64,000 nt of DNA, from IMG/VR virus record IMGVR_UViG_3300037054_000148, positions 249,598-313,597 of that record. One strand, written 5' to 3'. The translations under genes and the position numbers were made by a program. This document shows, one piece after another, positions 1-64,000 of the stretch (position 1 is the stretch's first letter; each line of letters starts with the position of its first letter). Below the pieces are notes generated by a model, which was not told the DNA's origin, did no database searches, and saw nothing but the letters and a program-made list of their open reading frames with translations.

Positions 1-3
1 TTT

Positions 4-756
4 ATGCTCAAATTGCAACACGCTTTTGGGGCTGGTGGAGGGGAACTTCGAATTGCTTCTTGTAATGAAGTCTTACCTCATGGACCCCACATCTTCAAGA
101 ATGAAGTGATTGGTGGGGCCAAGTGGGACTGGTTCCAGATGGGTGGTCGGTGGACTGGCTTCTTCAAGCTGAAGGAAGCGGTCGCTCATATCGGTGGGGT
201 GCTGGGCACTCCTGGCCTGATGACTCCTGAAGCTGAAGCTGGACATGCGGATCAACTGATAGCCGGGGATGTGGATTTCGAAGGAATGCGAACCCAGGCT
301 GCGGTCAAGGCGTTCCAGCAGTATGAGGATGTGGCCCATGCGTTCGGCGGAGAGATCCCCAAGATCGAACGCCTCTGGAAAGAAGTGGTCGAGGACCAGA
401 CCATCGGTGATATCCAAGCCCGAAGGGACTTCTACCATGCTCAGCCTGCCCTGGTAAGGCTGAGCATGGTAGAAGTCCAGGATGCCAAGGCCATGCCGGA
501 GTCGGTGGATCGTTTCTTCTTCGATCTGGAAGAGTTCCAGTGCGACGAAGAAGCTTACGTCGAACGGGCCAAGAACTCTGCCTGTGTGCCCTTCGCCTTC
601 GTGAAAGAGGGGCAGTGGTATGAGAGGGGCCGGATGGGCTGGTGGGCCTGTGTGAGCAACGAGAAGGACCGTGACGAGTGGAACCGTCAGTTCAACAAGA
701 TGATGGACGAACTTCCGGCCAACACGCTCCTGACCCTGGTTGATTGCCACATCTGA
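4..756 (+). CDS. Phage hypothetical protein (probably 5'-truncated by window edge)
   Basis: 250-aa ORF with coding-like GC3 bias; AKWDWFQMGGRW and C-terminal LTLVDCHI motifs resemble a common phage hypothetical family. Confidence 0.75.
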   Translation: MLKLQHAFGAGGGELRIASCNEVLPHGPHIFKNEVIGGAKWDWFQMGGRWTGFFKLKEAVAHIGGVLGTPGLMTPEAEAGHADQLIAGDVDFEGMRTQAAVKAFQQYEDVAHAFGGEIPKIERLWKEVVEDQTIGDIQARRDFYHAQPALVRLSMVEVQDAKAMPESVDRFFFDLEEFQCDEEAYVERAKNSACVPFAFVKEGQWYERGRMGWWACVSNEKDRDEWNRQFNKMMDELPANTLLTLVDCHI

Positions 757-1100
757 TGGGAACCTACTACGTCAGAGATCGGCATAACGACACGCTGGTG
801 GACATCGAGGTCTCTCAGAAGGATGGGATCGTCCTGGATGTCTCCAGCGATGTGGACCTTCGAATGTATACGCAGATTCTCCTAACCGAACCATGGGGGA
901 ACCTGACCGACCAGATTCGCTACATTGAACAAATGTGCGGCTGGAGCGAGTTCCGAGGCTACTGGTGGGAGTCGTTCGTCATGCCCAAGGGTAAAGACTT
1001 CGTGCCTACGGCTGATGATATGGATCAAATGATCCGTTTGCTCGTAGCCGAACTGGCTGATCTGATCCCCAGCCGAGGCTTCTGCATCGTCACCGACTGA
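744..1100 (+). CDS. Hypothetical protein
   Basis: ORF; likely start at ATG 756 coupled to upstream TGA (TGATG). Confidence 0.65.
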   Translation: MPHLMGTYYVRDRHNDTLVDIEVSQKDGIVLDVSSDVDLRMYTQILLTEPWGNLTDQIRYIEQMCGWSEFRGYWWESFVMPKGKDFVPTADDMDQMIRLLVAELADLIPSRGFCIVTD

Positions 1101-1124
1101 GTAATAACCCTATAAGGAGAAAGA

Positions 1125-1649
1125 ATGCTTTTTTATCTAATTATCGTCGCCTACATCGTTTGGATCTGCGTGGCTTTCTACAAAGCTCACACTGGGGAGT
1201 GGGATGATGGATCTGGGGTAATGACCCTTTTGTTTGGAGGAATGCTGACCGGTTTGCTAACCCTCATGGTTGCGGCAATCTTCAGCAGCAGCACGACTAA
1301 AGAGGTGACTCGGCATAACGTCTGTCCCATCGTATCCTTACGAGGCGCTTCTGAGGTAAGCGGGATCTTCGTTTTGGGCTGTGGCCACATCGGAACGGAT
1401 GAGAAATACTATTTCATGTATGATCTGGGCAACCAAACCTACCGGAGGGGTCAGATCAATACGTGGGAGACGCTGGTCAGGGAGACGGCTGCGGAGAAGC
1501 CTAACTTTTCCTACGATGAGACGCTGGAGACCAATCGGAAGTGCTACAAGTGGTGGCCCCAATGGTATGTTCAGGAGACCGCTCGAAACGAGAATTTCTT
1601 CCTCAACGTCCCTCCCGGCACGATTATTCAAAAGTTCGAGGTGCAATAA
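1125..1649 (+). CDS. Membrane-anchored hypothetical protein
   Basis: AAGGAG RBS; two N-terminal hydrophobic segments. Confidence 0.75.
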   Translation: MLFYLIIVAYIVWICVAFYKAHTGEWDDGSGVMTLLFGGMLTGLLTLMVAAIFSSSTTKEVTRHNVCPIVSLRGASEVSGIFVLGCGHIGTDEKYYFMYDLGNQTYRRGQINTWETLVRETAAEKPNFSYDETLETNRKCYKWWPQWYVQETARNENFFLNVPPGTIIQKFEVQ

Positions 1650-1816
1650 TGGCTGAATCTAGATCCACTGATAAGCTGAAGCTCGTCACCGAGATGATAG
1701 ATCGGATGCCCAAAGATAAGCTGGCCAAGCTGAAAGCTTTCACCATAGACTGGCAGCAGGTAGGGATCATCGACCCCATCTACGCCCCCATTGTAAAAAT
1801 CGAGTTTTTCCCATAA
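1649..1816 (+). CDS. Small hypothetical protein
   Basis: TAATG coupling with upstream gene. Confidence 0.55.
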   Translation: MAESRSTDKLKLVTEMIDRMPKDKLAKLKAFTIDWQQVGIIDPIYAPIVKIEFFP

Positions 1817-1822
1817 GGAGAA

Positions 1823-2026
1823 GTGATGCAAGAAACCAGATACGAAGGTAATTTGGAGCAGAAGGTCTATTCGGGTAAGGATCAGGATGAGGTCAGGGAG
1901 AAGATGATCGCTGCCCTCCGACCCGGTGAGGAAGTGATTCGTCGTCGTGAACTCTCCTTGGCTGAAGTCCACGCATGGCATAAGCGTAACACTGACAATA
2001 ATAAGGCCAAACGGAAGAAGAAATGA
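1823..2026 (+). CDS. Small basic hypothetical protein
   Basis: AAGGAG RBS; ATGA overlap with next gene. Confidence 0.6.
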   Translation: MMQETRYEGNLEQKVYSGKDQDEVREKMIAALRPGEEVIRRRELSLAEVHAWHKRNTDNNKAKRKKK

Positions 2027-2301
2027 ACATCTTTCAGTTACTCTTCGGAGGACATCCGAGAGGGCGGGTCACAATCCAACTGAGACGGGATACCAATGCT
2101 CGTTGGGTAGATGCAGACCCGATCTTGCTCGAAGGGGAGCCCAGCTATGTGACGGATACCAAGCGGGTGAAGGTGGGGGATGGAACCACACCTTGGAGCA
2201 AATTACCCTTCGTTGGCCTGATCGCACCGGAGGGGATAGTTCAGGGGGACTGGCAAGGACCGTGTAGCCGGATCATCGGATTCAAGGGAACAACTGAGTA
2301 G
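2023..2301 (+). CDS. Stand-alone Mtd_N / hyaluronidase N-terminal-like domain protein
   Basis: IQLRRDT..W...DPILLEGE..Y.TDT.R.KVGDG.T.W..LP motif typical of tail-fibre N-terminal domains. Confidence 0.8.
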   Translation: MNIFQLLFGGHPRGRVTIQLRRDTNARWVDADPILLEGEPSYVTDTKRVKVGDGTTPWSKLPFVGLIAPEGIVQGDWQGPCSRIIGFKGTTE

Positions 2302-2323
2302 TATACTTTAAAGGAGCAATATC

Positions 2324-2677
2324 ATGAATCCAGAAGCAGTGAAGCAAATTCTTGACACTATCCAGCAGGGCGGAACAGTCGCACTGAACGGCATCGCAGC
2401 CAATGCGGTGATGCAATCGTGGGGCAACATTGGTATGATGCTCTTCTTGGTTTTGGTCACTATTGGGGTCGGCTGGCTGGCCAAGTGGTTTATTCAGAAG
2501 ACCATGGCCTGCCACTCCTGTGACAACGAGGGCTGGATCGTCGGATCAGTGGTCGCTTCTGTTGCGACCATCATCCTATTCGTCTGCTCGTTGGTGCAGA
2601 TCAGCAACCTCCCCTCCGAGATCGCAACCATCCAGAACCCCCAGGCGGCGGCAATTCGAATCCTCATTGGGCGGTAA
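2324..2677 (+). CDS. Membrane protein (2 TM)
   Basis: AAGGAG RBS; two hydrophobic helices. Confidence 0.7.
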   Translation: MNPEAVKQILDTIQQGGTVALNGIAANAVMQSWGNIGMMLFLVLVTIGVGWLAKWFIQKTMACHSCDNEGWIVGSVVASVATIILFVCSLVQISNLPSEIATIQNPQAAAIRILIGR

Positions 2678-2678
2678 G

Positions 2679-3248
2679 ATGAAAGTCGCCACTACTGAAG
2701 ACTATGAGGATATGCCTGCGGGTTCATGTCTTCAAGAAGCCAAGCTCATAAACAAGGGAAGATTTTTTGTCGGGCTGTGGTGTAGTTATGGGGGAAGTTA
2801 TAGGGTGAAAGTTCCGGCTGAGATATGTAAGGAGTGGAAGGATCCGTTCGAAGAGCTATTTGAATATCTAGAACAGAATCCTCCTGAACCTGAGCCCACG
2901 GAAGAGCCAGAGGGATTGACTGGTGATGAACGCAATTGCCTCCTTGAAGAGATATTTAAAGCCTTGGAGATACAAGGAGTTGCCTATCCTGATGTGACGA
3001 TTACCACATTTCCTGATGATAAGGGGCCTACCATTGAGTTTGAAATAACGGTATGGCACTATGGTCAAGCGCACTCAATGACACTTAAAATAATGAAACG
3101 ACAACTTGTTGAAAGACGTTACGATATCCTCAAGCGTATGGCTCAAATCGCCGTAATGGACATGTTTCCGAAGATGCCACAGAAGGAATCCACACTTGAC
3201 AGATATTTCGAAGAACGGGAAAAGAAAGAGAGGAGAGAAAATGGATAA
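2679..3248 (+). CDS. Hypothetical protein
   Basis: ORF from ATG 2679 directly after upstream stop. Confidence 0.65.
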   Translation: MKVATTEDYEDMPAGSCLQEAKLINKGRFFVGLWCSYGGSYRVKVPAEICKEWKDPFEELFEYLEQNPPEPEPTEEPEGLTGDERNCLLEEIFKALEIQGVAYPDVTITTFPDDKGPTIEFEITVWHYGQAHSMTLKIMKRQLVERRYDILKRMAQIAVMDMFPKMPQKESTLDRYFEEREKKERRENG

Positions 3249-3492
3249 ATCAATTCTAGGGACTCATTACCATCGAATCCCAGAGCAGATCAACTGGGTC
3301 ATCAGCCCTCTGCCCCTCTATACGGCAGAGTGGGGCAGGCAACTGAGCATGACTCAGGGGGGACCGATGTGTATTCTTGGGTTTCACAAGTCCTCCATGG
3401 AACTGAAACACACCTACGGCCCATTCCCCACCCCAGAGGATATGGTGCGCTTTGCTAGAGAACATCACATTACCCTACCGGGTATGAACTAA
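3241..3492 (+). CDS. Hypothetical protein
   Basis: GAGGAG RBS, overlap with upstream gene. Confidence 0.6.
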   Translation: MDKSILGTHYHRIPEQINWVISPLPLYTAEWGRQLSMTQGGPMCILGFHKSSMELKHTYGPFPTPEDMVRFAREHHITLPGMN

Positions 3493-3502
3493 AGGAGGGA
3501 CA

Positions 3503-3868
3503 ATGACACAGATCGATCCATTTGCTGAATGGGTGGAAGCCTATATCAACTCGTTGCATTGAAGTTTCGGGACTTCTGACTACGAAAAAACTCTTGTAGC
3601 TGGTAATCTTCGGGGCATGGCCTCCTGGATCAACGCTAACCTCCTTAAGCCTGCGATGGAGCCCCGCCTCGTTTATGTAGTAGGGGACATGCTGCCGGGT
3701 GGCACATGGGGCTGTGCGGGAGTGTTTAGCACTGAAGAACAAGCCTGCCTGTGTTGCATCTATCACGACAACTACTTCGTTGGTCCGATCATGGGGGACA
3801 CGTTCCTTGAGACTGACGACGATTGGCCAGAGGCGTTCTACCCCGCAGAGGGGAAGCTCTACGACTAA
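3503..3868 (+). pseudogene. Hypothetical gene interrupted by one in-frame TGA (3560-3562)
   Basis: Strong RBS AAAGGAGG before ATG 3503; 19 codons, TGA, then same frame continues into ORF 3617-3868. Confidence 0.5.
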
Positions 3869-4305
3869 AGCGGACCACCCCTATCAAGCTCTTCGAAGGG
3901 GTCTCCCGGTTCTGTTTTGTAATAGGCTCGACGGAGGAATTGGTCATACACATTTGAGCAGTACATCTCAGATCTGATGGCCGGTTCCCCTTCGGGCCAT
4001 GGCCCTTTTATAACAAAAAGTGCGTAGTCTACCGCAGAATAAGGTTCTGTAGCGATAGTCGGCTCGGCCTCTGGCCATCTTCCCTTAATCACTTCATTTG
4101 CGTAAACCACCGAGTCATACGGATCTTTCATGATTGTAGGCTCACCCTTTGGCCATCTTCCCTTAACTACTCGTCTGGCGTATAGAAGGCTACCCCAGGG
4201 GCTACCCAGAACCTTGTTCATGAAGCTCTGAGGCAGCATATCATTCTGCGCTAGACAGATGATCATCTTCCAAGTAAAATGGGACCGGAGCCATGTAGTT
4301 GCCAT
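3865..4305 (-). CDS. WPE(A/G)E-repeat protein
   Basis: Three ~25-aa repeats YA..V.KG.WP..EP.I; same repeat in 47366-48088 and 54723-57470. Confidence 0.75.
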   Translation of the reverse strand: MATTWLRSHFTWKMIICLAQNDMLPQSFMNKVLGSPWGSLLYARRVVKGRWPKGEPTIMKDPYDSVVYANEVIKGRWPEAEPTIATEPYSAVDYALFVIKGPWPEGEPAIRSEMYCSNVYDQFLRRAYYKTEPGDPFEELDRGGPL

Positions 4306-4364
4306 TTAATCTTTGCCTCACCAAAGAATCCGGAAGTTCCAGTATTATGTATCAGGAGAAAATC

Positions 4365-4661
4365 ATGACCGAAGCGGAAGCAATCACCCTAGCTGATTCT
4401 AAGTTCTGGGAGACAATGACCATGCGGGAAAGGGCTGTTTTTCAGATATTCGAGAGTCGTCTATGTATGCCATTTAGTGTGTTCCACGAAGCTATGGAGG
4501 CCACTTTGGGCCGTCCGGTGTGGACGCATGAGTTTGGGTTGAATGCGGACGGCCTGAAGAAAGAGCTTCTTGGCACCGGCCCCGCTCCCACGTTCGAGGA
4601 GATCATGGACCTGATCCCTGCGGAGAAGCGCATCGTTGTCACCTTCGGTGATGATGTATGA
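4365..4661 (+). CDS. Hypothetical protein
   Basis: AGGAG RBS and upstream TATTAT; coding-like codon bias. Confidence 0.7.
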   Translation: MTEAEAITLADSKFWETMTMRERAVFQIFESRLCMPFSVFHEAMEATLGRPVWTHEFGLNADGLKKELLGTGPAPTFEEIMDLIPAEKRIVVTFGDDV

Positions 4662-4873
4662 CCCGCAGAGAGGGTGCAAAGCTCATAATCGAGCAGACCG
4701 AGCCAACCACATGCTTCTACTGCCACAAAGTGGCTGAACTCAGGCCCTATGGCCCTCAAGGGCAGTCCATTTGTTTTGATTGTGGGATGCACAATCCAGA
4801 AGAAACAGAGCGGCAATTTCTCAAATTACTGGAGGGCTGTAATGGGTTTTCTGACCCGACTGTTCGGGAGTGA
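4658..4873 (+). CDS. Small CxxC...CxxC zinc-finger protein
   Basis: CFYC...CFDC; ATGA overlap. Confidence 0.65.
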   Translation: MTRREGAKLIIEQTEPTTCFYCHKVAELRPYGPQGQSICFDCGMHNPEETERQFLKLLEGCNGFSDPTVRE

Positions 4874-5051
4874 AGGGGTGGTCCGTTATGAGGGGGAGTG
4901 CATGAATGGGCAAACCTTTAGGGGGAAGTGCTCCATCGAAGTCATCGGTATGGATTGGCCGGAGATTGAAGAGAGTATCAAGAACATGCTCTATGTAGAA
5001 AAAGGGCTTAGAATCCGATCCCTTCGGGTTACAGGTTTCTACGAAACTTGA
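4842..5051 (+). CDS. Hypothetical protein
   Basis: GGAGG RBS before ATG 4842. Confidence 0.6.
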   Translation: MGFLTRLFGSEGVVRYEGECMNGQTFRGKCSIEVIGMDWPEIEESIKNMLYVEKGLRIRSLRVTGFYET

Positions 5052-5075
5052 GTAATAACCACTGAGGAGTATCTC

Positions 5076-5345
5076 ATGACCCGACTGGCAACCGAAATTT
5101 CTAACAGCACGATGAGCGAGGATGGTATCCTTAGCTCCTCCATTGATATCGATGGGGTGACGTTGGAGATCAGAATCAAGGGCACTGAAGTGTCCTATCG
5201 GCACACCGAACTCTCCAACTGGAGTTCCTGGGAGCGAATTGATGAAGCTCTGAAGGGAATGCGAACCTGGGTCAGTTACCAGAAGGAAGCGGCTCAACAG
5301 ACCCGTGAAACCTACGACTCCTTACTGAAGTTGATCTCCCAGTGA
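5076..5345 (+). CDS. Hypothetical protein
   Basis: GAGGAG RBS after GAGTAATAA motif. Confidence 0.65.
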   Translation: MTRLATEISNSTMSEDGILSSSIDIDGVTLEIRIKGTEVSYRHTELSNWSSWERIDEALKGMRTWVSYQKEAAQQTRETYDSLLKLISQ

Positions 5346-5467
5346 GCTTACAGACTATCAGCAACCCCCTCTGCCTATTCACTTTTTGCACCCTCGTGGC
5401 CGCTGTTCCTTTGAGTATTTTCTGGGGAGTTACGGCCACACTTCATTATTTTAAAAGAAAGCACTAA
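5342..5467 (+). CDS. 41-aa single-TM microprotein (not in ORF track)
   Basis: GTGA overlap upstream and TAATG overlap downstream; hydrophobic core with basic C-terminus. Confidence 0.5.
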   Translation: MSLQTISNPLCLFTFCTLVAAVPLSIFWGVTATLHYFKRKH

Positions 5468-5748
5468 TGTCCGGACCCATACTTAAACTTGAACATTTTG
5501 TTCCGACTGAGGATGGGGGGCTTCAGATATGGATGTTTCGAAGTAAAAATCTGGAGCGATTGGCTAAGGAAGCTGGGCATCTATGTAGTAATGACCCTAC
5601 TTTACCAACCGGAGAGAGGATGTTATTTCAGTTCGCCGCAGATGTGAGGCTAGGAGATTTCTTGGCCTTTTGCACAGCTTTTGACACCACTTACTGGAGT
5701 CAACATGGTCCAAGGAGGTCCAATGCGAATCCCAATCGCACTACTTGA
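5467..5748 (+). CDS. Hypothetical protein
   Basis: TAATG-coupled ORF. Confidence 0.55.
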   Translation: MSGPILKLEHFVPTEDGGLQIWMFRSKNLERLAKEAGHLCSNDPTLPTGERMLFQFAADVRLGDFLAFCTAFDTTYWSQHGPRRSNANPNRTT

Positions 5749-5902
5749 AGCAGTTCTGAGAAGTAACGAAAACGCTGAAGGTGAATATTTTTCGTTGAGG
5801 GGCAACAGATTCGTCTGGGCTAAATCAGTCTGGGTGGATGTGGAGGGACGGGTTCATCGGGTCGTTGATGTAGAACTCAACCCAGAAGAGCCCCCTAGAT
5901 AA
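5723..5902 (+). CDS. Small hypothetical protein
   Basis: AAGGAGG RBS before ATG 5723. Confidence 0.55.
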   Translation: MRIPIALLEAVLRSNENAEGEYFSLRGNRFVWAKSVWVDVEGRVHRVVDVELNPEEPPR

Positions 5903-5910
5903 AACAAAAG

Positions 5911-5942
5911 TATACCCAAACTGCCCTGACTTAGGGTATAAT
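5911..5942 (+). promoter_or_regulatory. Putative sigma70-type early promoter
   Basis: GGG-TATAAT at 5934-5942 with upstream ACCCAAA, like other early promoters here. Confidence 0.5.
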
Positions 5943-5959
5943 AAGATATGGGGGATCGC

Positions 5960-6340
5960 ATGACCGACTACAACGTCTACGAAACCGATGCACTGAAGGC
6001 CCTGCTGGATGGAAAGCAGGCGAAACGTAACGACCTGGACTACGAGATCAAGCAGATCAGCACGATCCTCAACACCCGTCTGGCTCAGACCTACCGGTTC
6101 ATCCGGTTCACGGCGATGAAGCAGGGGCAGTTGGACTGCATCAAGACGCTGCGTAACGCTTCCTGTGCCCCAGGCGGGTGCTACATGGGGCTGAAGGAGG
6201 CCAAAGAATTGACCGATCAGCTTAAGGGCCAGTTCATCCGCCCGTTCACCGTGGAGTTCAGGCACCTCAGCGATATGCCGGAGGTCATCCAGGCCCTGCA
6301 CGAATGCTTCGAGTGTGTGCCGGTTGAGGGCGGGGAGTAA
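5960..6340 (+). CDS. Protein with ribosomal L7/L12 C-terminal-like motif
   Basis: CIKTLR...MGLKEAKELTD resembles the L7/L12 CTD motif IK.VR..TGLGLKEAKDLVE. Confidence 0.6.
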   Translation: MTDYNVYETDALKALLDGKQAKRNDLDYEIKQISTILNTRLAQTYRFIRFTAMKQGQLDCIKTLRNASCAPGGCYMGLKEAKELTDQLKGQFIRPFTVEFRHLSDMPEVIQALHECFECVPVEGGE

Positions 6341-6720
6341 TGTCCAACCCTGTGTTCTGCTTCGGATCCAATCTGGCAGGAAGGCACGGGGCTGGAGCAG
6401 CCCTGTACGCTGTCCGAACCCAAGGGGCTGTGTGGGGCTGTGGAATCGGCCACCATGGGGATAGCTATGCGATTCCGACCAAGGGCTGTCATCTGGAAGT
6501 GTTGGGTCTGGAGGAGATTGGGGATTACATCACCAACTTCCTCTCTTATGCGGCTCGTCATCCAGAACTGACATTCAATGTCACCCGGATTGGATGTGGT
6601 CTCGCAGGCTATGCGGATGACCAGATGGCCCCGCTGTTCTCACCCGTGGAAAACTGTTTCTACCCTACCGAATGGAAACCTTGGCTGGGAGAGGCGGCTC
6701 ACTATCACGATCTTCACTAA
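6340..6720 (+). CDS. A1S_2505-family phage protein (macrodomain-like)
   Basis: VFCFGSNLAGRHGAGAA, SYAIPTK, VTRIGCGLAGY motifs. Confidence 0.8.
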   Translation: MSNPVFCFGSNLAGRHGAGAALYAVRTQGAVWGCGIGHHGDSYAIPTKGCHLEVLGLEEIGDYITNFLSYAARHPELTFNVTRIGCGLAGYADDQMAPLFSPVENCFYPTEWKPWLGEAAHYHDLH

Positions 6721-6730
6721 AGGCCATCTT

Positions 6731-6847
6731 ATGTTCCCAAAAATTGTAGTAATCTGTGGCAGCAGTAGATTTGTCGATGTAATGTCGGTGATTAGCTGGT
6801 GGATCGAGCGAGACGAGGAAAGAATCACATCTGGAATGTTTGACTAG
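6731..6847 (+). pseudogene. Short, probably truncated gene fragment
   Basis: MFPKIVVICGSSRF resembles the N-terminus of a common phage family (ICGS.RF) but stops after 38 aa. Confidence 0.35.
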
Positions 6848-6891
6848 CCAATTCAGCCCAATCCTGGGTATCATAGGGTAAGGAGACAAGA

Positions 6892-7092
6892 ATGCAACCA
6901 ATTCAAATCAACGATTCTCGTCTGGGGTTCAAGACCCCATCCATGAGTGAACTGCTCCCGCCATATGCGGAGATCCCGAAGGAATTCAAGGATTTCAACG
7001 GTCGCAACAAATGGCTTCAGACGACTACCGACTGGTTCTTCTGTGGCCTGAAGGGGGCTCAATTTGACCCCTCCTCTTTTCTGGCCATATAG
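6892..7092 (+). CDS. Hypothetical protein, possibly C-terminally truncated
   Basis: AAGGAG RBS; LLPPY.EIP.EF..WFF.GL motif. Confidence 0.55.
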   Translation: MQPIQINDSRLGFKTPSMSELLPPYAEIPKEFKDFNGRNKWLQTTTDWFFCGLKGAQFDPSSFLAI

Positions 7093-7311
7093 CCTTCGCT
7101 GTAGCCAATATTCCGTGCATACTGACCTATGCGATTTTGGATCGAGAGCGGCACCTTCTGGAGCACATTATCGAACTCCATCGTATTGGAGATCAGGTGC
7201 GAGAGCAGTTTGATAAGTTCATTAAGTGTGAGGAAAGGGCCAAACAGATGGAGGCGGAGGCCAGAAACACTCCGTTGGTCTTTGATTTCAAATCCAAAGA
7301 ATAGCGATAGC

Positions 7312-7367
7312 AAAATTTCAGGCATATGGAGCCCTTAAGTAGACGGAGCCCATATGCCTGAAATTTT
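7312..7367. repeat. Perfect 18-bp inverted repeat (20-bp spacer) covering the ATG of 7354
   Basis: AAAATTTCAGGCATATGG (7312-7329) / CCATATGCCTGAAATTTT (7350-7367). Confidence 0.95.
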
Positions 7368-7569
7368 TCAATTAACTCTGAACCTGACCACCGCAGGGAC
7401 CGATCAGGCTCTAGCCCCCCAGGATATCGCTACGGTGCTGCAAAATGCCGCCAATTTGCTTCTGCAATACGGGTATCAGAATAACATCTTAGTGTATCAG
7501 AATATGGGAATGGTGGGTGATTATAAATTCAAGCCCTCTCCACCTCAAGGTAGCTCAGCACTAAACTAA
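7354..7569 (+). CDS. Small putative virion protein (paralogue A)
   Basis: GGAG RBS; similar to 7600-7812; late-type promoter motif upstream. Confidence 0.65.
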   Translation: MPEIFQLTLNLTTAGTDQALAPQDIATVLQNAANLLLQYGYQNNILVYQNMGMVGDYKFKPSPPQGSSALN

Positions 7570-7599
7570 GCTACCAAATTCTCAGATAGGAGACCACTC

Positions 7600-7812
7600 A
7601 TGTATACCAATTTCCAATTAAATATTTCACTCACGAACGCTGCCGGTTCAGATCTAACCACCACACAGGTGGCTGCAATTCTGACTGCCGCCGCCTCTAC
7701 GGTCAGCACCAACCTCTATACGAATGAGCCATTGATCTATTCCGGCCAGTTAGTAGGCCATTACTGCTGGCAGCCCACTGGATCGGCTGGGACTCCTGGA
7801 AATGGGGATTAA
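7600..7812 (+). CDS. Small putative virion protein (paralogue B)
   Basis: AGGAG RBS; shares FQL...LT.A, L..AA, L.Y, VG.Y with 7354-7569. Confidence 0.65.
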   Translation: MYTNFQLNISLTNAAGSDLTTTQVAAILTAAASTVSTNLYTNEPLIYSGQLVGHYCWQPTGSAGTPGNGD

Positions 7813-7821
7813 GGCCGTCTA

Positions 7822-8262
7822 ATGCGACTCAACGCCAAGTTGCTGTGTAAAACAGCCGATGAAGACACAAAAGAAAAACTTATCGAAAAAGATAAAAATG
7901 AAGATTATGGAATGGAGGCCATTTTTGACTTGCATAATATCCGTAGCGAGCTTATAACAGTTGAGAGAATTAGAAGGTTTGCTTCTGACCTGTGTGATAA
8001 AATATCTATGGAAAAAGGACCAGCGTTTACATGGGGGACAGACTCTAATAAAGACGAAATGAAGAACCCTAAAGCTATGGGGATATCCCACTTGCAGTTT
8101 GTACATAGTTCCTCTATTACCATGCACTGTTTAGATAAAATAGGTAAAGTTTTTATAAATATTTTTAGTTGTAAATCTTTTGACGACAAAATTGCCCGAG
8201 ATTTTGTAATTAAAACTTGGGGTGGTGATATTGTCTCTGAACATGTGATCACCAGAAAATGA
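7822..8262 (+). CDS. speD: S-adenosylmethionine decarboxylase-like pyruvoyl proenzyme
   Basis: YGMEAIFDL, GIS..QF..SSSITMH, FINIFSCKSFD motifs of the AdoMetDC family. Confidence 0.75.
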   Translation: MRLNAKLLCKTADEDTKEKLIEKDKNEDYGMEAIFDLHNIRSELITVERIRRFASDLCDKISMEKGPAFTWGTDSNKDEMKNPKAMGISHLQFVHSSSITMHCLDKIGKVFINIFSCKSFDDKIARDFVIKTWGGDIVSEHVITRK

Positions 8263-8954
8263 GTAAAGACCTACCTCATCCCACTTCTGGTGTTTATAGA
8301 ATAACTAACATTATAGATGGAAAGTTTTATATTGGGTCTTCTCAGAGTATACGAGTTAGATGGAATAGGCATAAACTTTACTTGGGAAGGGGGATTCACC
8401 CCAACCGCTATTTACAGAATGCCTGGAATCTTTATGGGGGGAGTTCATTTGAATTCTGTGTTATTACTTATTGCGAAGTTTCTTTATTAAAAGACAAAGA
8501 ACAGGAACTTTTAGACAAATATTGGGATAACTGTGAAAGTTGTTATAATATATCAAAAGATGCCACATGTCCAATGCGTGGGAGGCATTTAACTGAAGAA
8601 CAACTATATAGAATGCCATTAAGGTTAAAAGGGAGAAAACAGAGTGAGGAATGGGTAGCAAATAGTGCAAAATCTCGTAATGGTTTGAAGCGGTCTGCGG
8701 CTTTTTGTGAAGCTAACTCATTACGTCAAAAGGGAATGAAGCGGCCTACAAACCATTGCAATAGTATATCTAAAGCAACAACGGGCGAGAAAAACCCTAA
8801 TGCAAAAGTTACAGAAGAAATTGTAACAAGTATAAGAACTGATTATAGATTGGGAATGACATATAATCAGTTAAAAAACAAATATGACACTACTTATACT
8901 ATTGCTAGAAATATCTGTTTAAATATAACCTGGAGGGGGTCTGCACATGAATAA
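8259..8954 (+). CDS. Free-standing GIY-YIG homing endonuclease with NUMOD3-like repeats
   Basis: SGVYRITNIIDGKFYIGSS..IR.RW..H, H.NRYLQNAW, GEKNPNAK; AT-rich. Confidence 0.9.
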   Translation: MSKDLPHPTSGVYRITNIIDGKFYIGSSQSIRVRWNRHKLYLGRGIHPNRYLQNAWNLYGGSSFEFCVITYCEVSLLKDKEQELLDKYWDNCESCYNISKDATCPMRGRHLTEEQLYRMPLRLKGRKQSEEWVANSAKSRNGLKRSAAFCEANSLRQKGMKRPTNHCNSISKATTGEKNPNAKVTEEIVTSIRTDYRLGMTYNQLKNKYDTTYTIARNICLNITWRGSAHE

Positions 8955-9957
8955 ACTAGTTGGTGCCGCTATTTTTCCAACTGGCATTGGACTGTCCATT
9001 GGAGGAGATGCTTCGGCTGGTGCAGTTATCCCATTACTTGCTTCTTGTTCGAAAAAGTTAATAGTCAATCCAAATGGAGTGAATGCGAGTGACTTAGTAG
9101 CCTGGGCTGACAACGTTCTCTATGTGGAAGGATCTACGATTGATCGCTTCCTTGAGGGCTCTATTAACCTTAAAGAATGCAGAACTTACAATAAGATTCT
9201 CTGTGTGGTAAATAAGCCGATGTCCATCGCATCTCAAAATGCTGTCAATGCGGCTCGTTGGACGTTGGGTGCGGATATCGAATTGCTGGAGCTTGACACT
9301 CCACTGCGGATGACAGCATTTATCAATCCAGACGGAACGGCTGGGGGTAAACTCTCTGGCCATCACGAGTTAGTTAAGCAGATTAAGGATGCAAATATTG
9401 ATTATGATATCCTTACGGTGCATACTCCAATTGACTGTCCGGATGAAATCGCCAATGCTTACTGGCGACAAGAGATTCTGGTCAATCCCTGGGGTCGAGT
9501 CGAAGCCTTATTAAGTAAATTTCTTTCCTTCGCACTAGACAAACAGGCTGTCCACTCTCCAGTGGAGTTCTTGGCTGACCCACTCTTTAACAGAATTGCG
9601 GTGAAACCGTCCGAGGCCGCTGAAGTAATTTCGAATACGTTTGCTTGGTGTATGTTCAAGGGAACCCACCGAGCCCCGATGATAGACCCGGATCGTAATC
9701 CTCGTAACCTATCCAATCAGGACATGGATTTTCTCATTTCTCCCTCAGACTGTTGGGGCCGACCCCATGATGCCTGCCTTCAGAACCACATTCCCATTCT
9801 AATCGTCAAAGAAAACACCACATGTTTCAAAGATTTCAAGTATCCGATGGTGGCTCTTGAAAGTTCCAGGGTAATCTTTGTTGAAAATTACCTTGAAGCG
9901 GCTGGGATGCTGATGGCTTGGAACGCTGGAATCGACCCACGGATCATCAGGGCTTGA
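8947..9957 (+). CDS. DUF3326-family protein
   Basis: PTGIGLSIGG, NPNGVNASD, YVEGSTIDRF, NPWGRVEALLS, AAE, VENYLEAAG motifs. Confidence 0.75.
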   Translation: MNKLVGAAIFPTGIGLSIGGDASAGAVIPLLASCSKKLIVNPNGVNASDLVAWADNVLYVEGSTIDRFLEGSINLKECRTYNKILCVVNKPMSIASQNAVNAARWTLGADIELLELDTPLRMTAFINPDGTAGGKLSGHHELVKQIKDANIDYDILTVHTPIDCPDEIANAYWRQEILVNPWGRVEALLSKFLSFALDKQAVHSPVEFLADPLFNRIAVKPSEAAEVISNTFAWCMFKGTHRAPMIDPDRNPRNLSNQDMDFLISPSDCWGRPHDACLQNHIPILIVKENTTCFKDFKYPMVALESSRVIFVENYLEAAGMLMAWNAGIDPRIIRA

Positions 9958-9966
9958 AACTACCTG

Positions 9967-9995
9967 TAGACAAAGCTCCCTGATCTGGGTATTAT
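9967..9995 (+). promoter_or_regulatory. Sigma70-type promoter
   Basis: TAGACA-N17-TATTAT followed by GGAGG RBS. Confidence 0.65.
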
Positions 9996-10000
9996 AAATC

Positions 10001-10195
10001 ATGGAGGGACCGATGCGTTTCAAAGCTGAGATGGACACCACCACCAACCGCATGGTGTATCGTCGGGCACGGAAGCATGAATTGGAGAACAGGGGCTTGA
10101 TCCACTGCTCTTATTGCCGCTACCACAAGGGCGAGAACTCTGGCCCCTACAAGAAGCATGTCGCCAAGCCGAAGGGTCGTGACCATCGTGATTAA
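10001..10195 (+). CDS. Small basic CxxC protein
   Basis: CSYC..H..EN; likely start ATG 10013. Confidence 0.6.
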   Translation: MEGPMRFKAEMDTTTNRMVYRRARKHELENRGLIHCSYCRYHKGENSGPYKKHVAKPKGRDHRD

Positions 10196-10370
10196 GAATC
10201 GTCCCATCAAACACGCTGTAGTTCATGGTATGATTAGCCAGAATCCCGATTATAGTCCAGCGTTCATGAACGGGGTAGCGGCTGGAATCTTGACCTACCA
10301 TCGAGAAGTGATCAAGCCTCTGGAAGAGCGCATCAAAGAGTTGGAGAGGCGGCTCAATGATAAGGACTAA
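10158..10370 (+). CDS. Small hypothetical protein with C-terminal coiled coil
   Basis: Fills gap; LEERIKELERRL. Confidence 0.5.
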   Translation: MSPSRRVVTIVIKNRPIKHAVVHGMISQNPDYSPAFMNGVAAGILTYHREVIKPLEERIKELERRLNDKD

Positions 10371-10620
10371 GACCTACCATTCCCCTCGTGGAGAGGAGGT
10401 CACTCGAACCGACTATACAGAAGAGGGGCGGCTCCACCGTGAGGATGGCCCTGCCATTATCTGTTCAGATGGTTTGGTCGCTTGGTACCGGGAGGGGCGG
10501 CTCCACCGTGAGGATGGCCCTGCCATCTGTTGTGAGGGCTACCAGGGCTGGTTCCTGAATGGCATCTGCCAACGAGCAGAATTTGCTTCAGGAACAATTT
10601 TCTCTATACAAAAAGACTGA
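10357..10620 (+). CDS. LHREDGPA-repeat protein
   Basis: Two EGRLHREDGPAI repeats encoded by an exact 35-bp direct repeat (10423-10457, 10492-10526). Confidence 0.75.
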   Translation: MIRTKTYHSPRGEEVTRTDYTEEGRLHREDGPAIICSDGLVAWYREGRLHREDGPAICCEGYQGWFLNGICQRAEFASGTIFSIQKD

Positions 10621-10634
10621 ATATCGGGTATACT
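10605..10634 (+). promoter_or_regulatory. Sigma70-type promoter
   Basis: TATACA-N18-TATACT; same elements at 63524-63553 on the minus strand. Confidence 0.55.
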
Positions 10635-10649
10635 AGTGTAGGGGGATTT

Positions 10650-10826
10650 ATGAAGCTCACTGCGTCCGAACTCAAAACTGCCTTCGCCAAGATGAGCCGT
10701 GTCGATCTCCAGGACGAAATTACCCATCTGGAACACATGAAGGCTGATACGCTCAGCAGGGTGGCTGGTGCGGATGTTTCCGAACTGGACTGCTGCATCA
10801 ATCTCCGCAAGGAGGCTCTGAAGTAA
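10650..10826 (+). CDS. 58-aa protein, candidate antitoxin (not in ORF track)
   Basis: MKLTASELKTAFAKMSRVDLQ...KEALK; own promoter; TAATG-coupled to RelE-like gene. Confidence 0.6.
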   Translation: MKLTASELKTAFAKMSRVDLQDEITHLEHMKADTLSRVAGADVSELDCCINLRKEALK

Positions 10827-11161
10827 TGGAATACGAGGTCGGAGATCGCATCATCAAAGAGTTGAAGAAAAATCCGGCCCTCCGGAAGCCCTTCGAAGCA
10901 GTATGTGAAAAAATCAAAACCATGACGGAGGAACAGATTCGAGTCTCACCAGGACTCGATCCCCATCCGATTGATGTAAAACCCCCCTATTGGTCTCTCA
11001 AGATGAGCCGAGGGCAACGAGTAGTATTCGCCTTCACCGGGGGGAAAGTTTACCTTTACGACATCCCTGAATCTCACGAGAAAGCCTACCGTCAGGGCAG
11101 TGAAGCCGCTCAATTGACTGAAATGGTTCTGGCCGAACTGGAGCGCCAGTCGGTAACCTAA
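10826..11161 (+). CDS. RelE/ParE-superfamily toxin-like protein
   Basis: Size and pattern PGL..HPI....YWSLKMS.GQRVVF......LYDI..SHEKAY fit a RelE/HigB-type fold. Confidence 0.55.
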   Translation: MEYEVGDRIIKELKKNPALRKPFEAVCEKIKTMTEEQIRVSPGLDPHPIDVKPPYWSLKMSRGQRVVFAFTGGKVYLYDIPESHEKAYRQGSEAAQLTEMVLAELERQSVT

Positions 11162-11198
11162 ATCCCCACAATCAAACAACTTGCTTAAAGGAGAAGAA

Positions 11199-11579
11199 AT
11201 GCATCAGCCGAATCTGTTTGCCTGCATCTGTGACGCGACCGAAGAGGTTCCGGTCGGCACTGAGGGATCCCAGAATGTGGAGTTCTTCGGAGTCCGCACC
11301 GACCGAACCAAGGTCACTGCCGAAGAGGTGCGTGGCCTGATCCAGAACCACATCGGTGAGTTCGATCAGTGCAACCCCTTCGACGGAGAGGAGCACTCCT
11401 ACATCGAACTCGGGGGTTTCGTGGGCGACCAGGAAGGTGCGCTGCGCCTCATGGCCATGGGGGCTGAACTGGGTCTCTGGACCCTTCTGACCCCCACCAG
11501 CCTCATGCCGTTCCTGCCGGAAGAGCTTCGTATGCAGATGGCCGGTGCCGGTTTCGTCTGCATCAAGGCGGGGGTCTGA
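11199..11579 (+). CDS. Hypothetical protein
   Basis: AAGGAG RBS; strong GC3 bias. Confidence 0.7.
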   Translation: MHQPNLFACICDATEEVPVGTEGSQNVEFFGVRTDRTKVTAEEVRGLIQNHIGEFDQCNPFDGEEHSYIELGGFVGDQEGALRLMAMGAELGLWTLLTPTSLMPFLPEELRMQMAGAGFVCIKAGV

Positions 11580-11580
11580 G

Positions 11581-11751
11581 ATGTGGAAAGGTCTGCAACA
11601 GTTCGTCTTCACCCCCTTCGCCAGCGTCTACACGATCCTTGTGGCGAGTGTGGTCCTCTGTGCTCTTCATGACCACTGCTATCTTGCGGCTGCACTGATC
11701 CTGGTTGTCGGAGGGGTCGTTGGAGCCCTCCTTGAGCCCAAGCATGAATAA
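11581..11751 (+). CDS. Small membrane protein
   Basis: Two hydrophobic segments. Confidence 0.55.
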   Translation: MWKGLQQFVFTPFASVYTILVASVVLCALHDHCYLAAALILVVGGVVGALLEPKHE

Positions 11752-11932
11752 TTTGGATCTCATCGCTAGGCTCAGGGCCGAGCTAAGCTGGGCCGTTGCT
11801 CGTAAGGCTGACAATCCAGCCGTGCAGGCCATGCTAGAAATGCGGAAGGCTGAGGATCCCACTTTCGTCAACCCTCTCGTTACCGATCAGAACATCAGGG
11901 AACTTCTTTTCGATCTAAGGAGCGTCAGATGA
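11744..11932 (+). CDS. Small hypothetical protein
   Basis: Overlap-coupled ORF. Confidence 0.5.
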   Translation: MNNLDLIARLRAELSWAVARKADNPAVQAMLEMRKAEDPTFVNPLVTDQNIRELLFDLRSVR

Positions 11933-12348
11933 TCAACCTTGCAAGGCATTTTGACCGTGAACACCCCGTGGCTGACCCAGAGGTTCAGGAGACCGTCAGG
12001 GCTGAACTGACGGAGGCGGGAGTCAAGATAGAGGAGCACGAGTTCCTGCTCGATAGTTGCGGGGAAGTCCCCACCTCTATTATGGGAGTGGCGTGTCACT
12101 GGAGTTTCAGACGGGCGTGGTACTACTGGGTCGCCAAGGGGCCTGGAATCCCCGTGGAGTGGGCCGAGGATTTCAACAAGCGATGGGGGAAGGAAGTAAG
12201 GGCAGAGGGAGATTGTGGATGCCGTGGGCCACTGTTCTGGAACGAGGGCTTTGGGACGGGAAATTACCACATCGATTCCCAAGCCGGTCTGAGTGCTTTT
12301 GTAGAACTTTTGAAGCTGATTCACGTTCCCAGGAAAAAAGAAGACTGA
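11929..12348 (+). CDS. Hypothetical protein
   Basis: AAGGAG RBS; WSFRRAWYYWVAKG, YHIDSQAGL motifs. Confidence 0.7.
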   Translation: MINLARHFDREHPVADPEVQETVRAELTEAGVKIEEHEFLLDSCGEVPTSIMGVACHWSFRRAWYYWVAKGPGIPVEWAEDFNKRWGKEVRAEGDCGCRGPLFWNEGFGTGNYHIDSQAGLSAFVELLKLIHVPRKKED

Positions 12349-12385
12349 GGATTCGAAATATCGAGTATCATCTATACAGAGCACT

Positions 12386-12460
12386 GCGGGTATGATGTAA
12401 TGGTCAGCCTGAAACCTTGCCATGGTTTACGAAGGAGTTCGATTCTCCTTACCCGCTCCA
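12386..12460 (+). tRNA. tRNA-Gly(GCC)
   Basis: Cloverleaf: GCGGGTA/TACCCGC acceptor, AAACC-TTGCCAT-GGTTT anticodon arm, TTCGATT T-loop, U73, encoded CCA. Confidence 0.93.
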
Positions 12461-12479
12461 GTTCCAGATCTTTCTCATT

Positions 12480-12595
12480 TAGACTCTAACAGCACCACCT
12501 ATCTCAAACTGCGATTTGTGGGTTCGATTCCCACCTCTGCGCCTTGCGCGGAGTGGCCAAACTGGAAAAGGCAGCAGTCCCGAAATACGAGTCTA
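12480..12595 (+). ncRNA. Circularly permuted tRNA-like RNA (YrlA-type Y RNA or permuted tRNA)
   Basis: Order: ACTGC(12508)-GATTT-T arm GTGGG/TTCGATT/CCCAC-CTCTGCGC-loop CTT-GCGCGGAG-TG-D arm GCC/AAACTGGAAAA/GGC-A-GCAGT(12578); flanks TAGACTC/GAGTCTA pair. Confidence 0.8.
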
Positions 12596-12604
12596 GTTTT
12601 ATAT

Positions 12605-12680
12605 ATCCGGATGCCTGGAGTGGTATCAGGTCTCTGTCACATGGAGAAACACGTGGGTTCAAATCCCACTCCGGATACCA
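12605..12680 (+). tRNA. tRNA-Val(CAC), atypical
   Basis: ATCCGGA/TCCGGAT acceptor, CCTG/CAGG D-stem, TCTCT-GTCACAT-GGAGA anticodon arm, A73, CCA; no nucleotide 26. Confidence 0.7.
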
Positions 12681-12681
12681 T

Positions 12682-12757
12682 GCACCCGTAACTCAGCGGA
12701 CAGAGTGGTTGGCTTCGAACCAACTGGTCGGGGGTTCGATCCCCTCCGGGTGTACCA
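12682..12757 (+). tRNA. tRNA-Arg(TCG)
   Basis: GCACCCG/CGGGTGT, GTTGG-CTTCGAA-CCAAC, TTCGATC, CCA. Confidence 0.93.
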
Positions 12758-12760
12758 AAT

Positions 12761-12835
12761 GCCCAAGTAGTGATAACGGTAGCACGAAGGTTTCGTACTC
12801 CTTCAGAGACGGTTCGATTCCGTTCTTGGGCTCCA
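12761..12835 (+). tRNA. tRNA-Thr(CGT)
   Basis: GCCCAAG/CTTGGGC, AAGGT-TTCGTAC-TCCTT with U31.U39 mismatch, TTCGATT, CCA. Confidence 0.85.
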
Positions 12836-12851
12836 TTTAAAGGATCAACGC

Positions 12852-13106
12852 ATGAGTCAAGAGGATAAGCATCAGCACATCATCCAGCGTCTCACCTGTC
12901 TTAAGGACTCTTCATTGATCCAGACGGGAATGACGCTGGATTTGTATCAGCGAGAGGGGACGGATCGAAGTGTCTTCTTTGTCAAGATCCCGGCTCTGGC
13001 TGATCAACTTTTCGAGGTGTTCGACAACCATCATGGTTTTTCCTTTGAAGAATGTCGAGCATACATTCGAATTGTGCTAGGTATTAAGGAGCAGCCCTTT
13101 GACTAA
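12852..13106 (+). CDS. Hypothetical protein
   Basis: AAGGA RBS. Confidence 0.6.
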   Translation: MSQEDKHQHIIQRLTCLKDSSLIQTGMTLDLYQREGTDRSVFFVKIPALADQLFEVFDNHHGFSFEECRAYIRIVLGIKEQPFD

Positions 13107-13494
13107 ACAAATGATTGTAATGCGAAAAGATCTCAATATGCGTAAGGGCAAGATGGTGGCTCAGGGGGCTCATGCCTCTGTGGCTGTTTTGCTAAACGCC
13201 GGAGAGTTCGGTGGCGATGGTCCCGTTGATTTTACCCTTCATTTCGAAACTGAAGATGATCCACTTTACTGTTGGATAAGGGGGTTATTCACCAAAATTT
13301 GTGTTTCCGTAGACTCCGAGGAAGAGCTTATGGAAGTATACGGCAAAGCTAAAGAAGCAGGCTTGCTCTGCACTCTCATAACCGACTGTGGTCTGACCGA
13401 GTTCAACGGAGTGCCAACCAAAACTTGCTGTGCGATAGGACCGGCCACTGATGAACAACTTCAGCCAATCACCGGACACCTCAAACTTCTGTAA
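13099..13494 (+). CDS. pth2: Peptidyl-tRNA hydrolase, Pth2 family
   Basis: KQMIVMRKDLNMRKGKMVAQGAHA, KICV.V, ITDCGLTEF, TCCAIGP, ITGHLKLL; AAGGAG RBS with TTG start. Confidence 0.93.
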   Translation: MTKQMIVMRKDLNMRKGKMVAQGAHASVAVLLNAGEFGGDGPVDFTLHFETEDDPLYCWIRGLFTKICVSVDSEEELMEVYGKAKEAGLLCTLITDCGLTEFNGVPTKTCCAIGPATDEQLQPITGHLKLL

Positions 13495-13530
13495 TAAATG
13501 ACTATCTGATTCCTCTTCAGAGGAACCACG

Positions 13531-13794
13531 ATGTCCACACAAGCCTATATCTTCAATGAGTATATCTACGTTGGTGGTGAGCAGGCAGATAACAGCCAGC
13601 CTGCCGCCATTTTTATGTCTACTGGGGACTATGGGAGCTACGACAACTCTTCTCTCAAGTTTTCCCTCTACCCGTCCGCTGGGGCCTATGGGGTCATCCT
13701 GTACGTGCCGTTGCCGGTTGTCGCCTCCATGGTCAGCACTGGAGTCATCGGCACCACTGCGGGGCTCACAGGCAGCCTACCGACCCCTCATTAA
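13531..13794 (+). CDS. Small putative virion protein
   Basis: S/T/G/Y-rich like the tail proteins; late-type promoter motif and RBS hairpin upstream. Confidence 0.6.
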   Translation: MSTQAYIFNEYIYVGGEQADNSQPAAIFMSTGDYGSYDNSSLKFSLYPSAGAYGVILYVPLPVVASMVSTGVIGTTAGLTGSLPTPH

Positions 13795-13805
13795 GGCTAG
13801 TTCAG

Positions 13806-14405
13806 ATGAAACGGATCAGAGCACACTTCTCAGCTAGGCTCCTGGCTGCCCCAATTGAAGGGGATTTGCCAATTGAGGATGAAGAGGATAAGCAGGAGTT
13901 CAGTGGCAAGGATACGAGCCTAACTCCGGCTCAAATGAAGAATAGTGTTCCGGCTTTATTCAACAAAATCCCTTGGCAATCTAGGATCCGAGTGTTTGAC
14001 ATCGGAGCAGGTAAACCATTGATGGCTGACGCACTTAAGCAGTGGTTCGAACTCAAGGACATCACCTACCTCCCCTATGACAAGTTCAATGGTGAGTCGT
14101 ACAACTTTGAAACTGTAAATCAGATTCGAAGGGGTAAGGCAGATGTGGCGACTGCTTCTAATCTACTCAATGTCATTGCTGAACCCAAGAGCCGTTTAAC
14201 TGTCTACAAACAGATGTATAATGCACTTAAGGCTGGTGGAAAATTCTACATCTCTGTCTACTATGATCCAAATAGACGTCCAGGGCAATCCGGCAAGGAC
14301 AAATGGCAGAACCACATTCCCGCCAAAGCGTATCTCGAAGAGGTTCAGACCGTCTTCCCTGATGCTAGAATCCAGAACGGCCTGATCACCGGGACCAAGA
14401 TCTGA
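13806..14405 (+). CDS. Class I SAM-dependent methyltransferase
   Basis: VFDIGAGK motif I, YDKFN, ADVATASNLLNVI, LKAGGKFYI. Confidence 0.75.
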   Translation: MKRIRAHFSARLLAAPIEGDLPIEDEEDKQEFSGKDTSLTPAQMKNSVPALFNKIPWQSRIRVFDIGAGKPLMADALKQWFELKDITYLPYDKFNGESYNFETVNQIRRGKADVATASNLLNVIAEPKSRLTVYKQMYNALKAGGKFYISVYYDPNRRPGQSGKDKWQNHIPAKAYLEEVQTVFPDARIQNGLITGTKI

Positions 14406-14437
14406 GTAATAATCCTTGAGGGGTCTCAGGGAGCAAC

Positions 14438-14821
14438 ATGGTATCAGAGAAGTATATAAGTATCCAGGAGGCCAAATACCTTCTGGCTAAACATGTTCCT
14501 ACGGTGATGGGAGCGTTGATGCTTGAGCGGTTCGAACTGCACCCGCAGAGCCTATATGGAATGGCGGAAATGGTGATCAGCTACTACTCAATCCTGACCC
14601 ACAAGCTCTACGGATTCAGCCAGCCGGTAGAATATGAGATGATCAAAAACAGACCGGATCTGGTGAAATACTACCTGGACCGAGTGTTTGAACACATCTT
14701 CCACGATCTATATCAGAAGGAGATGGAGGACCAGGAAGATCTCCTTCTAAAACGAGTGGAGAACGAGGTTGCGAGGGAACTTGAGGAGAGGATGGGGGCA
14801 CCGCTTGAATCTGGACAGTGA
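14438..14821 (+). CDS. Hypothetical protein
   Basis: GGGAG RBS after GAGTAATAA motif. Confidence 0.6.
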   Translation: MVSEKYISIQEAKYLLAKHVPTVMGALMLERFELHPQSLYGMAEMVISYYSILTHKLYGFSQPVEYEMIKNRPDLVKYYLDRVFEHIFHDLYQKEMEDQEDLLLKRVENEVARELEERMGAPLESGQ

Positions 14822-15113
14822 CTTCGACGTTTTGCATTATGAGATTGATCTTGGCTACGGCCCCGTGAATTGGGCTGATAAGAATGCCATCATTGAGGTG
14901 CATAAGTGCCAGAACGGCTATCTAAAGCACCTCCCGTCCTTGCTTTGCAGTCTGTGCTCTCATGCCGTAACATTTCGAGTCACGATCCATGAATATGAAG
15001 CGAGGAATGAAGCAATCTGTAAATGGAGGAGATCAGAGAACATGCTATCTAAGTTCTCCTTCTCTGAGGACGAGCGCAATTTTGAAAGTCAAATGGACCT
15101 GGGTAGAAGTTAA
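14769..15113 (+). CDS. Hypothetical protein (start uncertain)
   Basis: Fills gap; CxxC. Confidence 0.45.
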   Translation: MRGNLRRGWGHRLNLDSDFDVLHYEIDLGYGPVNWADKNAIIEVHKCQNGYLKHLPSLLCSLCSHAVTFRVTIHEYEARNEAICKWRRSENMLSKFSFSEDERNFESQMDLGRS

Positions 15114-15128
15114 TCTAAAGGAGCAAGA

Positions 15129-15425
15129 ATGTTACAAGACCCAAAGGAGCGGCTAGTCCAGCTTTTCATGAAACCCGTCTCTCGTGAGAAGGCTGAAGCA
15201 CTTGCCCAGGCTCTGCTCGTAGACGTTGCAGAGCTTAAATTAGACGGTCTAGAATCTATGGAGCGAGTCGAACGGGCCTATGAGGCGGGGTTCTACGATG
15301 GCAGGCATGGGACTCCGTGTGAGCAGATTGAGGCTCAAAATGAGGCAGAGAACGCTAAGTTTGAGTTGAACTACCTGAAGGTTGCCCTAGAAAAAAGAGG
15401 GATTCCTCTCCCCGAATCCTTCTAG
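15129..15425 (+). CDS. Hypothetical protein
   Basis: AAGGAG RBS. Confidence 0.65.
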   Translation: MLQDPKERLVQLFMKPVSREKAEALAQALLVDVAELKLDGLESMERVERAYEAGFYDGRHGTPCEQIEAQNEAENAKFELNYLKVALEKRGIPLPESF

Positions 15426-15470
15426 CCGGTAGGCTGAAAAATAACTTCGCTTCTCTCTAGTGGAGAAGCC

Positions 15471-16139
15471 ATGAAATCACCCCTTTTTGAAAAGAGTAAA
15501 ACTGCCATTCAAGTCGAATATGAATTTAGCACGACCCAAGCCATCTATGATGGAGCCACTACCAGAGATTTACTAGATTTTATACACAACACAATTCAGG
15601 ATGAAGATGTGTATGTGGATGAAACGGATGGAATCAAAGGCAAGGAACGTAAGCCTCATATTACTCTGCTTTACGGAATCAGAGAACGCAAACCAGATAT
15701 TCCGAAGTTAGAGCAGCTAATTCAGAACCACCCGGCTCTCAATCATGTAAATTGGATTGGGTTGAGTAAATTCGAATCTGTAAAGCATGATGTGTTAGTA
15801 ATCCTAATCGAATCAGAAGAAGCTCAAGAACTTTTCACAGACCTAATGGCTATGTATCCGGATAATGCAAACAGTTTTCCAGATTATCAGCCTCACACCA
15901 CCCTGGCTTACTTGAAGAAGGGAATGGCGGATAAGTATATTGAGAAGTTCTTTGACTCCTTTGTGGACTCTCCGGTTCCGATCAAGCACCTAGAATTTGA
16001 GAATAATGGGGATATTGTGGTCTTCGACCCCAATTCAGCCCAGATGAAAAAGGTCATTACCGCTGCCGAGCTACTCACCAAGAAAAGAGCGGAACTGGAG
16101 CCCAAAACAGCTTACGAACGCTGGGTATCAGGTGATTAA
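15471..16139 (+). CDS. 2H phosphoesterase, T4 gp57B/Acb1-like (candidate anti-CBASS)
   Basis: Two HxT motifs: PHITLLYGI and YQPHTTLAYLKKG. Confidence 0.8.
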   Translation: MKSPLFEKSKTAIQVEYEFSTTQAIYDGATTRDLLDFIHNTIQDEDVYVDETDGIKGKERKPHITLLYGIRERKPDIPKLEQLIQNHPALNHVNWIGLSKFESVKHDVLVILIESEEAQELFTDLMAMYPDNANSFPDYQPHTTLAYLKKGMADKYIEKFFDSFVDSPVPIKHLEFENNGDIVVFDPNSAQMKKVITAAELLTKKRAELEPKTAYERWVSGD

Positions 16140-16140
16140 T

Positions 16141-16166
16141 AAAAAGGCCCCCGAAGGGGCCTTTAC
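16141..16166. terminator. Bidirectional intrinsic terminator
   Basis: AAAAAGGCCCC-CGAA-GGGGCCTTT between convergent genes. Confidence 0.85.
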
Positions 16167-16187
16167 TTTACTTTGCCTAGCAGCCTA

Positions 16188-16409
16188 TTAGGGCTTCACG
16201 ACCTTGGGGACGATGGGCTTGACTTCCTTCTTCTGAGGAGCAGCCTTGACAGCAGCCTTGGGGGCTACCTTCTTTGCCTTCTTGACGGGCTTCTTTGCCT
16301 TGGGGGCTACTTTGACCACTGGGGCCTTGGAGGCGGCGGGAGCAGGGGCCTGCGCGAATGCGATGGATCCGAGGGCGAGAGCTAGAACTACGAGTGAGAG
16401 TCTCTTCAT
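16188..16409 (-). CDS. Secreted Lys/Ala/Pro-rich small protein
   Basis: AAGGAG RBS; signal peptide MKRLSLVVLALALGSIAFA then K/A/P/V low-complexity tail. Confidence 0.75.
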   Translation of the reverse strand: MKRLSLVVLALALGSIAFAQAPAPAASKAPVVKVAPKAKKPVKKAKKVAPKAAVKAAPQKKEVKPIVPKVVKP

Positions 16410-16448
16410 ATTATCTCCTTAAAAGAAATGAAGTTGAGACATAGAATA

Positions 16449-16464
16449 TGCAGGTTCCATGCCA
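16449..16464 (-). promoter_or_regulatory. Putative sigma54 (-24/-12) promoter
   Basis: TGGCAT-GGAAC-CTGCA: GG-N10-GC spacing, 40 bp upstream of ATG 16409. Confidence 0.55.
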
Positions 16465-16586
16465 GTCTAGTAACTTAGTAATTGCAAGGGTTACATAGCT
16501 GGGTCTTTAATTAGGTGTTGCAGGATGCCTCACATGAGGCAATCCGCATGTTCTCGACTTTTTGGTATATTTGTAAGGAGAAGGAC

Positions 16587-16925
16587 ATGGATAAACCCTC
16601 AGATGTAGAAGTAATTCAAGAAAGTGTAGTAAAGTTAGGGGCCATTCTCTGTAGCAAACTGAACCTCCTGAAGGGGGTGAATGATGAGGTTATGGAGCAG
16701 ATTGAAGACATTCGAACAGCCCTTGAAGCCTCCCTTGAATCTCATTCCGAGATCAGACAGAACCAGACCCAAATCCAAATGACCCAAGCGAAGTATATGA
16801 CAGAGCATGAGCGAATGAATGAAAGTGTAGTAGCCATATTGGCTGGGCTAAGGGGCTCTATCAACGGGCTAGGTGTTCAGATGAGGGAAATCAAGGGACT
16901 CCTGGAGAAAGACAGGTCAGTTTAA
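16587..16925 (+). CDS. Coiled-coil hypothetical protein
   Basis: AAGGAG RBS. Confidence 0.65.
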   Translation: MDKPSDVEVIQESVVKLGAILCSKLNLLKGVNDEVMEQIEDIRTALEASLESHSEIRQNQTQIQMTQAKYMTEHERMNESVVAILAGLRGSINGLGVQMREIKGLLEKDRSV

Positions 16926-16968
16926 AAATCGTAATACCCCGTCCCTTAGTAGAATCTCGGGAGGGATT

Positions 16969-17739
16969 ATGCACACTCCACGCTACGGCTGGCACCCAGA
17001 CTTACCTGATTTCCGTGACTTCCGTTTAACTGCGGCAGCCGCACACACGACCACCCCAGATGTGCTGGATCTCCGTCCAAAGATGCCCGTGGTTTACGAC
17101 CAGGGTGATTTAGGAAGCTGCACTGGTAACTCTAGTGCCGCTGCATTCGAGTACGATTTGATTAGGCAAGGATTGCCTAGCTGGACTCCAAGTCGTCTGG
17201 GCATCTACTATGATGAACGAGTCCTTGAAGGGACTGTCAGCACAGATGCGGGGGCACAAATTCGTGATGCTGTCAAAGTCCTAGCCACGAATGGGGCCGC
17301 ACCTGAGACTTTGTGGCCTTATGTCCCAGCAAATTTCGCTATGGCCCCTCCGGCTGTCTATGTGAAGACGGCTGCTCAGGACTTAGCCCTCCAGTATGCC
17401 CGTGTCGATCAATCTCAGCTTGGAATTGAAGGATGCCTGTCTAAGGGCTATCCGGTTATTTTCGGGTTTACCGTATACTCTTCATTTGAATCAGAGGCCG
17501 TAGCACGGACAGGGGTCATGCCGATGCCCTCCTCCAAGGAAAAATGCTTAGGGGGCCACGCAGTGCTTTGTGTCGGCTACGAGCGTTCCAAGCGGATGTT
17601 CATTATCCGTAACTCATGGGGAGTGGGGTGGGGGGATAAGGGATACTTCTATATGCCTTATAACTACCTACTCAACGCTAACCTAGCTGATGACCTTTGG
17701 GCTCTCTACACGGTCGAAGAGGCAGGTAAGCAAGCCTAG
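16969..17739 (+). CDS. Papain-family (C1) cysteine peptidase
   Basis: DQGDLGSCTGN (Gln/Cys), GGHAVLCVGY (His), IRNSWG (Asn). Confidence 0.93.
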   Translation: MHTPRYGWHPDLPDFRDFRLTAAAAHTTTPDVLDLRPKMPVVYDQGDLGSCTGNSSAAAFEYDLIRQGLPSWTPSRLGIYYDERVLEGTVSTDAGAQIRDAVKVLATNGAAPETLWPYVPANFAMAPPAVYVKTAAQDLALQYARVDQSQLGIEGCLSKGYPVIFGFTVYSSFESEAVARTGVMPMPSSKEKCLGGHAVLCVGYERSKRMFIIRNSWGVGWGDKGYFYMPYNYLLNANLADDLWALYTVEEAGKQA

Positions 17740-17798
17740 GATCTAGACCAGACACAGGGTGGGAAAGTGACTATTCACTTCTAGAAGTGGAGGCTGTT

Positions 17799-18530
17799 AT
17801 GAAACAAGCCAAAGTCAATCTCGATGGAGCAGCCCTTTCTCTACTCCACCCACTAGTGAGCGGGGCCACCACCCTGGCTCTACGCTGCCGTGAGGCACAC
17901 TGGAATGTCAAGGGACCAAATTTCGGTCCTCTCCATGAACTGTTTGGTGACTTTTACGACTTCATGAACGATTGGGCTGACACCCTTGCCGAACGAGTCG
18001 TTCAGCAAGGAGGAGCCGCTTGGGCTCTGGATAGCTATACGGGGCCTGGGCTCATCGGGGACGAGAAGTTTCTACTGGAAAATATCGCTATCGCAGGGAA
18101 TTCCCTGGCTACAATTGTGCATACTACTATCCCTAAGCTAGGGGACGATGAGACTAGCAAGGATGTGCTGATTGAATTTGGCCGAGAGCTTGAGAAATGG
18201 GTTTGGAAGATTGAGGCGCATCTGATGGAGTTTAAACGGTTAGGTGAGGCTAAACCTGAAACAGAAGTAGCGGAAGAGACCATCGCAGGCCCTGTTAAAG
18301 GCACTGGGCGATTCCTCACGGAGGGGGAAATCAGGGCAGCCGCACAGACCCCCACTAAAGACTTCAGCGCCATCGTAACAGCTAGATCTATTCTGGTTAA
18401 ATCTGCATCAGGGCACATTTATGCATTTGATGAGAACGTGATGCCGATTTCCAAGGCAAAAGATCCTTCCGAACAGGATGAGGCTCAGCGGTGGTTACAG
18501 GAAAACTTCAATGAGGTTCTTGGCGATTGA
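17799..18530 (+). CDS. dps: Dps/ferritin-like protein with C-terminal extension
   Basis: AHWNVKGPNFGPLHELF...WADTLAERV Dps signature; GGAGG RBS. Confidence 0.82.
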   Translation: MKQAKVNLDGAALSLLHPLVSGATTLALRCREAHWNVKGPNFGPLHELFGDFYDFMNDWADTLAERVVQQGGAAWALDSYTGPGLIGDEKFLLENIAIAGNSLATIVHTTIPKLGDDETSKDVLIEFGRELEKWVWKIEAHLMEFKRLGEAKPETEVAEETIAGPVKGTGRFLTEGEIRAAAQTPTKDFSAIVTARSILVKSASGHIYAFDENVMPISKAKDPSEQDEAQRWLQENFNEVLGD

Positions 18531-18562
18531 CCAGAACGCAGTAACATCCCTAAGAGGCCGTA

Positions 18563-18892
18563 ATGGAAATCTCCAAGAAATCTGAATTGCTCAACCATGA
18601 TTTGGTCAACATGCTCCAGACAAACGTCGAAGGGCAATTGAGTTTCAAGAATATGAACAAAATCGAGTGGAACAACCTTAGCCCAGAGTCCAAGGCCGAG
18701 TTCTTTATGAGAAATGTGTTTCACGATGGTGTGGACCCCCGCATAAAAGATCAGATTAACGGGGAAATTGACAAACGGGTAGACGTTGCAAAGAACGACC
18801 TACTCCAAAAGGTGGATAACGAAGTCCGCAACGGTGCGATGTCTGAAGTGATCAAACAACTCGTTTCAGAAATCAATTTTACGGAGATTTGA
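18563..18892 (+). CDS. Hypothetical protein
   Basis: GAGG RBS. Confidence 0.6.
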   Translation: MEISKKSELLNHDLVNMLQTNVEGQLSFKNMNKIEWNNLSPESKAEFFMRNVFHDGVDPRIKDQINGEIDKRVDVAKNDLLQKVDNEVRNGAMSEVIKQLVSEINFTEI

Positions 18893-18895
18893 AAT

Positions 18896-18976
18896 AGTTT
18901 TGTATAATAATTGTATTCAAAACTGAACAAATCAAGGTATAATACTAGAGCAGGGGTCGCATCCTTGCTCTTTTCC
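18896..18976 (+). promoter_or_regulatory. Operator-like palindrome, TATAAT promoter and leader terminator-like hairpin
   Basis: AGTTTTG-N15-CAAAACT; TATAAT 18938-18943; GAGCAGGG/CCTTGCTC hairpin + TTTT (18948-18974). Confidence 0.5.
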
Positions 18977-18990
18977 AACTAAGGAGAAAC

Positions 18991-19656
18991 ATGAGCGAAG
19001 AACCAACGATTCACCAAGTAGTCCCCATTTCCATCCTCAAGACCTCCCACATTCCCAGCAGCATCATCTCTGCTCTGGTGAGCGCCCTGGTCGTCCTTGC
19101 TGGGTTGTTTGGTGTCTACACCATGATTCGGAATGCCCAGAAGGACCACATGGAACTGGTCGCGGCACTGAGTCAGAACAATCAGGAAGCAGTATTGCTT
19201 AAAGTTGTCGATGAAAAACTGTCTCTTCCAATGGAGACCAAAGTCCTCATCGCTAGAACTCTGAAGAACATGGTCACAGTCAAACAAATCCCCCTTTCCC
19301 TGGCCTGTGGCCTAATTCACGTAGAGACAGGGGGCACCTGGAGGACCGATCTGATCAGTCCAGCGGGTGCGACTGGCCTCCTACAGGTCATGCCAGCTAC
19401 CGGGAAACCCTACCTGCGATCAGAGCGGATCGATCCGACTAAGAAGGCTCTGATGGATCCGATCAATAGCATCATCGCTGGCATTGGAGCCCTGGCAGAC
19501 TTTCATGATATGGCCGTGGACCTTGGGTTGGAGAAGTCGGACCAGTATGGTGTAAGTCTGGCCATGTATAACCAGGGTCCAAAAGTAAATCGGCCCACTC
19601 AATACTCCAAAGAAGTGCTGGAAGCCTCAAAGTTGTATAAGGCCATGGGGCTGTAA
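18991..19656 (+). CDS. Membrane-anchored lytic transglycosylase (SLT domain)
   Basis: TM helix; IHVETGG (catalytic Glu), GATGLLQVMPAT, MYNQG. Confidence 0.85.
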   Translation: MSEEPTIHQVVPISILKTSHIPSSIISALVSALVVLAGLFGVYTMIRNAQKDHMELVAALSQNNQEAVLLKVVDEKLSLPMETKVLIARTLKNMVTVKQIPLSLACGLIHVETGGTWRTDLISPAGATGLLQVMPATGKPYLRSERIDPTKKALMDPINSIIAGIGALADFHDMAVDLGLEKSDQYGVSLAMYNQGPKVNRPTQYSKEVLEASKLYKAMGL

Positions 19657-19685
19657 ACGAGTAATAAGTAAAAGGAGTTTTACCT

Positions 19686-19955
19686 ATGCATATTGTCACT
19701 CTTCCGAATAAAGAACACTACGAGTATCTAATGTTTGTTTTTCACAAACACGCAGGATCTGGTCTCGATCCGGAAGAGTTGGCGATTGCGGGGCAAGTAT
19801 GGAGCTTCCTGAAAAATTCCAGAGAAATTCTGCCCCCTGCCCAAGAAAAAGGTGAGCCGGAGACCATTCAGATTCCTGGGCCACTACAGATCGTCCACGA
19901 AGGGGACGTAAGTATGCCGTCCAATGAGGTGGGTCGTTCCGAGAGAGGGCAGTAA
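19686..19955 (+). CDS. Hypothetical protein
   Basis: AAGGAG RBS after GAGTAATAA motif. Confidence 0.6.
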   Translation: MHIVTLPNKEHYEYLMFVFHKHAGSGLDPEELAIAGQVWSFLKNSREILPPAQEKGEPETIQIPGPLQIVHEGDVSMPSNEVGRSERGQ

Positions 19956-19959
19956 CCCG

Positions 19960-20496
19960 CTAGCTTTTCCCCAGTTTTGCTAGAATCTCAGCCTTGTACT
20001 GATGAATTCGTTTAACGTAATCAATGGTTTGCTGAGCATTTTTGTGTGTGATATTCGGTAAGGCTTGCTGCCAAGTCGTATTTCCACCAAGTTGCTCAGC
20101 TAACCATACAGCTTTATCATAATTTCCAGGTCCAGCATTGTAGCTGGCCAAAGCTCCATCCCAAGTATTCGTTGGATCTATCCTGACAGCACCTTCTTCA
20201 AGATATACCATGTAACGAGAGTTGGCACTGATGGACGCCTCGGGGTTCTTAGGGTCGGCCCCTTTTGGCTTCCCCCAGATTTTCCATGTGTCCATGGTGA
20301 ATTGGGATAAGCCGAAGGCACAGGGGACTTTCTCCCCTTTCTTGTTGATGATAAAGGACTGGGCATTGGGGTTGAAATTAGACTCCGCCTTAATTTGGCT
20401 GGCCCTATCCACCCATCTGGCTCCGTCATACTGCACAAGCAAGCTCTGGTAAGGGACCACCAGAACCACACTGAAGCATAGATTGCGGAACCACAT
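19960..20496 (-). CDS. SLT-domain endolysin candidate with hydrophobic N-terminus
   Basis: AESNFNPNAQS, GLSQF, ALASYNAGPGN; directly downstream of a membrane protein. Confidence 0.85.
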   Translation of the reverse strand: MWFRNLCFSVVLVVPYQSLLVQYDGARWVDRASQIKAESNFNPNAQSFIINKKGEKVPCAFGLSQFTMDTWKIWGKPKGADPKNPEASISANSRYMVYLEEGAVRIDPTNTWDGALASYNAGPGNYDKAVWLAEQLGGNTTWQQALPNITHKNAQQTIDYVKRIHQYKAEILAKLGKS

Positions 20497-20505
20497 AAGG
20501 CCCCC

Positions 20506-20940
20506 TTATTTGAGCAAAGCCTGAATGAGGGAGTTCAAAATTGCACCAACCAGAGCGGCGAGGAGTATGCCTCCGTTGGAGATCTTTCGACTCTTTACCT
20601 CTTCAGAATCTTCTTCAATTGGCTCTAAATACTGCTTACCCAGGCGGGAGTTTTCTGCTATATTAAATAGCGTAGCGGCAGAGAGAAACCCCAGAGCGAT
20701 AACCGGAAGTGCCATCAGCAACCTCACTAAAGTGAGACGAGCACTAACTACTGCTTGCCACCATGCAGAGTCTGAAGTGACAGGAGTATGGGAAGCATAG
20801 GCAGCCAATGCGACAAAAAATGCTAGAAGACCGCAGGCTACCCAAATCAATATTTTGTTGATATGAGATCTACGCTGGGGATCGATTTTTGAACTGTCGG
20901 AGAACAGATCTTTGATTAAACTTTTTGCCCACTTATTCAT
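20506..20940 (-). CDS. Holin-like membrane protein (3 TM)
   Basis: Three hydrophobic segments; upstream of endolysin; GAGGAG RBS. Confidence 0.55.
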   Translation of the reverse strand: MNKWAKSLIKDLFSDSSKIDPQRRSHINKILIWVACGLLAFFVALAAYASHTPVTSDSAWWQAVVSARLTLVRLLMALPVIALGFLSAATLFNIAENSRLGKQYLEPIEEDSEEVKSRKISNGGILLAALVGAILNSLIQALLK

Positions 20941-20970
20941 TTGAGACTCCTCACCCTGGTATCAGAAAGT

Positions 20971-22047
20971 TTAAGTTGTTGCTGTATCTATAAAAATGAA
21001 GTCCTTAACAAAATCTACGTTCAAAACTACTAAGGCCGTGGACCCTGTTCCGGGGGCGGGAGAAAATGTTACTGATAGAACACCTGAGCTAAAGTCCACA
21101 CTACTAGGGATAAAAGCAGCCCCAGAGATACCAAACGTATCCGAGTAGGCACTACTCACTCCTTTTTTAAATATCATCCACATACTCATGTTGTCCACCT
21201 GATCCAAGATAGCAATAGACTGGTCGGTCACAAGGATCAAGGCGTTTGTAGGGAACCCTTGTGTGTCCCCTCTAGTGGTCTTATCACCCCCTCCGGTAGC
21301 CTCCGAGAACCATGGAGCAATCAGGGTTGGATTTTGAACTCCAGAAGTGTAGTAAAACCCGTCTGCCGCATAACCAGTCAACCCACCGGCAAACGTTGGG
21401 TTATAAAATAAATCTGTGCTTTGTGCAGGGACCAGACAAGAGCAATATACATTATTTCCGTATAGTTGGATATCCCCCAGGAGATCCTGAGAAAAACTGG
21501 AAATAAGGGGGGGATAAGATGAAACGGGGAGATTCAGAATGGTGCTAACATAAACATTATCAATATTAAATGTAATGCCTTGATTAAAGAATAGCTGAGT
21601 AGAAGTGAAAATCAGCGTAATAGTTTGTCCAGCAAACATTGATAAATCATACACACCCTGTTGCACCCAGCCCTTACCTACAAGTGGACTTCCGATGTTG
21701 TAAGTCGCCACAGTAGTGTAGTTACTGAAATGGTCTTCCACTTCGACGGTTAAGCTACAAGAGGGGTTGAGCAGGCTATCAGGGTGGGTTAGGCTATCGT
21801 CTATCTGTAAAACATAGGAGAGGGAGGCCGTGGAGAGGGGGGGGATGGTGAGGGACTGATAAATTATATCTATCTGGTTGTCTGAAATATTATGTCCACA
21901 TAAAGAGGCGCACCATTGCCCTGAGTAGGCTTCAGTATGGTTCATTAAAATATAAGGGGACTCAACGGTCCAGGCGGAGGGGTTGGACCCATCTGGATTA
22001 TTCTGAATCTCGAATCCTGGGTTTACAATGAGTTGTTGGGTAATCAT
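20971..22047 (-). CDS. Putative virion protein with carbohydrate-binding-like N-terminal domain
   Basis: LIVNPGFE...W...AYSGQW...IDNVYV jelly-roll pattern. Confidence 0.65.
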   Translation of the reverse strand: MITQQLIVNPGFEIQNNPDGSNPSAWTVESPYILMNHTEAYSGQWCASLCGHNISDNQIDIIYQSLTIPPLSTASLSYVLQIDDSLTHPDSLLNPSCSLTVEVEDHFSNYTTVATYNIGSPLVGKGWVQQGVYDLSMFAGQTITLIFTSTQLFFNQGITFNIDNVYVSTILNLPVSSYPPLISSFSQDLLGDIQLYGNNVYCSCLVPAQSTDLFYNPTFAGGLTGYAADGFYYTSGVQNPTLIAPWFSEATGGGDKTTRGDTQGFPTNALILVTDQSIAILDQVDNMSMWMIFKKGVSSAYSDTFGISGAAFIPSSVDFSSGVLSVTFSPAPGTGSTALVVLNVDFVKDFIFIDTATT

Positions 22048-22109
22048 GTGCGCTCCACATAAAAGGAATACAGAGTTCTTTCTTGAAGCTGATTTTTAAG
22101 GTGGCGTTC

Positions 22110-25100
22110 ATGTCCCAAAAGATTTACCCATTAGGATCTACCAGCAGAACCTTGGACCCCAGCGGACGAAGTTTTACAACGGTAGTCGGCAAGCATGACA
22201 AACGCATCACCGATGCGGATATCAATCTAATCCAGGACTTGCAGGATCTGAAAAGATACCTGCTCACGGAGAATATGGTCTTTTCTGGAGCACTCCAGGC
22301 TAACCCCTATATTTTCAACGAAGCGCAGGAACAGGTGTTCCTCATTCCTGCTTTCGATGTGATGTTTAATGGTGAGACTGTGACACTGGGTGGGTGCCGC
22401 TCCACAGACTTAGCTATGAACAAAGTAGTCTTACCGGCCCCTAATCCCTGGTCTTATGGAGAGGGCTCAGACTCGGCAGCTATTTATGTGGTCTTTGCAG
22501 AGCTTTGGTATCAGGCCCTAAACCCCTCTAATGGACAAGGTTACTTCGTTGATGTGACTGGGGCCAGATGGATATATGCGTTAGGCTGCATCGACTGTGA
22601 CCCCTCTAATTTGATTGCTGATGATGTGTTGGATCCGTTCCAAGGCTTGAACACAACTTCTCGGGCGCAAGTTCAATGGAATATTCGTATCGTCCGAGTA
22701 CCTCTCAGCTACGATTTCACTCAACGCAGATTTGGACTCGACTCTTTGGGGACCACAGAGGATGCGGTCTTCGGACAGGCGATGCTGGCATCCCCTCCGG
22801 CGCAGATTATCCCTGACCAAGACGCTGGTTATCCGTTTGTAAACATGGGTCAGGTCAACGGCGATTTTGGCCTCTGGCAGGCTGGAACAGGGATCCCGAC
22901 ATCCGGAGCCCCTCCCATCCCCACTCTGGACGGCTACAGCTACGCTATGCCCCTTGCAGTGGTGTTCCAGCGCAATCTTGGGGTATTTGACCCCTCAGTG
23001 AACCCTAATGGCTGTGCTAGCTCTCAGATCTCCAATAGCGGTCTTCTGGCCTCTGGTGTGTCGGGGCGCTATGATTACAAATATGCAGATGCAGTTTATC
23101 CAGAAGATGTGGTAGACACCCGACTGTCAGTCAGCCTCAACGGCTACGATTGGGATAAACTTCTACAAAGCGGGTTTGTGGATATCGTTAACGGGAACAT
23201 CGCTCAGAAAATTGGAAGAGGTGAAATCCCAGGAGCCTCCCCTTCTGTTATGGGGTCGGTCCTTCCATATACAGTGACACTTGGCCCCCAGGATACCTCT
23301 AATACAGACTATCTCGGGCCATTTGACGGCTATATGAATGGCTTTGGTGCAGATATTCGAACCTTCTATTCAATTCAGGCCATCTCAATCAACGAGAAAG
23401 TAACGGGAACCAATGGGGTCAGATGGAGCAAAGGTGATAGTATCACCATTAATCTGGACAGCACGAACACTCGACTCGGTGCCACCATCTCTTACTTAAT
23501 GGTGCAGGCTCAGGTTACTCAAACAAACGGCTCAATTAACCCAGTCCTCCTTCTGAGTGGTCAAATAACCACCACCGGAGTGGGGGGCCGCACTGCCACC
23601 GCAACCTTTAACAGTAACCTATCTGGCACCGCTTTTGATCCGGGTGTAAATGATCTTTATGTGACAATTGGAGTCCTCTACCCCGCAGGGTCTAATTATT
23701 CATTACGCCAGATCCCCACCAGCATCATGGGGGGCTCACTCTATGACGGTCAGATTAACAAAACCTTCCCAATCTTTGGCGTCTCAGAGTACGAGACATT
23801 CCAGCCGATTACTAATCAAAATAACCCATTGAGTGCTTACAACCCCTTGTACTCTAACAAAATATTTGGCACCAGGGCGAGTATTCCTGTGCCTGCCTCT
23901 AGCGGAGTCCCCACTACCTACGATAGCCTAAGTGTCTTGGAATTCACCATCCCTAGAACAAACATTAATGGCTATGTAAACTTCAATGGGATTTTCATTG
24001 TAAGCGCCACTGACTTAGCCTCTGGGGCAAATTATTCCATCTATTACACAGCAGTGGACGCGACTAATTTATATGTGATGACCCAACAGGTTCCATCCAC
24101 TATAAACCTTGTGTTCACTGTACTGCTGAATCAAACAGCCCAACTCAGTTACAACCCAGCCGTCAAAGCTGTGTCTTCTATCAGTGAAACTGTGTTGTTT
24201 GGAAACTACCAGAACTCCTCTAGCAGTCTGTTCCCCCTGGACCCCAGAATTAGCCTTCTCAGTTCCACTCAGATTGGCACCGGCTCCACGGCCACCACTT
24301 CGCTGATCTTCGGAACCACCGATGGGACACTTACGGGCGTGGGTGGCAGCCCTCTCAACAAATACATTTTTGTTGCGGATGACCCATCATTCCCTCAAAA
24401 ATTCAAGGCTTACCCATTATTGAGTGTTCAATTTTTCAACGGAATCACTACTGTAACTGTTCCAGCCACGGCAAATGTCGCAGTCTACCCCTACTTTATG
24501 GTGGGCTCTGTTAACCCCTCCTTTAGCATAAACTCTTCTTTGGCCATAGCCATGGAGTACCTACCCTACCAAGGTGAAGGGGACGCTACCCATACTTACA
24601 CACTTCTTCATTCAGAAGATACAGCCATGGTGACGACCAATGGAACGGGAGCCGCCCCCATCGTCGGGCTAAAGGATGTGTATCCTTATAATAGAGAGCT
24701 TCCAATTATCACCACTTTGCCCTCCCAACCTACTTGGAATGACTCGGACCTCACCAATCAGGCCATCGGAAATTATTTTGGCAATAACTACGAGGCGAAA
24801 CGCTTTAATAACGTGGAACATACTTTCTTCACCCCCCTTCACACCAACGATTTCATCGAGCCGGTTGGTGGCTGGAAGCGTAAATTAATTCAATTATCGT
24901 ACCCAGCGGGTCGTGGTTTTGCGAAAATCGCCCCCCATGTAGGATTTGCCATCACTTCTCCGACCCCTGAGTCCTCTCTCTCCAATGGAGGTGTCATGAC
25001 TATCGCCCCCATCAATCTATACGTTAACAACGTTAGCGGGAATGACGGGAATGACGGTCTTACCGCTCAGACACCGAAATTGACAATATACGGTGCGCTA

Positions 25101-25919
25101 TCTGTTCTCCCTCCGATCCTTCTTCATCCGTGTGCAGTGTATCTGGTGCAGACCGGAACCCCATTCTCTGTGCAAAATCTGTTCAACACCTCTAGTCTTA
25201 GGGATGTCTTCCTAGGGGATGGCACAATTTCTCCGGTGGCGAACTCTTGCATCGCGGGTCTCTCCTACACCGTTCAGGATGAGGGACGCCTTTATATTGG
25301 CAGAGCCCCAGGCGACTCGGGATATATGACTATTACGGCAGTAGGTTATACCCCAAATGACACCCCACTCTCCGCCTTTGTTATAAATAATTCCCGTGTG
25401 TTGTTCAATGGGGTAGCCTTTGATTCATTCCCTGCTGGTAACCCCGCAATTTATGGAGTTGACGCACAAATTGATTTTTCAGATTGTAAATGGACAAATA
25501 ATCAGCAGGCAGGGGGATTTGTAGATTGCTCTGTTAACGTAAGCAAGGGCACCCTTTCAATTGGAACTGGAGTCGGATTTTATCTGAGCGATTCCTCAAT
25601 GACTGTTTCAGGACTGCAACTTATGGCCGCTGGATCCCCAAACAGTCCCGTCTTCTTTGATATAGAACTCACTTCTAATCTAACTCTTGAGAACCATGGA
25701 GTCGGGGAAGAGATGAATGTGACTAACGTGACTCCGGTTGTCTTGGCCTCCTTGGGCTCTACGGTAGTTTGCAACAGTCAGTCACCATGGACCTCAAACG
25801 GCTCTGCTACCATCACTACTCGTTCCACCCTTGTAAGATCGGCCAACGCAACCCCATTTGCGGGAGGAGTTCTGATTGATAGCAGTTCTACTCAACTGAC
25901 AGACAACTCCAATTCCTGA
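22110..25919 (+). CDS. Large tail/baseplate-associated protein with C-terminal beta-helix-like region
   Basis: ~1270 aa; N-terminal D.DINL.QD motif; LYVNNVSGNDGNDGLT..TP..TI motif precedes beta-helix-like repeats. Confidence 0.75.
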   Translation: MSQKIYPLGSTSRTLDPSGRSFTTVVGKHDKRITDADINLIQDLQDLKRYLLTENMVFSGALQANPYIFNEAQEQVFLIPAFDVMFNGETVTLGGCRSTDLAMNKVVLPAPNPWSYGEGSDSAAIYVVFAELWYQALNPSNGQGYFVDVTGARWIYALGCIDCDPSNLIADDVLDPFQGLNTTSRAQVQWNIRIVRVPLSYDFTQRRFGLDSLGTTEDAVFGQAMLASPPAQIIPDQDAGYPFVNMGQVNGDFGLWQAGTGIPTSGAPPIPTLDGYSYAMPLAVVFQRNLGVFDPSVNPNGCASSQISNSGLLASGVSGRYDYKYADAVYPEDVVDTRLSVSLNGYDWDKLLQSGFVDIVNGNIAQKIGRGEIPGASPSVMGSVLPYTVTLGPQDTSNTDYLGPFDGYMNGFGADIRTFYSIQAISINEKVTGTNGVRWSKGDSITINLDSTNTRLGATISYLMVQAQVTQTNGSINPVLLLSGQITTTGVGGRTATATFNSNLSGTAFDPGVNDLYVTIGVLYPAGSNYSLRQIPTSIMGGSLYDGQINKTFPIFGVSEYETFQPITNQNNPLSAYNPLYSNKIFGTRASIPVPASSGVPTTYDSLSVLEFTIPRTNINGYVNFNGIFIVSATDLASGANYSIYYTAVDATNLYVMTQQVPSTINLVFTVLLNQTAQLSYNPAVKAVSSISETVLFGNYQNSSSSLFPLDPRISLLSSTQIGTGSTATTSLIFGTTDGTLTGVGGSPLNKYIFVADDPSFPQKFKAYPLLSVQFFNGITTVTVPATANVAVYPYFMVGSVNPSFSINSSLAIAMEYLPYQGEGDATHTYTLLHSEDTAMVTTNGTGAAPIVGLKDVYPYNRELPIITTLPSQPTWNDSDLTNQAIGNYFGNNYEAKRFNNVEHTFFTPLHTNDFIEPVGGWKRKLIQLSYPAGRGFAKIAPHVGFAITSPTPESSLSNGGVMTIAPINLYVNNVSGNDGNDGLTAQTPKLTIYGALSVLPPILLHPCAVYLVQTGTPFSVQNLFNTSSLRDVFLGDGTISPVANSCIAGLSYTVQDEGRLYIGRAPGDSGYMTITAVGYTPNDTPLSAFVINNSRVLFNGVAFDSFPAGNPAIYGVDAQIDFSDCKWTNNQQAGGFVDCSVNVSKGTLSIGTGVGFYLSDSSMTVSGLQLMAAGSPNSPVFFDIELTSNLTLENHGVGEEMNVTNVTPVVLASLGSTVVCNSQSPWTSNGSATITTRSTLVRSANATPFAGGVLIDSSSTQLTDNSNS

Positions 25920-25950
25920 ATACCGACCGCTCTTATGAGGACTTGAAACG

Positions 25951-28900
25951 ATGGCCTTAACACTCTCTGCCGCAACGACTGATAAACAAAATGTGCTTCT
26001 GACGCTAAATGCTGATAACGAGGGGGCAATTGTAAGGATTGCGGCCTTGCAAACAGCCTATCTGATAACCCTGACGGCTGTGAATCCGGCCAGCACGGTT
26101 AGCTGGGGCCTCTTTCTAAACCCCTCCTGGTTGACCTTAGAGACAAACTCTGCAACTAATACGGCTCAGGTGAAATTCACCAGCCCCAGTGCTGACACTA
26201 GATTGTTCCAGTGCTATGTGAAAGCGGACGATGGGGTAACCCAAACGTATTATCCATTGGCCATTGAAGTTCTAGAGTCGCTATCCATCGTGGTTTCGGG
26301 TAGGACAAATAACTACTTAGCCTACGATTCCGCCGCCACCCCTGTCACACTTCAGGCACTGGGCTTGAACGGCACTCCCATTTCTAACGGACAAGTGAGC
26401 TACGTCACACCCATAGGGTTGCCGAACGGCCTCTCGCTCATCACCGCAGACGGGAACTCCGCCTCGCTTCAGGTTACCCAGCCGAACATCAACTCCATCT
26501 CCGGAGGGGTCACAGCCTCCTCTCCCGCTACCTATGATTTTCTCGCCTTCTGCCCTGGCACTCTTTACGATTCCCTGACCTACCCATACGATCTTAGTCT
26601 AGTGGTCGGCACTCTGGCAACCAAAGTGGGTATCCTAGATGCTGCGATGTCCTGCTATTTTGACAACACGAATCACTATATGGTACTCAACATCCAATCT
26701 GATTATTTGGATGGACTGGGCGGGGGCCTAGCTTTCAATTGGAACACCTCTGGCACAGCTACGGGTATCGTTACCGATGGGGGAACCTCCACTTCTTCCT
26801 TTATGAATTGGACCCCAACTACGGCTGGAACCATTCAATTCCAAGTGGCAGTGCAGGATTCTGTAACAGGGAATACCATTACCAACCTCAACTTCGGCCC
26901 CTTCCAAGTCGGCCCAGCTAGCGGAGTTTGGACTTCTACAAGTGCCATTAAATTACAAGTGGATGCGCCATTTAAAACTGGCCCTGCGGGGAGTTCTGTG
27001 CCATTCATTGTTTCTGTTCCTACAGGAGAATTCCAGGGTGGGGAGACAATTAACGTCACGGTAAGCCTCATTTCAGCTAACGGCGAACCTGCCATCACCC
27101 CCCCATCCACGTTCGCTCTAACATCTATTGCTCCCTCCAGCACCTTTAATTTGACTATTCCCGCCAATGCTCAATTTAAGGGTAAGTGGACTGTGGTCGC
27201 CACAGCGAACAATAGCCTCATCTCCCCAACTCGAACCGGGCAGTTGAGCACCGTATTGCTCTCAACTGGGCTTCCAACATTCAGCATCAATAATAATGCC
27301 ATTATCACTCTAAATCAAGTAACCGGAAGCAATATCACCCCAGTGTCTCTGGTGGCCACCAATAGTGGAACCCTGCAACCTATCACCGATGTGAAGTTCT
27401 CCTTGGTAAACGCCCCTCCAGGACTCTCCATTGTAAACAACCAAATCGTAGGGGCTGTCCCCCAGGTGGGGAGTTTTAATTTCCAAGTAATGGGAACCGA
27501 GCCCAACTACTCCAATTCATTCACAAACGTGTCTTTGGTTGTCACCGGCTCTGCCTCCCCGCTTACGATTACTAGTTTTGGCTCCACCGTTGCCCAAACT
27601 CCGGATAATACACAGTTCAACGTCAACTGGGGGGTTACTGGTTCCCCAGTCTCTCTAACGCTTCAGAGAAATGCGGATGTTCCTCTCAGTGTTCTCAATT
27701 CGGTACAGAGCACTCAGACCATTGTCGGCACGAGTGTGTTCACCCTCATAGGGTCAGATTACCGCACCAGCGTCTATTCGATCCCATCCATCGTGGTTTC
27801 TAATAGCTCTGTCAACGCCACACAGCTTTCGGGAGCCCCCGCTATTGCGGAGATTGATGACTCCAATTTACTGACCATTATCTGGAACCCCCCACAGGTT
27901 AACAATGCCTACAATCTTTACTTGGGTTGGAACATTCAGCTATCTGATAATGGGGCTGCTCCGGTTCAGATTTTAAATAAATCAGGTCTACCACCCACCG
28001 GGTTAGAAATCAGCACTGCTACAAACGACTCTCGACTCTTCACCTACCAGCTAGCTAACAATGATAGCTATACGATGAACATGACGGCTCTGTCATCCAA
28101 TCGTGGGGCTATTCTAGACTCCAACCCATGGTCCCAATTCTTGGCGTTCCCTGGACCAGTGAACAACTCTCTGGTGAGCCTGAGCAGTTCAACTTTATCT
28201 ATTAGTCAGTCCCTTACCATCACTTTAAGTCAGTCTTATGCTGCCGCCGACTATTGGCGTATTACCTACAGTGATGGAACAAATACCGGATGGCTCCCAA
28301 TCAGTCAGAAAACCCAGGCCAAGGCGTTCAACACCCCTGGAAGTCAGACTATTTTTGTCGAATTTTCAAATGACTTTTCCACCCTCACCCCTCCAATTTA
28401 CCTTCGCCGTTCCCTAGCTCTTAGCGTTTTTGTTCAAAATCAGGTCTATAACTCTACCACCGCAGGCGTGATCGGAACTGGGAATGTGGGACTAGGAGGT
28501 GAGGCAGGATTTGAAATTGCCTCTTCCAGTAGCTCTACTTACAAACCCCAGCCCTACATGGTCATTGTTAAGGCCCTGGTACAGGACAATATGACCCAAG
28601 AATTAAAAATTCTGGTAGCCACGAGCCGAACCAACAACGCCTCCTCGCTGTTAAACACCATGTCAGCGGATGTGTTCCCTATTGTTTACCGCCCAAATCT
28701 CAAAGATTTGATTATTCCACCACTGAACTTCTCTTCCAACTTAGCCCTAGTTACCCCTGTATCCATTGCTACTACAGCCCTTCCAGACGCTATCGTGGGT
28801 CAGCCGATGGCAGAAGTCCAGCTTTCGGCTTCGGGCGGAACCGCACCCTACGACTGGTACTCCGATTCACTCCCATTTGGGTTAAACTTGTCTCTAGATG

Positions 28901-31900
28901 GAACGCTCAGTGGGACTCCACTGACTGTAGGAGTCTATAACATCAACTTCTCCGTGCAAGACGCCACTGTCCCAGCTTTCATTGCTGAGGCCACAGTGAT
29001 GCTCACGATTGAGTCAGATCTAGCTGTTCAAGTCATCACTCCTCCATCAGCTAGAGTAGGGACATATTACCAGTCTCAACTTACGGCTACGGGGGGGCTC
29101 CCACCTTACTCTTGGAATGTAGTAGATGGTGCGCTACCTCTTGGACTCTCTCTTGATGCTGGGACTGGTTTGATCAGCGGCTACCCCGTCACTTACAATT
29201 CAGATTCTGATTTTGACACTCCGTTTGTTTTTGTCACGGAAGTAGTGGATTCCATAGGTTCTTACTCTTCGGTCAGTTTCTCCATGAGTTTGCTGCCGAT
29301 GAATCTAACTCTAGGGAATATGGATCAAACCATCATCTCCGAGGGAATGGATTTCAAGATGGCCATTCCGGTCTTTGGGGGTCGAAGCCCTTATACTATC
29401 GCCTCCTTCACTTCTGATAATTCCATTGGAAACGCCCTATCAATTATCTCCCCAGAGGCCGTGGATGTGGTTTCGGGACTTGGAACTCCTGCTCTCACCA
29501 TCATGACCGGAGATCAGGTGTTTAGCCCAACCGCTTATCCATATGTTGTCTCCTTCCCGCTTTCAGCTACGGGTGGAGTGGCCCCCTATGTGTGGAGTCT
29601 GGACATCTCCACCCCCTCACTTAATACAATTTTGAGCCCCATTGTCAGTGCTTCTCTAGCAGGCGGCACCTTCCTTGCAGATGGGGCTTACGCCATTGTA
29701 GCCCATGTGGTGGACCAGACCGGAGCCTCTGTCTCCAAGATCATCAATTTGACCTCTACTCTCAAGGGTGGGTCAGGCGGAACTGGACCCTCTGCTCTTG
29801 AGTATGTCATCATCAACAAGAACAGCAGTTCTTATACGACTGATTGGACTTTCACTCCCCTGAGTAACCTGCCAGATGCCCAGCAGGGGTCTCCCTACCT
29901 TCCACCATCACTCCCCGGATCTTTCTTTGGGATTGCCGTGTGGAACCCAACTTCCAACCAAATTTATGATCTTCGAACTGAGGCTACCCAGATTCAATTC
30001 ACTAACCTCTACTCTACGGTTGGTGGGGCAGGGCAGTCCAATAACAGTAAGTTTATTGTGGATGCTACGGCAACTGGTCTAGGCCAGGGTTTTTCTGGAA
30101 TCCTGCAATCTCTCTTCTCCACTTCGAATAGCACTCTGGTAGACCCCACCACCGGAGCCCCTTATCCCGCTCAATGGCAGGATATTTATGATCCGATCAT
30201 CACCGTCCATCAGCCCAATCTACCAGCCGATCAGCAAGTCTACACGTGGAGTATCGGTGGGGCTACCACCATTCCCTATCCCACTTTCTCCGGAATCAAC
30301 TCTGCCGGGGAGACAGTCGTAGGGCCAGTGGTGACGACCTCCACCGGAACCGTTAACTTGGTCCCCACTACCCTGCTGACCAGTTTCTTCACCACTCCAG
30401 CTTTAGCAGCGTCTAATCCCTATGTGCTAGAGATCGTCGCAACTGATACCAACGCCAATACCTACTCTACCCAATTTGCTTTCTACCCAGTCGCTGGTGG
30501 GACCATAACCAGCACTCAAACCAGTGGAAAGACTGTGGTTAACGAAGTGTTCCCAGGCATCTCCCTCCTGACCCCCAGTGAAGCTGGAGCTATTAGTTCT
30601 GGTGCAGTGGCGCAGAGTGTGACCTCTCAGCAGAGTGGGGTTACCACTCCTTACTTCCCCATGGGGGTAGCCTACTACCAGGGTGACTATTCAAATCTGG
30701 CCCACACTCAAATGAGAGCAGCCGATATGGCAGCCATCACCCCCACTCAGGGTGTCACCACTACGGCTCTGGGCTCCAATCCTTACACATTCGTCATTTT
30801 GGATGACATCGGAACTTCACCTTCAAACTCCACCATAAGCAACCTTGGGAACTTCACGTTAGGCACTGTGGTAACAAATAACAATTTATCCAAGGAAATG
30901 AGTGTGCATTGCTCCGTTCTGGGAGGGGGAGGTGGGAATACCACCACTCCTGTTGTCACCATTACCACCGTGCAGGGGGATACTCTGAATGCAGCCGCAC
31001 TGGGGTATCAGGCCAACACAACTTACGTGAATTGGTTCTATATCCTGAATGCCACTGGTGGGACCGCCCCCTACACATTCTCTCTGGTAAATGGCACCAC
31101 CTTCCCAGGTGTGACGGTCCACAACAACCAGACCACCACCACTTTCCTCAACCCTACTGGAACCTCCGCGCAGACCCCATATACCGGATCCTTCTTGCTG
31201 GTTAACAGCCTTCCAACCGTATCGGCCAATTCCTTAAACTCAACCCTCAACTACACAGTTCAGGTTCGAGCGACCGATGCGAATGGTAATCAATCTACGG
31301 TCGCTACCGTCCCCTTCACAGTTATCCCAATGACTACTTCAAGCTCCGGTTTGGCTCCGGCCCTTCAAACTCTGACCAATACGCTGACCGGTGGACCACT
31401 CTGGGCTGGGGTGAATGTGGCTCCTCTCGCACAATCCATCACCCTCAGCACCAACGCCACATGGACTCTAGACAGCCAGCTTCCGGCTGGATTATTGCTG
31501 GCAGACCCAAGCGGAACCGTTCTGATGCATGGAACCTCCATTTCCGGAGGGGGTAATGCCACGGCCATATACAATCAGACTATCCAATTGATTGGGACTC
31601 CAATTAACACGGCAAACGTGACGGTGAATCTGACTGCCACGGCTCCTGGCTACTCCCCGTTCACTATTGCCCTCCCTCTGACCATCAATCCGCAGACTGC
31701 CACAATCAATATCACCAGCGGAGGGTTGGCTCAGCCTAACACAACCTACAGCCTGTCTCAGGGTAGCCCCTTTGTCAGTCTGCATGTTGAAGGTTTCCTT
31801 TCGACCGCTTCTCCGGCTCCCAGCCTCATTACAAATCTAGGCACCCTGAGCAACCCCGTGGTAGTAAATGTGACGAATATCTATAACTCTTCGTACGCAC

Positions 31901-32751
31901 AGACTTATGATTTGTTCTACACCTTCACCACAGCCTCTGTAGGTGGAACCGGAACTTTCTCCATCCAAAATGCCGGAAGCATAACTGGCTCGACCAGCTT
32001 TACGGTCGCACCTCCCGCTTTGGCAGCCCAAGGAAATACGGTTGCGTTCACTGTCTCTGAGTATACCTCCGCTAACTTCACCATTTCGACTCCCCCTCTG
32101 ACGATTACCGGAGGGACCGCACCTTACGGAGCAATCTGCACCGTAGTAAGCAACCCCACTTACTTTGCTATCGATAGCAACGGTAGACCTTACTTCAAGG
32201 TGGATCTTGGTCTTCCTGGAAACACCTATACGACCAACGTCACCTATCAGGTTGCAGACAGTAGCGGTGTGCCACTGATTACCAGTGCAGTAGCCACCCT
32301 CTCAGTCTATATGCAGCCCGAAACCATGAATACCGTTCAGTTTGTTTCTGCGACTCATGCGTTCACAGTTGGGCAATCTACAGTTTATTCAACGGCTGAG
32401 TGCATTCATGTCCAGCTTGGTCATCCCCCATTTACTTGGAGTATCACCTCTATCTCGATGAGTCCAGGGGCCAGCGCCTTCATCAAGGCCAGCCCATCCA
32501 ATGAACTCCTTGTAGTCAATAACTCTGCCTATCCTGTGAACTACCAGGATTATGCTCCGACTGATAACATCATCGGACTTTGGAACGGAGGGGTGCAATT
32601 ATCCGGTCAGACAGGTCAGACTTTCACAATCCCAGCTTATGTGGGAGCCCCAACCGCAGGGGTTTACACCGTCACCCTTGGCATTACTGTTGTTGATTCA
32701 ACTGGAGTTTCCACTAGTGGGGTCGGCACCATAACCGTGATTGTGGCTTAA
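25951..32751 (+). CDS. Giant putative-Ig (He_PIG-like) repeat virion protein
   Basis: 2266 aa; repeated LSASGGTAPYxW..LP.GL.L..G.LSG.P units; S/T/G/V-rich. Confidence 0.85.
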   Translation: MALTLSAATTDKQNVLLTLNADNEGAIVRIAALQTAYLITLTAVNPASTVSWGLFLNPSWLTLETNSATNTAQVKFTSPSADTRLFQCYVKADDGVTQTYYPLAIEVLESLSIVVSGRTNNYLAYDSAATPVTLQALGLNGTPISNGQVSYVTPIGLPNGLSLITADGNSASLQVTQPNINSISGGVTASSPATYDFLAFCPGTLYDSLTYPYDLSLVVGTLATKVGILDAAMSCYFDNTNHYMVLNIQSDYLDGLGGGLAFNWNTSGTATGIVTDGGTSTSSFMNWTPTTAGTIQFQVAVQDSVTGNTITNLNFGPFQVGPASGVWTSTSAIKLQVDAPFKTGPAGSSVPFIVSVPTGEFQGGETINVTVSLISANGEPAITPPSTFALTSIAPSSTFNLTIPANAQFKGKWTVVATANNSLISPTRTGQLSTVLLSTGLPTFSINNNAIITLNQVTGSNITPVSLVATNSGTLQPITDVKFSLVNAPPGLSIVNNQIVGAVPQVGSFNFQVMGTEPNYSNSFTNVSLVVTGSASPLTITSFGSTVAQTPDNTQFNVNWGVTGSPVSLTLQRNADVPLSVLNSVQSTQTIVGTSVFTLIGSDYRTSVYSIPSIVVSNSSVNATQLSGAPAIAEIDDSNLLTIIWNPPQVNNAYNLYLGWNIQLSDNGAAPVQILNKSGLPPTGLEISTATNDSRLFTYQLANNDSYTMNMTALSSNRGAILDSNPWSQFLAFPGPVNNSLVSLSSSTLSISQSLTITLSQSYAAADYWRITYSDGTNTGWLPISQKTQAKAFNTPGSQTIFVEFSNDFSTLTPPIYLRRSLALSVFVQNQVYNSTTAGVIGTGNVGLGGEAGFEIASSSSSTYKPQPYMVIVKALVQDNMTQELKILVATSRTNNASSLLNTMSADVFPIVYRPNLKDLIIPPLNFSSNLALVTPVSIATTALPDAIVGQPMAEVQLSASGGTAPYDWYSDSLPFGLNLSLDGTLSGTPLTVGVYNINFSVQDATVPAFIAEATVMLTIESDLAVQVITPPSARVGTYYQSQLTATGGLPPYSWNVVDGALPLGLSLDAGTGLISGYPVTYNSDSDFDTPFVFVTEVVDSIGSYSSVSFSMSLLPMNLTLGNMDQTIISEGMDFKMAIPVFGGRSPYTIASFTSDNSIGNALSIISPEAVDVVSGLGTPALTIMTGDQVFSPTAYPYVVSFPLSATGGVAPYVWSLDISTPSLNTILSPIVSASLAGGTFLADGAYAIVAHVVDQTGASVSKIINLTSTLKGGSGGTGPSALEYVIINKNSSSYTTDWTFTPLSNLPDAQQGSPYLPPSLPGSFFGIAVWNPTSNQIYDLRTEATQIQFTNLYSTVGGAGQSNNSKFIVDATATGLGQGFSGILQSLFSTSNSTLVDPTTGAPYPAQWQDIYDPIITVHQPNLPADQQVYTWSIGGATTIPYPTFSGINSAGETVVGPVVTTSTGTVNLVPTTLLTSFFTTPALAASNPYVLEIVATDTNANTYSTQFAFYPVAGGTITSTQTSGKTVVNEVFPGISLLTPSEAGAISSGAVAQSVTSQQSGVTTPYFPMGVAYYQGDYSNLAHTQMRAADMAAITPTQGVTTTALGSNPYTFVILDDIGTSPSNSTISNLGNFTLGTVVTNNNLSKEMSVHCSVLGGGGGNTTTPVVTITTVQGDTLNAAALGYQANTTYVNWFYILNATGGTAPYTFSLVNGTTFPGVTVHNNQTTTTFLNPTGTSAQTPYTGSFLLVNSLPTVSANSLNSTLNYTVQVRATDANGNQSTVATVPFTVIPMTTSSSGLAPALQTLTNTLTGGPLWAGVNVAPLAQSITLSTNATWTLDSQLPAGLLLADPSGTVLMHGTSISGGGNATAIYNQTIQLIGTPINTANVTVNLTATAPGYSPFTIALPLTINPQTATINITSGGLAQPNTTYSLSQGSPFVSLHVEGFLSTASPAPSLITNLGTLSNPVVVNVTNIYNSSYAQTYDLFYTFTTASVGGTGTFSIQNAGSITGSTSFTVAPPALAAQGNTVAFTVSEYTSANFTISTPPLTITGGTAPYGAICTVVSNPTYFAIDSNGRPYFKVDLGLPGNTYTTNVTYQVADSSGVPLITSAVATLSVYMQPETMNTVQFVSATHAFTVGQSTVYSTAECIHVQLGHPPFTWSITSISMSPGASAFIKASPSNELLVVNNSAYPVNYQDYAPTDNIIGLWNGGVQLSGQTGQTFTIPAYVGAPTAGVYTVTLGITVVDSTGVSTSGVGTITVIVA

Positions 32752-32789
32752 ACAAACGGATTTTCGACATCCTTAATAGAAGGCATCCG

Positions 32790-35700
32790 ATGACTCAGAT
32801 TTTGCGCCCAGTAACTGAAACCACTAATGACGGGTTTTATTTTGATCCTACCTTGCATCCAGCGAGTGTAGTGGTTAGCCCTCCGGGGGGAAATGAATTC
32901 CCGTTCACCAGTGGGGGATGGTGGTATAGCTCCTCCCTTCCGGCTGGGCAAGTCTCTCCTTTCGGCGTAAATGGGCAAATCATAAACCCTTGGGCCACCA
33001 ATTTAAACTCTAACATTTTGGTTCAACAGTATCACACTGGGTTCAAAGCCTTAGCAGCCCCTGCATCTGTTCAGGGAATGAATACTAAGGAGGTCATTTA
33101 TGGGTCGTTTCCAGTCTTAACCGATAGCTGGACAGATGGGCTATTGTCAGTAGTTTGCGGCTACAACGCGATTGCGGCCCTAAAGACCGATGACACTGTT
33201 CCAGTTATGAATTTGGAATATTCTATTGACAACGGCAACACCTGGACCTCCATCACCAGCTTGTCTTGGCCCACCACTTCTGATAATACTGGCCTGAGTG
33301 GGGGACTCTATTGGTGCTATCTGGTGGAGACTCTTGGTCCGAACACGGTTATTTCCCATGGTACAAGCCTTCCCAACGGGTCTGTTCAGCCATGGTGGGG
33401 CATCACATCAGGAAACCAGTACGACACCACCATACCCGGCATTACGGCTCTGGAAGTAGCCAACATCCTAGTTCGTTTCACTCTGTCTGGGGGTTACGTC
33501 CTCCCAGTAGGTTACCCTTACACGGCCAACGGAGCCCCTTATTATGTGGGGACCGGATGGCAGATTGCTGACGTCAGCCTAACCGATGCGGCCACTGTGG
33601 CTGTTCCACCTAACTCTGCCACAGGCACCACCGGGGTTTCCGGCCCCGCCAATGCAGTTACCATTACGACTGGACCCGGAGCCTTCGGACAGTCGGATCT
33701 GGACTGGCAGGTAGCTACGATGACTGGAAATGTAGTGACAGGAACCTATATTCCAACAAAAGTCATGCAGCCTAACGCCTTCTGGGGAACCATCGCTGGG
33801 ACTACATGGGTCAACGCAGGAGATGGGCCTATTCCGTCCACTTCAGCCACTCATGTGGGGGGTTTAAACACCCGCTACCGCTATCAGACAACTTTCCTCC
33901 TGCCCAGCAACTTCTCTACAGCCAGTTTAAACTTAGCGTTGCTGTGCTCTGATTACTCCCCACGAATCGCCTTGAACGGCAATGTAATCGGAACTCAATC
34001 GGCCATCACTAATAACGCCCCCAACCCCAACCCTGTGGCCCCTCCGGCTACTTTCGCGGCCTCCACGGGCTTTGTGACTGGCACCAATATTTTAGAAATT
34101 GATGTTCAGAATGGAGGAGACTGGACAGGACTAGATGTCTTGGCCCAAGTGGATTACCAGTTGAGTTCATCTTCCCTCTCAGGAAGCGGGATCACAACCC
34201 CAAGCACCACGGTCGGACTTGTAGCCGTGGGGGGCACCGCACCCTATGGTTTCTCCATCGTGTATTCTGATCCTCAGACGACTCTTCCAGACCCAACAAG
34301 CAACGCCAGCATTGTGAGTATTAGCGGTCAGCCCTACCTACAAATTGATGGATCTTACGTCCCAGCCGGAACTTACACGATTCGTGTTCATGTTGTGGAT
34401 ACAGAAGGGGACTCAAACGATCAAATTGTTCCTGTCAATGTGCTGAGTAACACGAAATTCAATATCCTGAATGAGTCCATTGCGGTTGTTCCCGCCTCTT
34501 TCCCCTACACAGCTTCCCTAGAGTTGGAGCAGTATGGGGGGTCAGGCTCTGTGACTTGGAATATCCTACCGGCCTCAACTACAGTTGCTTCCGCCCTAGT
34601 TGAGGCTGCGGCTCTAAGCTACACGGTTAACGGATTTGGGACTTACCATATCGGACTGGTTGCAGTCGATTCTCTGGGCAATACCACCTCTAAGATCATT
34701 GCTATCATTGCCACCTCTGATACAGGGTATAAATTAGTGGACGGGCAAATCGAAATCCTATTTGTTGATGAGGCTGGAATAAAGACCGGCTCTCATCAAT
34801 TTAACATTGGACTCTTGGATAGCGCAAGTAACACCAGCACACGAACCTACAACTACCTATTAAATACCACGGATTCTGTTATTGCCCCAGTGCCATACGC
34901 TATTAATAAGTATTGGGCAACCTCAGATACCACACCTTACAATTTCCAAATTTCTGGAAATCAGTCTGGGGTTATAATCGGGACTTCTCCAGCCGTAACC
35001 CTAGCCAATGGCCTTACGGTATACGTAGACGGCCCTTCAAAATTCATCGAAATTTCTGGACCACCCGTAACTTCTATCAATGCGATTGCCAACGTAAAGA
35101 TTCCTTTGATTCGTGCCAGTCAGGTGATTGGCACTATCAATCGCTCCTACGTCACTGTCCCTTATGCGGGGAGCAATCTAGAGAATCTAGGGGCAAATAC
35201 AGTCCAGACTGTCCCTGCGGTTGTGGGGGATTTCTTCACTCTTAATGTTCAGAAGCCCTATTTCAACTCTCCGGATAACAATAGGGATGTCACATGGTAT
35301 GTTCGAGTCCAGGCAGGGTCGTCCCTTCCAACTGGTCTAAGCCTAGATCGAAATACAGGGCTGATCTATGGGCCAGTTGAAAGTGCCAGTACTTCCCCAG
35401 GTGTTATTGAGTTTGTTAACAAGAGCGGAGTTGTTGTCGGAACCTTCACCATCAATTTCAATTTCTTTGCCAGTGACTACACCTTGATTGAAAGTCTCCC
35501 TATCGGGAAGCTTGGATCTGTGTACAATGGTTTCATAACTTCAACTTCAACCGATGCGCTGACTACGGGCTCTGTGATATATGGAAATATGCCATCCGGT
35601 CTAACTCTAACCACCAGTGGAAACACCCTGCTTGTAACCGGAACTCCAACTGAAGCTGGGTATTTTGATTTCTGGGTTAACTCCATTAGCAGCACTGGAA

Positions 35701-37937
35701 AGAAAGGTTACATCTATAAACGACTTGAGGTTACATTCATCGCCCCAATCGCCATCACTTCAACCACCATTCCTTCCGTTATTTCCACTCAGAGCTATTC
35801 TAAGCAACTTACCGCTGTGGGGGGAGTTGGGGGTTATACTTGGAGTGTGAGTTCGGGAACACTTCCCAGCGGAATTACCCTTAGTCCGACTGGTTTGCTG
35901 AGTGGGGTTTCCACAAACGTAGGATATGCACAATCCATCACTTTCACTGTGACGGATTCGGATGGTAACACTATTCATCAGGGTATCCAGGTGACGGTGG
36001 AGTCCGCTCTCACCATTCTTAATGCTTCGCCGCTACCCAACGTAGAGTTGAACGTCCCCTATTCTTTATCCCTCTTAGCTCAGGGAGGAACTGGAACTGG
36101 TTACACCTGGGGGGTCTCTCCATCCCTTCCGACCGGGCTCTCATTGAACACCAGCACTGGAGTTATCAGCGGAACAGTAGTGGGTGCCACTCTCCCCGTT
36201 CCTGCCTCAGTTTTGTATGGCATCACTATTACAGTGACGGATTCGGGTAGTAATACAGACTCTTCTCCATTCAATTTATCTGTAGTGCCGAAGCCTCCTC
36301 CTTTGGGCATTGATGTGTCTGGTGTGGGTCCAATCTCTAGAGGTGCAAACTATTCTGCTACACTAAAGGCCACCGGCTCTGGAGTCCTTCCTTATACTTG
36401 GCTATTCTCTAACCCAGCTTCCACCCCTCCTGGATTGCAAATTAATGCAAACCCTGTGGATCAAGGTGGGACCGCTTTCATCAGTGGAGTGACAACGGCT
36501 GTGTTGACCAACATATCTGTTGAAGTTACTCTGGCTGATAGCGCAGGGGGTTTGGTTAACGGTTATGTGATTCTGACTTCTGTGCCTAGCGTAGAGATTC
36601 TCACCCCTGGACCAAGCCTTCCACAAGGACAAGCGGGGTCCAACTACTCCTTCAATCTCTCTGGGAGGAGTGCTAATTTACCCTTGACCTGGGCCACAAC
36701 AACTCCCCTACCCCCTGGGATGTCCATGAACTCAGCGGGAACTATTACGGCTGGTAACATTACGGCTGCGACTGGAACCTACAATGTCACCTTCCAATTA
36801 ACGGATGGGATAGCGGATACAGCGACTACCACCTTTAGTATCCAAATTGTAAACACAACGTTAGCCATCACTACCACATCGCTTCCAATCATCCCCAATG
36901 GCCAGCCCTTCAGTACCACATTGACTGCCACTGGAGGGAGTGGAACCGGCTATGTCTGGGAATGCTCTGATCCGGCAAGCGGGGGGCTACTGGCAAATGG
37001 TTGGACTGTTACGGTTTCGGCTACTGGAACCCTTACTGCTACTGGTGCGACTGGCTCTTACACTGTCTCGGCTACGGGAGGAAGCGGGGTCTACTCCGGC
37101 ACTGGATTGTTCCCTTGGTCCGCTCTGACCGGAACCGTCCCCGCTGTTTCCGGATTGACCAAAACGCTGTTCTACAATTATATTGGAACCGTTCAAGTCA
37201 CTGACACAATTACAAATCAAACTATCCGTGGAGTAATCAATATCCCCTTCCAGCTTTCCCCAACGGACACTTTGCCTAAGACCATCACCTCTTCACAAAC
37301 TCTTACCAATAGCTGTAATCTGGCATCTGTCCTTCCGACTGGGGTTAGTTTTTCTGAGGGTGGAATTCTAGCCACCACTGGAACGACTGCAATTTTCAAT
37401 CAGCCGGTAGAGTTTACTGTAACCGATTCAAATGGGGCTACGGTAAGCACTTCCCTGAATCTACAGGTTCAGACCATTACCCCATTGGGTGCGCTACAGA
37501 CTGGGCCAGACTACATCAATGGAACTCAGACCAGTTATCTGGGTGCTATCAGTTTGGTCCCCGGAGACATCCAGGCCATAAACCCACGACCGAATCAGAG
37601 CTTCTTTATCTATGGAAGTGTCCCCGTTGGCGTGACCGCTTCTCAGCTTAACGTCACCACTACTGTAAACAGCAATACGGGAGCTTACTCGAATGTGGTT
37701 GGGGTGGTGGACTCAATTAGCAGCACTGGAATTGTTATAATCAAACTAGTGTTTGAGGGGCTCCAGAATGGTTATATGACTAATCCTCCTCTTGGAATCC
37801 AAAGCAATTCAGTGGATATTACGCTGATTAACACCGCTAGTGGGGCTAAAGCCGTAGGAACCTTCTCATTCCAAACCATAAATCCTGGAGTATTAACAAT
37901 ATTGCAGGGCTTCTTGGCCGCTCTTCCAACTTTTTAA
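32790..37937 (+). CDS. Giant putative-Ig (He_PIG-like) repeat virion protein
   Basis: 1715 aa; many LTA.GG.G.Y.W...LP.G..L..TG.ISG repeats. Confidence 0.85.
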   Translation: MTQILRPVTETTNDGFYFDPTLHPASVVVSPPGGNEFPFTSGGWWYSSSLPAGQVSPFGVNGQIINPWATNLNSNILVQQYHTGFKALAAPASVQGMNTKEVIYGSFPVLTDSWTDGLLSVVCGYNAIAALKTDDTVPVMNLEYSIDNGNTWTSITSLSWPTTSDNTGLSGGLYWCYLVETLGPNTVISHGTSLPNGSVQPWWGITSGNQYDTTIPGITALEVANILVRFTLSGGYVLPVGYPYTANGAPYYVGTGWQIADVSLTDAATVAVPPNSATGTTGVSGPANAVTITTGPGAFGQSDLDWQVATMTGNVVTGTYIPTKVMQPNAFWGTIAGTTWVNAGDGPIPSTSATHVGGLNTRYRYQTTFLLPSNFSTASLNLALLCSDYSPRIALNGNVIGTQSAITNNAPNPNPVAPPATFAASTGFVTGTNILEIDVQNGGDWTGLDVLAQVDYQLSSSSLSGSGITTPSTTVGLVAVGGTAPYGFSIVYSDPQTTLPDPTSNASIVSISGQPYLQIDGSYVPAGTYTIRVHVVDTEGDSNDQIVPVNVLSNTKFNILNESIAVVPASFPYTASLELEQYGGSGSVTWNILPASTTVASALVEAAALSYTVNGFGTYHIGLVAVDSLGNTTSKIIAIIATSDTGYKLVDGQIEILFVDEAGIKTGSHQFNIGLLDSASNTSTRTYNYLLNTTDSVIAPVPYAINKYWATSDTTPYNFQISGNQSGVIIGTSPAVTLANGLTVYVDGPSKFIEISGPPVTSINAIANVKIPLIRASQVIGTINRSYVTVPYAGSNLENLGANTVQTVPAVVGDFFTLNVQKPYFNSPDNNRDVTWYVRVQAGSSLPTGLSLDRNTGLIYGPVESASTSPGVIEFVNKSGVVVGTFTINFNFFASDYTLIESLPIGKLGSVYNGFITSTSTDALTTGSVIYGNMPSGLTLTTSGNTLLVTGTPTEAGYFDFWVNSISSTGKKGYIYKRLEVTFIAPIAITSTTIPSVISTQSYSKQLTAVGGVGGYTWSVSSGTLPSGITLSPTGLLSGVSTNVGYAQSITFTVTDSDGNTIHQGIQVTVESALTILNASPLPNVELNVPYSLSLLAQGGTGTGYTWGVSPSLPTGLSLNTSTGVISGTVVGATLPVPASVLYGITITVTDSGSNTDSSPFNLSVVPKPPPLGIDVSGVGPISRGANYSATLKATGSGVLPYTWLFSNPASTPPGLQINANPVDQGGTAFISGVTTAVLTNISVEVTLADSAGGLVNGYVILTSVPSVEILTPGPSLPQGQAGSNYSFNLSGRSANLPLTWATTTPLPPGMSMNSAGTITAGNITAATGTYNVTFQLTDGIADTATTTFSIQIVNTTLAITTTSLPIIPNGQPFSTTLTATGGSGTGYVWECSDPASGGLLANGWTVTVSATGTLTATGATGSYTVSATGGSGVYSGTGLFPWSALTGTVPAVSGLTKTLFYNYIGTVQVTDTITNQTIRGVINIPFQLSPTDTLPKTITSSQTLTNSCNLASVLPTGVSFSEGGILATTGTTAIFNQPVEFTVTDSNGATVSTSLNLQVQTITPLGALQTGPDYINGTQTSYLGAISLVPGDIQAINPRPNQSFFIYGSVPVGVTASQLNVTTTVNSNTGAYSNVVGVVDSISSTGIVIIKLVFEGLQNGYMTNPPLGIQSNSVDITLINTASGAKAVGTFSFQTINPGVLTILQGFLAALPTF

Positions 37938-37946
37938 GAGGAATTA

Positions 37947-40472
37947 ATGTCTTCCACTAATCCAGTTCCCTACATCCCGCTCTTAGAGGGCTATTCAGGA
38001 TATGTCTATCTCACAAATAGCACGACAGTCACAGGAATAAATTATGCCACTGGAGGGGACCAAGCGGCCACTCAGCCACTAGCCCTTCAGAATAATGTAA
38101 TTGGGTTTTCAAAGGCTCTGGGATCTGGACAGGGAAGATTACAGATCGCTTACGACTCTGTAAGTGACACCACCCAGCTTCAATATATTGGTGGGAGTCC
38201 TACCTCTCCAAATACCTGGGATGCCGCTATGGCTGATAATTTCCCTGTCTCCATTTCACTCACTGACATTGCTTACATAAATGCAGCCAACCAATATGAT
38301 TTGTACACATTTGTGCCCCCCGCCTCTGGGGCAAATGGAGCCGGTGCGGGAGGCTCTCAATTTACCTTTGAAGTGTGGGCTCTTTGTCAACCACAAATCG
38401 CCTCTATTTCCCCGACCAGTATTACGGCGGATGGGTCGGCTCACATTATTACAATTTCTTTGGCTCGAAGGCTTCACAGTTCTCAATCCCCAACTATTTC
38501 ACCCTCCATCACTGGGAGTGGGGTCACGCTTGGCACCCCTACTCCAATAACTAATGCGAACGGGCAGTTGACAGGATGGAGTATGACTGCCACCGCATTA
38601 GCCGCTCAGCCTACTTCTACGCAAAGTATCACTTTCGCTTTGACTGAGAATGCCACTTATCTGAGTGGGGATTCAATCGTCACTAACGCGCTGACCTACC
38701 CATCTAGCACTCAGAGTCTAGGTGTCATCTCAGAGGTCTCTTCATCCATCCCTATTGCCGCCACAGCCGCTACCCTGGTTGGGGGCTCCGGAACAGACGT
38801 TACCCATGGCCTAGTCACTGCCACATCCGGTGTTATCGCCGGAGGATTGACGGCTCAGGTTACCCTTACTTCTGGCACTCTATCAGATTTAACGGCTCCG
38901 GTAAACGTTGTCGCTCTTCCTTACAACTTTGCCACAGGGACGACTTCTTACACGAACCCGACCTTGAAGGCCATTAATAACCGCACCACTATTGCAACAA
39001 TGACTCCAGTCGGAGCCCCCACCATTGTAATTAATGCTCAAGGGAATAACGTTTATCAACAGCAATACTACGCAAATTTTGATACTTCTGCTCTGCTGTT
39101 GGATCCTTCTGGGAGCGCCTACCCTCAATGGCAAATCGGTTACTCCGCAACTGGCCCCACCGTCCCCTATACGAATTGGTTTGGAACCTATGTTAATGGT
39201 AATCTCACTGGGAACACCGCAGCTTACACAGTGTACGCCCTAGTTGGTGGAGATGAGTATGCCTACTCATCGGGTGTGTGGGAGGATGCGGCTGGGAACC
39301 CAGCCATAAACTTGTATTTCAGCGGCACAGTCCAGTTTTATATCTCCCCAAATTGGAACCCGGAAAATGTTATAAACTCTGCTCCAGAAGTGCTTACCTT
39401 GATCCAATACCAAATAGATGGAGGCACACTAACCTCTTCCAACTTAGCTACAACTTATACCGCAGGGAATGGGGATATCGCCATGGGTCTCGCATCCATT
39501 GATACGACAAAGTTCTCAGTGCCGACAGGGAACCACTCAATCACCTGGAAGTTGATCACCGATCTGGATACTGGTGCCACACAAACTCAAGTGCAAACCG
39601 CCACTGTAGCCTTCTCTACAAATCAAAGTGCTATTGGTGGGGCAATCCCTGATTACACCGTCTCCAGCACTTCCGCAACGACTCAATCCTTCGTGCAAAA
39701 CCAAAGCTCTTCTGTCTCCTGGGTACTCACTTACAAACCCAATATTCTATTCGCTGGCAGCTTGAGTTTCGGCATTACGGGACTTCCCTCTACTGGGACG
39801 ACCTTTGTGTTCACCCCTTCCACCCTGAGCCTTCTGCCAGGAGGGACCGCACTCAACACCACACTAACCCTAACAGCCTCAAGCGCACCAGTTGGGAACT
39901 ACCCCATCACCATTCACGCCACATCTGGGGCTTCAGATGACGCTCCTTTCAACGCGCTCTTATCCGTAGAGGCTCAGGTTATTGCTCCTGCCCCCCCTTA
40001 TCAGGAAACCGGCCGCTGCTGCTTCTTAGCTGGCACGAAGATAACAATGGAAAATGGGGTATTAAAAGACATAAAGGAACTAGAGGTAGGAGATAGGGTT
40101 GCCTCCTACGATATTTCTTCTAAAACCATGACCGTAGGGACTGTGGAGTTTATCCATAATCCTATCCGGAGTCATATCAATCATGTACAGTTTGAGGATG
40201 GAAAGGTGCTAAATGTTACCTCTGATCACCCACTTTACACAACTGAAGGTTGGAAATCATTAGATCCGGAATCAACCCAAGTTGGGTATGGCATGACCTG
40301 TAGGAGATTAGCTGAGGGGGATCAGGTCATGAATTTAAAGGGGGATTTCCTTACCATCACCAATATTGAATTTGAAGCTGGAGAGTTCCAAACATACGCT
40401 CCTGGAAGAGTGTCCGACTGCTCTACCTACTTTGCTGATGGCCTCTTAGCCCACAACTGTGGGGGCGGCTAG
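37947..40472 (+). CDS. Virion protein with C-terminal Hint (intein-like) domain
   Basis: CFLAGTKI (40020), TSDHP block B, YFADGLLAHN (40457) followed by CGGG-stop. Confidence 0.88.
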   Translation: MSSTNPVPYIPLLEGYSGYVYLTNSTTVTGINYATGGDQAATQPLALQNNVIGFSKALGSGQGRLQIAYDSVSDTTQLQYIGGSPTSPNTWDAAMADNFPVSISLTDIAYINAANQYDLYTFVPPASGANGAGAGGSQFTFEVWALCQPQIASISPTSITADGSAHIITISLARRLHSSQSPTISPSITGSGVTLGTPTPITNANGQLTGWSMTATALAAQPTSTQSITFALTENATYLSGDSIVTNALTYPSSTQSLGVISEVSSSIPIAATAATLVGGSGTDVTHGLVTATSGVIAGGLTAQVTLTSGTLSDLTAPVNVVALPYNFATGTTSYTNPTLKAINNRTTIATMTPVGAPTIVINAQGNNVYQQQYYANFDTSALLLDPSGSAYPQWQIGYSATGPTVPYTNWFGTYVNGNLTGNTAAYTVYALVGGDEYAYSSGVWEDAAGNPAINLYFSGTVQFYISPNWNPENVINSAPEVLTLIQYQIDGGTLTSSNLATTYTAGNGDIAMGLASIDTTKFSVPTGNHSITWKLITDLDTGATQTQVQTATVAFSTNQSAIGGAIPDYTVSSTSATTQSFVQNQSSSVSWVLTYKPNILFAGSLSFGITGLPSTGTTFVFTPSTLSLLPGGTALNTTLTLTASSAPVGNYPITIHATSGASDDAPFNALLSVEAQVIAPAPPYQETGRCCFLAGTKITMENGVLKDIKELEVGDRVASYDISSKTMTVGTVEFIHNPIRSHINHVQFEDGKVLNVTSDHPLYTTEGWKSLDPESTQVGYGMTCRRLAEGDQVMNLKGDFLTITNIEFEAGEFQTYAPGRVSDCSTYFADGLLAHNCGGG

Positions 40473-40494
40473 CGGAAGCTGATGAAAGCCTAAA

Positions 40495-41187
40495 ATGACT
40501 TCTCCTTATAAATATGCTCTTCCTGGCCCCCCCTTCAACTTTCTGGGGCACATGTCTCAAACCCAGAATAATGCTTTGTATGCTTGGATCAATCGAAACA
40601 GTGCAAATCAACCATTAGCTATGGCGTGGTATCAGATCAGAGCCAACCAATTAAGAAAATCTGCTGGTCTGTTAGAGGGTTACTATGCAACCAAATACCC
40701 AGATCCGTCTGCTCCACAAGCAATGACTCCTAGCTTCCAGAAAGCCGAATGGCAGCCTGGACCTAATGGTCATTTTACCTACGTAAACGGGAATGACCAG
40801 CTTAGTTCCGTAACAGTCAGCAAGATAAAAGACTACTATCGTTATATGATGCAACGTGATGATGAGGGCATGTTCTGGATGAATTGGCTGAGAAACCATA
40901 TAGAGCGGCATGAGGATATGGCTAACTTACACAATGATGCCGTCATCCAAGTCCCACTCCTCCAGACTGAGTTAACTACCATGTTTGGTCTTCCAGAAAA
41001 TCAGAACGTTCTTGTGGATGATATTACCACTCCTGTCGAGGGTGTGAACAACGCCTCCCTACCGGGGCCTTACTTCCGAGTTAACCAGTTAGACCAGCCC
41101 ACCGCCTGGGAACTCTCTCAATTTAGCCATCTATCCAGCGGTAAGGCCATTCCGGGGACACCTCAGCAGACTGGTGCCGGAAGCTAA
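40495..41187 (+). CDS. Hypothetical structural-region protein
   Basis: 230-aa ORF in tail operon. Confidence 0.7.
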   Translation: MTSPYKYALPGPPFNFLGHMSQTQNNALYAWINRNSANQPLAMAWYQIRANQLRKSAGLLEGYYATKYPDPSAPQAMTPSFQKAEWQPGPNGHFTYVNGNDQLSSVTVSKIKDYYRYMMQRDDEGMFWMNWLRNHIERHEDMANLHNDAVIQVPLLQTELTTMFGLPENQNVLVDDITTPVEGVNNASLPGPYFRVNQLDQPTAWELSQFSHLSSGKAIPGTPQQTGAGS

Positions 41188-41226
41188 TCCAATCATTCGG
41201 CTATCTGGAGCTATTTTGAGAGAACT

Positions 41227-42006
41227 ATGTCCTACGACTTTGATGTGCGCCTATCCCCTTGCAACCACCTTCAGGTGAAGGAGAGGATGACTGTTGATTT
41301 GACAGACCTTCGAACTCTGCTTTACGCCAGTCCTAATCAATATCAGGATGCGGTTCATATCAGAGGAACGGTTGCGGCGAAAGCCTCAGTAAAGTTGTTC
41401 ATCTCCGGTATTGAAGTGCCCCAGAGCCACCCTCAATACGGTTGGGATGTGTGGCCAGATACCTCATTTCCCGCCTCAGCACAGCTTTCGAAAATTATGT
41501 TTCGACAACAGATGCGGCTGACTAACCCGGTGATTGAGATACAGTATATTACTATCGCGGCCTATTGTTTGAAGTGCAATGGGTTTAGTAAAGTGAACGA
41601 TTACACAATCGCTCAGAATGGCTCGTTCTTACACGTTTGGGAGTTCTATAAACTTGTCCAACGGATATACAAGTTTATTTTGACCTCAAACTGCATATTC
41701 TACCCTGCCTTTACTTCCCAACTAAAAAATTTCATTGGGCAGAAATTCTTAGGGACGGAAGACGACATTTCAAATGAGTGTTCGAACGCACTGGACAATT
41801 TGAAGCGGATCCAGTTAGCTCAAAAAAACATACAAGTTTTATCCCCCCAGGAAGTGTTGAAAAACATCGAGAGTATTAGCTCAGTGAGAAATGCCGAAGA
41901 CCCTACAATCATTACAACAAATATGATGGTTTCTTCTTACGGAACCCCCCGTGCGACCCCACTGAGTTTTACGTTACAAACCACGAACAACAATATCCAA
42001 AATTAA
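41227..42006 (+). CDS. Baseplate wedge protein, gp25/GPW-like (tentative)
   Basis: Position before baseplate-J-like gene; KLVQRIYKFILT..FYP..S.L..FIG pattern. Confidence 0.5.
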   Translation: MSYDFDVRLSPCNHLQVKERMTVDLTDLRTLLYASPNQYQDAVHIRGTVAAKASVKLFISGIEVPQSHPQYGWDVWPDTSFPASAQLSKIMFRQQMRLTNPVIEIQYITIAAYCLKCNGFSKVNDYTIAQNGSFLHVWEFYKLVQRIYKFILTSNCIFYPAFTSQLKNFIGQKFLGTEDDISNECSNALDNLKRIQLAQKNIQVLSPQEVLKNIESISSVRNAEDPTIITTNMMVSSYGTPRATPLSFTLQTTNNNIQN

Positions 42007-42016
42007 GAGGTCGAGA

Positions 42017-45000
42017 ATGACAGTCATACCGCAAATTACCCTGAGTCCACTGATCCTCATCAGCCCTACGATGGAGGGCCAAGAGCTTGGTATTGACACG
42101 AACGGGATAGATATGGTCTACCAAGCCTCCACAACTGTTCAGGCCGTAACCGTATCGATTGAGGGAGGTAATTTCACTTCTTTAACCCCCACCTTAATGG
42201 CTGGTTATAACAACTTCACTGTAAGCATCACAGGGATAACCCCTTCGTCCTCTGTCATTCAAGTGCTGGCAGTGGGGACGAGCTACAACCCTGCGGAGCC
42301 ACCAATGACTGGGCCTTACTACGCGACTCCCACTTCTTCATTTGGGCTAGTGTACACTGGCCTCTCTGGATCTCTCCCTGTGCTTAACCCCCCATCGGGC
42401 GTCAGCACCTATAATGGGCTGAATCAGGCACAATTAGAATGGGTGCTCCCCACAACTCCCGGCCTTCTAGGTGTTCGAGTCCAATACAGCACTGATTCCA
42501 CTGGGGTGAATGTTCCTTATCAGCAATATGGGCCGCTGGTAACTCAAATTACCAGGGCTGCCAACAACGTTACTAATTCTGAAACCTCAACAGCGGTTAT
42601 AGGAGATCAGACCACCATCACGACCGTGGACACCACCATCCCTGTCAGCTATAGTTCAGTCATATTCCCGCAATCTATCGCCGGAGGAGCCAACTTTTTC
42701 TATGCGGTCCTCTCTACCGTAGTGCAGGATCCAATAACCAACACGGTATATGAGTCCAATTTCAACGGTCCATTCCAACTCGGGTTTGTTGATCTGCGTC
42801 AAGTAAACCCCTATGACTACCAGTATCTCCAACAGAAAGAGGACATCGCCTCTAGACTGATTAGCTCAGCGATGGCTAACTACCCACAGCTTGATCTAAC
42901 TCCTCGGTCTGAACTTAGAGACCTTCATATCGATCCAATCAGCCTGGAGCTATCTCAGCAATCCGTTAGAGAGTGGTTTGGTAGGTGCTCACAATCCATC
43001 AGTGCAGTGGCAACGATTGATGATTATGATGGAGATGGAGTTTCTGACCCATTTAACACCAGCCCTTTCAAATCCCAAATCGCTACCGCATGGAACTTAT
43101 CTGCCTCTAATACCCAGCTTCTGATTGATAAGCAATTTGACATCTTGGGAGAGAGGGCCGGAATCACCAGAGGTGGGGCCACCCGATCTGTTGCGATGAT
43201 GACCCTCTACACCTATTCCAAACCCACCACACAAGTTACGTTTACCCAATCTGCAATGACCTTCTCTGCCGCTGGAAATAGCCAGTCCCCAGCGGTAAAT
43301 TTTGCTGCGGTGGGGTCAGCAGTTGTGACTTTGCAGAGTATCAATGCGATCTATAGCTCTGCAAATAATTGGTGGAGCGTGGATGTGCCAGCAGAATGTA
43401 CAGTCACTGGCTCCATCGGCAATGTGGGGGCGGGGGCAATCTCTCAGGCTTCTGGTCTTCCCTCCGGATGGCTTTGTATTAATCAGGGACCAGCCACATA
43501 CGGCACTGATCAGCAATCCAACTCATCCTATGCGGTCATGATTAAAAATCGTCTGGTTGTGGGTGTGGATAGTGGTAGCCGGTTAGGGTATCTGAACACC
43601 ACTCTGGCTACTCCAGGAGTCATTGGAGCGAATGTTGTGGCGGCGGGTGATGTGGAAATGGAACGAGATTGGCTCACTCAGCCCACATTGGCCGGTGGAG
43701 GAAAACACATCTTTGGTTGCGTTGATATCTATGTCAGAGGTATAACGGACTCCCAGCAGGCGGATGGACAAGTGTTCTCTTGGGGGAGTAGCTCCTCAAC
43801 TTATAGAAGTTTCACCAGCTACACTCCTCTGCAAATTTCTAATAAGAGTCTTTTGGCGATTAAGCCTGCTTCTACGCTTTCGGGGCTTATCTACACCCCA
43901 ATCGAAATCGTTGCTACACAGGGGACGAACCAGATTTTCTTTGGTGTTCAGACCTGTAAAGTAGATCCAACAACCAACACCATGTATTTAAACCCCACGG
44001 AACTTTGCTATCAACTTACCAATGTGGGTGGGGCGAATGAACAGTACCAGATATTTCAGCTTAATGGTGTGAACGCCACCAATCAGATGGTCATTAATTA
44101 CCTAAATCCGCAGGCACCCAATGTCTCAGTCGTCGGATGGTTGAGGATGCAGACCCCACTTCAGTGCTACCCCACGGCCCAACCTGTTTCCACAGTCTAT
44201 AGCGTAGTGGGAAATGGGGACAGCGGGACTTTATCACCTCTGGGAGTTCGGTTAATTCACAGCCAGGATCCACTGCTTAATGGGTTTTCCAATAAAGCAA
44301 ATGATATAGTTCAGATTGACACCACGGCTAACGCCACCTACCCAAACATTACCCCAACAGTGCTCTCTACCATGCCTGGGCTGGCTCCTGGTTCACGAGT
44401 TCCATTCGCTTTTGTGACAAATGGACCAACTATCGAGCCTATTGATACCGACATGCAGGTGAGTCTTGATAACCAAGGTCGTGTGTACGGCATCAATTCC
44501 GTAAGATCCGCAGACCTGAGCACCGTTTACAAAATAAATGTAGACTATGCGATTATCCCAACAGGGATCCCTTCCTATTCTGGCAACCCTTCAATTTCTA
44601 GCCCTCAGATCGCCCCTACGTGTAACTATAATGCTTACAGTATTCAGTGGCTCCCCTCTGGAAGCATCCCTCTGGGTCAAGAGTTGCTGATCGGATACAA
44701 TAAATATACTCTCCATGAATACTGCACTCTTGTTACCGGAGAATCACAAACACTTACTGGGTCAACTCCTGCCCCACTTGCAAATCCAGGGTTTATTAAG
44801 AACGTGTGGACTCCAGAGTCTTATGGGTACACCGTTATCTCCATGGACTCAGCTTTAGCGTCAGCGTTTATTCCCAAGCAAAATCGGTATATCAAGGTTA
44901 CTTACGACAATGGGTCGGGTCCGACCGTAATGGTGGAAGGGCAGGACTATACCCTCACCATTGACCAGAACACCTATCAGGCGTATGTAGCTAGGATCCT

Positions 45001-45883
45001 TACGGGACGGATTCCTGATAAATCCTCTGTGCTGGTGTCCTACTTCTACAACGAAATGTTCTCGGTGACGACTGGCTACCCAGGCTATATTGAGCAAGTG
45101 GCAAATGCTATCGCCCAGACCAAGAATGCCGGGGGAGATGTGTTGATTAAACAAATGATGGCCAATGCGGTGGACATCATCCTATCGGTAGAACTCAACC
45201 CAAACGTAACTCCGGTGGCCATGGATGGCCAAATTCGAACTGTGCTAGGAGTGGTGTTAAGTAACGCCAGTTCAACTGTCACCCAGTCCGAAGTGATCCG
45301 ACAGGTGAAGTCCATTCCTGGAATTGCAAATGTCATTGTTCCACTGACAAAGTTAGCCAAATCCGATGGATCTTATGACGTTGGGGTTATTATCCCATCT
45401 GGCACCACTTGGATTCCCATCACGCAGGACACCACTTTAGGCAGCCTTCCCTTCGCCGCTAACACATGGATCACTTCGACTGCGACCAAAGTCCTTCCCG
45501 ACCAGACCATCCCATCTGGGGGTCTACCAGACGCCTACGTTGGAATGCTGTATGAGGGGGATCAGTTCAGACGGGCAAGTAGCATTATGGATTTGGTGAC
45601 TAACCCTCCGACTAGCACCACCGATTTGGACGGAGCTTTTTATATCATCGGTGTGGGGGATCAGATCAACTCTATCACCCCTATTCCCTCAGTCTATGAG
45701 GGTTGTATCATCGCCACCTTCCCCTCCTACCTCTCGAACATCACTAAGAGTATTACTCCAAGCGGGTTCAGCTACAAAGTAACCTATCAGGCTTGGCGTG
45801 AGGGTGGGTATCGAGACATCACTCTTAGCTCAACAGAGTATCTTACCCTAGGCAGTGTCACCATTGATTATATAACGTCATGA
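42017..45883 (+). CDS. Baseplate J/gp6-like wedge protein
   Basis: DLTPRSELRDL, GITRGG, VPAEC..TGSIGNVGAGAI, G.D.QSN, G.VDIYV motifs. Confidence 0.75.
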   Translation: MTVIPQITLSPLILISPTMEGQELGIDTNGIDMVYQASTTVQAVTVSIEGGNFTSLTPTLMAGYNNFTVSITGITPSSSVIQVLAVGTSYNPAEPPMTGPYYATPTSSFGLVYTGLSGSLPVLNPPSGVSTYNGLNQAQLEWVLPTTPGLLGVRVQYSTDSTGVNVPYQQYGPLVTQITRAANNVTNSETSTAVIGDQTTITTVDTTIPVSYSSVIFPQSIAGGANFFYAVLSTVVQDPITNTVYESNFNGPFQLGFVDLRQVNPYDYQYLQQKEDIASRLISSAMANYPQLDLTPRSELRDLHIDPISLELSQQSVREWFGRCSQSISAVATIDDYDGDGVSDPFNTSPFKSQIATAWNLSASNTQLLIDKQFDILGERAGITRGGATRSVAMMTLYTYSKPTTQVTFTQSAMTFSAAGNSQSPAVNFAAVGSAVVTLQSINAIYSSANNWWSVDVPAECTVTGSIGNVGAGAISQASGLPSGWLCINQGPATYGTDQQSNSSYAVMIKNRLVVGVDSGSRLGYLNTTLATPGVIGANVVAAGDVEMERDWLTQPTLAGGGKHIFGCVDIYVRGITDSQQADGQVFSWGSSSSTYRSFTSYTPLQISNKSLLAIKPASTLSGLIYTPIEIVATQGTNQIFFGVQTCKVDPTTNTMYLNPTELCYQLTNVGGANEQYQIFQLNGVNATNQMVINYLNPQAPNVSVVGWLRMQTPLQCYPTAQPVSTVYSVVGNGDSGTLSPLGVRLIHSQDPLLNGFSNKANDIVQIDTTANATYPNITPTVLSTMPGLAPGSRVPFAFVTNGPTIEPIDTDMQVSLDNQGRVYGINSVRSADLSTVYKINVDYAIIPTGIPSYSGNPSISSPQIAPTCNYNAYSIQWLPSGSIPLGQELLIGYNKYTLHEYCTLVTGESQTLTGSTPAPLANPGFIKNVWTPESYGYTVISMDSALASAFIPKQNRYIKVTYDNGSGPTVMVEGQDYTLTIDQNTYQAYVARILTGRIPDKSSVLVSYFYNEMFSVTTGYPGYIEQVANAIAQTKNAGGDVLIKQMMANAVDIILSVELNPNVTPVAMDGQIRTVLGVVLSNASSTVTQSEVIRQVKSIPGIANVIVPLTKLAKSDGSYDVGVIIPSGTTWIPITQDTTLGSLPFAANTWITSTATKVLPDQTIPSGGLPDAYVGMLYEGDQFRRASSIMDLVTNPPTSTTDLDGAFYIIGVGDQINSITPIPSVYEGCIIATFPSYLSNITKSITPSGFSYKVTYQAWREGGYRDITLSSTEYLTLGSVTIDYITS

Positions 45884-46308
45884 AGCGTGGAAATAGCCTA
45901 AGAGTTCTTATGGAAAAGGGCCTTCTGAGTGAGAGGCTAAAGGCCATTTTAGACTCTTATTTCACGTATGAGTGGGGGTGGATGAGCACCTTTCCAGACA
46001 CTGCTAAAGTGAATCATATTTTCAGTGGGCACGTAACCATAGCCAGTAAATTCATACAAGGCAAAGGAATGGAGACGGTCAAGAAAATTCAAATACCTTC
46101 AAAAAACGGGAAGGTATTTCTAATAGAAGCCCTAAAACAAGCCTACATGCAGCCGTATCTAGTGGTGGCGTTGTATAGTATGACAGACATGCTGAAAAAT
46201 GGAAGTTCTACAATGACTGGACTTAGGTGGGAAAAGAGCGTTCCTTCAGAAGTTTTTGTGTTTCATCTGGATGAATCAAAAAACGTAGAAGGTGAACAGA
46301 TCCTATAG
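45880..46308 (+). CDS. Hypothetical protein
   Basis: ATGA overlap; composition unlike neighbouring structural genes. Confidence 0.55.
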   Translation: MKRGNSLRVLMEKGLLSERLKAILDSYFTYEWGWMSTFPDTAKVNHIFSGHVTIASKFIQGKGMETVKKIQIPSKNGKVFLIEALKQAYMQPYLVVALYSMTDMLKNGSSTMTGLRWEKSVPSEVFVFHLDESKNVEGEQIL

Positions 46309-46340
46309 TAGGACTTTTCGATACTTCTCTGAAGGTAACG

Positions 46341-47366
46341 ATGGCAAATCCTGACCAACTCTACAACCAAACCCGAGATGCCCTGATCCAATATGAGGAT
46401 TCAGAGTTCACCTACCTGCTAGGCAATGTCCCTAATTTTTACATCAGCCAGACCGATCAGACCATTTGGGGCTCTCTGCTCCGTAATGTAGCTACCGAAC
46501 TGGCCCGTCTTGAATACGCGCACACCTATGATATCATTGGGAAAAATCCGGCTAACCTGACACCCCCAGATGCAAAAAGACAATGGGGGGACGTTCTTTT
46601 TATTAATCGCAACTCCCCTTATCCTGGGCAGTACGACCTAGACTACTCAAATCTTGTAGTGAACCTGATCAAAGCATTCCAAACTGGGTGTCGGGTAGTC
46701 ACACTAGAAAATATCATACAAGCCTATACGGGACAGAGCATTGTCGTCCAGGAACTCTACCAATTAATTGGTAATGGGGTCTATGACGCAACAGATCGTA
46801 ATACCTTGCAAATTTCCGTTCAAGTGGCCGGAACGGCTCCAGGCTCTATTATCAACGTAGCTTCTGAGACTGCCACCATTTCCGGAACCATCAGCACTTT
46901 ACAAACCATCACAAACGACCTTTACACCGCAATAGATTTAGCAAAGCCTGCACACGTGGGCCTTAACTTGTCAGCTATTTTTGGGCAAGATGAACACATT
47001 GGAGACTATGTATATGGCCGCTATGGTATTGATGACTCTTTGACAATTATCGCATCTATGGTAGAAGACCTCCCATTCCCACTCCCTCTCTATCAGGCCC
47101 CCTCTTTCGACTCCGATTCCCCGGATACCGGTTTGGCTAGCACTGACACGGATAGCAACGAGTACAACTCCTTCGTACAGGCATCCTCTGGGGCTCCTCC
47201 GCTCCAGGAAACATACACGCTTGCTGAGTTCAATACCTATAGCACTTATGCTAAGGGAAACATTGTTCCAGTTGGTAACCAGCCTCCATTCCCAGGTGAG
47301 ATCGGACCTACTTTGGTCGTTTGGGAAGTCTCAGATGACAATCTTGACATCATGGATATGGACTAA
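46341..47366 (+). CDS. Baseplate wedge / tail protein I-like subunit
   Basis: Follows J-like gene; IDLAKPAHV motif typical of gpI/gp48-like subunits. Confidence 0.6.
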   Translation: MANPDQLYNQTRDALIQYEDSEFTYLLGNVPNFYISQTDQTIWGSLLRNVATELARLEYAHTYDIIGKNPANLTPPDAKRQWGDVLFINRNSPYPGQYDLDYSNLVVNLIKAFQTGCRVVTLENIIQAYTGQSIVVQELYQLIGNGVYDATDRNTLQISVQVAGTAPGSIINVASETATISGTISTLQTITNDLYTAIDLAKPAHVGLNLSAIFGQDEHIGDYVYGRYGIDDSLTIIASMVEDLPFPLPLYQAPSFDSDSPDTGLASTDTDSNEYNSFVQASSGAPPLQETYTLAEFNTYSTYAKGNIVPVGNQPPFPGEIGPTLVVWEVSDDNLDIMDMD

Positions 47367-48088
47367 TGGATGCCGACCACTTTTATCGAATTTTATATAA
47401 GCTGCATATAAATGGGTTAAGCAAGAAATTTACGGATTCGCTGCTTAAGAATTACTCTCACATCCCTAAAGCTGCCTTCAGTTATGCGATTACGAATGAA
47501 ATTCCTTTTCCAGAAGGGGAAGCTGCAATTGCGACTAATGGAAGATACAGCTATGAGTATGCTGCTTTTTGTTTAAACAATCAGCGGTTCCCAGCCGGTG
47601 AAGATGCGATCATTGACGGAGTGTCTCATATTTACGATTATGCTCGTGATGTCCTAGGACATAGCTGGCCCGAAGCTGAGAAGATGCTGTTTTCTGGAAA
47701 AAATGATGAAGTTGCAGCAGAATACTTTGAAGAGTATATAGGTAAAGAGGGCTGGGAAAACCCAACCAATGAACTAAGAGACTGGATGATTCGACAGTTT
47801 GGAGAGTGTGCGGAATGTGGAGGACCCCTCCCAACCAGCCGGAGAGATTGTTATTCGGATAGTGAGGGGTTTGATACCTACTGTTCAGAGGACTGTGCCA
47901 TTAGGGCAAGTGAGCGTTTAGAATGGGATCAGGTGGATTTAGAGGTAGAAGATGCTATGACCTCTGCCAAACCAGATATAACTACGGAAGAAATAGAGAA
48001 GGCTCAGCAGTATATTCGAAGACATGGCTACTCCGGAGACCTCACTGAATATCTGATTGAAGAGGGCTTTCTGCCAGAGGGAGAGTAG
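47366..48088 (+). CDS. WPEAE-repeat plus zinc-finger protein
   Basis: FPEGEAAI/FPAGEDAI/WPEAEK repeats; CAECG...YCSEDC. Confidence 0.75.
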   Translation: MDADHFYRILYKLHINGLSKKFTDSLLKNYSHIPKAAFSYAITNEIPFPEGEAAIATNGRYSYEYAAFCLNNQRFPAGEDAIIDGVSHIYDYARDVLGHSWPEAEKMLFSGKNDEVAAEYFEEYIGKEGWENPTNELRDWMIRQFGECAECGGPLPTSRRDCYSDSEGFDTYCSEDCAIRASERLEWDQVDLEVEDAMTSAKPDITTEEIEKAQQYIRRHGYSGDLTEYLIEEGFLPEGE

Positions 48089-48138
48089 GCTCAGGCTCAA
48101 ACTCCCCGACTATGGGTATCAATATTGAGAGTGTGAGC

Positions 48139-51100
48139 ATGAAGAGAGCATTTGTCCTACCTGAGCAGGGTGTCATTAATATCTATTTCATCCGAGATGA
48201 GCGGCCCCGAATCCAGTGGCTGATTGACTTGGGTATTCCTCGATTTTCAGTATTCATGCTAGAACTCCCTATCCCTTTGGACAACCCAGGACACACCCAG
48301 ATTGTATTTCATGAAGGGACTGCACTTATCCTAGAACAAATCAAGGCTTTCTTATCCGAGACTGAGTTCGGAGAGGATGCGGGGGTCATCAAGGCGATGA
48401 TGCAGGCTATCAAGCAGACCGAGATCGACTTCTACGGAACTGAATTGATGTACGGTTATGAAATCCTGTTCCCTTTGAGCCAGCAATTCTACGATCTAGT
48501 TCATGAGCGAATTGTCAATCAGAAGACGGCCAGTGAAGACTCTGGTGCATGGAGCAGGCTTTATGATGATAACGTCAGTGATGAAGAGTTCTTAGAACGT
48601 CATGCAGGACGGGAAGAGGGCATCTCCAAATCTGTTTGGAGAGCACCGGACACAAATAAGCGTATGATGGTGGACCTGGGCAAACCAGTGCAGAAACGAG
48701 ATAAACAGGAATTAAATGACGCTCGTAAGATAATCGACCGCTACAAGCAGACCATCTACAAGAGCACCCCAGGCCCTTTGTTCGTCATCCTATACGACCG
48801 CAATGGGCTTCCACGAGGCGTTAGTCGTGTAACCAATAAGGGACTGACCAAATGGGCCGATGGCTCTGAAGTACCTAGGGAACTTTTAACTGCATTGATT
48901 GACATCTTTGGGGAACAGGACGCCGATCAAGTCAAAGTGGCTGAAGAGAAGCCTAAAAATATCCCAAAGGATCTGCTCAAAAAACTTCCCGGCATTCACG
49001 AAATATCACCAGAAGGTCAGGATGAAGGGGAGGGGGATAACAATTGGGAGGAGCCTAATGGCTACTCTCAGACCGTCAGGGATCGCTTAAAGCTCCTGAG
49101 AGAGCGAACCGGAATGGAGCTTCCAGTTTTAGGGGAAGGGTCTTCCCGTATGGTCGTCGGGGTAAATGAACATGTTGCAATCAAGCTAGCGATCAATCAG
49201 CCCGGTGTGGCTCAGAACAAAGCCGAACTCAGAATGTATGAGAAGGTTGAGGATTGCACTATTATCACTCGCATTTTTTACTATGATACTGAGTTTCACT
49301 GGCTCGTAGTTGAGCGAGTCCTAAGAGGGGCCACCTATTCAGATTTCGAACGATATGGAGCAACCGACGCCTACAACTTTTGTAAAAAAGTAGAGCGTGG
49401 GGGAACAGAATTTCTTACAGATAGGCAGGCAGTGAAATCTCTTCAGTTCTTATGCCAGACACTTGGTGTTAAATGGTGGGACATTGATCGAGAGAGCCAG
49501 TGGGGGCTGGTCGAACGTAGGGGTGAGCGGTATCCGGTCTTGGTAGACTACGGACTTGATGAAGAGGTGGCCCGACAACACTACAGCAGCAAACTTGCCG
49601 CAGGGTGGGGTAGTTTCATCAATGGTGAATACTGGGTAGATGGCGACTCAGCGAACAACTATGCAGAATGCAGTGGAGACGGGGACTATACCCACGAAAC
49701 CTATGCCAGAGAACAGATTCTCAATGACAAGTGGGACCAAATTCTTAGTGCTTGTCAGCGTCATCTTCAGGAGGCCCACGAAGAAGAAGATGACAACAAC
49801 CCAGGAGAGGTGGAGGAAGAGTGGCGAAAGCTCCATGCGATGAAGTATGGGGAGCCTGACTTTCCAATGGAAGATGTGTTCTTTACCCTCATCTGGGGCT
49901 ATGTTTCGTTAGAAGAGTGCGATGCCATCTTCAATGGTGAATACGACATGTTCAAGAATGAGGTTCGGGAATTCTTCATGCGATTCTACAACCAGATCCG
50001 GGTCGTGGACAAAAATTTCGAAGTGTGGAAACTCACCCCTCGAAACCTTGACACCATCATCGATTGGGTATTTAATGAGAGTGGGCTGGATGAATCCGAC
50101 TTAGCTCAGATGAAGGATGAGGTTTATATTGAGCAATACGAAGGTGGCAGAAAATACGCAGGGATTCCAATTGGGGAGCTTCTAAACATGAAGAACCCAG
50201 GCGAAGTTTGGCGTTATCAAGGAATGACCGTGGCCTCGAAGCAGGCTGCGATGGTTGAACTTCCACACGATAAGGAAGTCAAGCTCCCCCTCTACATGCT
50301 GAAGAAACTCAAACAAATGGCCCAAAAGTTTGATCCCCAGGCTGACTTCCGCTTTGTCGGGGGCTGCGTACGTGATATGCTCCTGGACCGCAAACCAAAG
50401 GATTTCGATGTCGTCACCAACACCACGGCTGACACTTTACAGAAGATGGGTTTGGAGAACGTGGGAAAGGCTTTTCCTGTCTACCTCTACCATGACCCCA
50501 CGTATGGCCAGATTGAAATCGCTGTGGCTCGTTCGGAAGAAAAGACTGGGGTGGGGCATAAGGACTTTGATATCGTTCCAACCGGCAATTTCGAAGGAGA
50601 TATGGTTCGCAGAGACCTGAATGTGAACGCCATGATGGTGGATGCGGATGGAAAACTCTTCGGCCCCACTGAAGCCCTACAGAACATCAAGGACAAGACC
50701 CTCCAGAATGTCAGTGAGAAGTTCGCTGAGGATGCGTTGCGCGTTTTCCGAGCCGCACGATTCAGTGCTCAGTTTGGGTCAGAGTGGAGGGTCAGTCCCC
50801 AACTGGTGGACATGATGCACCGGATGCAACCTGAACTTCAATATCTTCCGGCTGATCGTATCAGGGAAGAAACTAAACGTGCGCTGGTCGGTAAAGTTCC
50901 CATGCGCTTCTTTGAAGTGCTGCGTGAGGGGGGTTGCCTGGAACCCTGGTTCAGCGAGTTCGATCAAAACTGGAGTCAAATAGCTGAATCGGTCAACTAC
51001 GGTCATCAGAATGGCTGGGATTTTGACTTGCAGATCGTTGGGATTGAATCACAGCTTCCCATTCCGGATAGCCTGAATAACCGGCTTGGTCTGTCGAATC

Positions 51101-54100
51101 AGATCAAGCAGGCGGCTCAGTTTGTTAAAAAAAATAGGGGGAATATTAAACAAGCCAGGGCTCTTCCTAAAGAAACAGTAGTTGGGATCGTTCAAAGCGG
51201 GGTTAGAGGTGCGTTTGAGTTCGTGCAGCTACTGGACTGTGCGTTGCTCGGGACTAACCCAGACTCCAAGGACTTCTTACTCAAATGTGCGGAAGCCATC
51301 AAGGGCACCGATATGACAGGAGTGACAAGCCGCAATGAGGCTACAGAACGTTTGGTAGGGGCCATTTCAAAGGTCGGACACTCTAAGAGAGCTATGTCAG
51401 CACAGCAGGCAGTAAATGAGGCTGTAAAATTGATCACTCAAGAAGAGATCAAGCAGCCCAAACCGTGGCAAACTCCGCAATTTAGAGCGTGGTTTGGAGA
51501 CTCCAAAGTCGTAAATAAGGATGGAACCCCCAAGCGCGTCATGCATGGAACCACTCATGAATTCGATCAATTTTCCTTGCACAATGCATTTGAGGAAGGC
51601 TGGTATGGCAAGGGGTTTTATTTTACAGATTGTGAAAAGGATGTGGAGAACTACGCTTCCTTAGAGGGGCCAGATCTCACGGCCAGGATAGAGTTGGTCG
51701 CTGAGCGTCTAATGGATGACGGGGGCGACTGGGAAGAGAGCATGGGAGAGGAGCATGAGGACAACTCAAAGAGTATCCGTGAGTTAGCTCATCAAAAAGC
51801 TCAAGAAATGATTGCTGGGAAGCATCACGGGACAGTTTACCTCACCTATTTGAAGATGGAGAACCCTGTTATTGTTACCCCCAACGGAGGAACCTATCTT
51901 GGGGGGGACAGTGGATCTGACCCAGAGAACGAGGATGAATGGCTAGATGGCCCCGAAACCACCAAGCTATACGAGGCGATTCAGGCTGCTTGCTCACAGT
52001 TTGGCCTAAATGAGAAACGTATCTGGGATAGCCAACTATCTGATAGGCTGTTGGAAGGCTGCACAGCTTACGAGTTTGAAAAAGACTTACGGGAGAATGA
52101 TGAAACTTTAGATGCAGAGGGGGGAGCGGGTCCAGTGATATCCGCCATCTATGAGGCTATGGGGTTTGATGGGATCATTATGGATGCTAAGGCTCAATTC
52201 GGAAATGGGAATACGGGGATGAAGATGTCTCCTAAGACCCGCCATTACATCGTATGGAACCCCCGTCAGGTTAAGTCGGCTATAGGGAACAAAGGGACGT
52301 TTGACCCCTCCAGTCCCCTGCTAACGGCTGCGGTAAAGCCTAGAACGCAGGGTGGAGGATTGAACGTAGATCCTGTAGAACAGATAGTTGATGAGGAAAC
52401 CCCAGAGAAAGAGAAGACCACCCCTCTGACTCAGGAGGAAGAGGATATGGCTAAGTCGCTGGCGGATAAGCGAATCAGCCCTGCGGCTCCAAGCAACGTG
52501 CTTAAGCCCGGTGCGATTGATCCGCATAGTCATGCCCAGAGTCAGCCCGACTTGAAAAAAATGATGGAGAACGAAAAGTTCGAGTTCAACGTCAACCTAG
52601 CGGTAGACAACTATCCTAACTTCAAATACATGCGAGAAGGTCGCTATAAGCAATTTGATGCTCATGAGAAGGCTGAGGAAATCATCAATCACATGGCTGC
52701 AAATTTGATTTGGCTCTATAAGACCTGGGATAAGGCCCTGTCAGATAGAGCCAAACTCTGGTATGTAGGGGGTAACCGTATAATCCATCGGTGGGCTGAT
52801 AAGTTCCATCTAGACCCGCATAAAGTGGCAGCAGTGATTGCCGCTCTATCCCCACAGGCACATTGGTTCCAGAATGTTACAACCGCAGAGCGTACCATCG
52901 AAGCCTTGGTAGAACTCAAAGACTTCCGCTGGGATTGGAAGATGGACCGTGTGGCCCTGCATCGTAACTGGACCCCTGAAGACTTGGAAGATGAGATGAA
53001 GGAATCGGTCAAAGTCGGAGAGGCTGCGGAGAAGAAGAAAAACAAAAAGGAGAGTGCCAAGAAAGAGAAAGAGCCCAAGATCAAGTGGTCCGCAGCACTG
53101 GCTATCCCCCTGCTTCGTGGCAAGACTCTGAATGAAGTAATGACCGAAAACAGTCCCGAATCAGGCCGAGAGTACTTAGCCTCTGTGTGGATCAGGGCCT
53201 GGGCCGAAGGGCACACAGATAACAAACTCCGTGAAGTCACCCCAGAGGGGAACTTTGGGGACTGGTTTAAGACTGGAAAGGCTGACGCCAAAGTCCGTTG
53301 GACATCCTTCGCTGCCATTACCAAAGCTGTCCGGATTTTAGAGTCTAACTCTGTCAACGATATCTCTAAATTGGTTGGGACTAACCACAAGGTTCGCTCA
53401 TTCTATAACAATCTCATCGCCCCTATGGCGGATGAAGGGGATGTAACAATTGATACCCATGCAGTTGCTGCCGCTCTTATTCGTCCGCTGAGTGGAGCTT
53501 CTGTAGAGGTGGCTCATAACTTTGGCAGTGGGTTTACCCCCAAAAAGGATAAGAACGGCAAAATTTGGGTTTGGGATGAGGATGAGGGGGAGTATGTCGA
53601 GGGGGATCCTGATGCAGAAAAGATCCCAGGACCAAGCAACAGTTCAATCACCGGCCTCAACGGACTCTATGCTCTTTACGCTGAGGCATACCGTAGGGCC
53701 GCGAAAGATCCTGCGGTGGGGGTTCTACCCCGCGAACTCCAGTCGATCACCTGGGAGGCTGTGAGAGCCCTTTTCAACCCGGCTGACAAACGGGACAAGA
53801 AGTTCATACGTATGGCAAACGAGATCTGGGCCTCGCACGATCCAGAGGATGGAGGGCTCAATGCCGAACAAGCTAGGGAAAAAATCACCGCTGTTATCAA
53901 AGAACGAAGAGGTGGAAAAGAAGTCTTCGAAACCCCAAGTTGGATCGGATCCGATCCTGAGATTCATGGAGACGCACAAGGTTCCTCTTACAAGAGAGGC
54001 TTATCTGGGTCTGGCATACCCGGATCACAAGCCGGGGGCATTACTCCCACCGGAATTGGAGGCGGAGCTTCCCGAAGAACTTCGAGAAAAATAAACTCCC

Positions 54101-54687
54101 CACTGCTGATGAAGATTGGAGCCCTGACGTTCAAACATGAGCACAGAGACTACCGATATGGACAGAACTACTTCGTCTTGTTTGCTTTTAACGGCAAGTT
54201 CTGTGTGGGTGAGATTCGCTACTCAGTTTATGAGGACGGCCCCTATATTGATAACATTGATGTAGGGAACCATGTTCTAACCAATCTAGAAACAAAAAAG
54301 CTCATGTCAGAACGGTTGCGTAAGGCAACTGATCCAACAGAGTATGTGGGCCATGAGATGCTCAAGTATTTACAAAAACTCTATCCGGATAAAGACCTTG
54401 GGGTGAGACATGCCGATGCCGCTAAGGGGCTAGATTTTGATGAAATGGAAACTGAATATGCCCCTCTGATGGATGAAAAAGAGGCGCTGACTAAAGAGCA
54501 ACAAAACATTGACCAAGCTCTAGAGGAAAACTCCAAAAGGAACGTAGCTTATCAAGACTGGGAGGATCATTATAAGAAACTCATGGATCGTTGGAATTGG
54601 ATTGACGACAGGCTCTACGAGATTGAGCAGGCTCTGAACGTCTACCCCACTCCGGTAAGACAGAAACGTCTTATCAGAACAACATAA
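48139..54687 (+). CDS. Large polyvalent protein: kinase-like, CCA-adding nucleotidyltransferase, ADP-ribosyltransferase-like, glycosylase-like and GNAT-like domains
   Basis: LGEGSSR..AIKLA..E..VDYG (~49130-49560); VGGCVRD..KDFDV, RRDLNVNAM, EDALRVFRAARF (~50350-51350); FRAWFGDSKVV..MHGT..GFYFT..QVKSAIGNKGTFD (~51470-52310); AALSPQ..KVRSFYNN..VTIDTHA..ELQSITW (~52600-53950); GNAT-like tail is tentative. Confidence 0.88.
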   Translation: MKRAFVLPEQGVINIYFIRDERPRIQWLIDLGIPRFSVFMLELPIPLDNPGHTQIVFHEGTALILEQIKAFLSETEFGEDAGVIKAMMQAIKQTEIDFYGTELMYGYEILFPLSQQFYDLVHERIVNQKTASEDSGAWSRLYDDNVSDEEFLERHAGREEGISKSVWRAPDTNKRMMVDLGKPVQKRDKQELNDARKIIDRYKQTIYKSTPGPLFVILYDRNGLPRGVSRVTNKGLTKWADGSEVPRELLTALIDIFGEQDADQVKVAEEKPKNIPKDLLKKLPGIHEISPEGQDEGEGDNNWEEPNGYSQTVRDRLKLLRERTGMELPVLGEGSSRMVVGVNEHVAIKLAINQPGVAQNKAELRMYEKVEDCTIITRIFYYDTEFHWLVVERVLRGATYSDFERYGATDAYNFCKKVERGGTEFLTDRQAVKSLQFLCQTLGVKWWDIDRESQWGLVERRGERYPVLVDYGLDEEVARQHYSSKLAAGWGSFINGEYWVDGDSANNYAECSGDGDYTHETYAREQILNDKWDQILSACQRHLQEAHEEEDDNNPGEVEEEWRKLHAMKYGEPDFPMEDVFFTLIWGYVSLEECDAIFNGEYDMFKNEVREFFMRFYNQIRVVDKNFEVWKLTPRNLDTIIDWVFNESGLDESDLAQMKDEVYIEQYEGGRKYAGIPIGELLNMKNPGEVWRYQGMTVASKQAAMVELPHDKEVKLPLYMLKKLKQMAQKFDPQADFRFVGGCVRDMLLDRKPKDFDVVTNTTADTLQKMGLENVGKAFPVYLYHDPTYGQIEIAVARSEEKTGVGHKDFDIVPTGNFEGDMVRRDLNVNAMMVDADGKLFGPTEALQNIKDKTLQNVSEKFAEDALRVFRAARFSAQFGSEWRVSPQLVDMMHRMQPELQYLPADRIREETKRALVGKVPMRFFEVLREGGCLEPWFSEFDQNWSQIAESVNYGHQNGWDFDLQIVGIESQLPIPDSLNNRLGLSNQIKQAAQFVKKNRGNIKQARALPKETVVGIVQSGVRGAFEFVQLLDCALLGTNPDSKDFLLKCAEAIKGTDMTGVTSRNEATERLVGAISKVGHSKRAMSAQQAVNEAVKLITQEEIKQPKPWQTPQFRAWFGDSKVVNKDGTPKRVMHGTTHEFDQFSLHNAFEEGWYGKGFYFTDCEKDVENYASLEGPDLTARIELVAERLMDDGGDWEESMGEEHEDNSKSIRELAHQKAQEMIAGKHHGTVYLTYLKMENPVIVTPNGGTYLGGDSGSDPENEDEWLDGPETTKLYEAIQAACSQFGLNEKRIWDSQLSDRLLEGCTAYEFEKDLRENDETLDAEGGAGPVISAIYEAMGFDGIIMDAKAQFGNGNTGMKMSPKTRHYIVWNPRQVKSAIGNKGTFDPSSPLLTAAVKPRTQGGGLNVDPVEQIVDEETPEKEKTTPLTQEEEDMAKSLADKRISPAAPSNVLKPGAIDPHSHAQSQPDLKKMMENEKFEFNVNLAVDNYPNFKYMREGRYKQFDAHEKAEEIINHMAANLIWLYKTWDKALSDRAKLWYVGGNRIIHRWADKFHLDPHKVAAVIAALSPQAHWFQNVTTAERTIEALVELKDFRWDWKMDRVALHRNWTPEDLEDEMKESVKVGEAAEKKKNKKESAKKEKEPKIKWSAALAIPLLRGKTLNEVMTENSPESGREYLASVWIRAWAEGHTDNKLREVTPEGNFGDWFKTGKADAKVRWTSFAAITKAVRILESNSVNDISKLVGTNHKVRSFYNNLIAPMADEGDVTIDTHAVAAALIRPLSGASVEVAHNFGSGFTPKKDKNGKIWVWDEDEGEYVEGDPDAEKIPGPSNSSITGLNGLYALYAEAYRRAAKDPAVGVLPRELQSITWEAVRALFNPADKRDKKFIRMANEIWASHDPEDGGLNAEQAREKITAVIKERRGGKEVFETPSWIGSDPEIHGDAQGSSYKRGLSGSGIPGSQAGGITPTGIGGGASRRTSRKINSPLLMKIGALTFKHEHRDYRYGQNYFVLFAFNGKFCVGEIRYSVYEDGPYIDNIDVGNHVLTNLETKKLMSERLRKATDPTEYVGHEMLKYLQKLYPDKDLGVRHADAAKGLDFDEMETEYAPLMDEKEALTKEQQNIDQALEENSKRNVAYQDWEDHYKKLMDRWNWIDDRLYEIEQALNVYPTPVRQKRLIRTT

Positions 54688-54722
54688 TTCGCAACCCTCT
54701 ATTGAACTGTTTGGAGCCCCAC

Positions 54723-57470
54723 ATGTCTGAAGTCATCACTCTTCTTGCCTCTCTGGCTTCTCCGTTGATCCGTAAAGAGGCTATCAGCGAGAGGAAAATT
54801 GAGTTTCTATCCGGACCCACCCGTTACGGCCCGAAGCTCTATCACTACGTAACCACCCATAATCTGGTCAATCTGATGGATGAAACTCTGGGTGAAGAAG
54901 CAGAACAGAAAGAGGCGAAAAAGCAAAATGAGCAGATGCTTAATGCAAAATACGCTCAGATTCTGACTCAAATTGCAGCGGCTGACCCCACGGACGGGAT
55001 CAACAAGAATGACTTTACTGAGTGGCTGTTGAAGGTCTGGTTGGCCATGGATGATGCGGCACGAGGTCACTGGGGTGAGGATACGGCAAATATCAAACAG
55101 AGCCTCACGGACTTTGTGGATCTTCGCAAGAGCCCGGAATGGAAAAAACAGGAGCTACCCACTGATTTGAATCGATTCTCTGATCTGGCAAATCTTAGAA
55201 GCACCTTGACAAAATTTAACTCCGCCTCAGATATCTATACTCTTCCTGAGCTAAGCCCAGAAGGGGCAACGATCATCTACCAGGATAAGACATATATTTT
55301 GTGGCAAGTAACCAGTGCAAAAGATCTGACCGCTTTATCTCGCTTCCCTGAAAACAACCCACCCGCATGGTGTACCAACGATGAGGGCACTGCTGCACGT
55401 TACCTTTCTTCTGGTCCGGACTATGTGGCTTATAAGAATGGAGACCCATTCTTTCAGCTTGACCCATCAGAAGATGAGCACCACGATAAATCCAAAGCTC
55501 AGTTTATGAGCCGCAACAATACACACATGTATGGGACTAAATTGATGAACCCAGAGTGTGCGGAACTGATTGAAAAAGCCCTCGCACATGGAAAAATGAA
55601 TGAGAGGGCCAGAGAAGACCTAACTAAGACAATGGGATGTTACCAAGTTCCCAATTTAAATGACGCAGAGACCTTCTCCTACCTGCAAGAATACGTAATG
55701 GTTAATGGCGGAAATATAAAAAAGGATAAAAAGTTTCTGGATGCAGAAGAAAAATATGTTCGCCCCAGATATGAGCTTTTAGAGCCTGATGAGCTTCGGG
55801 AACTGTGTAACCGTTATGCTCGTACCGGAGAGGCGGTCGCCCCTTACTATGAAGCCAACAAAAATGTGACTGAAATATCCAAGAAAATTGATAATACAAA
55901 ATCTTACACTGATTTTGTAAAATCAATGAGCACTCCAGACACAGACCCTAACCATCTCACACCCGCAGAGTATGGGTTGGCTTTTAGAATTGACCCGTTG
56001 TTTAAGAAGGTATTCAACCTCTTCTCCAAAGAATACGATTGGGATGAGAAGTTTGCAAAATTCAGAGCGGCTGTCAAAGAAGGAAGCGAAAAAGCTGTGA
56101 ACGAGGGGGAGGCCCTAGTTAACCTTCTGAATAGCAAGTTCCCCAGCAGCACTTACAGCTATGATAGAAGCGATGGAAATGTCACTGGGTTCACCATCCA
56201 ACTAATGGGGGGGTATGGGGCTCATGGGATGCAGACCAAGGATTTCACTAGAAATATGGCGGTTCAACCTTATATCAAAATGATCAAGAACATGTTCCGG
56301 CCCTTTGTCAATCAGGCTTGGGAGAAAGCTGTTGAACAGGCTAAGGCAGAGCCAGATTACGGTGTTGCACACCAGCTGCTGAAGGATGCGGGGGACACAT
56401 ACAAGCGTAGAGTATCGGGAGATGGGGGGGCAGAGGAACGCGCACAGGCGGCTGTCAGACAAGCTCTGAAGGATATCGAAATCCCAGCTAGGGAGAAGCT
56501 GGATGCAGCCTTAGCTGGGTTCACCAAGCTCAAGGAGGTGGCAACTTACGGACGAGAGAACTTCCTAAATGGTAGTCCCTTTAAGATCAGAAAAATTCCC
56601 TCTTGGGCACAGCCCTCCTTTGAGAAGAAGATCACAGAGATTGAGCTTCTTACTGAGAAAGCCATGGAGGACAAGCTCCAGAAAGTGGACAGAGGTGAAG
56701 TTAAGATTCGTACCACTCCAAAGCGTGAATATGAATTCTGGAAAGATAATCATCGGGATAAGGATCTTCCAGACCCAACGGACAAGGTGCTGGAGTGGGT
56801 CATCAACTCTCCTTCGTTTGATGATAACAACATCATGGACGCACTGATTGAAATGAAGAACATCTCTGCGGTCGGTGAGGCTTGGATATTGCAGAAGGCA
56901 CGTTATATCGGATCATGGAGACTAGACAAATACATGGAGAAGTTCCATCCAAAACGATGGCCGGAATTGGAAACGGCGTATCCGGCTATTCTCGATGATG
57001 ATGATTATGTCAATCGAGTATATGAAAAGAATGAGCGAATTCCTCGTCAGGAAGAGGCTATTCTGGCCGGAGTCGGACGAAGGAGAGGCGTCAGCAGTGC
57101 TATTGCATACATCAAAGAACGAATGAACAGTAAGCCATGGCCTGAACTTGAAAAAGCGGTAGCGAAGGAGTTCAAGAGCCGAAAGTGGTCTGAGAGCTTC
57201 TATGATGGTCCAGGAAATATAGCTGGGGAGATTCTTGAGTATATCGCTGAAATTAAAAAGAGTCGCTGGAAAGATATCGAAGAGAAAATGTTTGAGAACC
57301 AGGATTGGGGATATAAATACCTCTTCCAGGTGTTGGGGGCTGATGAGGCTTCTAAACGTATCCGTAAGCTATTGGATGAAGAGAGTGAGACGCTTCCTAG
57401 GGGGGAGAAACAATCTCGACTCCATCAGGTTCTATTCGCCAAAGTAATATCCTATAAGGAGTCCGTATGA
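54723..57470 (+). CDS. Large modular protein (DPT/WCT N-terminal domain plus WPELE repeats)
   Basis: ADPT..FTEWL and WCT.DE.TA..YL..GP.YV shared with 58064-59785; C-terminal RWPELE/PWPELE/RWKDIE repeats. Confidence 0.8.
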   Translation: MSEVITLLASLASPLIRKEAISERKIEFLSGPTRYGPKLYHYVTTHNLVNLMDETLGEEAEQKEAKKQNEQMLNAKYAQILTQIAAADPTDGINKNDFTEWLLKVWLAMDDAARGHWGEDTANIKQSLTDFVDLRKSPEWKKQELPTDLNRFSDLANLRSTLTKFNSASDIYTLPELSPEGATIIYQDKTYILWQVTSAKDLTALSRFPENNPPAWCTNDEGTAARYLSSGPDYVAYKNGDPFFQLDPSEDEHHDKSKAQFMSRNNTHMYGTKLMNPECAELIEKALAHGKMNERAREDLTKTMGCYQVPNLNDAETFSYLQEYVMVNGGNIKKDKKFLDAEEKYVRPRYELLEPDELRELCNRYARTGEAVAPYYEANKNVTEISKKIDNTKSYTDFVKSMSTPDTDPNHLTPAEYGLAFRIDPLFKKVFNLFSKEYDWDEKFAKFRAAVKEGSEKAVNEGEALVNLLNSKFPSSTYSYDRSDGNVTGFTIQLMGGYGAHGMQTKDFTRNMAVQPYIKMIKNMFRPFVNQAWEKAVEQAKAEPDYGVAHQLLKDAGDTYKRRVSGDGGAEERAQAAVRQALKDIEIPAREKLDAALAGFTKLKEVATYGRENFLNGSPFKIRKIPSWAQPSFEKKITEIELLTEKAMEDKLQKVDRGEVKIRTTPKREYEFWKDNHRDKDLPDPTDKVLEWVINSPSFDDNNIMDALIEMKNISAVGEAWILQKARYIGSWRLDKYMEKFHPKRWPELETAYPAILDDDDYVNRVYEKNERIPRQEEAILAGVGRRRGVSSAIAYIKERMNSKPWPELEKAVAKEFKSRKWSESFYDGPGNIAGEILEYIAEIKKSRWKDIEEKMFENQDWGYKYLFQVLGADEASKRIRKLLDEESETLPRGEKQSRLHQVLFAKVISYKESV

Positions 57471-58054
57471 TAGGCAATGACAAAATGACTATTCCAGTAA
57501 AAGGTTATATTCGAGTATTCGAAGAGGCCAATCCGAAGAACATCATCTTCGAAGAGCATAATGTGATATGCCTGAATACGCAGTATCTGTTCGCTAGAAT
57601 GATGGCCAATATCGCAGATCCGGTCGCCGGGGTCTGGGGTCTTGCGATTGGGGCGGGTGCGCCAGACTGGCCACTCAACAATCAACCGGATGCGTTGCCC
57701 ACCCAGCAGAACATCATCACTCCCATCCTTCGTAAGCCCTGCCGCTACATTCAGTTCGTGGATGTGAACCTGAATGTTATTCCGAGTGGGGGGTTCTCCA
57801 ACATAGTTGATTTCCAGACTATTCTGAACGCGACAACTGATAGCATCAATACCCCCATCAGAGAGCTAGGGCTCATCGGTGGAGGCAGCACTGCTTCGTC
57901 TACAAACCTTCAGGTAGCCCCCTTCTTCAACAATGCCACTCAGTCTAGTATCAACGATACAAACACGGCCCTCCTGATCAATTACAAAACTCTCCCGCCC
58001 CTGGTGCTTCCAGCCGGAATCAATTTCATCATGAGTTGGGTCTTGACATTCTAA
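57467..58054 (+). CDS. Tail-fibre/baseplate adaptor-like protein
   Basis: EHNVI, LAIGAG, IRELGL, final WVLTF pattern typical of tail-collar/gpH N-terminal-like proteins. Confidence 0.6.
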   Translation: MIGNDKMTIPVKGYIRVFEEANPKNIIFEEHNVICLNTQYLFARMMANIADPVAGVWGLAIGAGAPDWPLNNQPDALPTQQNIITPILRKPCRYIQFVDVNLNVIPSGGFSNIVDFQTILNATTDSINTPIRELGLIGGGSTASSTNLQVAPFFNNATQSSINDTNTALLINYKTLPPLVLPAGINFIMSWVLTF

Positions 58055-58063
58055 GAGGCCCAA

Positions 58064-59785
58064 ATGCCATCTTCATTATTAACCAGACAAGCCATTCTGA
58101 TTGACGCAGCCGCTTCAGCAAATAGACAGCAGGCCCTATTGGATAAGTATCCCGTGGACCGAGCGGAGGTGGAGCAACTTGCGAATGTTGACCCTACTCC
58201 TAATGGCACCTACACGGAGTTCCTTGTCAGAGAATTCACGAAGAGGCGGTTTGGTCTCAATCGGATGGCTCTGGATGAAGCACATGATGCGTTGGTTAAA
58301 TTCAATCGACTGAAGAACTCACAAGAGTTTCGAAATATGCCCAATACCCATACGGATATTTTGGCCTATGATTACCACACATTCTTAGCCCAAATGGCAG
58401 AAGCAGGACGGGCACAGCTATCAAAAAATGAGCAAGAACGAGAACTAAAGCGCAGAAGGCAGAAATATTTAGACGAGGGCTGTGAGTTGTTGACCGAGCA
58501 AAGAGGGTATGCCTTCTTCAAAGTCACCACTCCAGAGGCGGCAGTCCTGATGGGCCAGGGCTCTCACTGGTGTACAAAAGATGAGGCTACCGCACGTAAT
58601 TATTTGCGCCGTGGGCCACTCTATGTGATAACTCAAGAAACTGAGGGGGGAAATTACGGATCAGACCGTTACGCTCAGTTCTCTATTCCCAGTAGTGCCT
58701 ATGATATTGCTGCATTCGAATGTCAAGATGTGGACGGAAATGACTTCGGGAGTAAGGAGGCTGGGGATCGCTGTTACTACTTTAGTAATAAAGACTATTG
58801 GTGGCTTGTGGAAGTGCTAGAAAACTATGATGAAGTCCTGACCTTCTGGGTAAAAGAGGGATACGTTTTTAATGATTATGATAATATGCGCTATCTCGAA
58901 CAATGCTCAGAGTGCGGAAAATATGTGGATGAGAACTCAGAAGATTTATATTATACAGATGATGGGACTTTCTGCTGTAGAAGCTGCTTCTTAGCTCATT
59001 ACGAAAACAAAATTGAAGAAGAAGTGCATCGTCTGTATCACCCAGACTTAGAAGAGCATGACAAAATTGCAGCGGAAATAGAATTTTACATCAATAGCCC
59101 TGAATCCCCAGAGCATAAATACTTTGCTCTAGTGGATCAAGCCAAGCAGGTTGAATACCCAGATACCGAAAAATGGGGGTTTGCCACCCAACTTTCTAAT
59201 GCAAGGGGCTGTGCTACCGTCTCGCAAGAGAAAATCGATAAGATGATACCGGGCGTTAGAAAAGAAGACGGAGAGCGAGTTTACAAGCATTTGAAGGGGC
59301 TGATGGACCAGCTTAAGGATGAGGATGACTTGATTGAGGCAGCCTTTGACTATGTGAAAGAAGAGTTTGCTCCGGAAAATATGGATGTGGCTGAAATTTT
59401 ACGCGAGGGGGGCTACATAGACACCCAGCCTAAAAATAGCTCTCTGTTGAAGAAAGCTCGTAAAAACATTGGGGCCACCCTCACGGAAGAGCCAGAACAG
59501 GCCGATATTCTCACCAATTACCCAGTCCCTCAAGATATTAAAACCGCATCTCTAGCCTTAAAATCTGAATTTGAAAATTACAAACAAGGACGAAAAGGGA
59601 CACTGGAAAACGGACTTGTTGACTCTTTTTTGAAGGGGTCTGAAGTCTGGAAAAAGTTAGCGACTGCTCTTAACTCTCAAAACAGACGACTTGTCTTACA
59701 GGAACTAAGCCGCGAGGGAATCCAAAGAGGACATGCCAATGTCAGACACAGTTCGCAAATGGGTGATGGAGATCCAAGACGATGA
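58064..59785 (+). CDS. Modular protein (DPT/WCT domain plus zinc finger)
   Basis: VDPT..YTEFL, GSHWCT..YLRRGPLYVI; CSECG...FCCRSC. Confidence 0.8.
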   Translation: MPSSLLTRQAILIDAAASANRQQALLDKYPVDRAEVEQLANVDPTPNGTYTEFLVREFTKRRFGLNRMALDEAHDALVKFNRLKNSQEFRNMPNTHTDILAYDYHTFLAQMAEAGRAQLSKNEQERELKRRRQKYLDEGCELLTEQRGYAFFKVTTPEAAVLMGQGSHWCTKDEATARNYLRRGPLYVITQETEGGNYGSDRYAQFSIPSSAYDIAAFECQDVDGNDFGSKEAGDRCYYFSNKDYWWLVEVLENYDEVLTFWVKEGYVFNDYDNMRYLEQCSECGKYVDENSEDLYYTDDGTFCCRSCFLAHYENKIEEEVHRLYHPDLEEHDKIAAEIEFYINSPESPEHKYFALVDQAKQVEYPDTEKWGFATQLSNARGCATVSQEKIDKMIPGVRKEDGERVYKHLKGLMDQLKDEDDLIEAAFDYVKEEFAPENMDVAEILREGGYIDTQPKNSSLLKKARKNIGATLTEEPEQADILTNYPVPQDIKTASLALKSEFENYKQGRKGTLENGLVDSFLKGSEVWKKLATALNSQNRRLVLQELSREGIQRGHANVRHSSQMGDGDPRR

Positions 59786-60017
59786 GGACATGATCCGTAT
59801 CCTTCTAGTGGGGGAGCGGCAGGCGGAATTGAAATACATCGCAATGTCTCAGCTAGATGCAACTGAATTAATTTCAGCCCTCGAATGGGTCGATAGCTTT
59901 CGCAATGGGATGGTGGGGATACCCAAACCAGCCAAGAGGAAACGTGTGATTAAACCTAAACCTAAGACGGTGATTCTGGAGCTTGAGGAGAATCAGAACC
60001 AGAAGTCGCAGGGCTAG
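59733..60017 (+). CDS. Small hypothetical protein
   Basis: GAGGA RBS; overlaps both neighbours. Confidence 0.5.
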   Translation: MPMSDTVRKWVMEIQDDEDMIRILLVGERQAELKYIAMSQLDATELISALEWVDSFRNGMVGIPKPAKRKRVIKPKPKTVILELEENQNQKSQG

Positions 60018-60549
60018 TCTTCCTTAGCTCTGCCCTCAGTCTGGCTGTTTCCTTACGATGGCAAGCTAGACAGAGAAGTCGGAGATTCTCTTCCCCACAC
60101 TGCCCCCCACCCTTGACGACCTCCTGAATGTGATCGATATCATAGAAGGTGGATCTCCCATGAGTATTCACCCATTCCATGTTGTGGAGGTCAAAAAACT
60201 CCACCTGGAGCGCCTTCATAGCGTGGCGGTAATTCTGGTGCCCTGCATAGACTGGGCTCTTTTGGAGTTCCTGTATGTGATCGTTGACATACCGCCAAAG
60301 TTGCCATACGAATCCTTTACAGTCCAAACCACATATCTGACAAATGTATTTGTCTCGTTTGGCAATGTAAATTCGAATATAACTTGCACTGGATCTGATG
60401 TTAAACTCGTGCACACACTCATCCGAACAAAAAGTTCGTCTCTTTTTACTCAGACGATGAACATCCAAGCCGCACCAGCGACATAGTTTATCTGTCTTGG
60501 CCCTTTCGGATGATTCAGCCTTTTGTTCTGGGGTGAGAAATCGGGTCAT
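59962..60549 (-). CDS. HNH endonuclease
   Basis: CRWC..FCSDEC; RDKYICQICG; DIDHIQEVVKGGG...NLRLLCLACHRKET. Confidence 0.9.
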   Translation of the reverse strand: MTRFLTPEQKAESSERAKTDKLCRWCGLDVHRLSKKRRTFCSDECVHEFNIRSSASYIRIYIAKRDKYICQICGLDCKGFVWQLWRYVNDHIQELQKSPVYAGHQNYRHAMKALQVEFFDLHNMEWVNTHGRSTFYDIDHIQEVVKGGGQCGEENLRLLCLACHRKETARLRAELRKTSPATSGSDSPQAPESPS

Positions 60550-60737
60550 TTCTCTTTCGGTTCGGTCGGTGTTTCGACTGGGAATACCTCCAAGTCATTC
60601 TGAACCTGCATCTCACCGATTATCGAATCGATGTAATATCCGAAGTAGCTGGTCTTCTGAAAGCTGTGGCCTCCAGGTTCAAGCCGAAAATAGCCTTTTA
60701 GAGGGATGTCTTTAAATTTCATATGCTTCCTTTCCAT
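60546..60737 (-). CDS. Small hypothetical protein
   Basis: AAGGA RBS (likely start 60722); ATGA overlap with HNH gene. Confidence 0.55.
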   Translation of the reverse strand: MERKHMKFKDIPLKGYFRLEPGGHSFQKTSYFGYYIDSIIGEMQVQNDLEVFPVETPTEPKEK

Positions 60738-60901
60738 ACCTTATAATACTTACTTTGGAAGCTGCTCGAACATGCGAAGCTGCCAATCCGCATACCACAT
60801 CTGAAATTGCATGGAGGGGCCATCACGGAAGAACCAAATGGCGGCAAGCCAGAGGGGCCAAAAACCCATTCAAAAGTATTCATATGACTCCTATAGAACT
60901 G

Positions 60902-60924
60902 AAAAAGGGGCCATGAGGCCCCTT
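60902..60924 (-). terminator. Intrinsic terminator
   Basis: AAGGGGCC-TCAT-GGCCCCTTTTT downstream of 60947-62143. Confidence 0.8.
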
Positions 60925-60946
60925 AGTTTACTGCCTACCCTACTTA

Positions 60947-62143
60947 TTACCCAATGCTGCACCGAGTCAGAAGGGTCTGTTTGGTTCCCTTGTAATCGGT
61001 GTGATCCTTGACCGTGCCCTTGACGCTGTAGGTCTGGCCGATTTCCATGGAAGGATTGGAGGTAGCCTTCCAGACGATGCAGTTACCCTGCTCGTCGTTG
61101 AAGATGAACATGGTGGTAGTGCCATAAGCCGTGTCGTAGGAGTAGATGTTCTTGACGGTGAGGGTCAGAATAACCCGTTCACCCTTGGTGGCGACCCACT
61201 CACTAACAGTACGGGGCTTGGGGGCCAGCGCAGCCTTGGCAGCCGCTTCAGCCTTCTTGATCGTATCGATCCAGATCTTGGTAGCGTAGGCGACGAGACC
61301 CTGGTAGCGGAGCGACTGGGCCAGGATGGCGACCCGGCAGTTGTGCTCGAACTCGCTCAGGTTGTCCTTTTCCATCCAGAAGTCCACGGCCAGTTCCTGG
61401 ACGCTCTGTTCGCCGTAGGTGGCCTTGAGCCAAGCGGAACGCTCTTCGTGAGCGGCGTAGAAGGCAGCCCGTTCCTTGGCATCAGCGTAGCTGCTGAGGG
61501 GGGCATCCAGGTAGGAGGCATAGTCGGAGGTGCTCTGACCCTCGGTCTCCTGGGCCTGCTTCTTGGTCACGAAACCCTTGGTCGAGGCGACCCAGGCGAT
61601 GGTGGCGATGAAGGAGGCGGTGTCTTCGTAATGTTTGCGGCTCCCACCGGCCATGCCCCAGTCGTCGCTGTCGAGGATGGAGTGAACGTGGTAGGAAGTG
61701 CTGAGGATCTTCGCAACGTCCACACCGAAGTAGATATCGACACAGGTGTCACCGATATGCTTCTGGGCACCAGTGAGGTCGATGACGATCCAGGAGCCCT
61801 TACGGTTGCGCTTGAAGCCGCAGTGCTGGCATTCGATGGCAGCGGTGCGGTAAGCATCAAGGTTACCCTCGTAGCCACCGATGCGGGTAACCATGTTGAG
61901 CCCTTCGACGTTTTCGATACGGGCCACGACCTGGGTGCCAGCAATGCGGATCAGTTCCTCGGGGACGGTGATTTCGGCGTCATAGACCACGTAGGTGATG
62001 TTCTGGCCACCCTCGGTGGTGCAGTTGACCTTGCGGGGGGTGACGGAGGCGACGATCAGGATCGGCAGGCCCATCTTCACCAGGGGCTTGTTCGCCTTAG
62101 CGACCAGTTCGTTCATGCGGGTCTCAGAGCGGAAAGTGAACAT
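60947..62143 (-). CDS. Early phage protein with zinc-binding motif and C-terminal OB-fold
   Basis: CQHCG..RNR..IG.TC; C-terminal GER...YG.T..F.DEQGN..VWK..VKGTVKDH..YKG.KQT.LTR; GAGGAG RBS; strong GC3 bias. Confidence 0.8.
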   Translation of the reverse strand: MFTFRSETRMNELVAKANKPLVKMGLPILIVASVTPRKVNCTTEGGQNITYVVYDAEITVPEELIRIAGTQVVARIENVEGLNMVTRIGGYEGNLDAYRTAAIECQHCGFKRNRKGSWIVIDLTGAQKHIGDTCVDIYFGVDVAKILSTSYHVHSILDSDDWGMAGGSRKHYEDTASFIATIAWVASTKGFVTKKQAQETEGQSTSDYASYLDAPLSSYADAKERAAFYAAHEERSAWLKATYGEQSVQELAVDFWMEKDNLSEFEHNCRVAILAQSLRYQGLVAYATKIWIDTIKKAEAAAKAALAPKPRTVSEWVATKGERVILTLTVKNIYSYDTAYGTTTMFIFNDEQGNCIVWKATSNPSMEIGQTYSVKGTVKDHTDYKGTKQTLLTRCSIG

Positions 62144-62164
62144 GGGTTAATCTCCTCTACCTCT

Positions 62165-62194
62165 ATTATACACAGGTTTCGGAGATTTTGTCCA
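62165..62194 (-). promoter_or_regulatory. Sigma70-type early promoter
   Basis: TGGACA-N18-TATAAT with TGTG extension. Confidence 0.65.
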
Positions 62195-62209
62195 TGTTTT
62201 TTGCGCTGC

Positions 62210-62467
62210 TCAGAGCTTTAATTTCAGGTTCCAGGGATCCTTTCCCTGTAACCGTTTGTGTTCACAATCCACCCATTCTTTAAGCTCAACCTGGAGCTTA
62301 TCTTTGGGCGTGTAGGACATGAGGCCGCAACGGGTGAGTCGCCGTTGAATCTCTTCGTCTCTCATGATTTGATAGATGCCCCAACAGGTGCCGATTCCAA
62401 TCAGGAGGAGTAGTATTCCTGCGATGGTGTGCATATTATTCCTCCTCCTCTTCTTTCTTATCCCCAC
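62210..62467 (-). CDS. Small membrane-anchored protein (likely start 62434)
   Basis: GGAGGAGG RBS; hydrophobic N-terminus. Confidence 0.55.
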   Translation of the reverse strand: MGIRKKRRRNNMHTIAGILLLLIGIGTCWGIYQIMRDEEIQRRLTRCGLMSYTPKDKLQVELKEWVDCEHKRLQGKDPWNLKLKL

Positions 62468-62606
62468 AGAAGTGGCTGATGAGGGAGGAGACGATTACGA
62501 CCGTTCCAATCCCAATCCACCCATAGGCCGCTGTTGTCATGCAGCCGATAGCGATGCTGATGATGACGCCACCCAGTATGAGACCTTCCTGATTGCTGTT
62601 TGTCAT
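62436..62606 (-). CDS. Small 2-TM membrane protein
   Basis: AAAGGA RBS before MTNSNQ; two hydrophobic segments. Confidence 0.55.
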   Translation of the reverse strand: MTNSNQEGLILGGVIISIAIGCMTTAAYGWIGIGTVVIVSSLISHFCGDKKEEEEE

Positions 62607-62607
62607 G

Positions 62608-63504
62608 CTATTTCCTTTCGAGACCGATGTCCTTGACACCGAAGATGTTACGCGCACAGTCGCAGCCGATCCACATACCGATGTGGCCAATCCTGCGGTC
62701 ATCAGCTTCGATGGGAACGAACCGGCCCGAAGGGATGCTTTTACCACAGGCTTCACAGTTGCAGTTCAGGCCGCTGAAGCGCGTGACCATATGCTTGGTG
62801 CCGGGGGTCCACGCCACGTAATAGGCTTTTTCCAGAAGGGCATATGAACCATCCCTGCTCATCATGATCTTCCCAAAATCAGGGCTCTTGCTATCCGCAT
62901 AACGCTTGGGGACCAGACGGTACTTGATCTCAGCCATCTTGATGGTAGGGAGATCAACCCGCAAATCCATATCCACCAGGGTAGCGGTGACACGAGGAGA
63001 GAGGCCAATGTCGGTGATGACGGGCTTGGGACGGGCCTCCGTAAGAGCCGCACAGATGATCCGCTTCTCTTCGCACAGAGCCACCCACGCTTTGATGAAC
63101 TTGACGGAGTGCTTGCCACGGATCAACTTTTCGGTGCGGTCGGACTTCCAGGTTTCCAGCCGATTGACGAGGTAGTCCACGTTGGTGTGGGTTGGATGCC
63201 CGTAGGCGAGGCACATGTGCAGGGCGAATTGAGGCTCATGATCCGGATTGGGGATCTGCTCTTCGAAGGTGCCGTAGGTGTTGGTAATCATCTTACCCGT
63301 CCCCATGTAGCTGCTGGAGTCGGGGATGCGGATGCCAGTGCCCTGATAGAAGCCGCTGTCGGCTTTCACGGAGCCCCGGAGCACCCAGGCGTCCTGAGCA
63401 GCGGAGGTATTGATGACCTGGACGGACTCATCGAACTTCCTCAACCACGCACCCTTCTTTTCGTTCCGGATGATGGCGACCAGTTCAGGGTTCAGACCGT
63501 TCAT
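62608..63504 (-). CDS. Early hypothetical protein with C-terminal zinc finger
   Basis: GGAGGAG RBS; CEACGK...GCDCA. Confidence 0.75.
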   Translation of the reverse strand: MNGLNPELVAIIRNEKKGAWLRKFDESVQVINTSAAQDAWVLRGSVKADSGFYQGTGIRIPDSSSYMGTGKMITNTYGTFEEQIPNPDHEPQFALHMCLAYGHPTHTNVDYLVNRLETWKSDRTEKLIRGKHSVKFIKAWVALCEEKRIICAALTEARPKPVITDIGLSPRVTATLVDMDLRVDLPTIKMAEIKYRLVPKRYADSKSPDFGKIMMSRDGSYALLEKAYYVAWTPGTKHMVTRFSGLNCNCEACGKSIPSGRFVPIEADDRRIGHIGMWIGCDCARNIFGVKDIGLERK

Positions 63505-63523
63505 GGGTAACTCCTCCACAATC

Positions 63524-63553
63524 AGTATACCGCAGAATGAAGAGTTTTGTATA
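63524..63553 (-). promoter_or_regulatory. Sigma70-type early promoter
   Basis: TATACA-N18-TATACT, same elements as 10605-10634. Confidence 0.55.
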
Positions 63554-63560
63554 GCGAAAT

Positions 63561-63899
63561 TTAAAGGTTCAGTTTTTTCTTGAGACGATTATACTCCGCC
63601 AAGTCCTTTTTATTTCGCTTTTCCCATTGCAAGTAAACATCAACTACATTCTGAGCACCTTTGGTCAGACGAAGGGACGAACGGAAATCTGGCCTAAAAT
63701 CCAAATAGTCCTCAATGCTTCTCAGCAGGGCCTCCCTTGGCTTACCCTCAATGGGGCAGAATACGATCCAGGTATCTGAAGTATCGGTTCCGGTTTGCCG
63801 ATGGTCAATATCATGACCCTTGATCCATTGTTTAGACAACCAGATTATGATTTCCGGAGGGGTGACAGGGGGGTGGGTGGGCTCAATCGGAGTGGTCAT
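63561..63899 (-). CDS. Hypothetical protein
   Basis: 112-aa ORF. Confidence 0.6.
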   Translation of the reverse strand: MTTPIEPTHPPVTPPEIIIWLSKQWIKGHDIDHRQTGTDTSDTWIVFCPIEGKPREALLRSIEDYLDFRPDFRSSLRLTKGAQNVVDVYLQWEKRNKKDLAEYNRLKKKLNL

Positions 63900-64000
63900 A
63901 GGTTGGGGGCCGGTTCCCAGAGGGCAATGCTCATCACCACAAAACCGGGCTTCTGTTCAAAGTCGGTTAGGTAGGTCACACGAGCATATTGGGTGTGGCC

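Follow-up and report, generated by a model that had tools for sequence, protein, structure and literature searches.

Polyvalent proteins of bacteriophages, as catalogued by Iyer, Burroughs, Anand, de Souza and Aravind (2017, PMC5512222), join disparate enzymes in one giant polypeptide and have been argued to be packaged and injected; a truncated protein kinase was described among their domains. The catalogue contains no CCA-adding domain, its Pol-beta nucleotidyltransferases being minimal NTox45-like, RelA/SpoT and GGDEF domains. T4 Alt, an ADP-ribosyltransferase (ART) acting on host proteins, N4 virion RNA polymerase and P1 DarB/DdrB are all late products that travel in the particle and work as soon as they have entered the cell, but none of them has an RNA-repair activity. 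CCA enzymes of phages, read in the literature as RNA-repair enzymes, are found as stand-alone tRNA nucleotidyltransferases (phrog_2244) in RaK2-like and other jumbo phages. Phage restoration of tRNAs harmed by host defence is exemplified by T4 Pnkp and Rnl1, which are expressed early and counter the anticodon nuclease PrrC. Cleavage of the tRNA 3' tail is likewise a demonstrated bacterial immune strategy, for which viruses are reported to have no known counter.

A giant multi-enzyme gene

The gene described here (48139..54687, plus strand, as are all features below) lies in a window of 64,000 nucleotides, the whole stretch of DNA analysed, from an uncultivated phage from peat. It is part of a single unbroken ORF of 2191 aa (48112..54687), so that the product has 2182–2191 aa depending on whether translation begins at the first ATG (48112) or at 48139. 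The latter (MKRAF...) is probably the true start, since the homologues in P0001, L001 and L004 begin there and it is preceded by GAGAG, as in neighbouring genes. The ORF is not an assembly artefact, as independent peat metagenome assemblies agree with it without indels: a contig from one independent run shows 9 substitutions and no gaps across 48397–52529, and a second shows 36 substitutions and no gaps across 48100–51410. By our count, 28 of the 36 variants listed for the second contig fall at third codon positions, and the gene appears to be under purifying selection, which we count in support of the explanation favoured below. Among the relatives, P0001 represents 32 member sequences and P0002 represents 10.

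The original prediction of a single multi-enzyme protein of about 2180 aa, polyvalent in the sense of Iyer et al. (2017, PMC5512222), was borne out, and we mapped eight modules (M1–M8), of which M1, M2 and M4 had not been named before. The protein shares ART-PolyVal, a kinase without C-lobe and a GNAT-type domain with polyvalent proteins, especially with carriers of ART-PolyVal (PF18760), and its gene likewise sits among virion genes and has modules shuffled between relatives. It differs from them in possessing a complete class II CCA-adding enzyme, and in having the later-defined DUF7178 and three unnamed modules; it has no MuF, MPTase, SNF2 or methylase domains.

The M1–M2 leader (48139..48939, aa 10–276) is a conserved N-terminal unit, which had no match in Pfam or NCBIfam profile searches; elsewhere it forms the extreme N-terminus of proteins with cargo as varied as NUDIX, ART-PolyVal, GNAT and HTH domains. 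M3 (49114..49587, aa 335–492) is a small protein-kinase-like domain without a C-lobe. Pfam kinase families gave no match to it, and its profile match to Salmonella SteC (8jbi) is marginal (E 0.004 over 30 residues), but the kinase-like assignment made earlier is supported by invariant motifs in our alignment A2 (G-x-G-S-x-R, the VLK Lys, the QN..E Glu, "GD" and "DYG"), by Atlas neighbours among Pkinase/APH-like models and Phage_T7_kinase, and by that SteC match; phrog_4301 was matched as well. With SteC and the phage T7 protein kinase M3 would share the G-loop, the VAIK-type lysine region, small size and use as an effector. M4 (49600..50235, aa 497–708) carries invariant GEYW...GD.GHE motifs and occurs elsewhere as stand-alone proteins of 210–290 aa; neither PDB nor Atlas yielded a match to it.

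C-terminal to the CCA module lies M6 (51394..52323, aa 1095–1404), for which profile search confirmed the predicted ADP-ribosyltransferase as ART-PolyVal (Pfam PF18760, 65.7–72.7 bits). Its ART core is interrupted by an insert of about 150 aa, and its third catalytic position is His in this lineage and Glu in many relatives, which makes its ART activity uncertain. M7 (52459..54081, aa ~1450–1990) is DUF7178 (Pfam PF23802, 85 bits), a hub domain common to more than 40 clusters of polyvalent proteins; ART-PolyVal and DUF7178 are shared with more than 60 giant proteins of 1.2–3.7 kaa. It is mainly helical, with many invariant polar residues, and is followed by a Gly-rich disordered tail. The AF2 model of the helical domain is confident (pLDDT 84), but a structural neighbour search of PDB found none, and in BFVD only uncharacterised phage proteins matched, so that the glycosylase-like domain once proposed for this segment finds no support, nor does the DNA-processing role once proposed for the protein. 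M8 (54097..54684, aa 1996–2191), a small beta-meander with helices followed by a long helical hairpin, is confined to the CCA-bearing relatives P0001–P0005. The GNAT-like domain predicted here survives as a weak lead at the level of fold, and for the first ~100 aa of M8 only.

The CCA-adding module

M5 (50251..51381, aa 714–1090) is a complete class II tRNA nucleotidyltransferase of the CCA-adding type with head, neck and body/tail, as confirmed by profiles. It matches PolyA_pol and PolyA_pol_RNAbd in Pfam and phrog_2244 (tRNA nucleotidyltransferase) over 323 residues with E 6e-66, and its motifs GGxVRD..DxD, RRD..NA and EDxxRxxRxxRF align with those of solved class II enzymes (PDB matches to poly(A) polymerases and CCA enzymes). 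Among NCBIfam models the CCA addition/repair equivalogs score best (177 bits vs 79 bits for pcnB), one short CCA equivalog aligning over positions 16–337 of its 364. Every CCA equivalog score nevertheless falls under the curated cut-off, and E. coli poly(A) polymerase I structures likewise give good scores with the head domain, so M5 is only probably specific for CCA. In fold, catalytic motifs, size (~370–390 aa) and the interpretation as a tRNA 3'-end repair enzyme it resembles the stand-alone phage enzymes and bacterial Cca, but it is internal to a protein of 2,180 aa and, unlike E. coli-type Cca, has no HD phosphohydrolase domain. Its closest stand-alone relatives (370–385 aa) are 52–56% identical, the enzymes of deposited phages only ~30–35%. 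Of 5.8 billion proteins, just 7 related clusters unite this CCA module with a giant protein, in agreement with the earlier remark that such a fusion is unusual.

All four phage tRNA genes (4/4) already encode CCA, hence the likely role of M5 is repair rather than maturation, which fits the predicted tRNA 3'-end repair. Nearby, in the tRNA cluster, there is however a permuted tRNA-like gene that encodes no CCA, and it offers a maturation role instead. Relatives with a stand-alone CCA gene also possess a T4-type Rnl1 gene. The repair we propose is analogous to that by T4 Pnkp and Rnl1, but would involve a different enzyme family, would be directed at the 3' CCA end instead of the anticodon loop, and could use an enzyme made beforehand and delivered. 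Cuts of the Cas12a3 type can extend as far as the discriminator base, and a CCA enzyme is unable to put that base back.

It is very unlikely, in our estimation, that M5 is offensive or regulatory, i.e. a poly(A) or oligo(C) polymerase marking host RNAs for decay or a MenT-type extender of tRNA ends. Such a role would accord with the head-domain similarity and sub-threshold equivalog scores given above, and toxins extending tRNA acceptor ends are known (MenT3). Against it, CCA-type profiles score ~100 bits over pcnB, the phrog_2244 match is extensive, and the body/tail region aligns with a short CCA enzyme over its full length. MenT toxins, moreover, belong to another nucleotidyltransferase family than M5.

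Split and fused genes, and the module junctions

The suggestion that modules of this protein were formerly separate genes is borne out by relatives in which it is split at module boundaries. In L001, L004 and the P0004 contig the division falls exactly at the SKQAA-M boundary, before the CCA module, and in L002 one in-frame TAG divides the protein after M2; among close relatives, one TAG or a brief stretch of spacer is all that makes the split. We propose that two adjacent genes, still separate in relatives, were fused end to end: the first would have comprised the M1–M2 leader, the kinase without C-lobe and M4, and the second the CCA enzyme, ART-PolyVal, the DUF7178 hub and the small GNAT-like domain.

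The linkers that had been taken as signs of a polyprotein are present as predicted: QKTA (aa 137), VKVA (aa 274), SKLAA (aa 493), SKQAA-M (aa 709–714), SKRA-M (aa 1091–1095), SSPLLTAA (aa 1400) and NSPLLMKIGA (aa 1995), with Met directly after two of them (M714 and M1095). A protease might thus cut at the basic/Ala and SPLL junctions and free the effectors before packaging or after entry, a possibility that we regard as doubtful but not negligible. S-K-x-A is mildly enriched (3 vs 0.6 expected, shuffle P=0.02), with all three copies at module junctions, and SPLL occurs twice (~0 expected, shuffle P<0.001); the Met residues and the coincidence of the relatives' gene boundaries with the SKQAA-M junction also speak for it, as does a papain-family peptidase gene in the window (16969–17739). 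Processing of polyvalent proteins was proposed by Iyer et al. (2017, PMC5512222), and P1 DdrB/DarA are processed, but that model needs an MPTase in cis, and a search of the protein with Pfam and NCBIfam profiles detected no peptidase domain; delivery without cleavage is known for N4 vRNAP and other polyvalent proteins. The motifs themselves have another explanation: SSPLLTAA belongs to the family-wide ART-PolyVal tail (...GTFDPxxPxI..., here FDPSSPLLTAA), with which M6 ends regardless of what follows, while stand-alone M4 proteins have K-x-A at their N-termini and HYS.K is part of the M3 tail, which identifies these residues as the ends of domains. SKLAA is missing from L001, and 12 neighbouring proteins, the large ones included, contain no SPLL and a single S-K-x-A. 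Cleavage is possible, but the modules would not need to be separated to function.

Genomic context and proposed function

The gene is followed by three conserved partners (54702..59785; 922 aa, 195 aa and 573 aa), which have no match in family or phage databases. The 922- and 573-aa proteins contain an N-terminal domain of ~190 aa common to three paralogous genes of ~750 aa located, in relatives, after the stand-alone CCA gene; this pattern resembles tail fibres or spikes. All lie within a tightly packed co-directional block (22083 to 59785) with He_PIG Ig proteins, a Hint domain and a weak, sub-threshold Baseplate_J match, features from which the label "tail module" derives; within the window, no gene for a capsid, portal or terminase protein was recognised. 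The window also contains a 2H phosphoesterase/LigT-like gene. The nearest stand-alone CCA genes occupy a homologous tail-fibre-like block, and this position is kept across relatives only ~54% identical.

We find it reasonably, though not strongly, probable that a fusion of two genes gave rise to this protein, a polyvalent effector of the phage which is probably delivered by the virion and acts in tRNA 3'-end repair. From gene context we infer that the protein would be made late, packaged into the virion like Alt and N4 vRNAP, and enter the cell together with the DNA, so that its enzymes could act ahead of phage gene expression. The CCA module would then rebuild tRNA 3' ends trimmed by host nucleases or immune effectors, the ART (in analogy to T4 Alt), kinase and GNAT-like modules would modify host proteins, and DUF7178 could be an unknown enzyme or else a module for virion incorporation.

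It is rather unlikely that the protein is instead a late intracellular one, fused by chance through the loss of stop codons between neighbouring genes, and that its CCA enzyme serves the tRNA economy of the phage, e.g. by completing the permuted tRNA-like transcript, which cannot encode CCA, or by keeping tRNAs charged-competent late in infection. The permuted gene without CCA would be its substrate, and phages with tRNA sets often have a CCA gene of the stand-alone kind. Close relatives differ freely in whether the genes are fused, which neutral linkage would predict, and profile search of the protein found no MuF, portal or MPTase domain, which usually anchor the argument for packaging. What weighs against it is the retention of the CCA gene in a structural block across divergent relatives, its union with ART-PolyVal and DUF7178, both characteristic of proteins for which injection is assumed, and the recurrence of the M1–M2 leader on diverse effector cargo. 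A primarily structural protein, internal to the virion, ejected or tape-measure-like, in which DUF7178 and the unnamed modules build or gauge part of the particle with the enzymes as accessory passengers, seems quite unlikely to us. Its gene does sit among giant tail-type genes, DUF7178 is the sole module common to the wider family, and the cultured roseophage CRP-738 has a DUF7178 protein between portal and coat; yet the invariant polar residues of DUF7178 (H, D, E, R, K, N) are typical of an active site, its location within proteins differs widely, and the tape-measure matches in BFVD are insignificant (E>1). If the polyvalent effector is delivered as we propose, a tRNA-repair enzyme may reach the cell together with the host-modifying enzymes of the phage.

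Modules of the polyvalent protein

The polyvalent gene is one open reading frame on the + strand, from 48112 to 54687, encoding 2191 aa. Its true start is probably the ATG at 48139, as in the original prediction, because the protein cluster P0001 and the homologues on two relatives' contigs (L001 and L004) begin there and GAGAG lies upstream, as it does for other genes in this block. Assembly did not create the fused frame: independent runs yielded contigs over 48397-52529 (9 substitutions) and 48100-51410 (36 substitutions), both without gaps. Of the 36 variants listed for the second contig, 28 by our own count fall at third codon positions, a sign of purifying selection on the gene. The same sequence was seen again in more than 12 peat metagenome studies, and fragments of it are present in peat and permafrost metatranscriptome libraries. 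A megablast search against deposited phages gave no match, and no paralogues of the modules were found elsewhere within the window. All seven linkers of the original prediction (QKTA, VKVA, SKLAA, SKQAA-M, SKRA-M, SSPLLTAA and NSPLLMKIGA) lie exactly where it placed them, with Met directly after two of them (M714 and M1095), and its central claim of a multi-enzyme polyvalent protein is borne out: a CCA nucleotidyltransferase, an ADP-ribosyltransferase (ART), a kinase-like domain, DUF7178 and other modules are joined in one polypeptide. Of its individual calls, the CCA-adding and ART-like modules are confirmed and the kinase-like one is supported, on the evidence described below.

The module M5 (aa 714-1090) is a complete class II tRNA nucleotidyltransferase, with the PolyA_pol head (PF01743, 62-65 bits vs gathering score of 23) and the RNA-binding neck (PF12627, 29-32 bits vs 22) both above the Pfam gathering score. 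It matches phrog_2244 with E 6e-66 over 323 residues (profile positions 4-357 of 392). Motifs A (GGxVRD...DxD), B (RRDxxxNA) and D (EDxxRxxRxxRF) are all present, align to those of solved class II enzymes and are invariant in six relatives. Among NCBIfam models, the CCA equivalog PRK10885 scores 177 bits and other CCA equivalogs also match, compared to 79/64 bits for pcnB; the short CCA equivalog PRK13297 aligns over positions 16-337 of 364, i.e. nearly its whole length. M5 remains below every NCBIfam equivalog cut-off (best 177 bits vs a cut-off of 451). By these profile comparisons M5 is a divergent phage subfamily of class II tRNA nucleotidyltransferases, nearer to CCA-adding enzymes than to poly(A) polymerases and full-length in its body and tail, and we predict that it carries out CCA addition.

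M5 is followed by M6 (aa 1095-1404), an ART-PolyVal domain (PF18760, H-Y-[E/D] clade of ARTs; 65.7-72.7 bits vs gathering score of 31.2), whose core is interrupted by an insert of ~150 aa. Family alignments reveal the conserved H-G-T and G-x-YFT motifs and the C-terminal tail ...KSAxGNxGTFDP.... At its third catalytic position M6 has His (H1378), as do all six relatives compared; many other family members have Glu, and across the family the position is occupied by E, H, T, Q, S or N.

M3 (aa 335-492) is a small kinase-like domain without a match to any Pfam or NCBIfam model. In the alignment of 30 homologues the Gly-rich loop, an Arg, the beta3 lysine (VLK), the alphaC glutamate (QN..E), and the catalytic (GD) and DFG-type (DYG) aspartates are invariant or nearly so. 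A search of the PDB with the M3 profile identified the minimal effector kinase SteC (E 0.004), limited to the G-loop/VAIK region, while single-sequence PDB searches with the kinase-like and C-terminal segments returned only noise. The nearest clusters in the Atlas of predicted structures are viral proteins of 167-200 aa; for the nearest neighbour, the predicted structure superposes on Pkinase/APH models with TM ~0.6. Kinases of this kind, lacking the C-lobe, have been reported in polyvalent proteins (Iyer et al. 2017, PMC5512222).

For the segment predicted originally to be glycosylase-like, that call is not supported. M7 (aa ~1450-1990) matches DUF7178 (PF23802, 85.4 bits vs gathering score of 27) and nothing else in Pfam. 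Its AlphaFold model, built from an alignment of 32 sequences, is mostly helical and confident (pLDDT 84, pTM 0.84), and no PDB entry matches it at E<=0.001 (best E 0.4, TM ~0.1); BFVD matches are solely to uncharacterised phage proteins. We therefore rejected a glycosylase, lysozyme or MuF-like domain, having found no structural match in the PDB and, among the BFVD matches listed, none named MuF or head-morphogenesis. A tape-measure protein was also discarded (BFVD matches with E>1). DUF7178 is common to more than 40 clusters but occurs in only three deposited phages; in CRP-738, a cultured roseophage, portal and coat flank the DUF7178 protein. Our literature search found no mention of DUF7178.

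M8 (aa 1996-2191), restricted to the five closest relatives, was predicted to be GNAT-like, for which the structure searches give a lead at the level of fold. The model, of moderate confidence (pLDDT 71), comprises a four-strand meander with helices, followed by a helical hairpin. Its top Foldseek matches in the PDB are consistently GNATs, none significant and all with TM <=0.47 (RibT: probability 0.99, E 0.06, TM 0.47), and phage GNAT clusters in the Atlas lie near M8 at 0.83-0.86; no GNAT match was found in Pfam or NCBIfam, and the acetyl-CoA pyrophosphate-binding motif Q/R-x-x-G-x-G/A expected after beta4 is absent from aa ~2040-2075, as read by eye in the least confident stretch of the model. 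We take the GNAT-like fold of M8 as a lead offered by the model.

M1, M2 and M4 received no assignment from families (Pfam, NCBIfam), the PDB or the Atlas; a weak match of M4 to dGTP_diPhyd_N (E 0.04) was dismissed. An exhaustive HMMER search (774 hits) revealed that M1, M2, M3 and M4 each occur alone or in other combinations. M1-M2 stands at the very N-terminus, ahead of cargo that differs between proteins and includes NUDIX (5 of 29), ART-PolyVal, GNAT and HTH domains; such an arrangement suggests a constant leader whose effectors are exchanged.

Relatives and assembly of the fused gene

A search of 5.8 billion proteins identified five clusters that share the CCA, ART and DUF7178 architecture, and more than 60 other giant proteins that share just DUF7178 and/or ART-PolyVal. 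Scoring of the giant-protein candidates by the CCA module only added two clusters (P0219 and P0220), giving seven, all mutually related. Within these searches, the CCA fusion is rare and confined to a single lineage.

Where the gene is split in relatives, the splits fall at module boundaries. In L001 residues 10-710 correspond to a separate 766-aa gene (50% identity) and the cluster P0005 begins at the CCA module; P0004 likewise begins at the CCA-module junction. In L004 and L005 a 627-aa protein composed of M1, M2 and two kinase modules ends in TAG and is followed, after nine bases, by the CCA...ART protein P0220 and then by two more giant ART-PolyVal genes. In L002 the polyvalent gene is divided by one in-frame TAG after M2 (L002:9932-9934), and the residues past it, before the next ATG, still resemble the window's sequence; in L004 (TAG at 9989-9991) the next ATG follows nine bases on, in the same frame. 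These two TAG codons could reflect nonsense mutation, read-through or recoding; no suppressor tRNA was found. We also observed that the three consecutive giant genes in L004 (10001-24185; 1394, 1628 and >1847 aa), each with ART-PolyVal, look like an effector cassette array, and that in P0004 an insert of ~230 aa (aa ~385-625) separates the CCA from the ART module and opens with a second ART-like segment of the H-G-T type.

The original prediction regarded the fused product as a polyprotein, and one junction indeed coincides with gene boundaries in relatives; nevertheless, we think it unlikely that a protease cuts the protein at its module junctions. In favour of cleavage, S-K-x-A occurs three times, always at module junctions, where 0.6 occurrences are expected (a mild enrichment; shuffle P=0.02), and SPLL occurs twice where nearly zero is expected. 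However, SSPLLTAA is a local version of the tail found family-wide after ART-PolyVal domains, SKLAA is missing in L001, and the K-x-A and HYS.K residues are the ends of M4 and M3, respectively, even in stand-alone proteins. The window does encode a papain-family cysteine protease (Peptidase_C1, E 5e-14; 16969-17739, +), to our knowledge a seemingly unusual gene for a phage and a candidate should the polyvalent protein be processed, but no peptidase domain is present in cis (Pfam, NCBIfam), and the junction motifs were not found as a shared cleavage motif in 12 neighbouring proteins. Also on the side of cleavage, the DNA at the SKRA-M junction reads TC-TAAGAGAG-CT-ATG, similar to the gene-start signature TAAGAGG-N5-ATG of the block. 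An internal scan found no canonical Shine-Dalgarno sequence before M335, M714 or M1095; TAAGAGAG, before M1095, is the one string that resembles the local gene-start signature, and is at most suggestive.

The closest stand-alone CCA enzymes (370-385 aa) are 52-56% identical to M5 over 95% of its length, and their genes are found on larger phage contigs, within the block homologous to that of the window. They are flanked upstream by homologues of the 1278-aa and He_PIG proteins encoded in the window, and downstream by three ~750-aa paralogues, followed by collagen-like and giant He_PIG/PT-HINT genes; genes of T4-type RNA ligase 1 and PTH2 are also found nearby. Because the stand-alone genes occupy the homologous block in relatives, the CCA gene would have resided in a tail-fibre-like module before its fusion. 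Among deposited phages, stand-alone CCA genes are common, with 484 records, mostly of jumbo phages.

Genomic neighbourhood and tRNA genes

The polyvalent gene lies inside a tightly packed co-directional block (22083 to 59785), whose synteny around the gene is conserved in relatives. The block (22083-59785) encodes two proteins with He_PIG Ig domain matches (2266 and 1715 aa), a 1288-aa protein with a sub-threshold match to Baseplate_J, and an 841-aa protein (37947-40472, +) with a C-terminal Hint/intein-like autoprocessing domain (aa ~691-837); relatives have giant He_PIG + PT-HINT proteins. Searches of PHROG and Pfam returned almost nothing for the giant neighbours, and tblastn and PDB sequence searches returned nothing for the 922-, 573- and 341-aa neighbours. 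The 922- and 573-aa proteins (54702-57470 and 58064-59785, +) share with each other an N-terminal domain of ~190 aa, and it is matched by the N-termini of the three tandem ~750-aa paralogues of relatives (L006 11172-18051; L008 7975-14780). Such a common anchor, followed by distal parts that vary, resembles what is seen in multiple tail fibres or spikes. Within the window no capsid, portal or terminase genes were identified, so the genome probably reaches beyond it. Promoter and terminator scans gave fewer sites than in shuffled sequences and were uninformative.

Outside the block, the window encodes a ferritin-like domain protein (17787-18530, +) and two SLT lytic transglycosylases (18991-19656, +; 19960-20496, -), as well as, next to each other, a GIY-YIG homing endonuclease and a DUF3326 protein (8259-8954 and 8947-9957, +; E 7e-52 for the latter). 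In relatives, HNH and GIY-YIG endonucleases occur near the polyvalent gene. An ORF of the 2H phosphoesterase/2'-5' RNA ligase superfamily (15471-16139, +) also matches the anti-CBASS protein Acb1; its product could heal RNA ends with a cyclic phosphate before CCA is added, or break down cyclic-nucleotide signals.

Four canonical phage tRNA genes (Gly-GCC, Val-CAC, Arg-TCG and Thr-CGT) are located at 12386-12835 (+); Rfam detected these four tRNAs and nothing more in the window. Between tRNA-Gly and tRNA-Val lies a permuted tRNA-like gene (12461-12604, +), in which the 3' half (anticodon-stem strand, T-arm, 3' acceptor strand and discriminator) is followed by two bases and the 5' half (5' acceptor strand, D-arm, anticodon-stem strand and loop). 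As it stands the gene is missed by ARAGORN and Rfam; of 524 junction variants made by rejoining the halves in silico, ARAGORN recognised 185 as a tRNA. This gene has no encoded CCA and therefore would need a CCA-adding enzyme. The 3' CCA is encoded in all four canonical genes, so M5 would be dispensable for their primary maturation, as in E. coli, and is best read as a predicted tRNA 3'-end repair enzyme. Phage CCA enzymes have been interpreted in the literature as repair enzymes.

Proposed function of the fusion

Polyvalent proteins were surveyed by Iyer et al. (2017, PMC5512222), who catalogued 131 domains; the nucleotidyltransferases among them are minimal NTox45-like, RelA/SpoT and GGDEF enzymes, and CCA is never mentioned in the text of that paper. 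The protein described here likewise joins disparate domains but adds a predicted RNA-repair module, and a polyvalent protein with such a module is what is new here. Our literature search found no phage paper that ties a tRNA nucleotidyltransferase to the virion or to ejection.

Gene context and the literature on the family suggest that the polyvalent protein is made late and is probably delivered by the virion as an effector array. After delivery, the CCA module would repair tRNA 3' ends, while the ART, kinase and GNAT-like modules would modify host proteins. A bacterial immune nuclease is known to clip the CCA tails of tRNAs; according to its authors, viral tRNAs offer no way around it and how viruses respond is unknown. 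We tentatively propose, as a scheme that we think less likely than not, that the CCA module is carried in the virion and coinjected with the DNA as a ready-made means of tRNA 3'-end repair against CCA-clipping host immunity or toxins, that M1-M2 is a new packaging/ejection leader for interchangeable cargo, and that DUF7178 is a new enzyme fold.

The locus offers a candidate N-terminal leader common to varied effector cargo, and the fused and split states of the gene form a natural series for studying how polyvalent proteins are assembled. DUF7178, which is large, highly conserved and without a structural relative, is a target for structure-function studies. A lineage widespread in peat, with a complete CCA-repair enzyme built into a probable injected array, provides a testable candidate counter to the cleavage of tRNA tails; if the CCA module is indeed injected, it would be the first delivered RNA-repair counter-defence.
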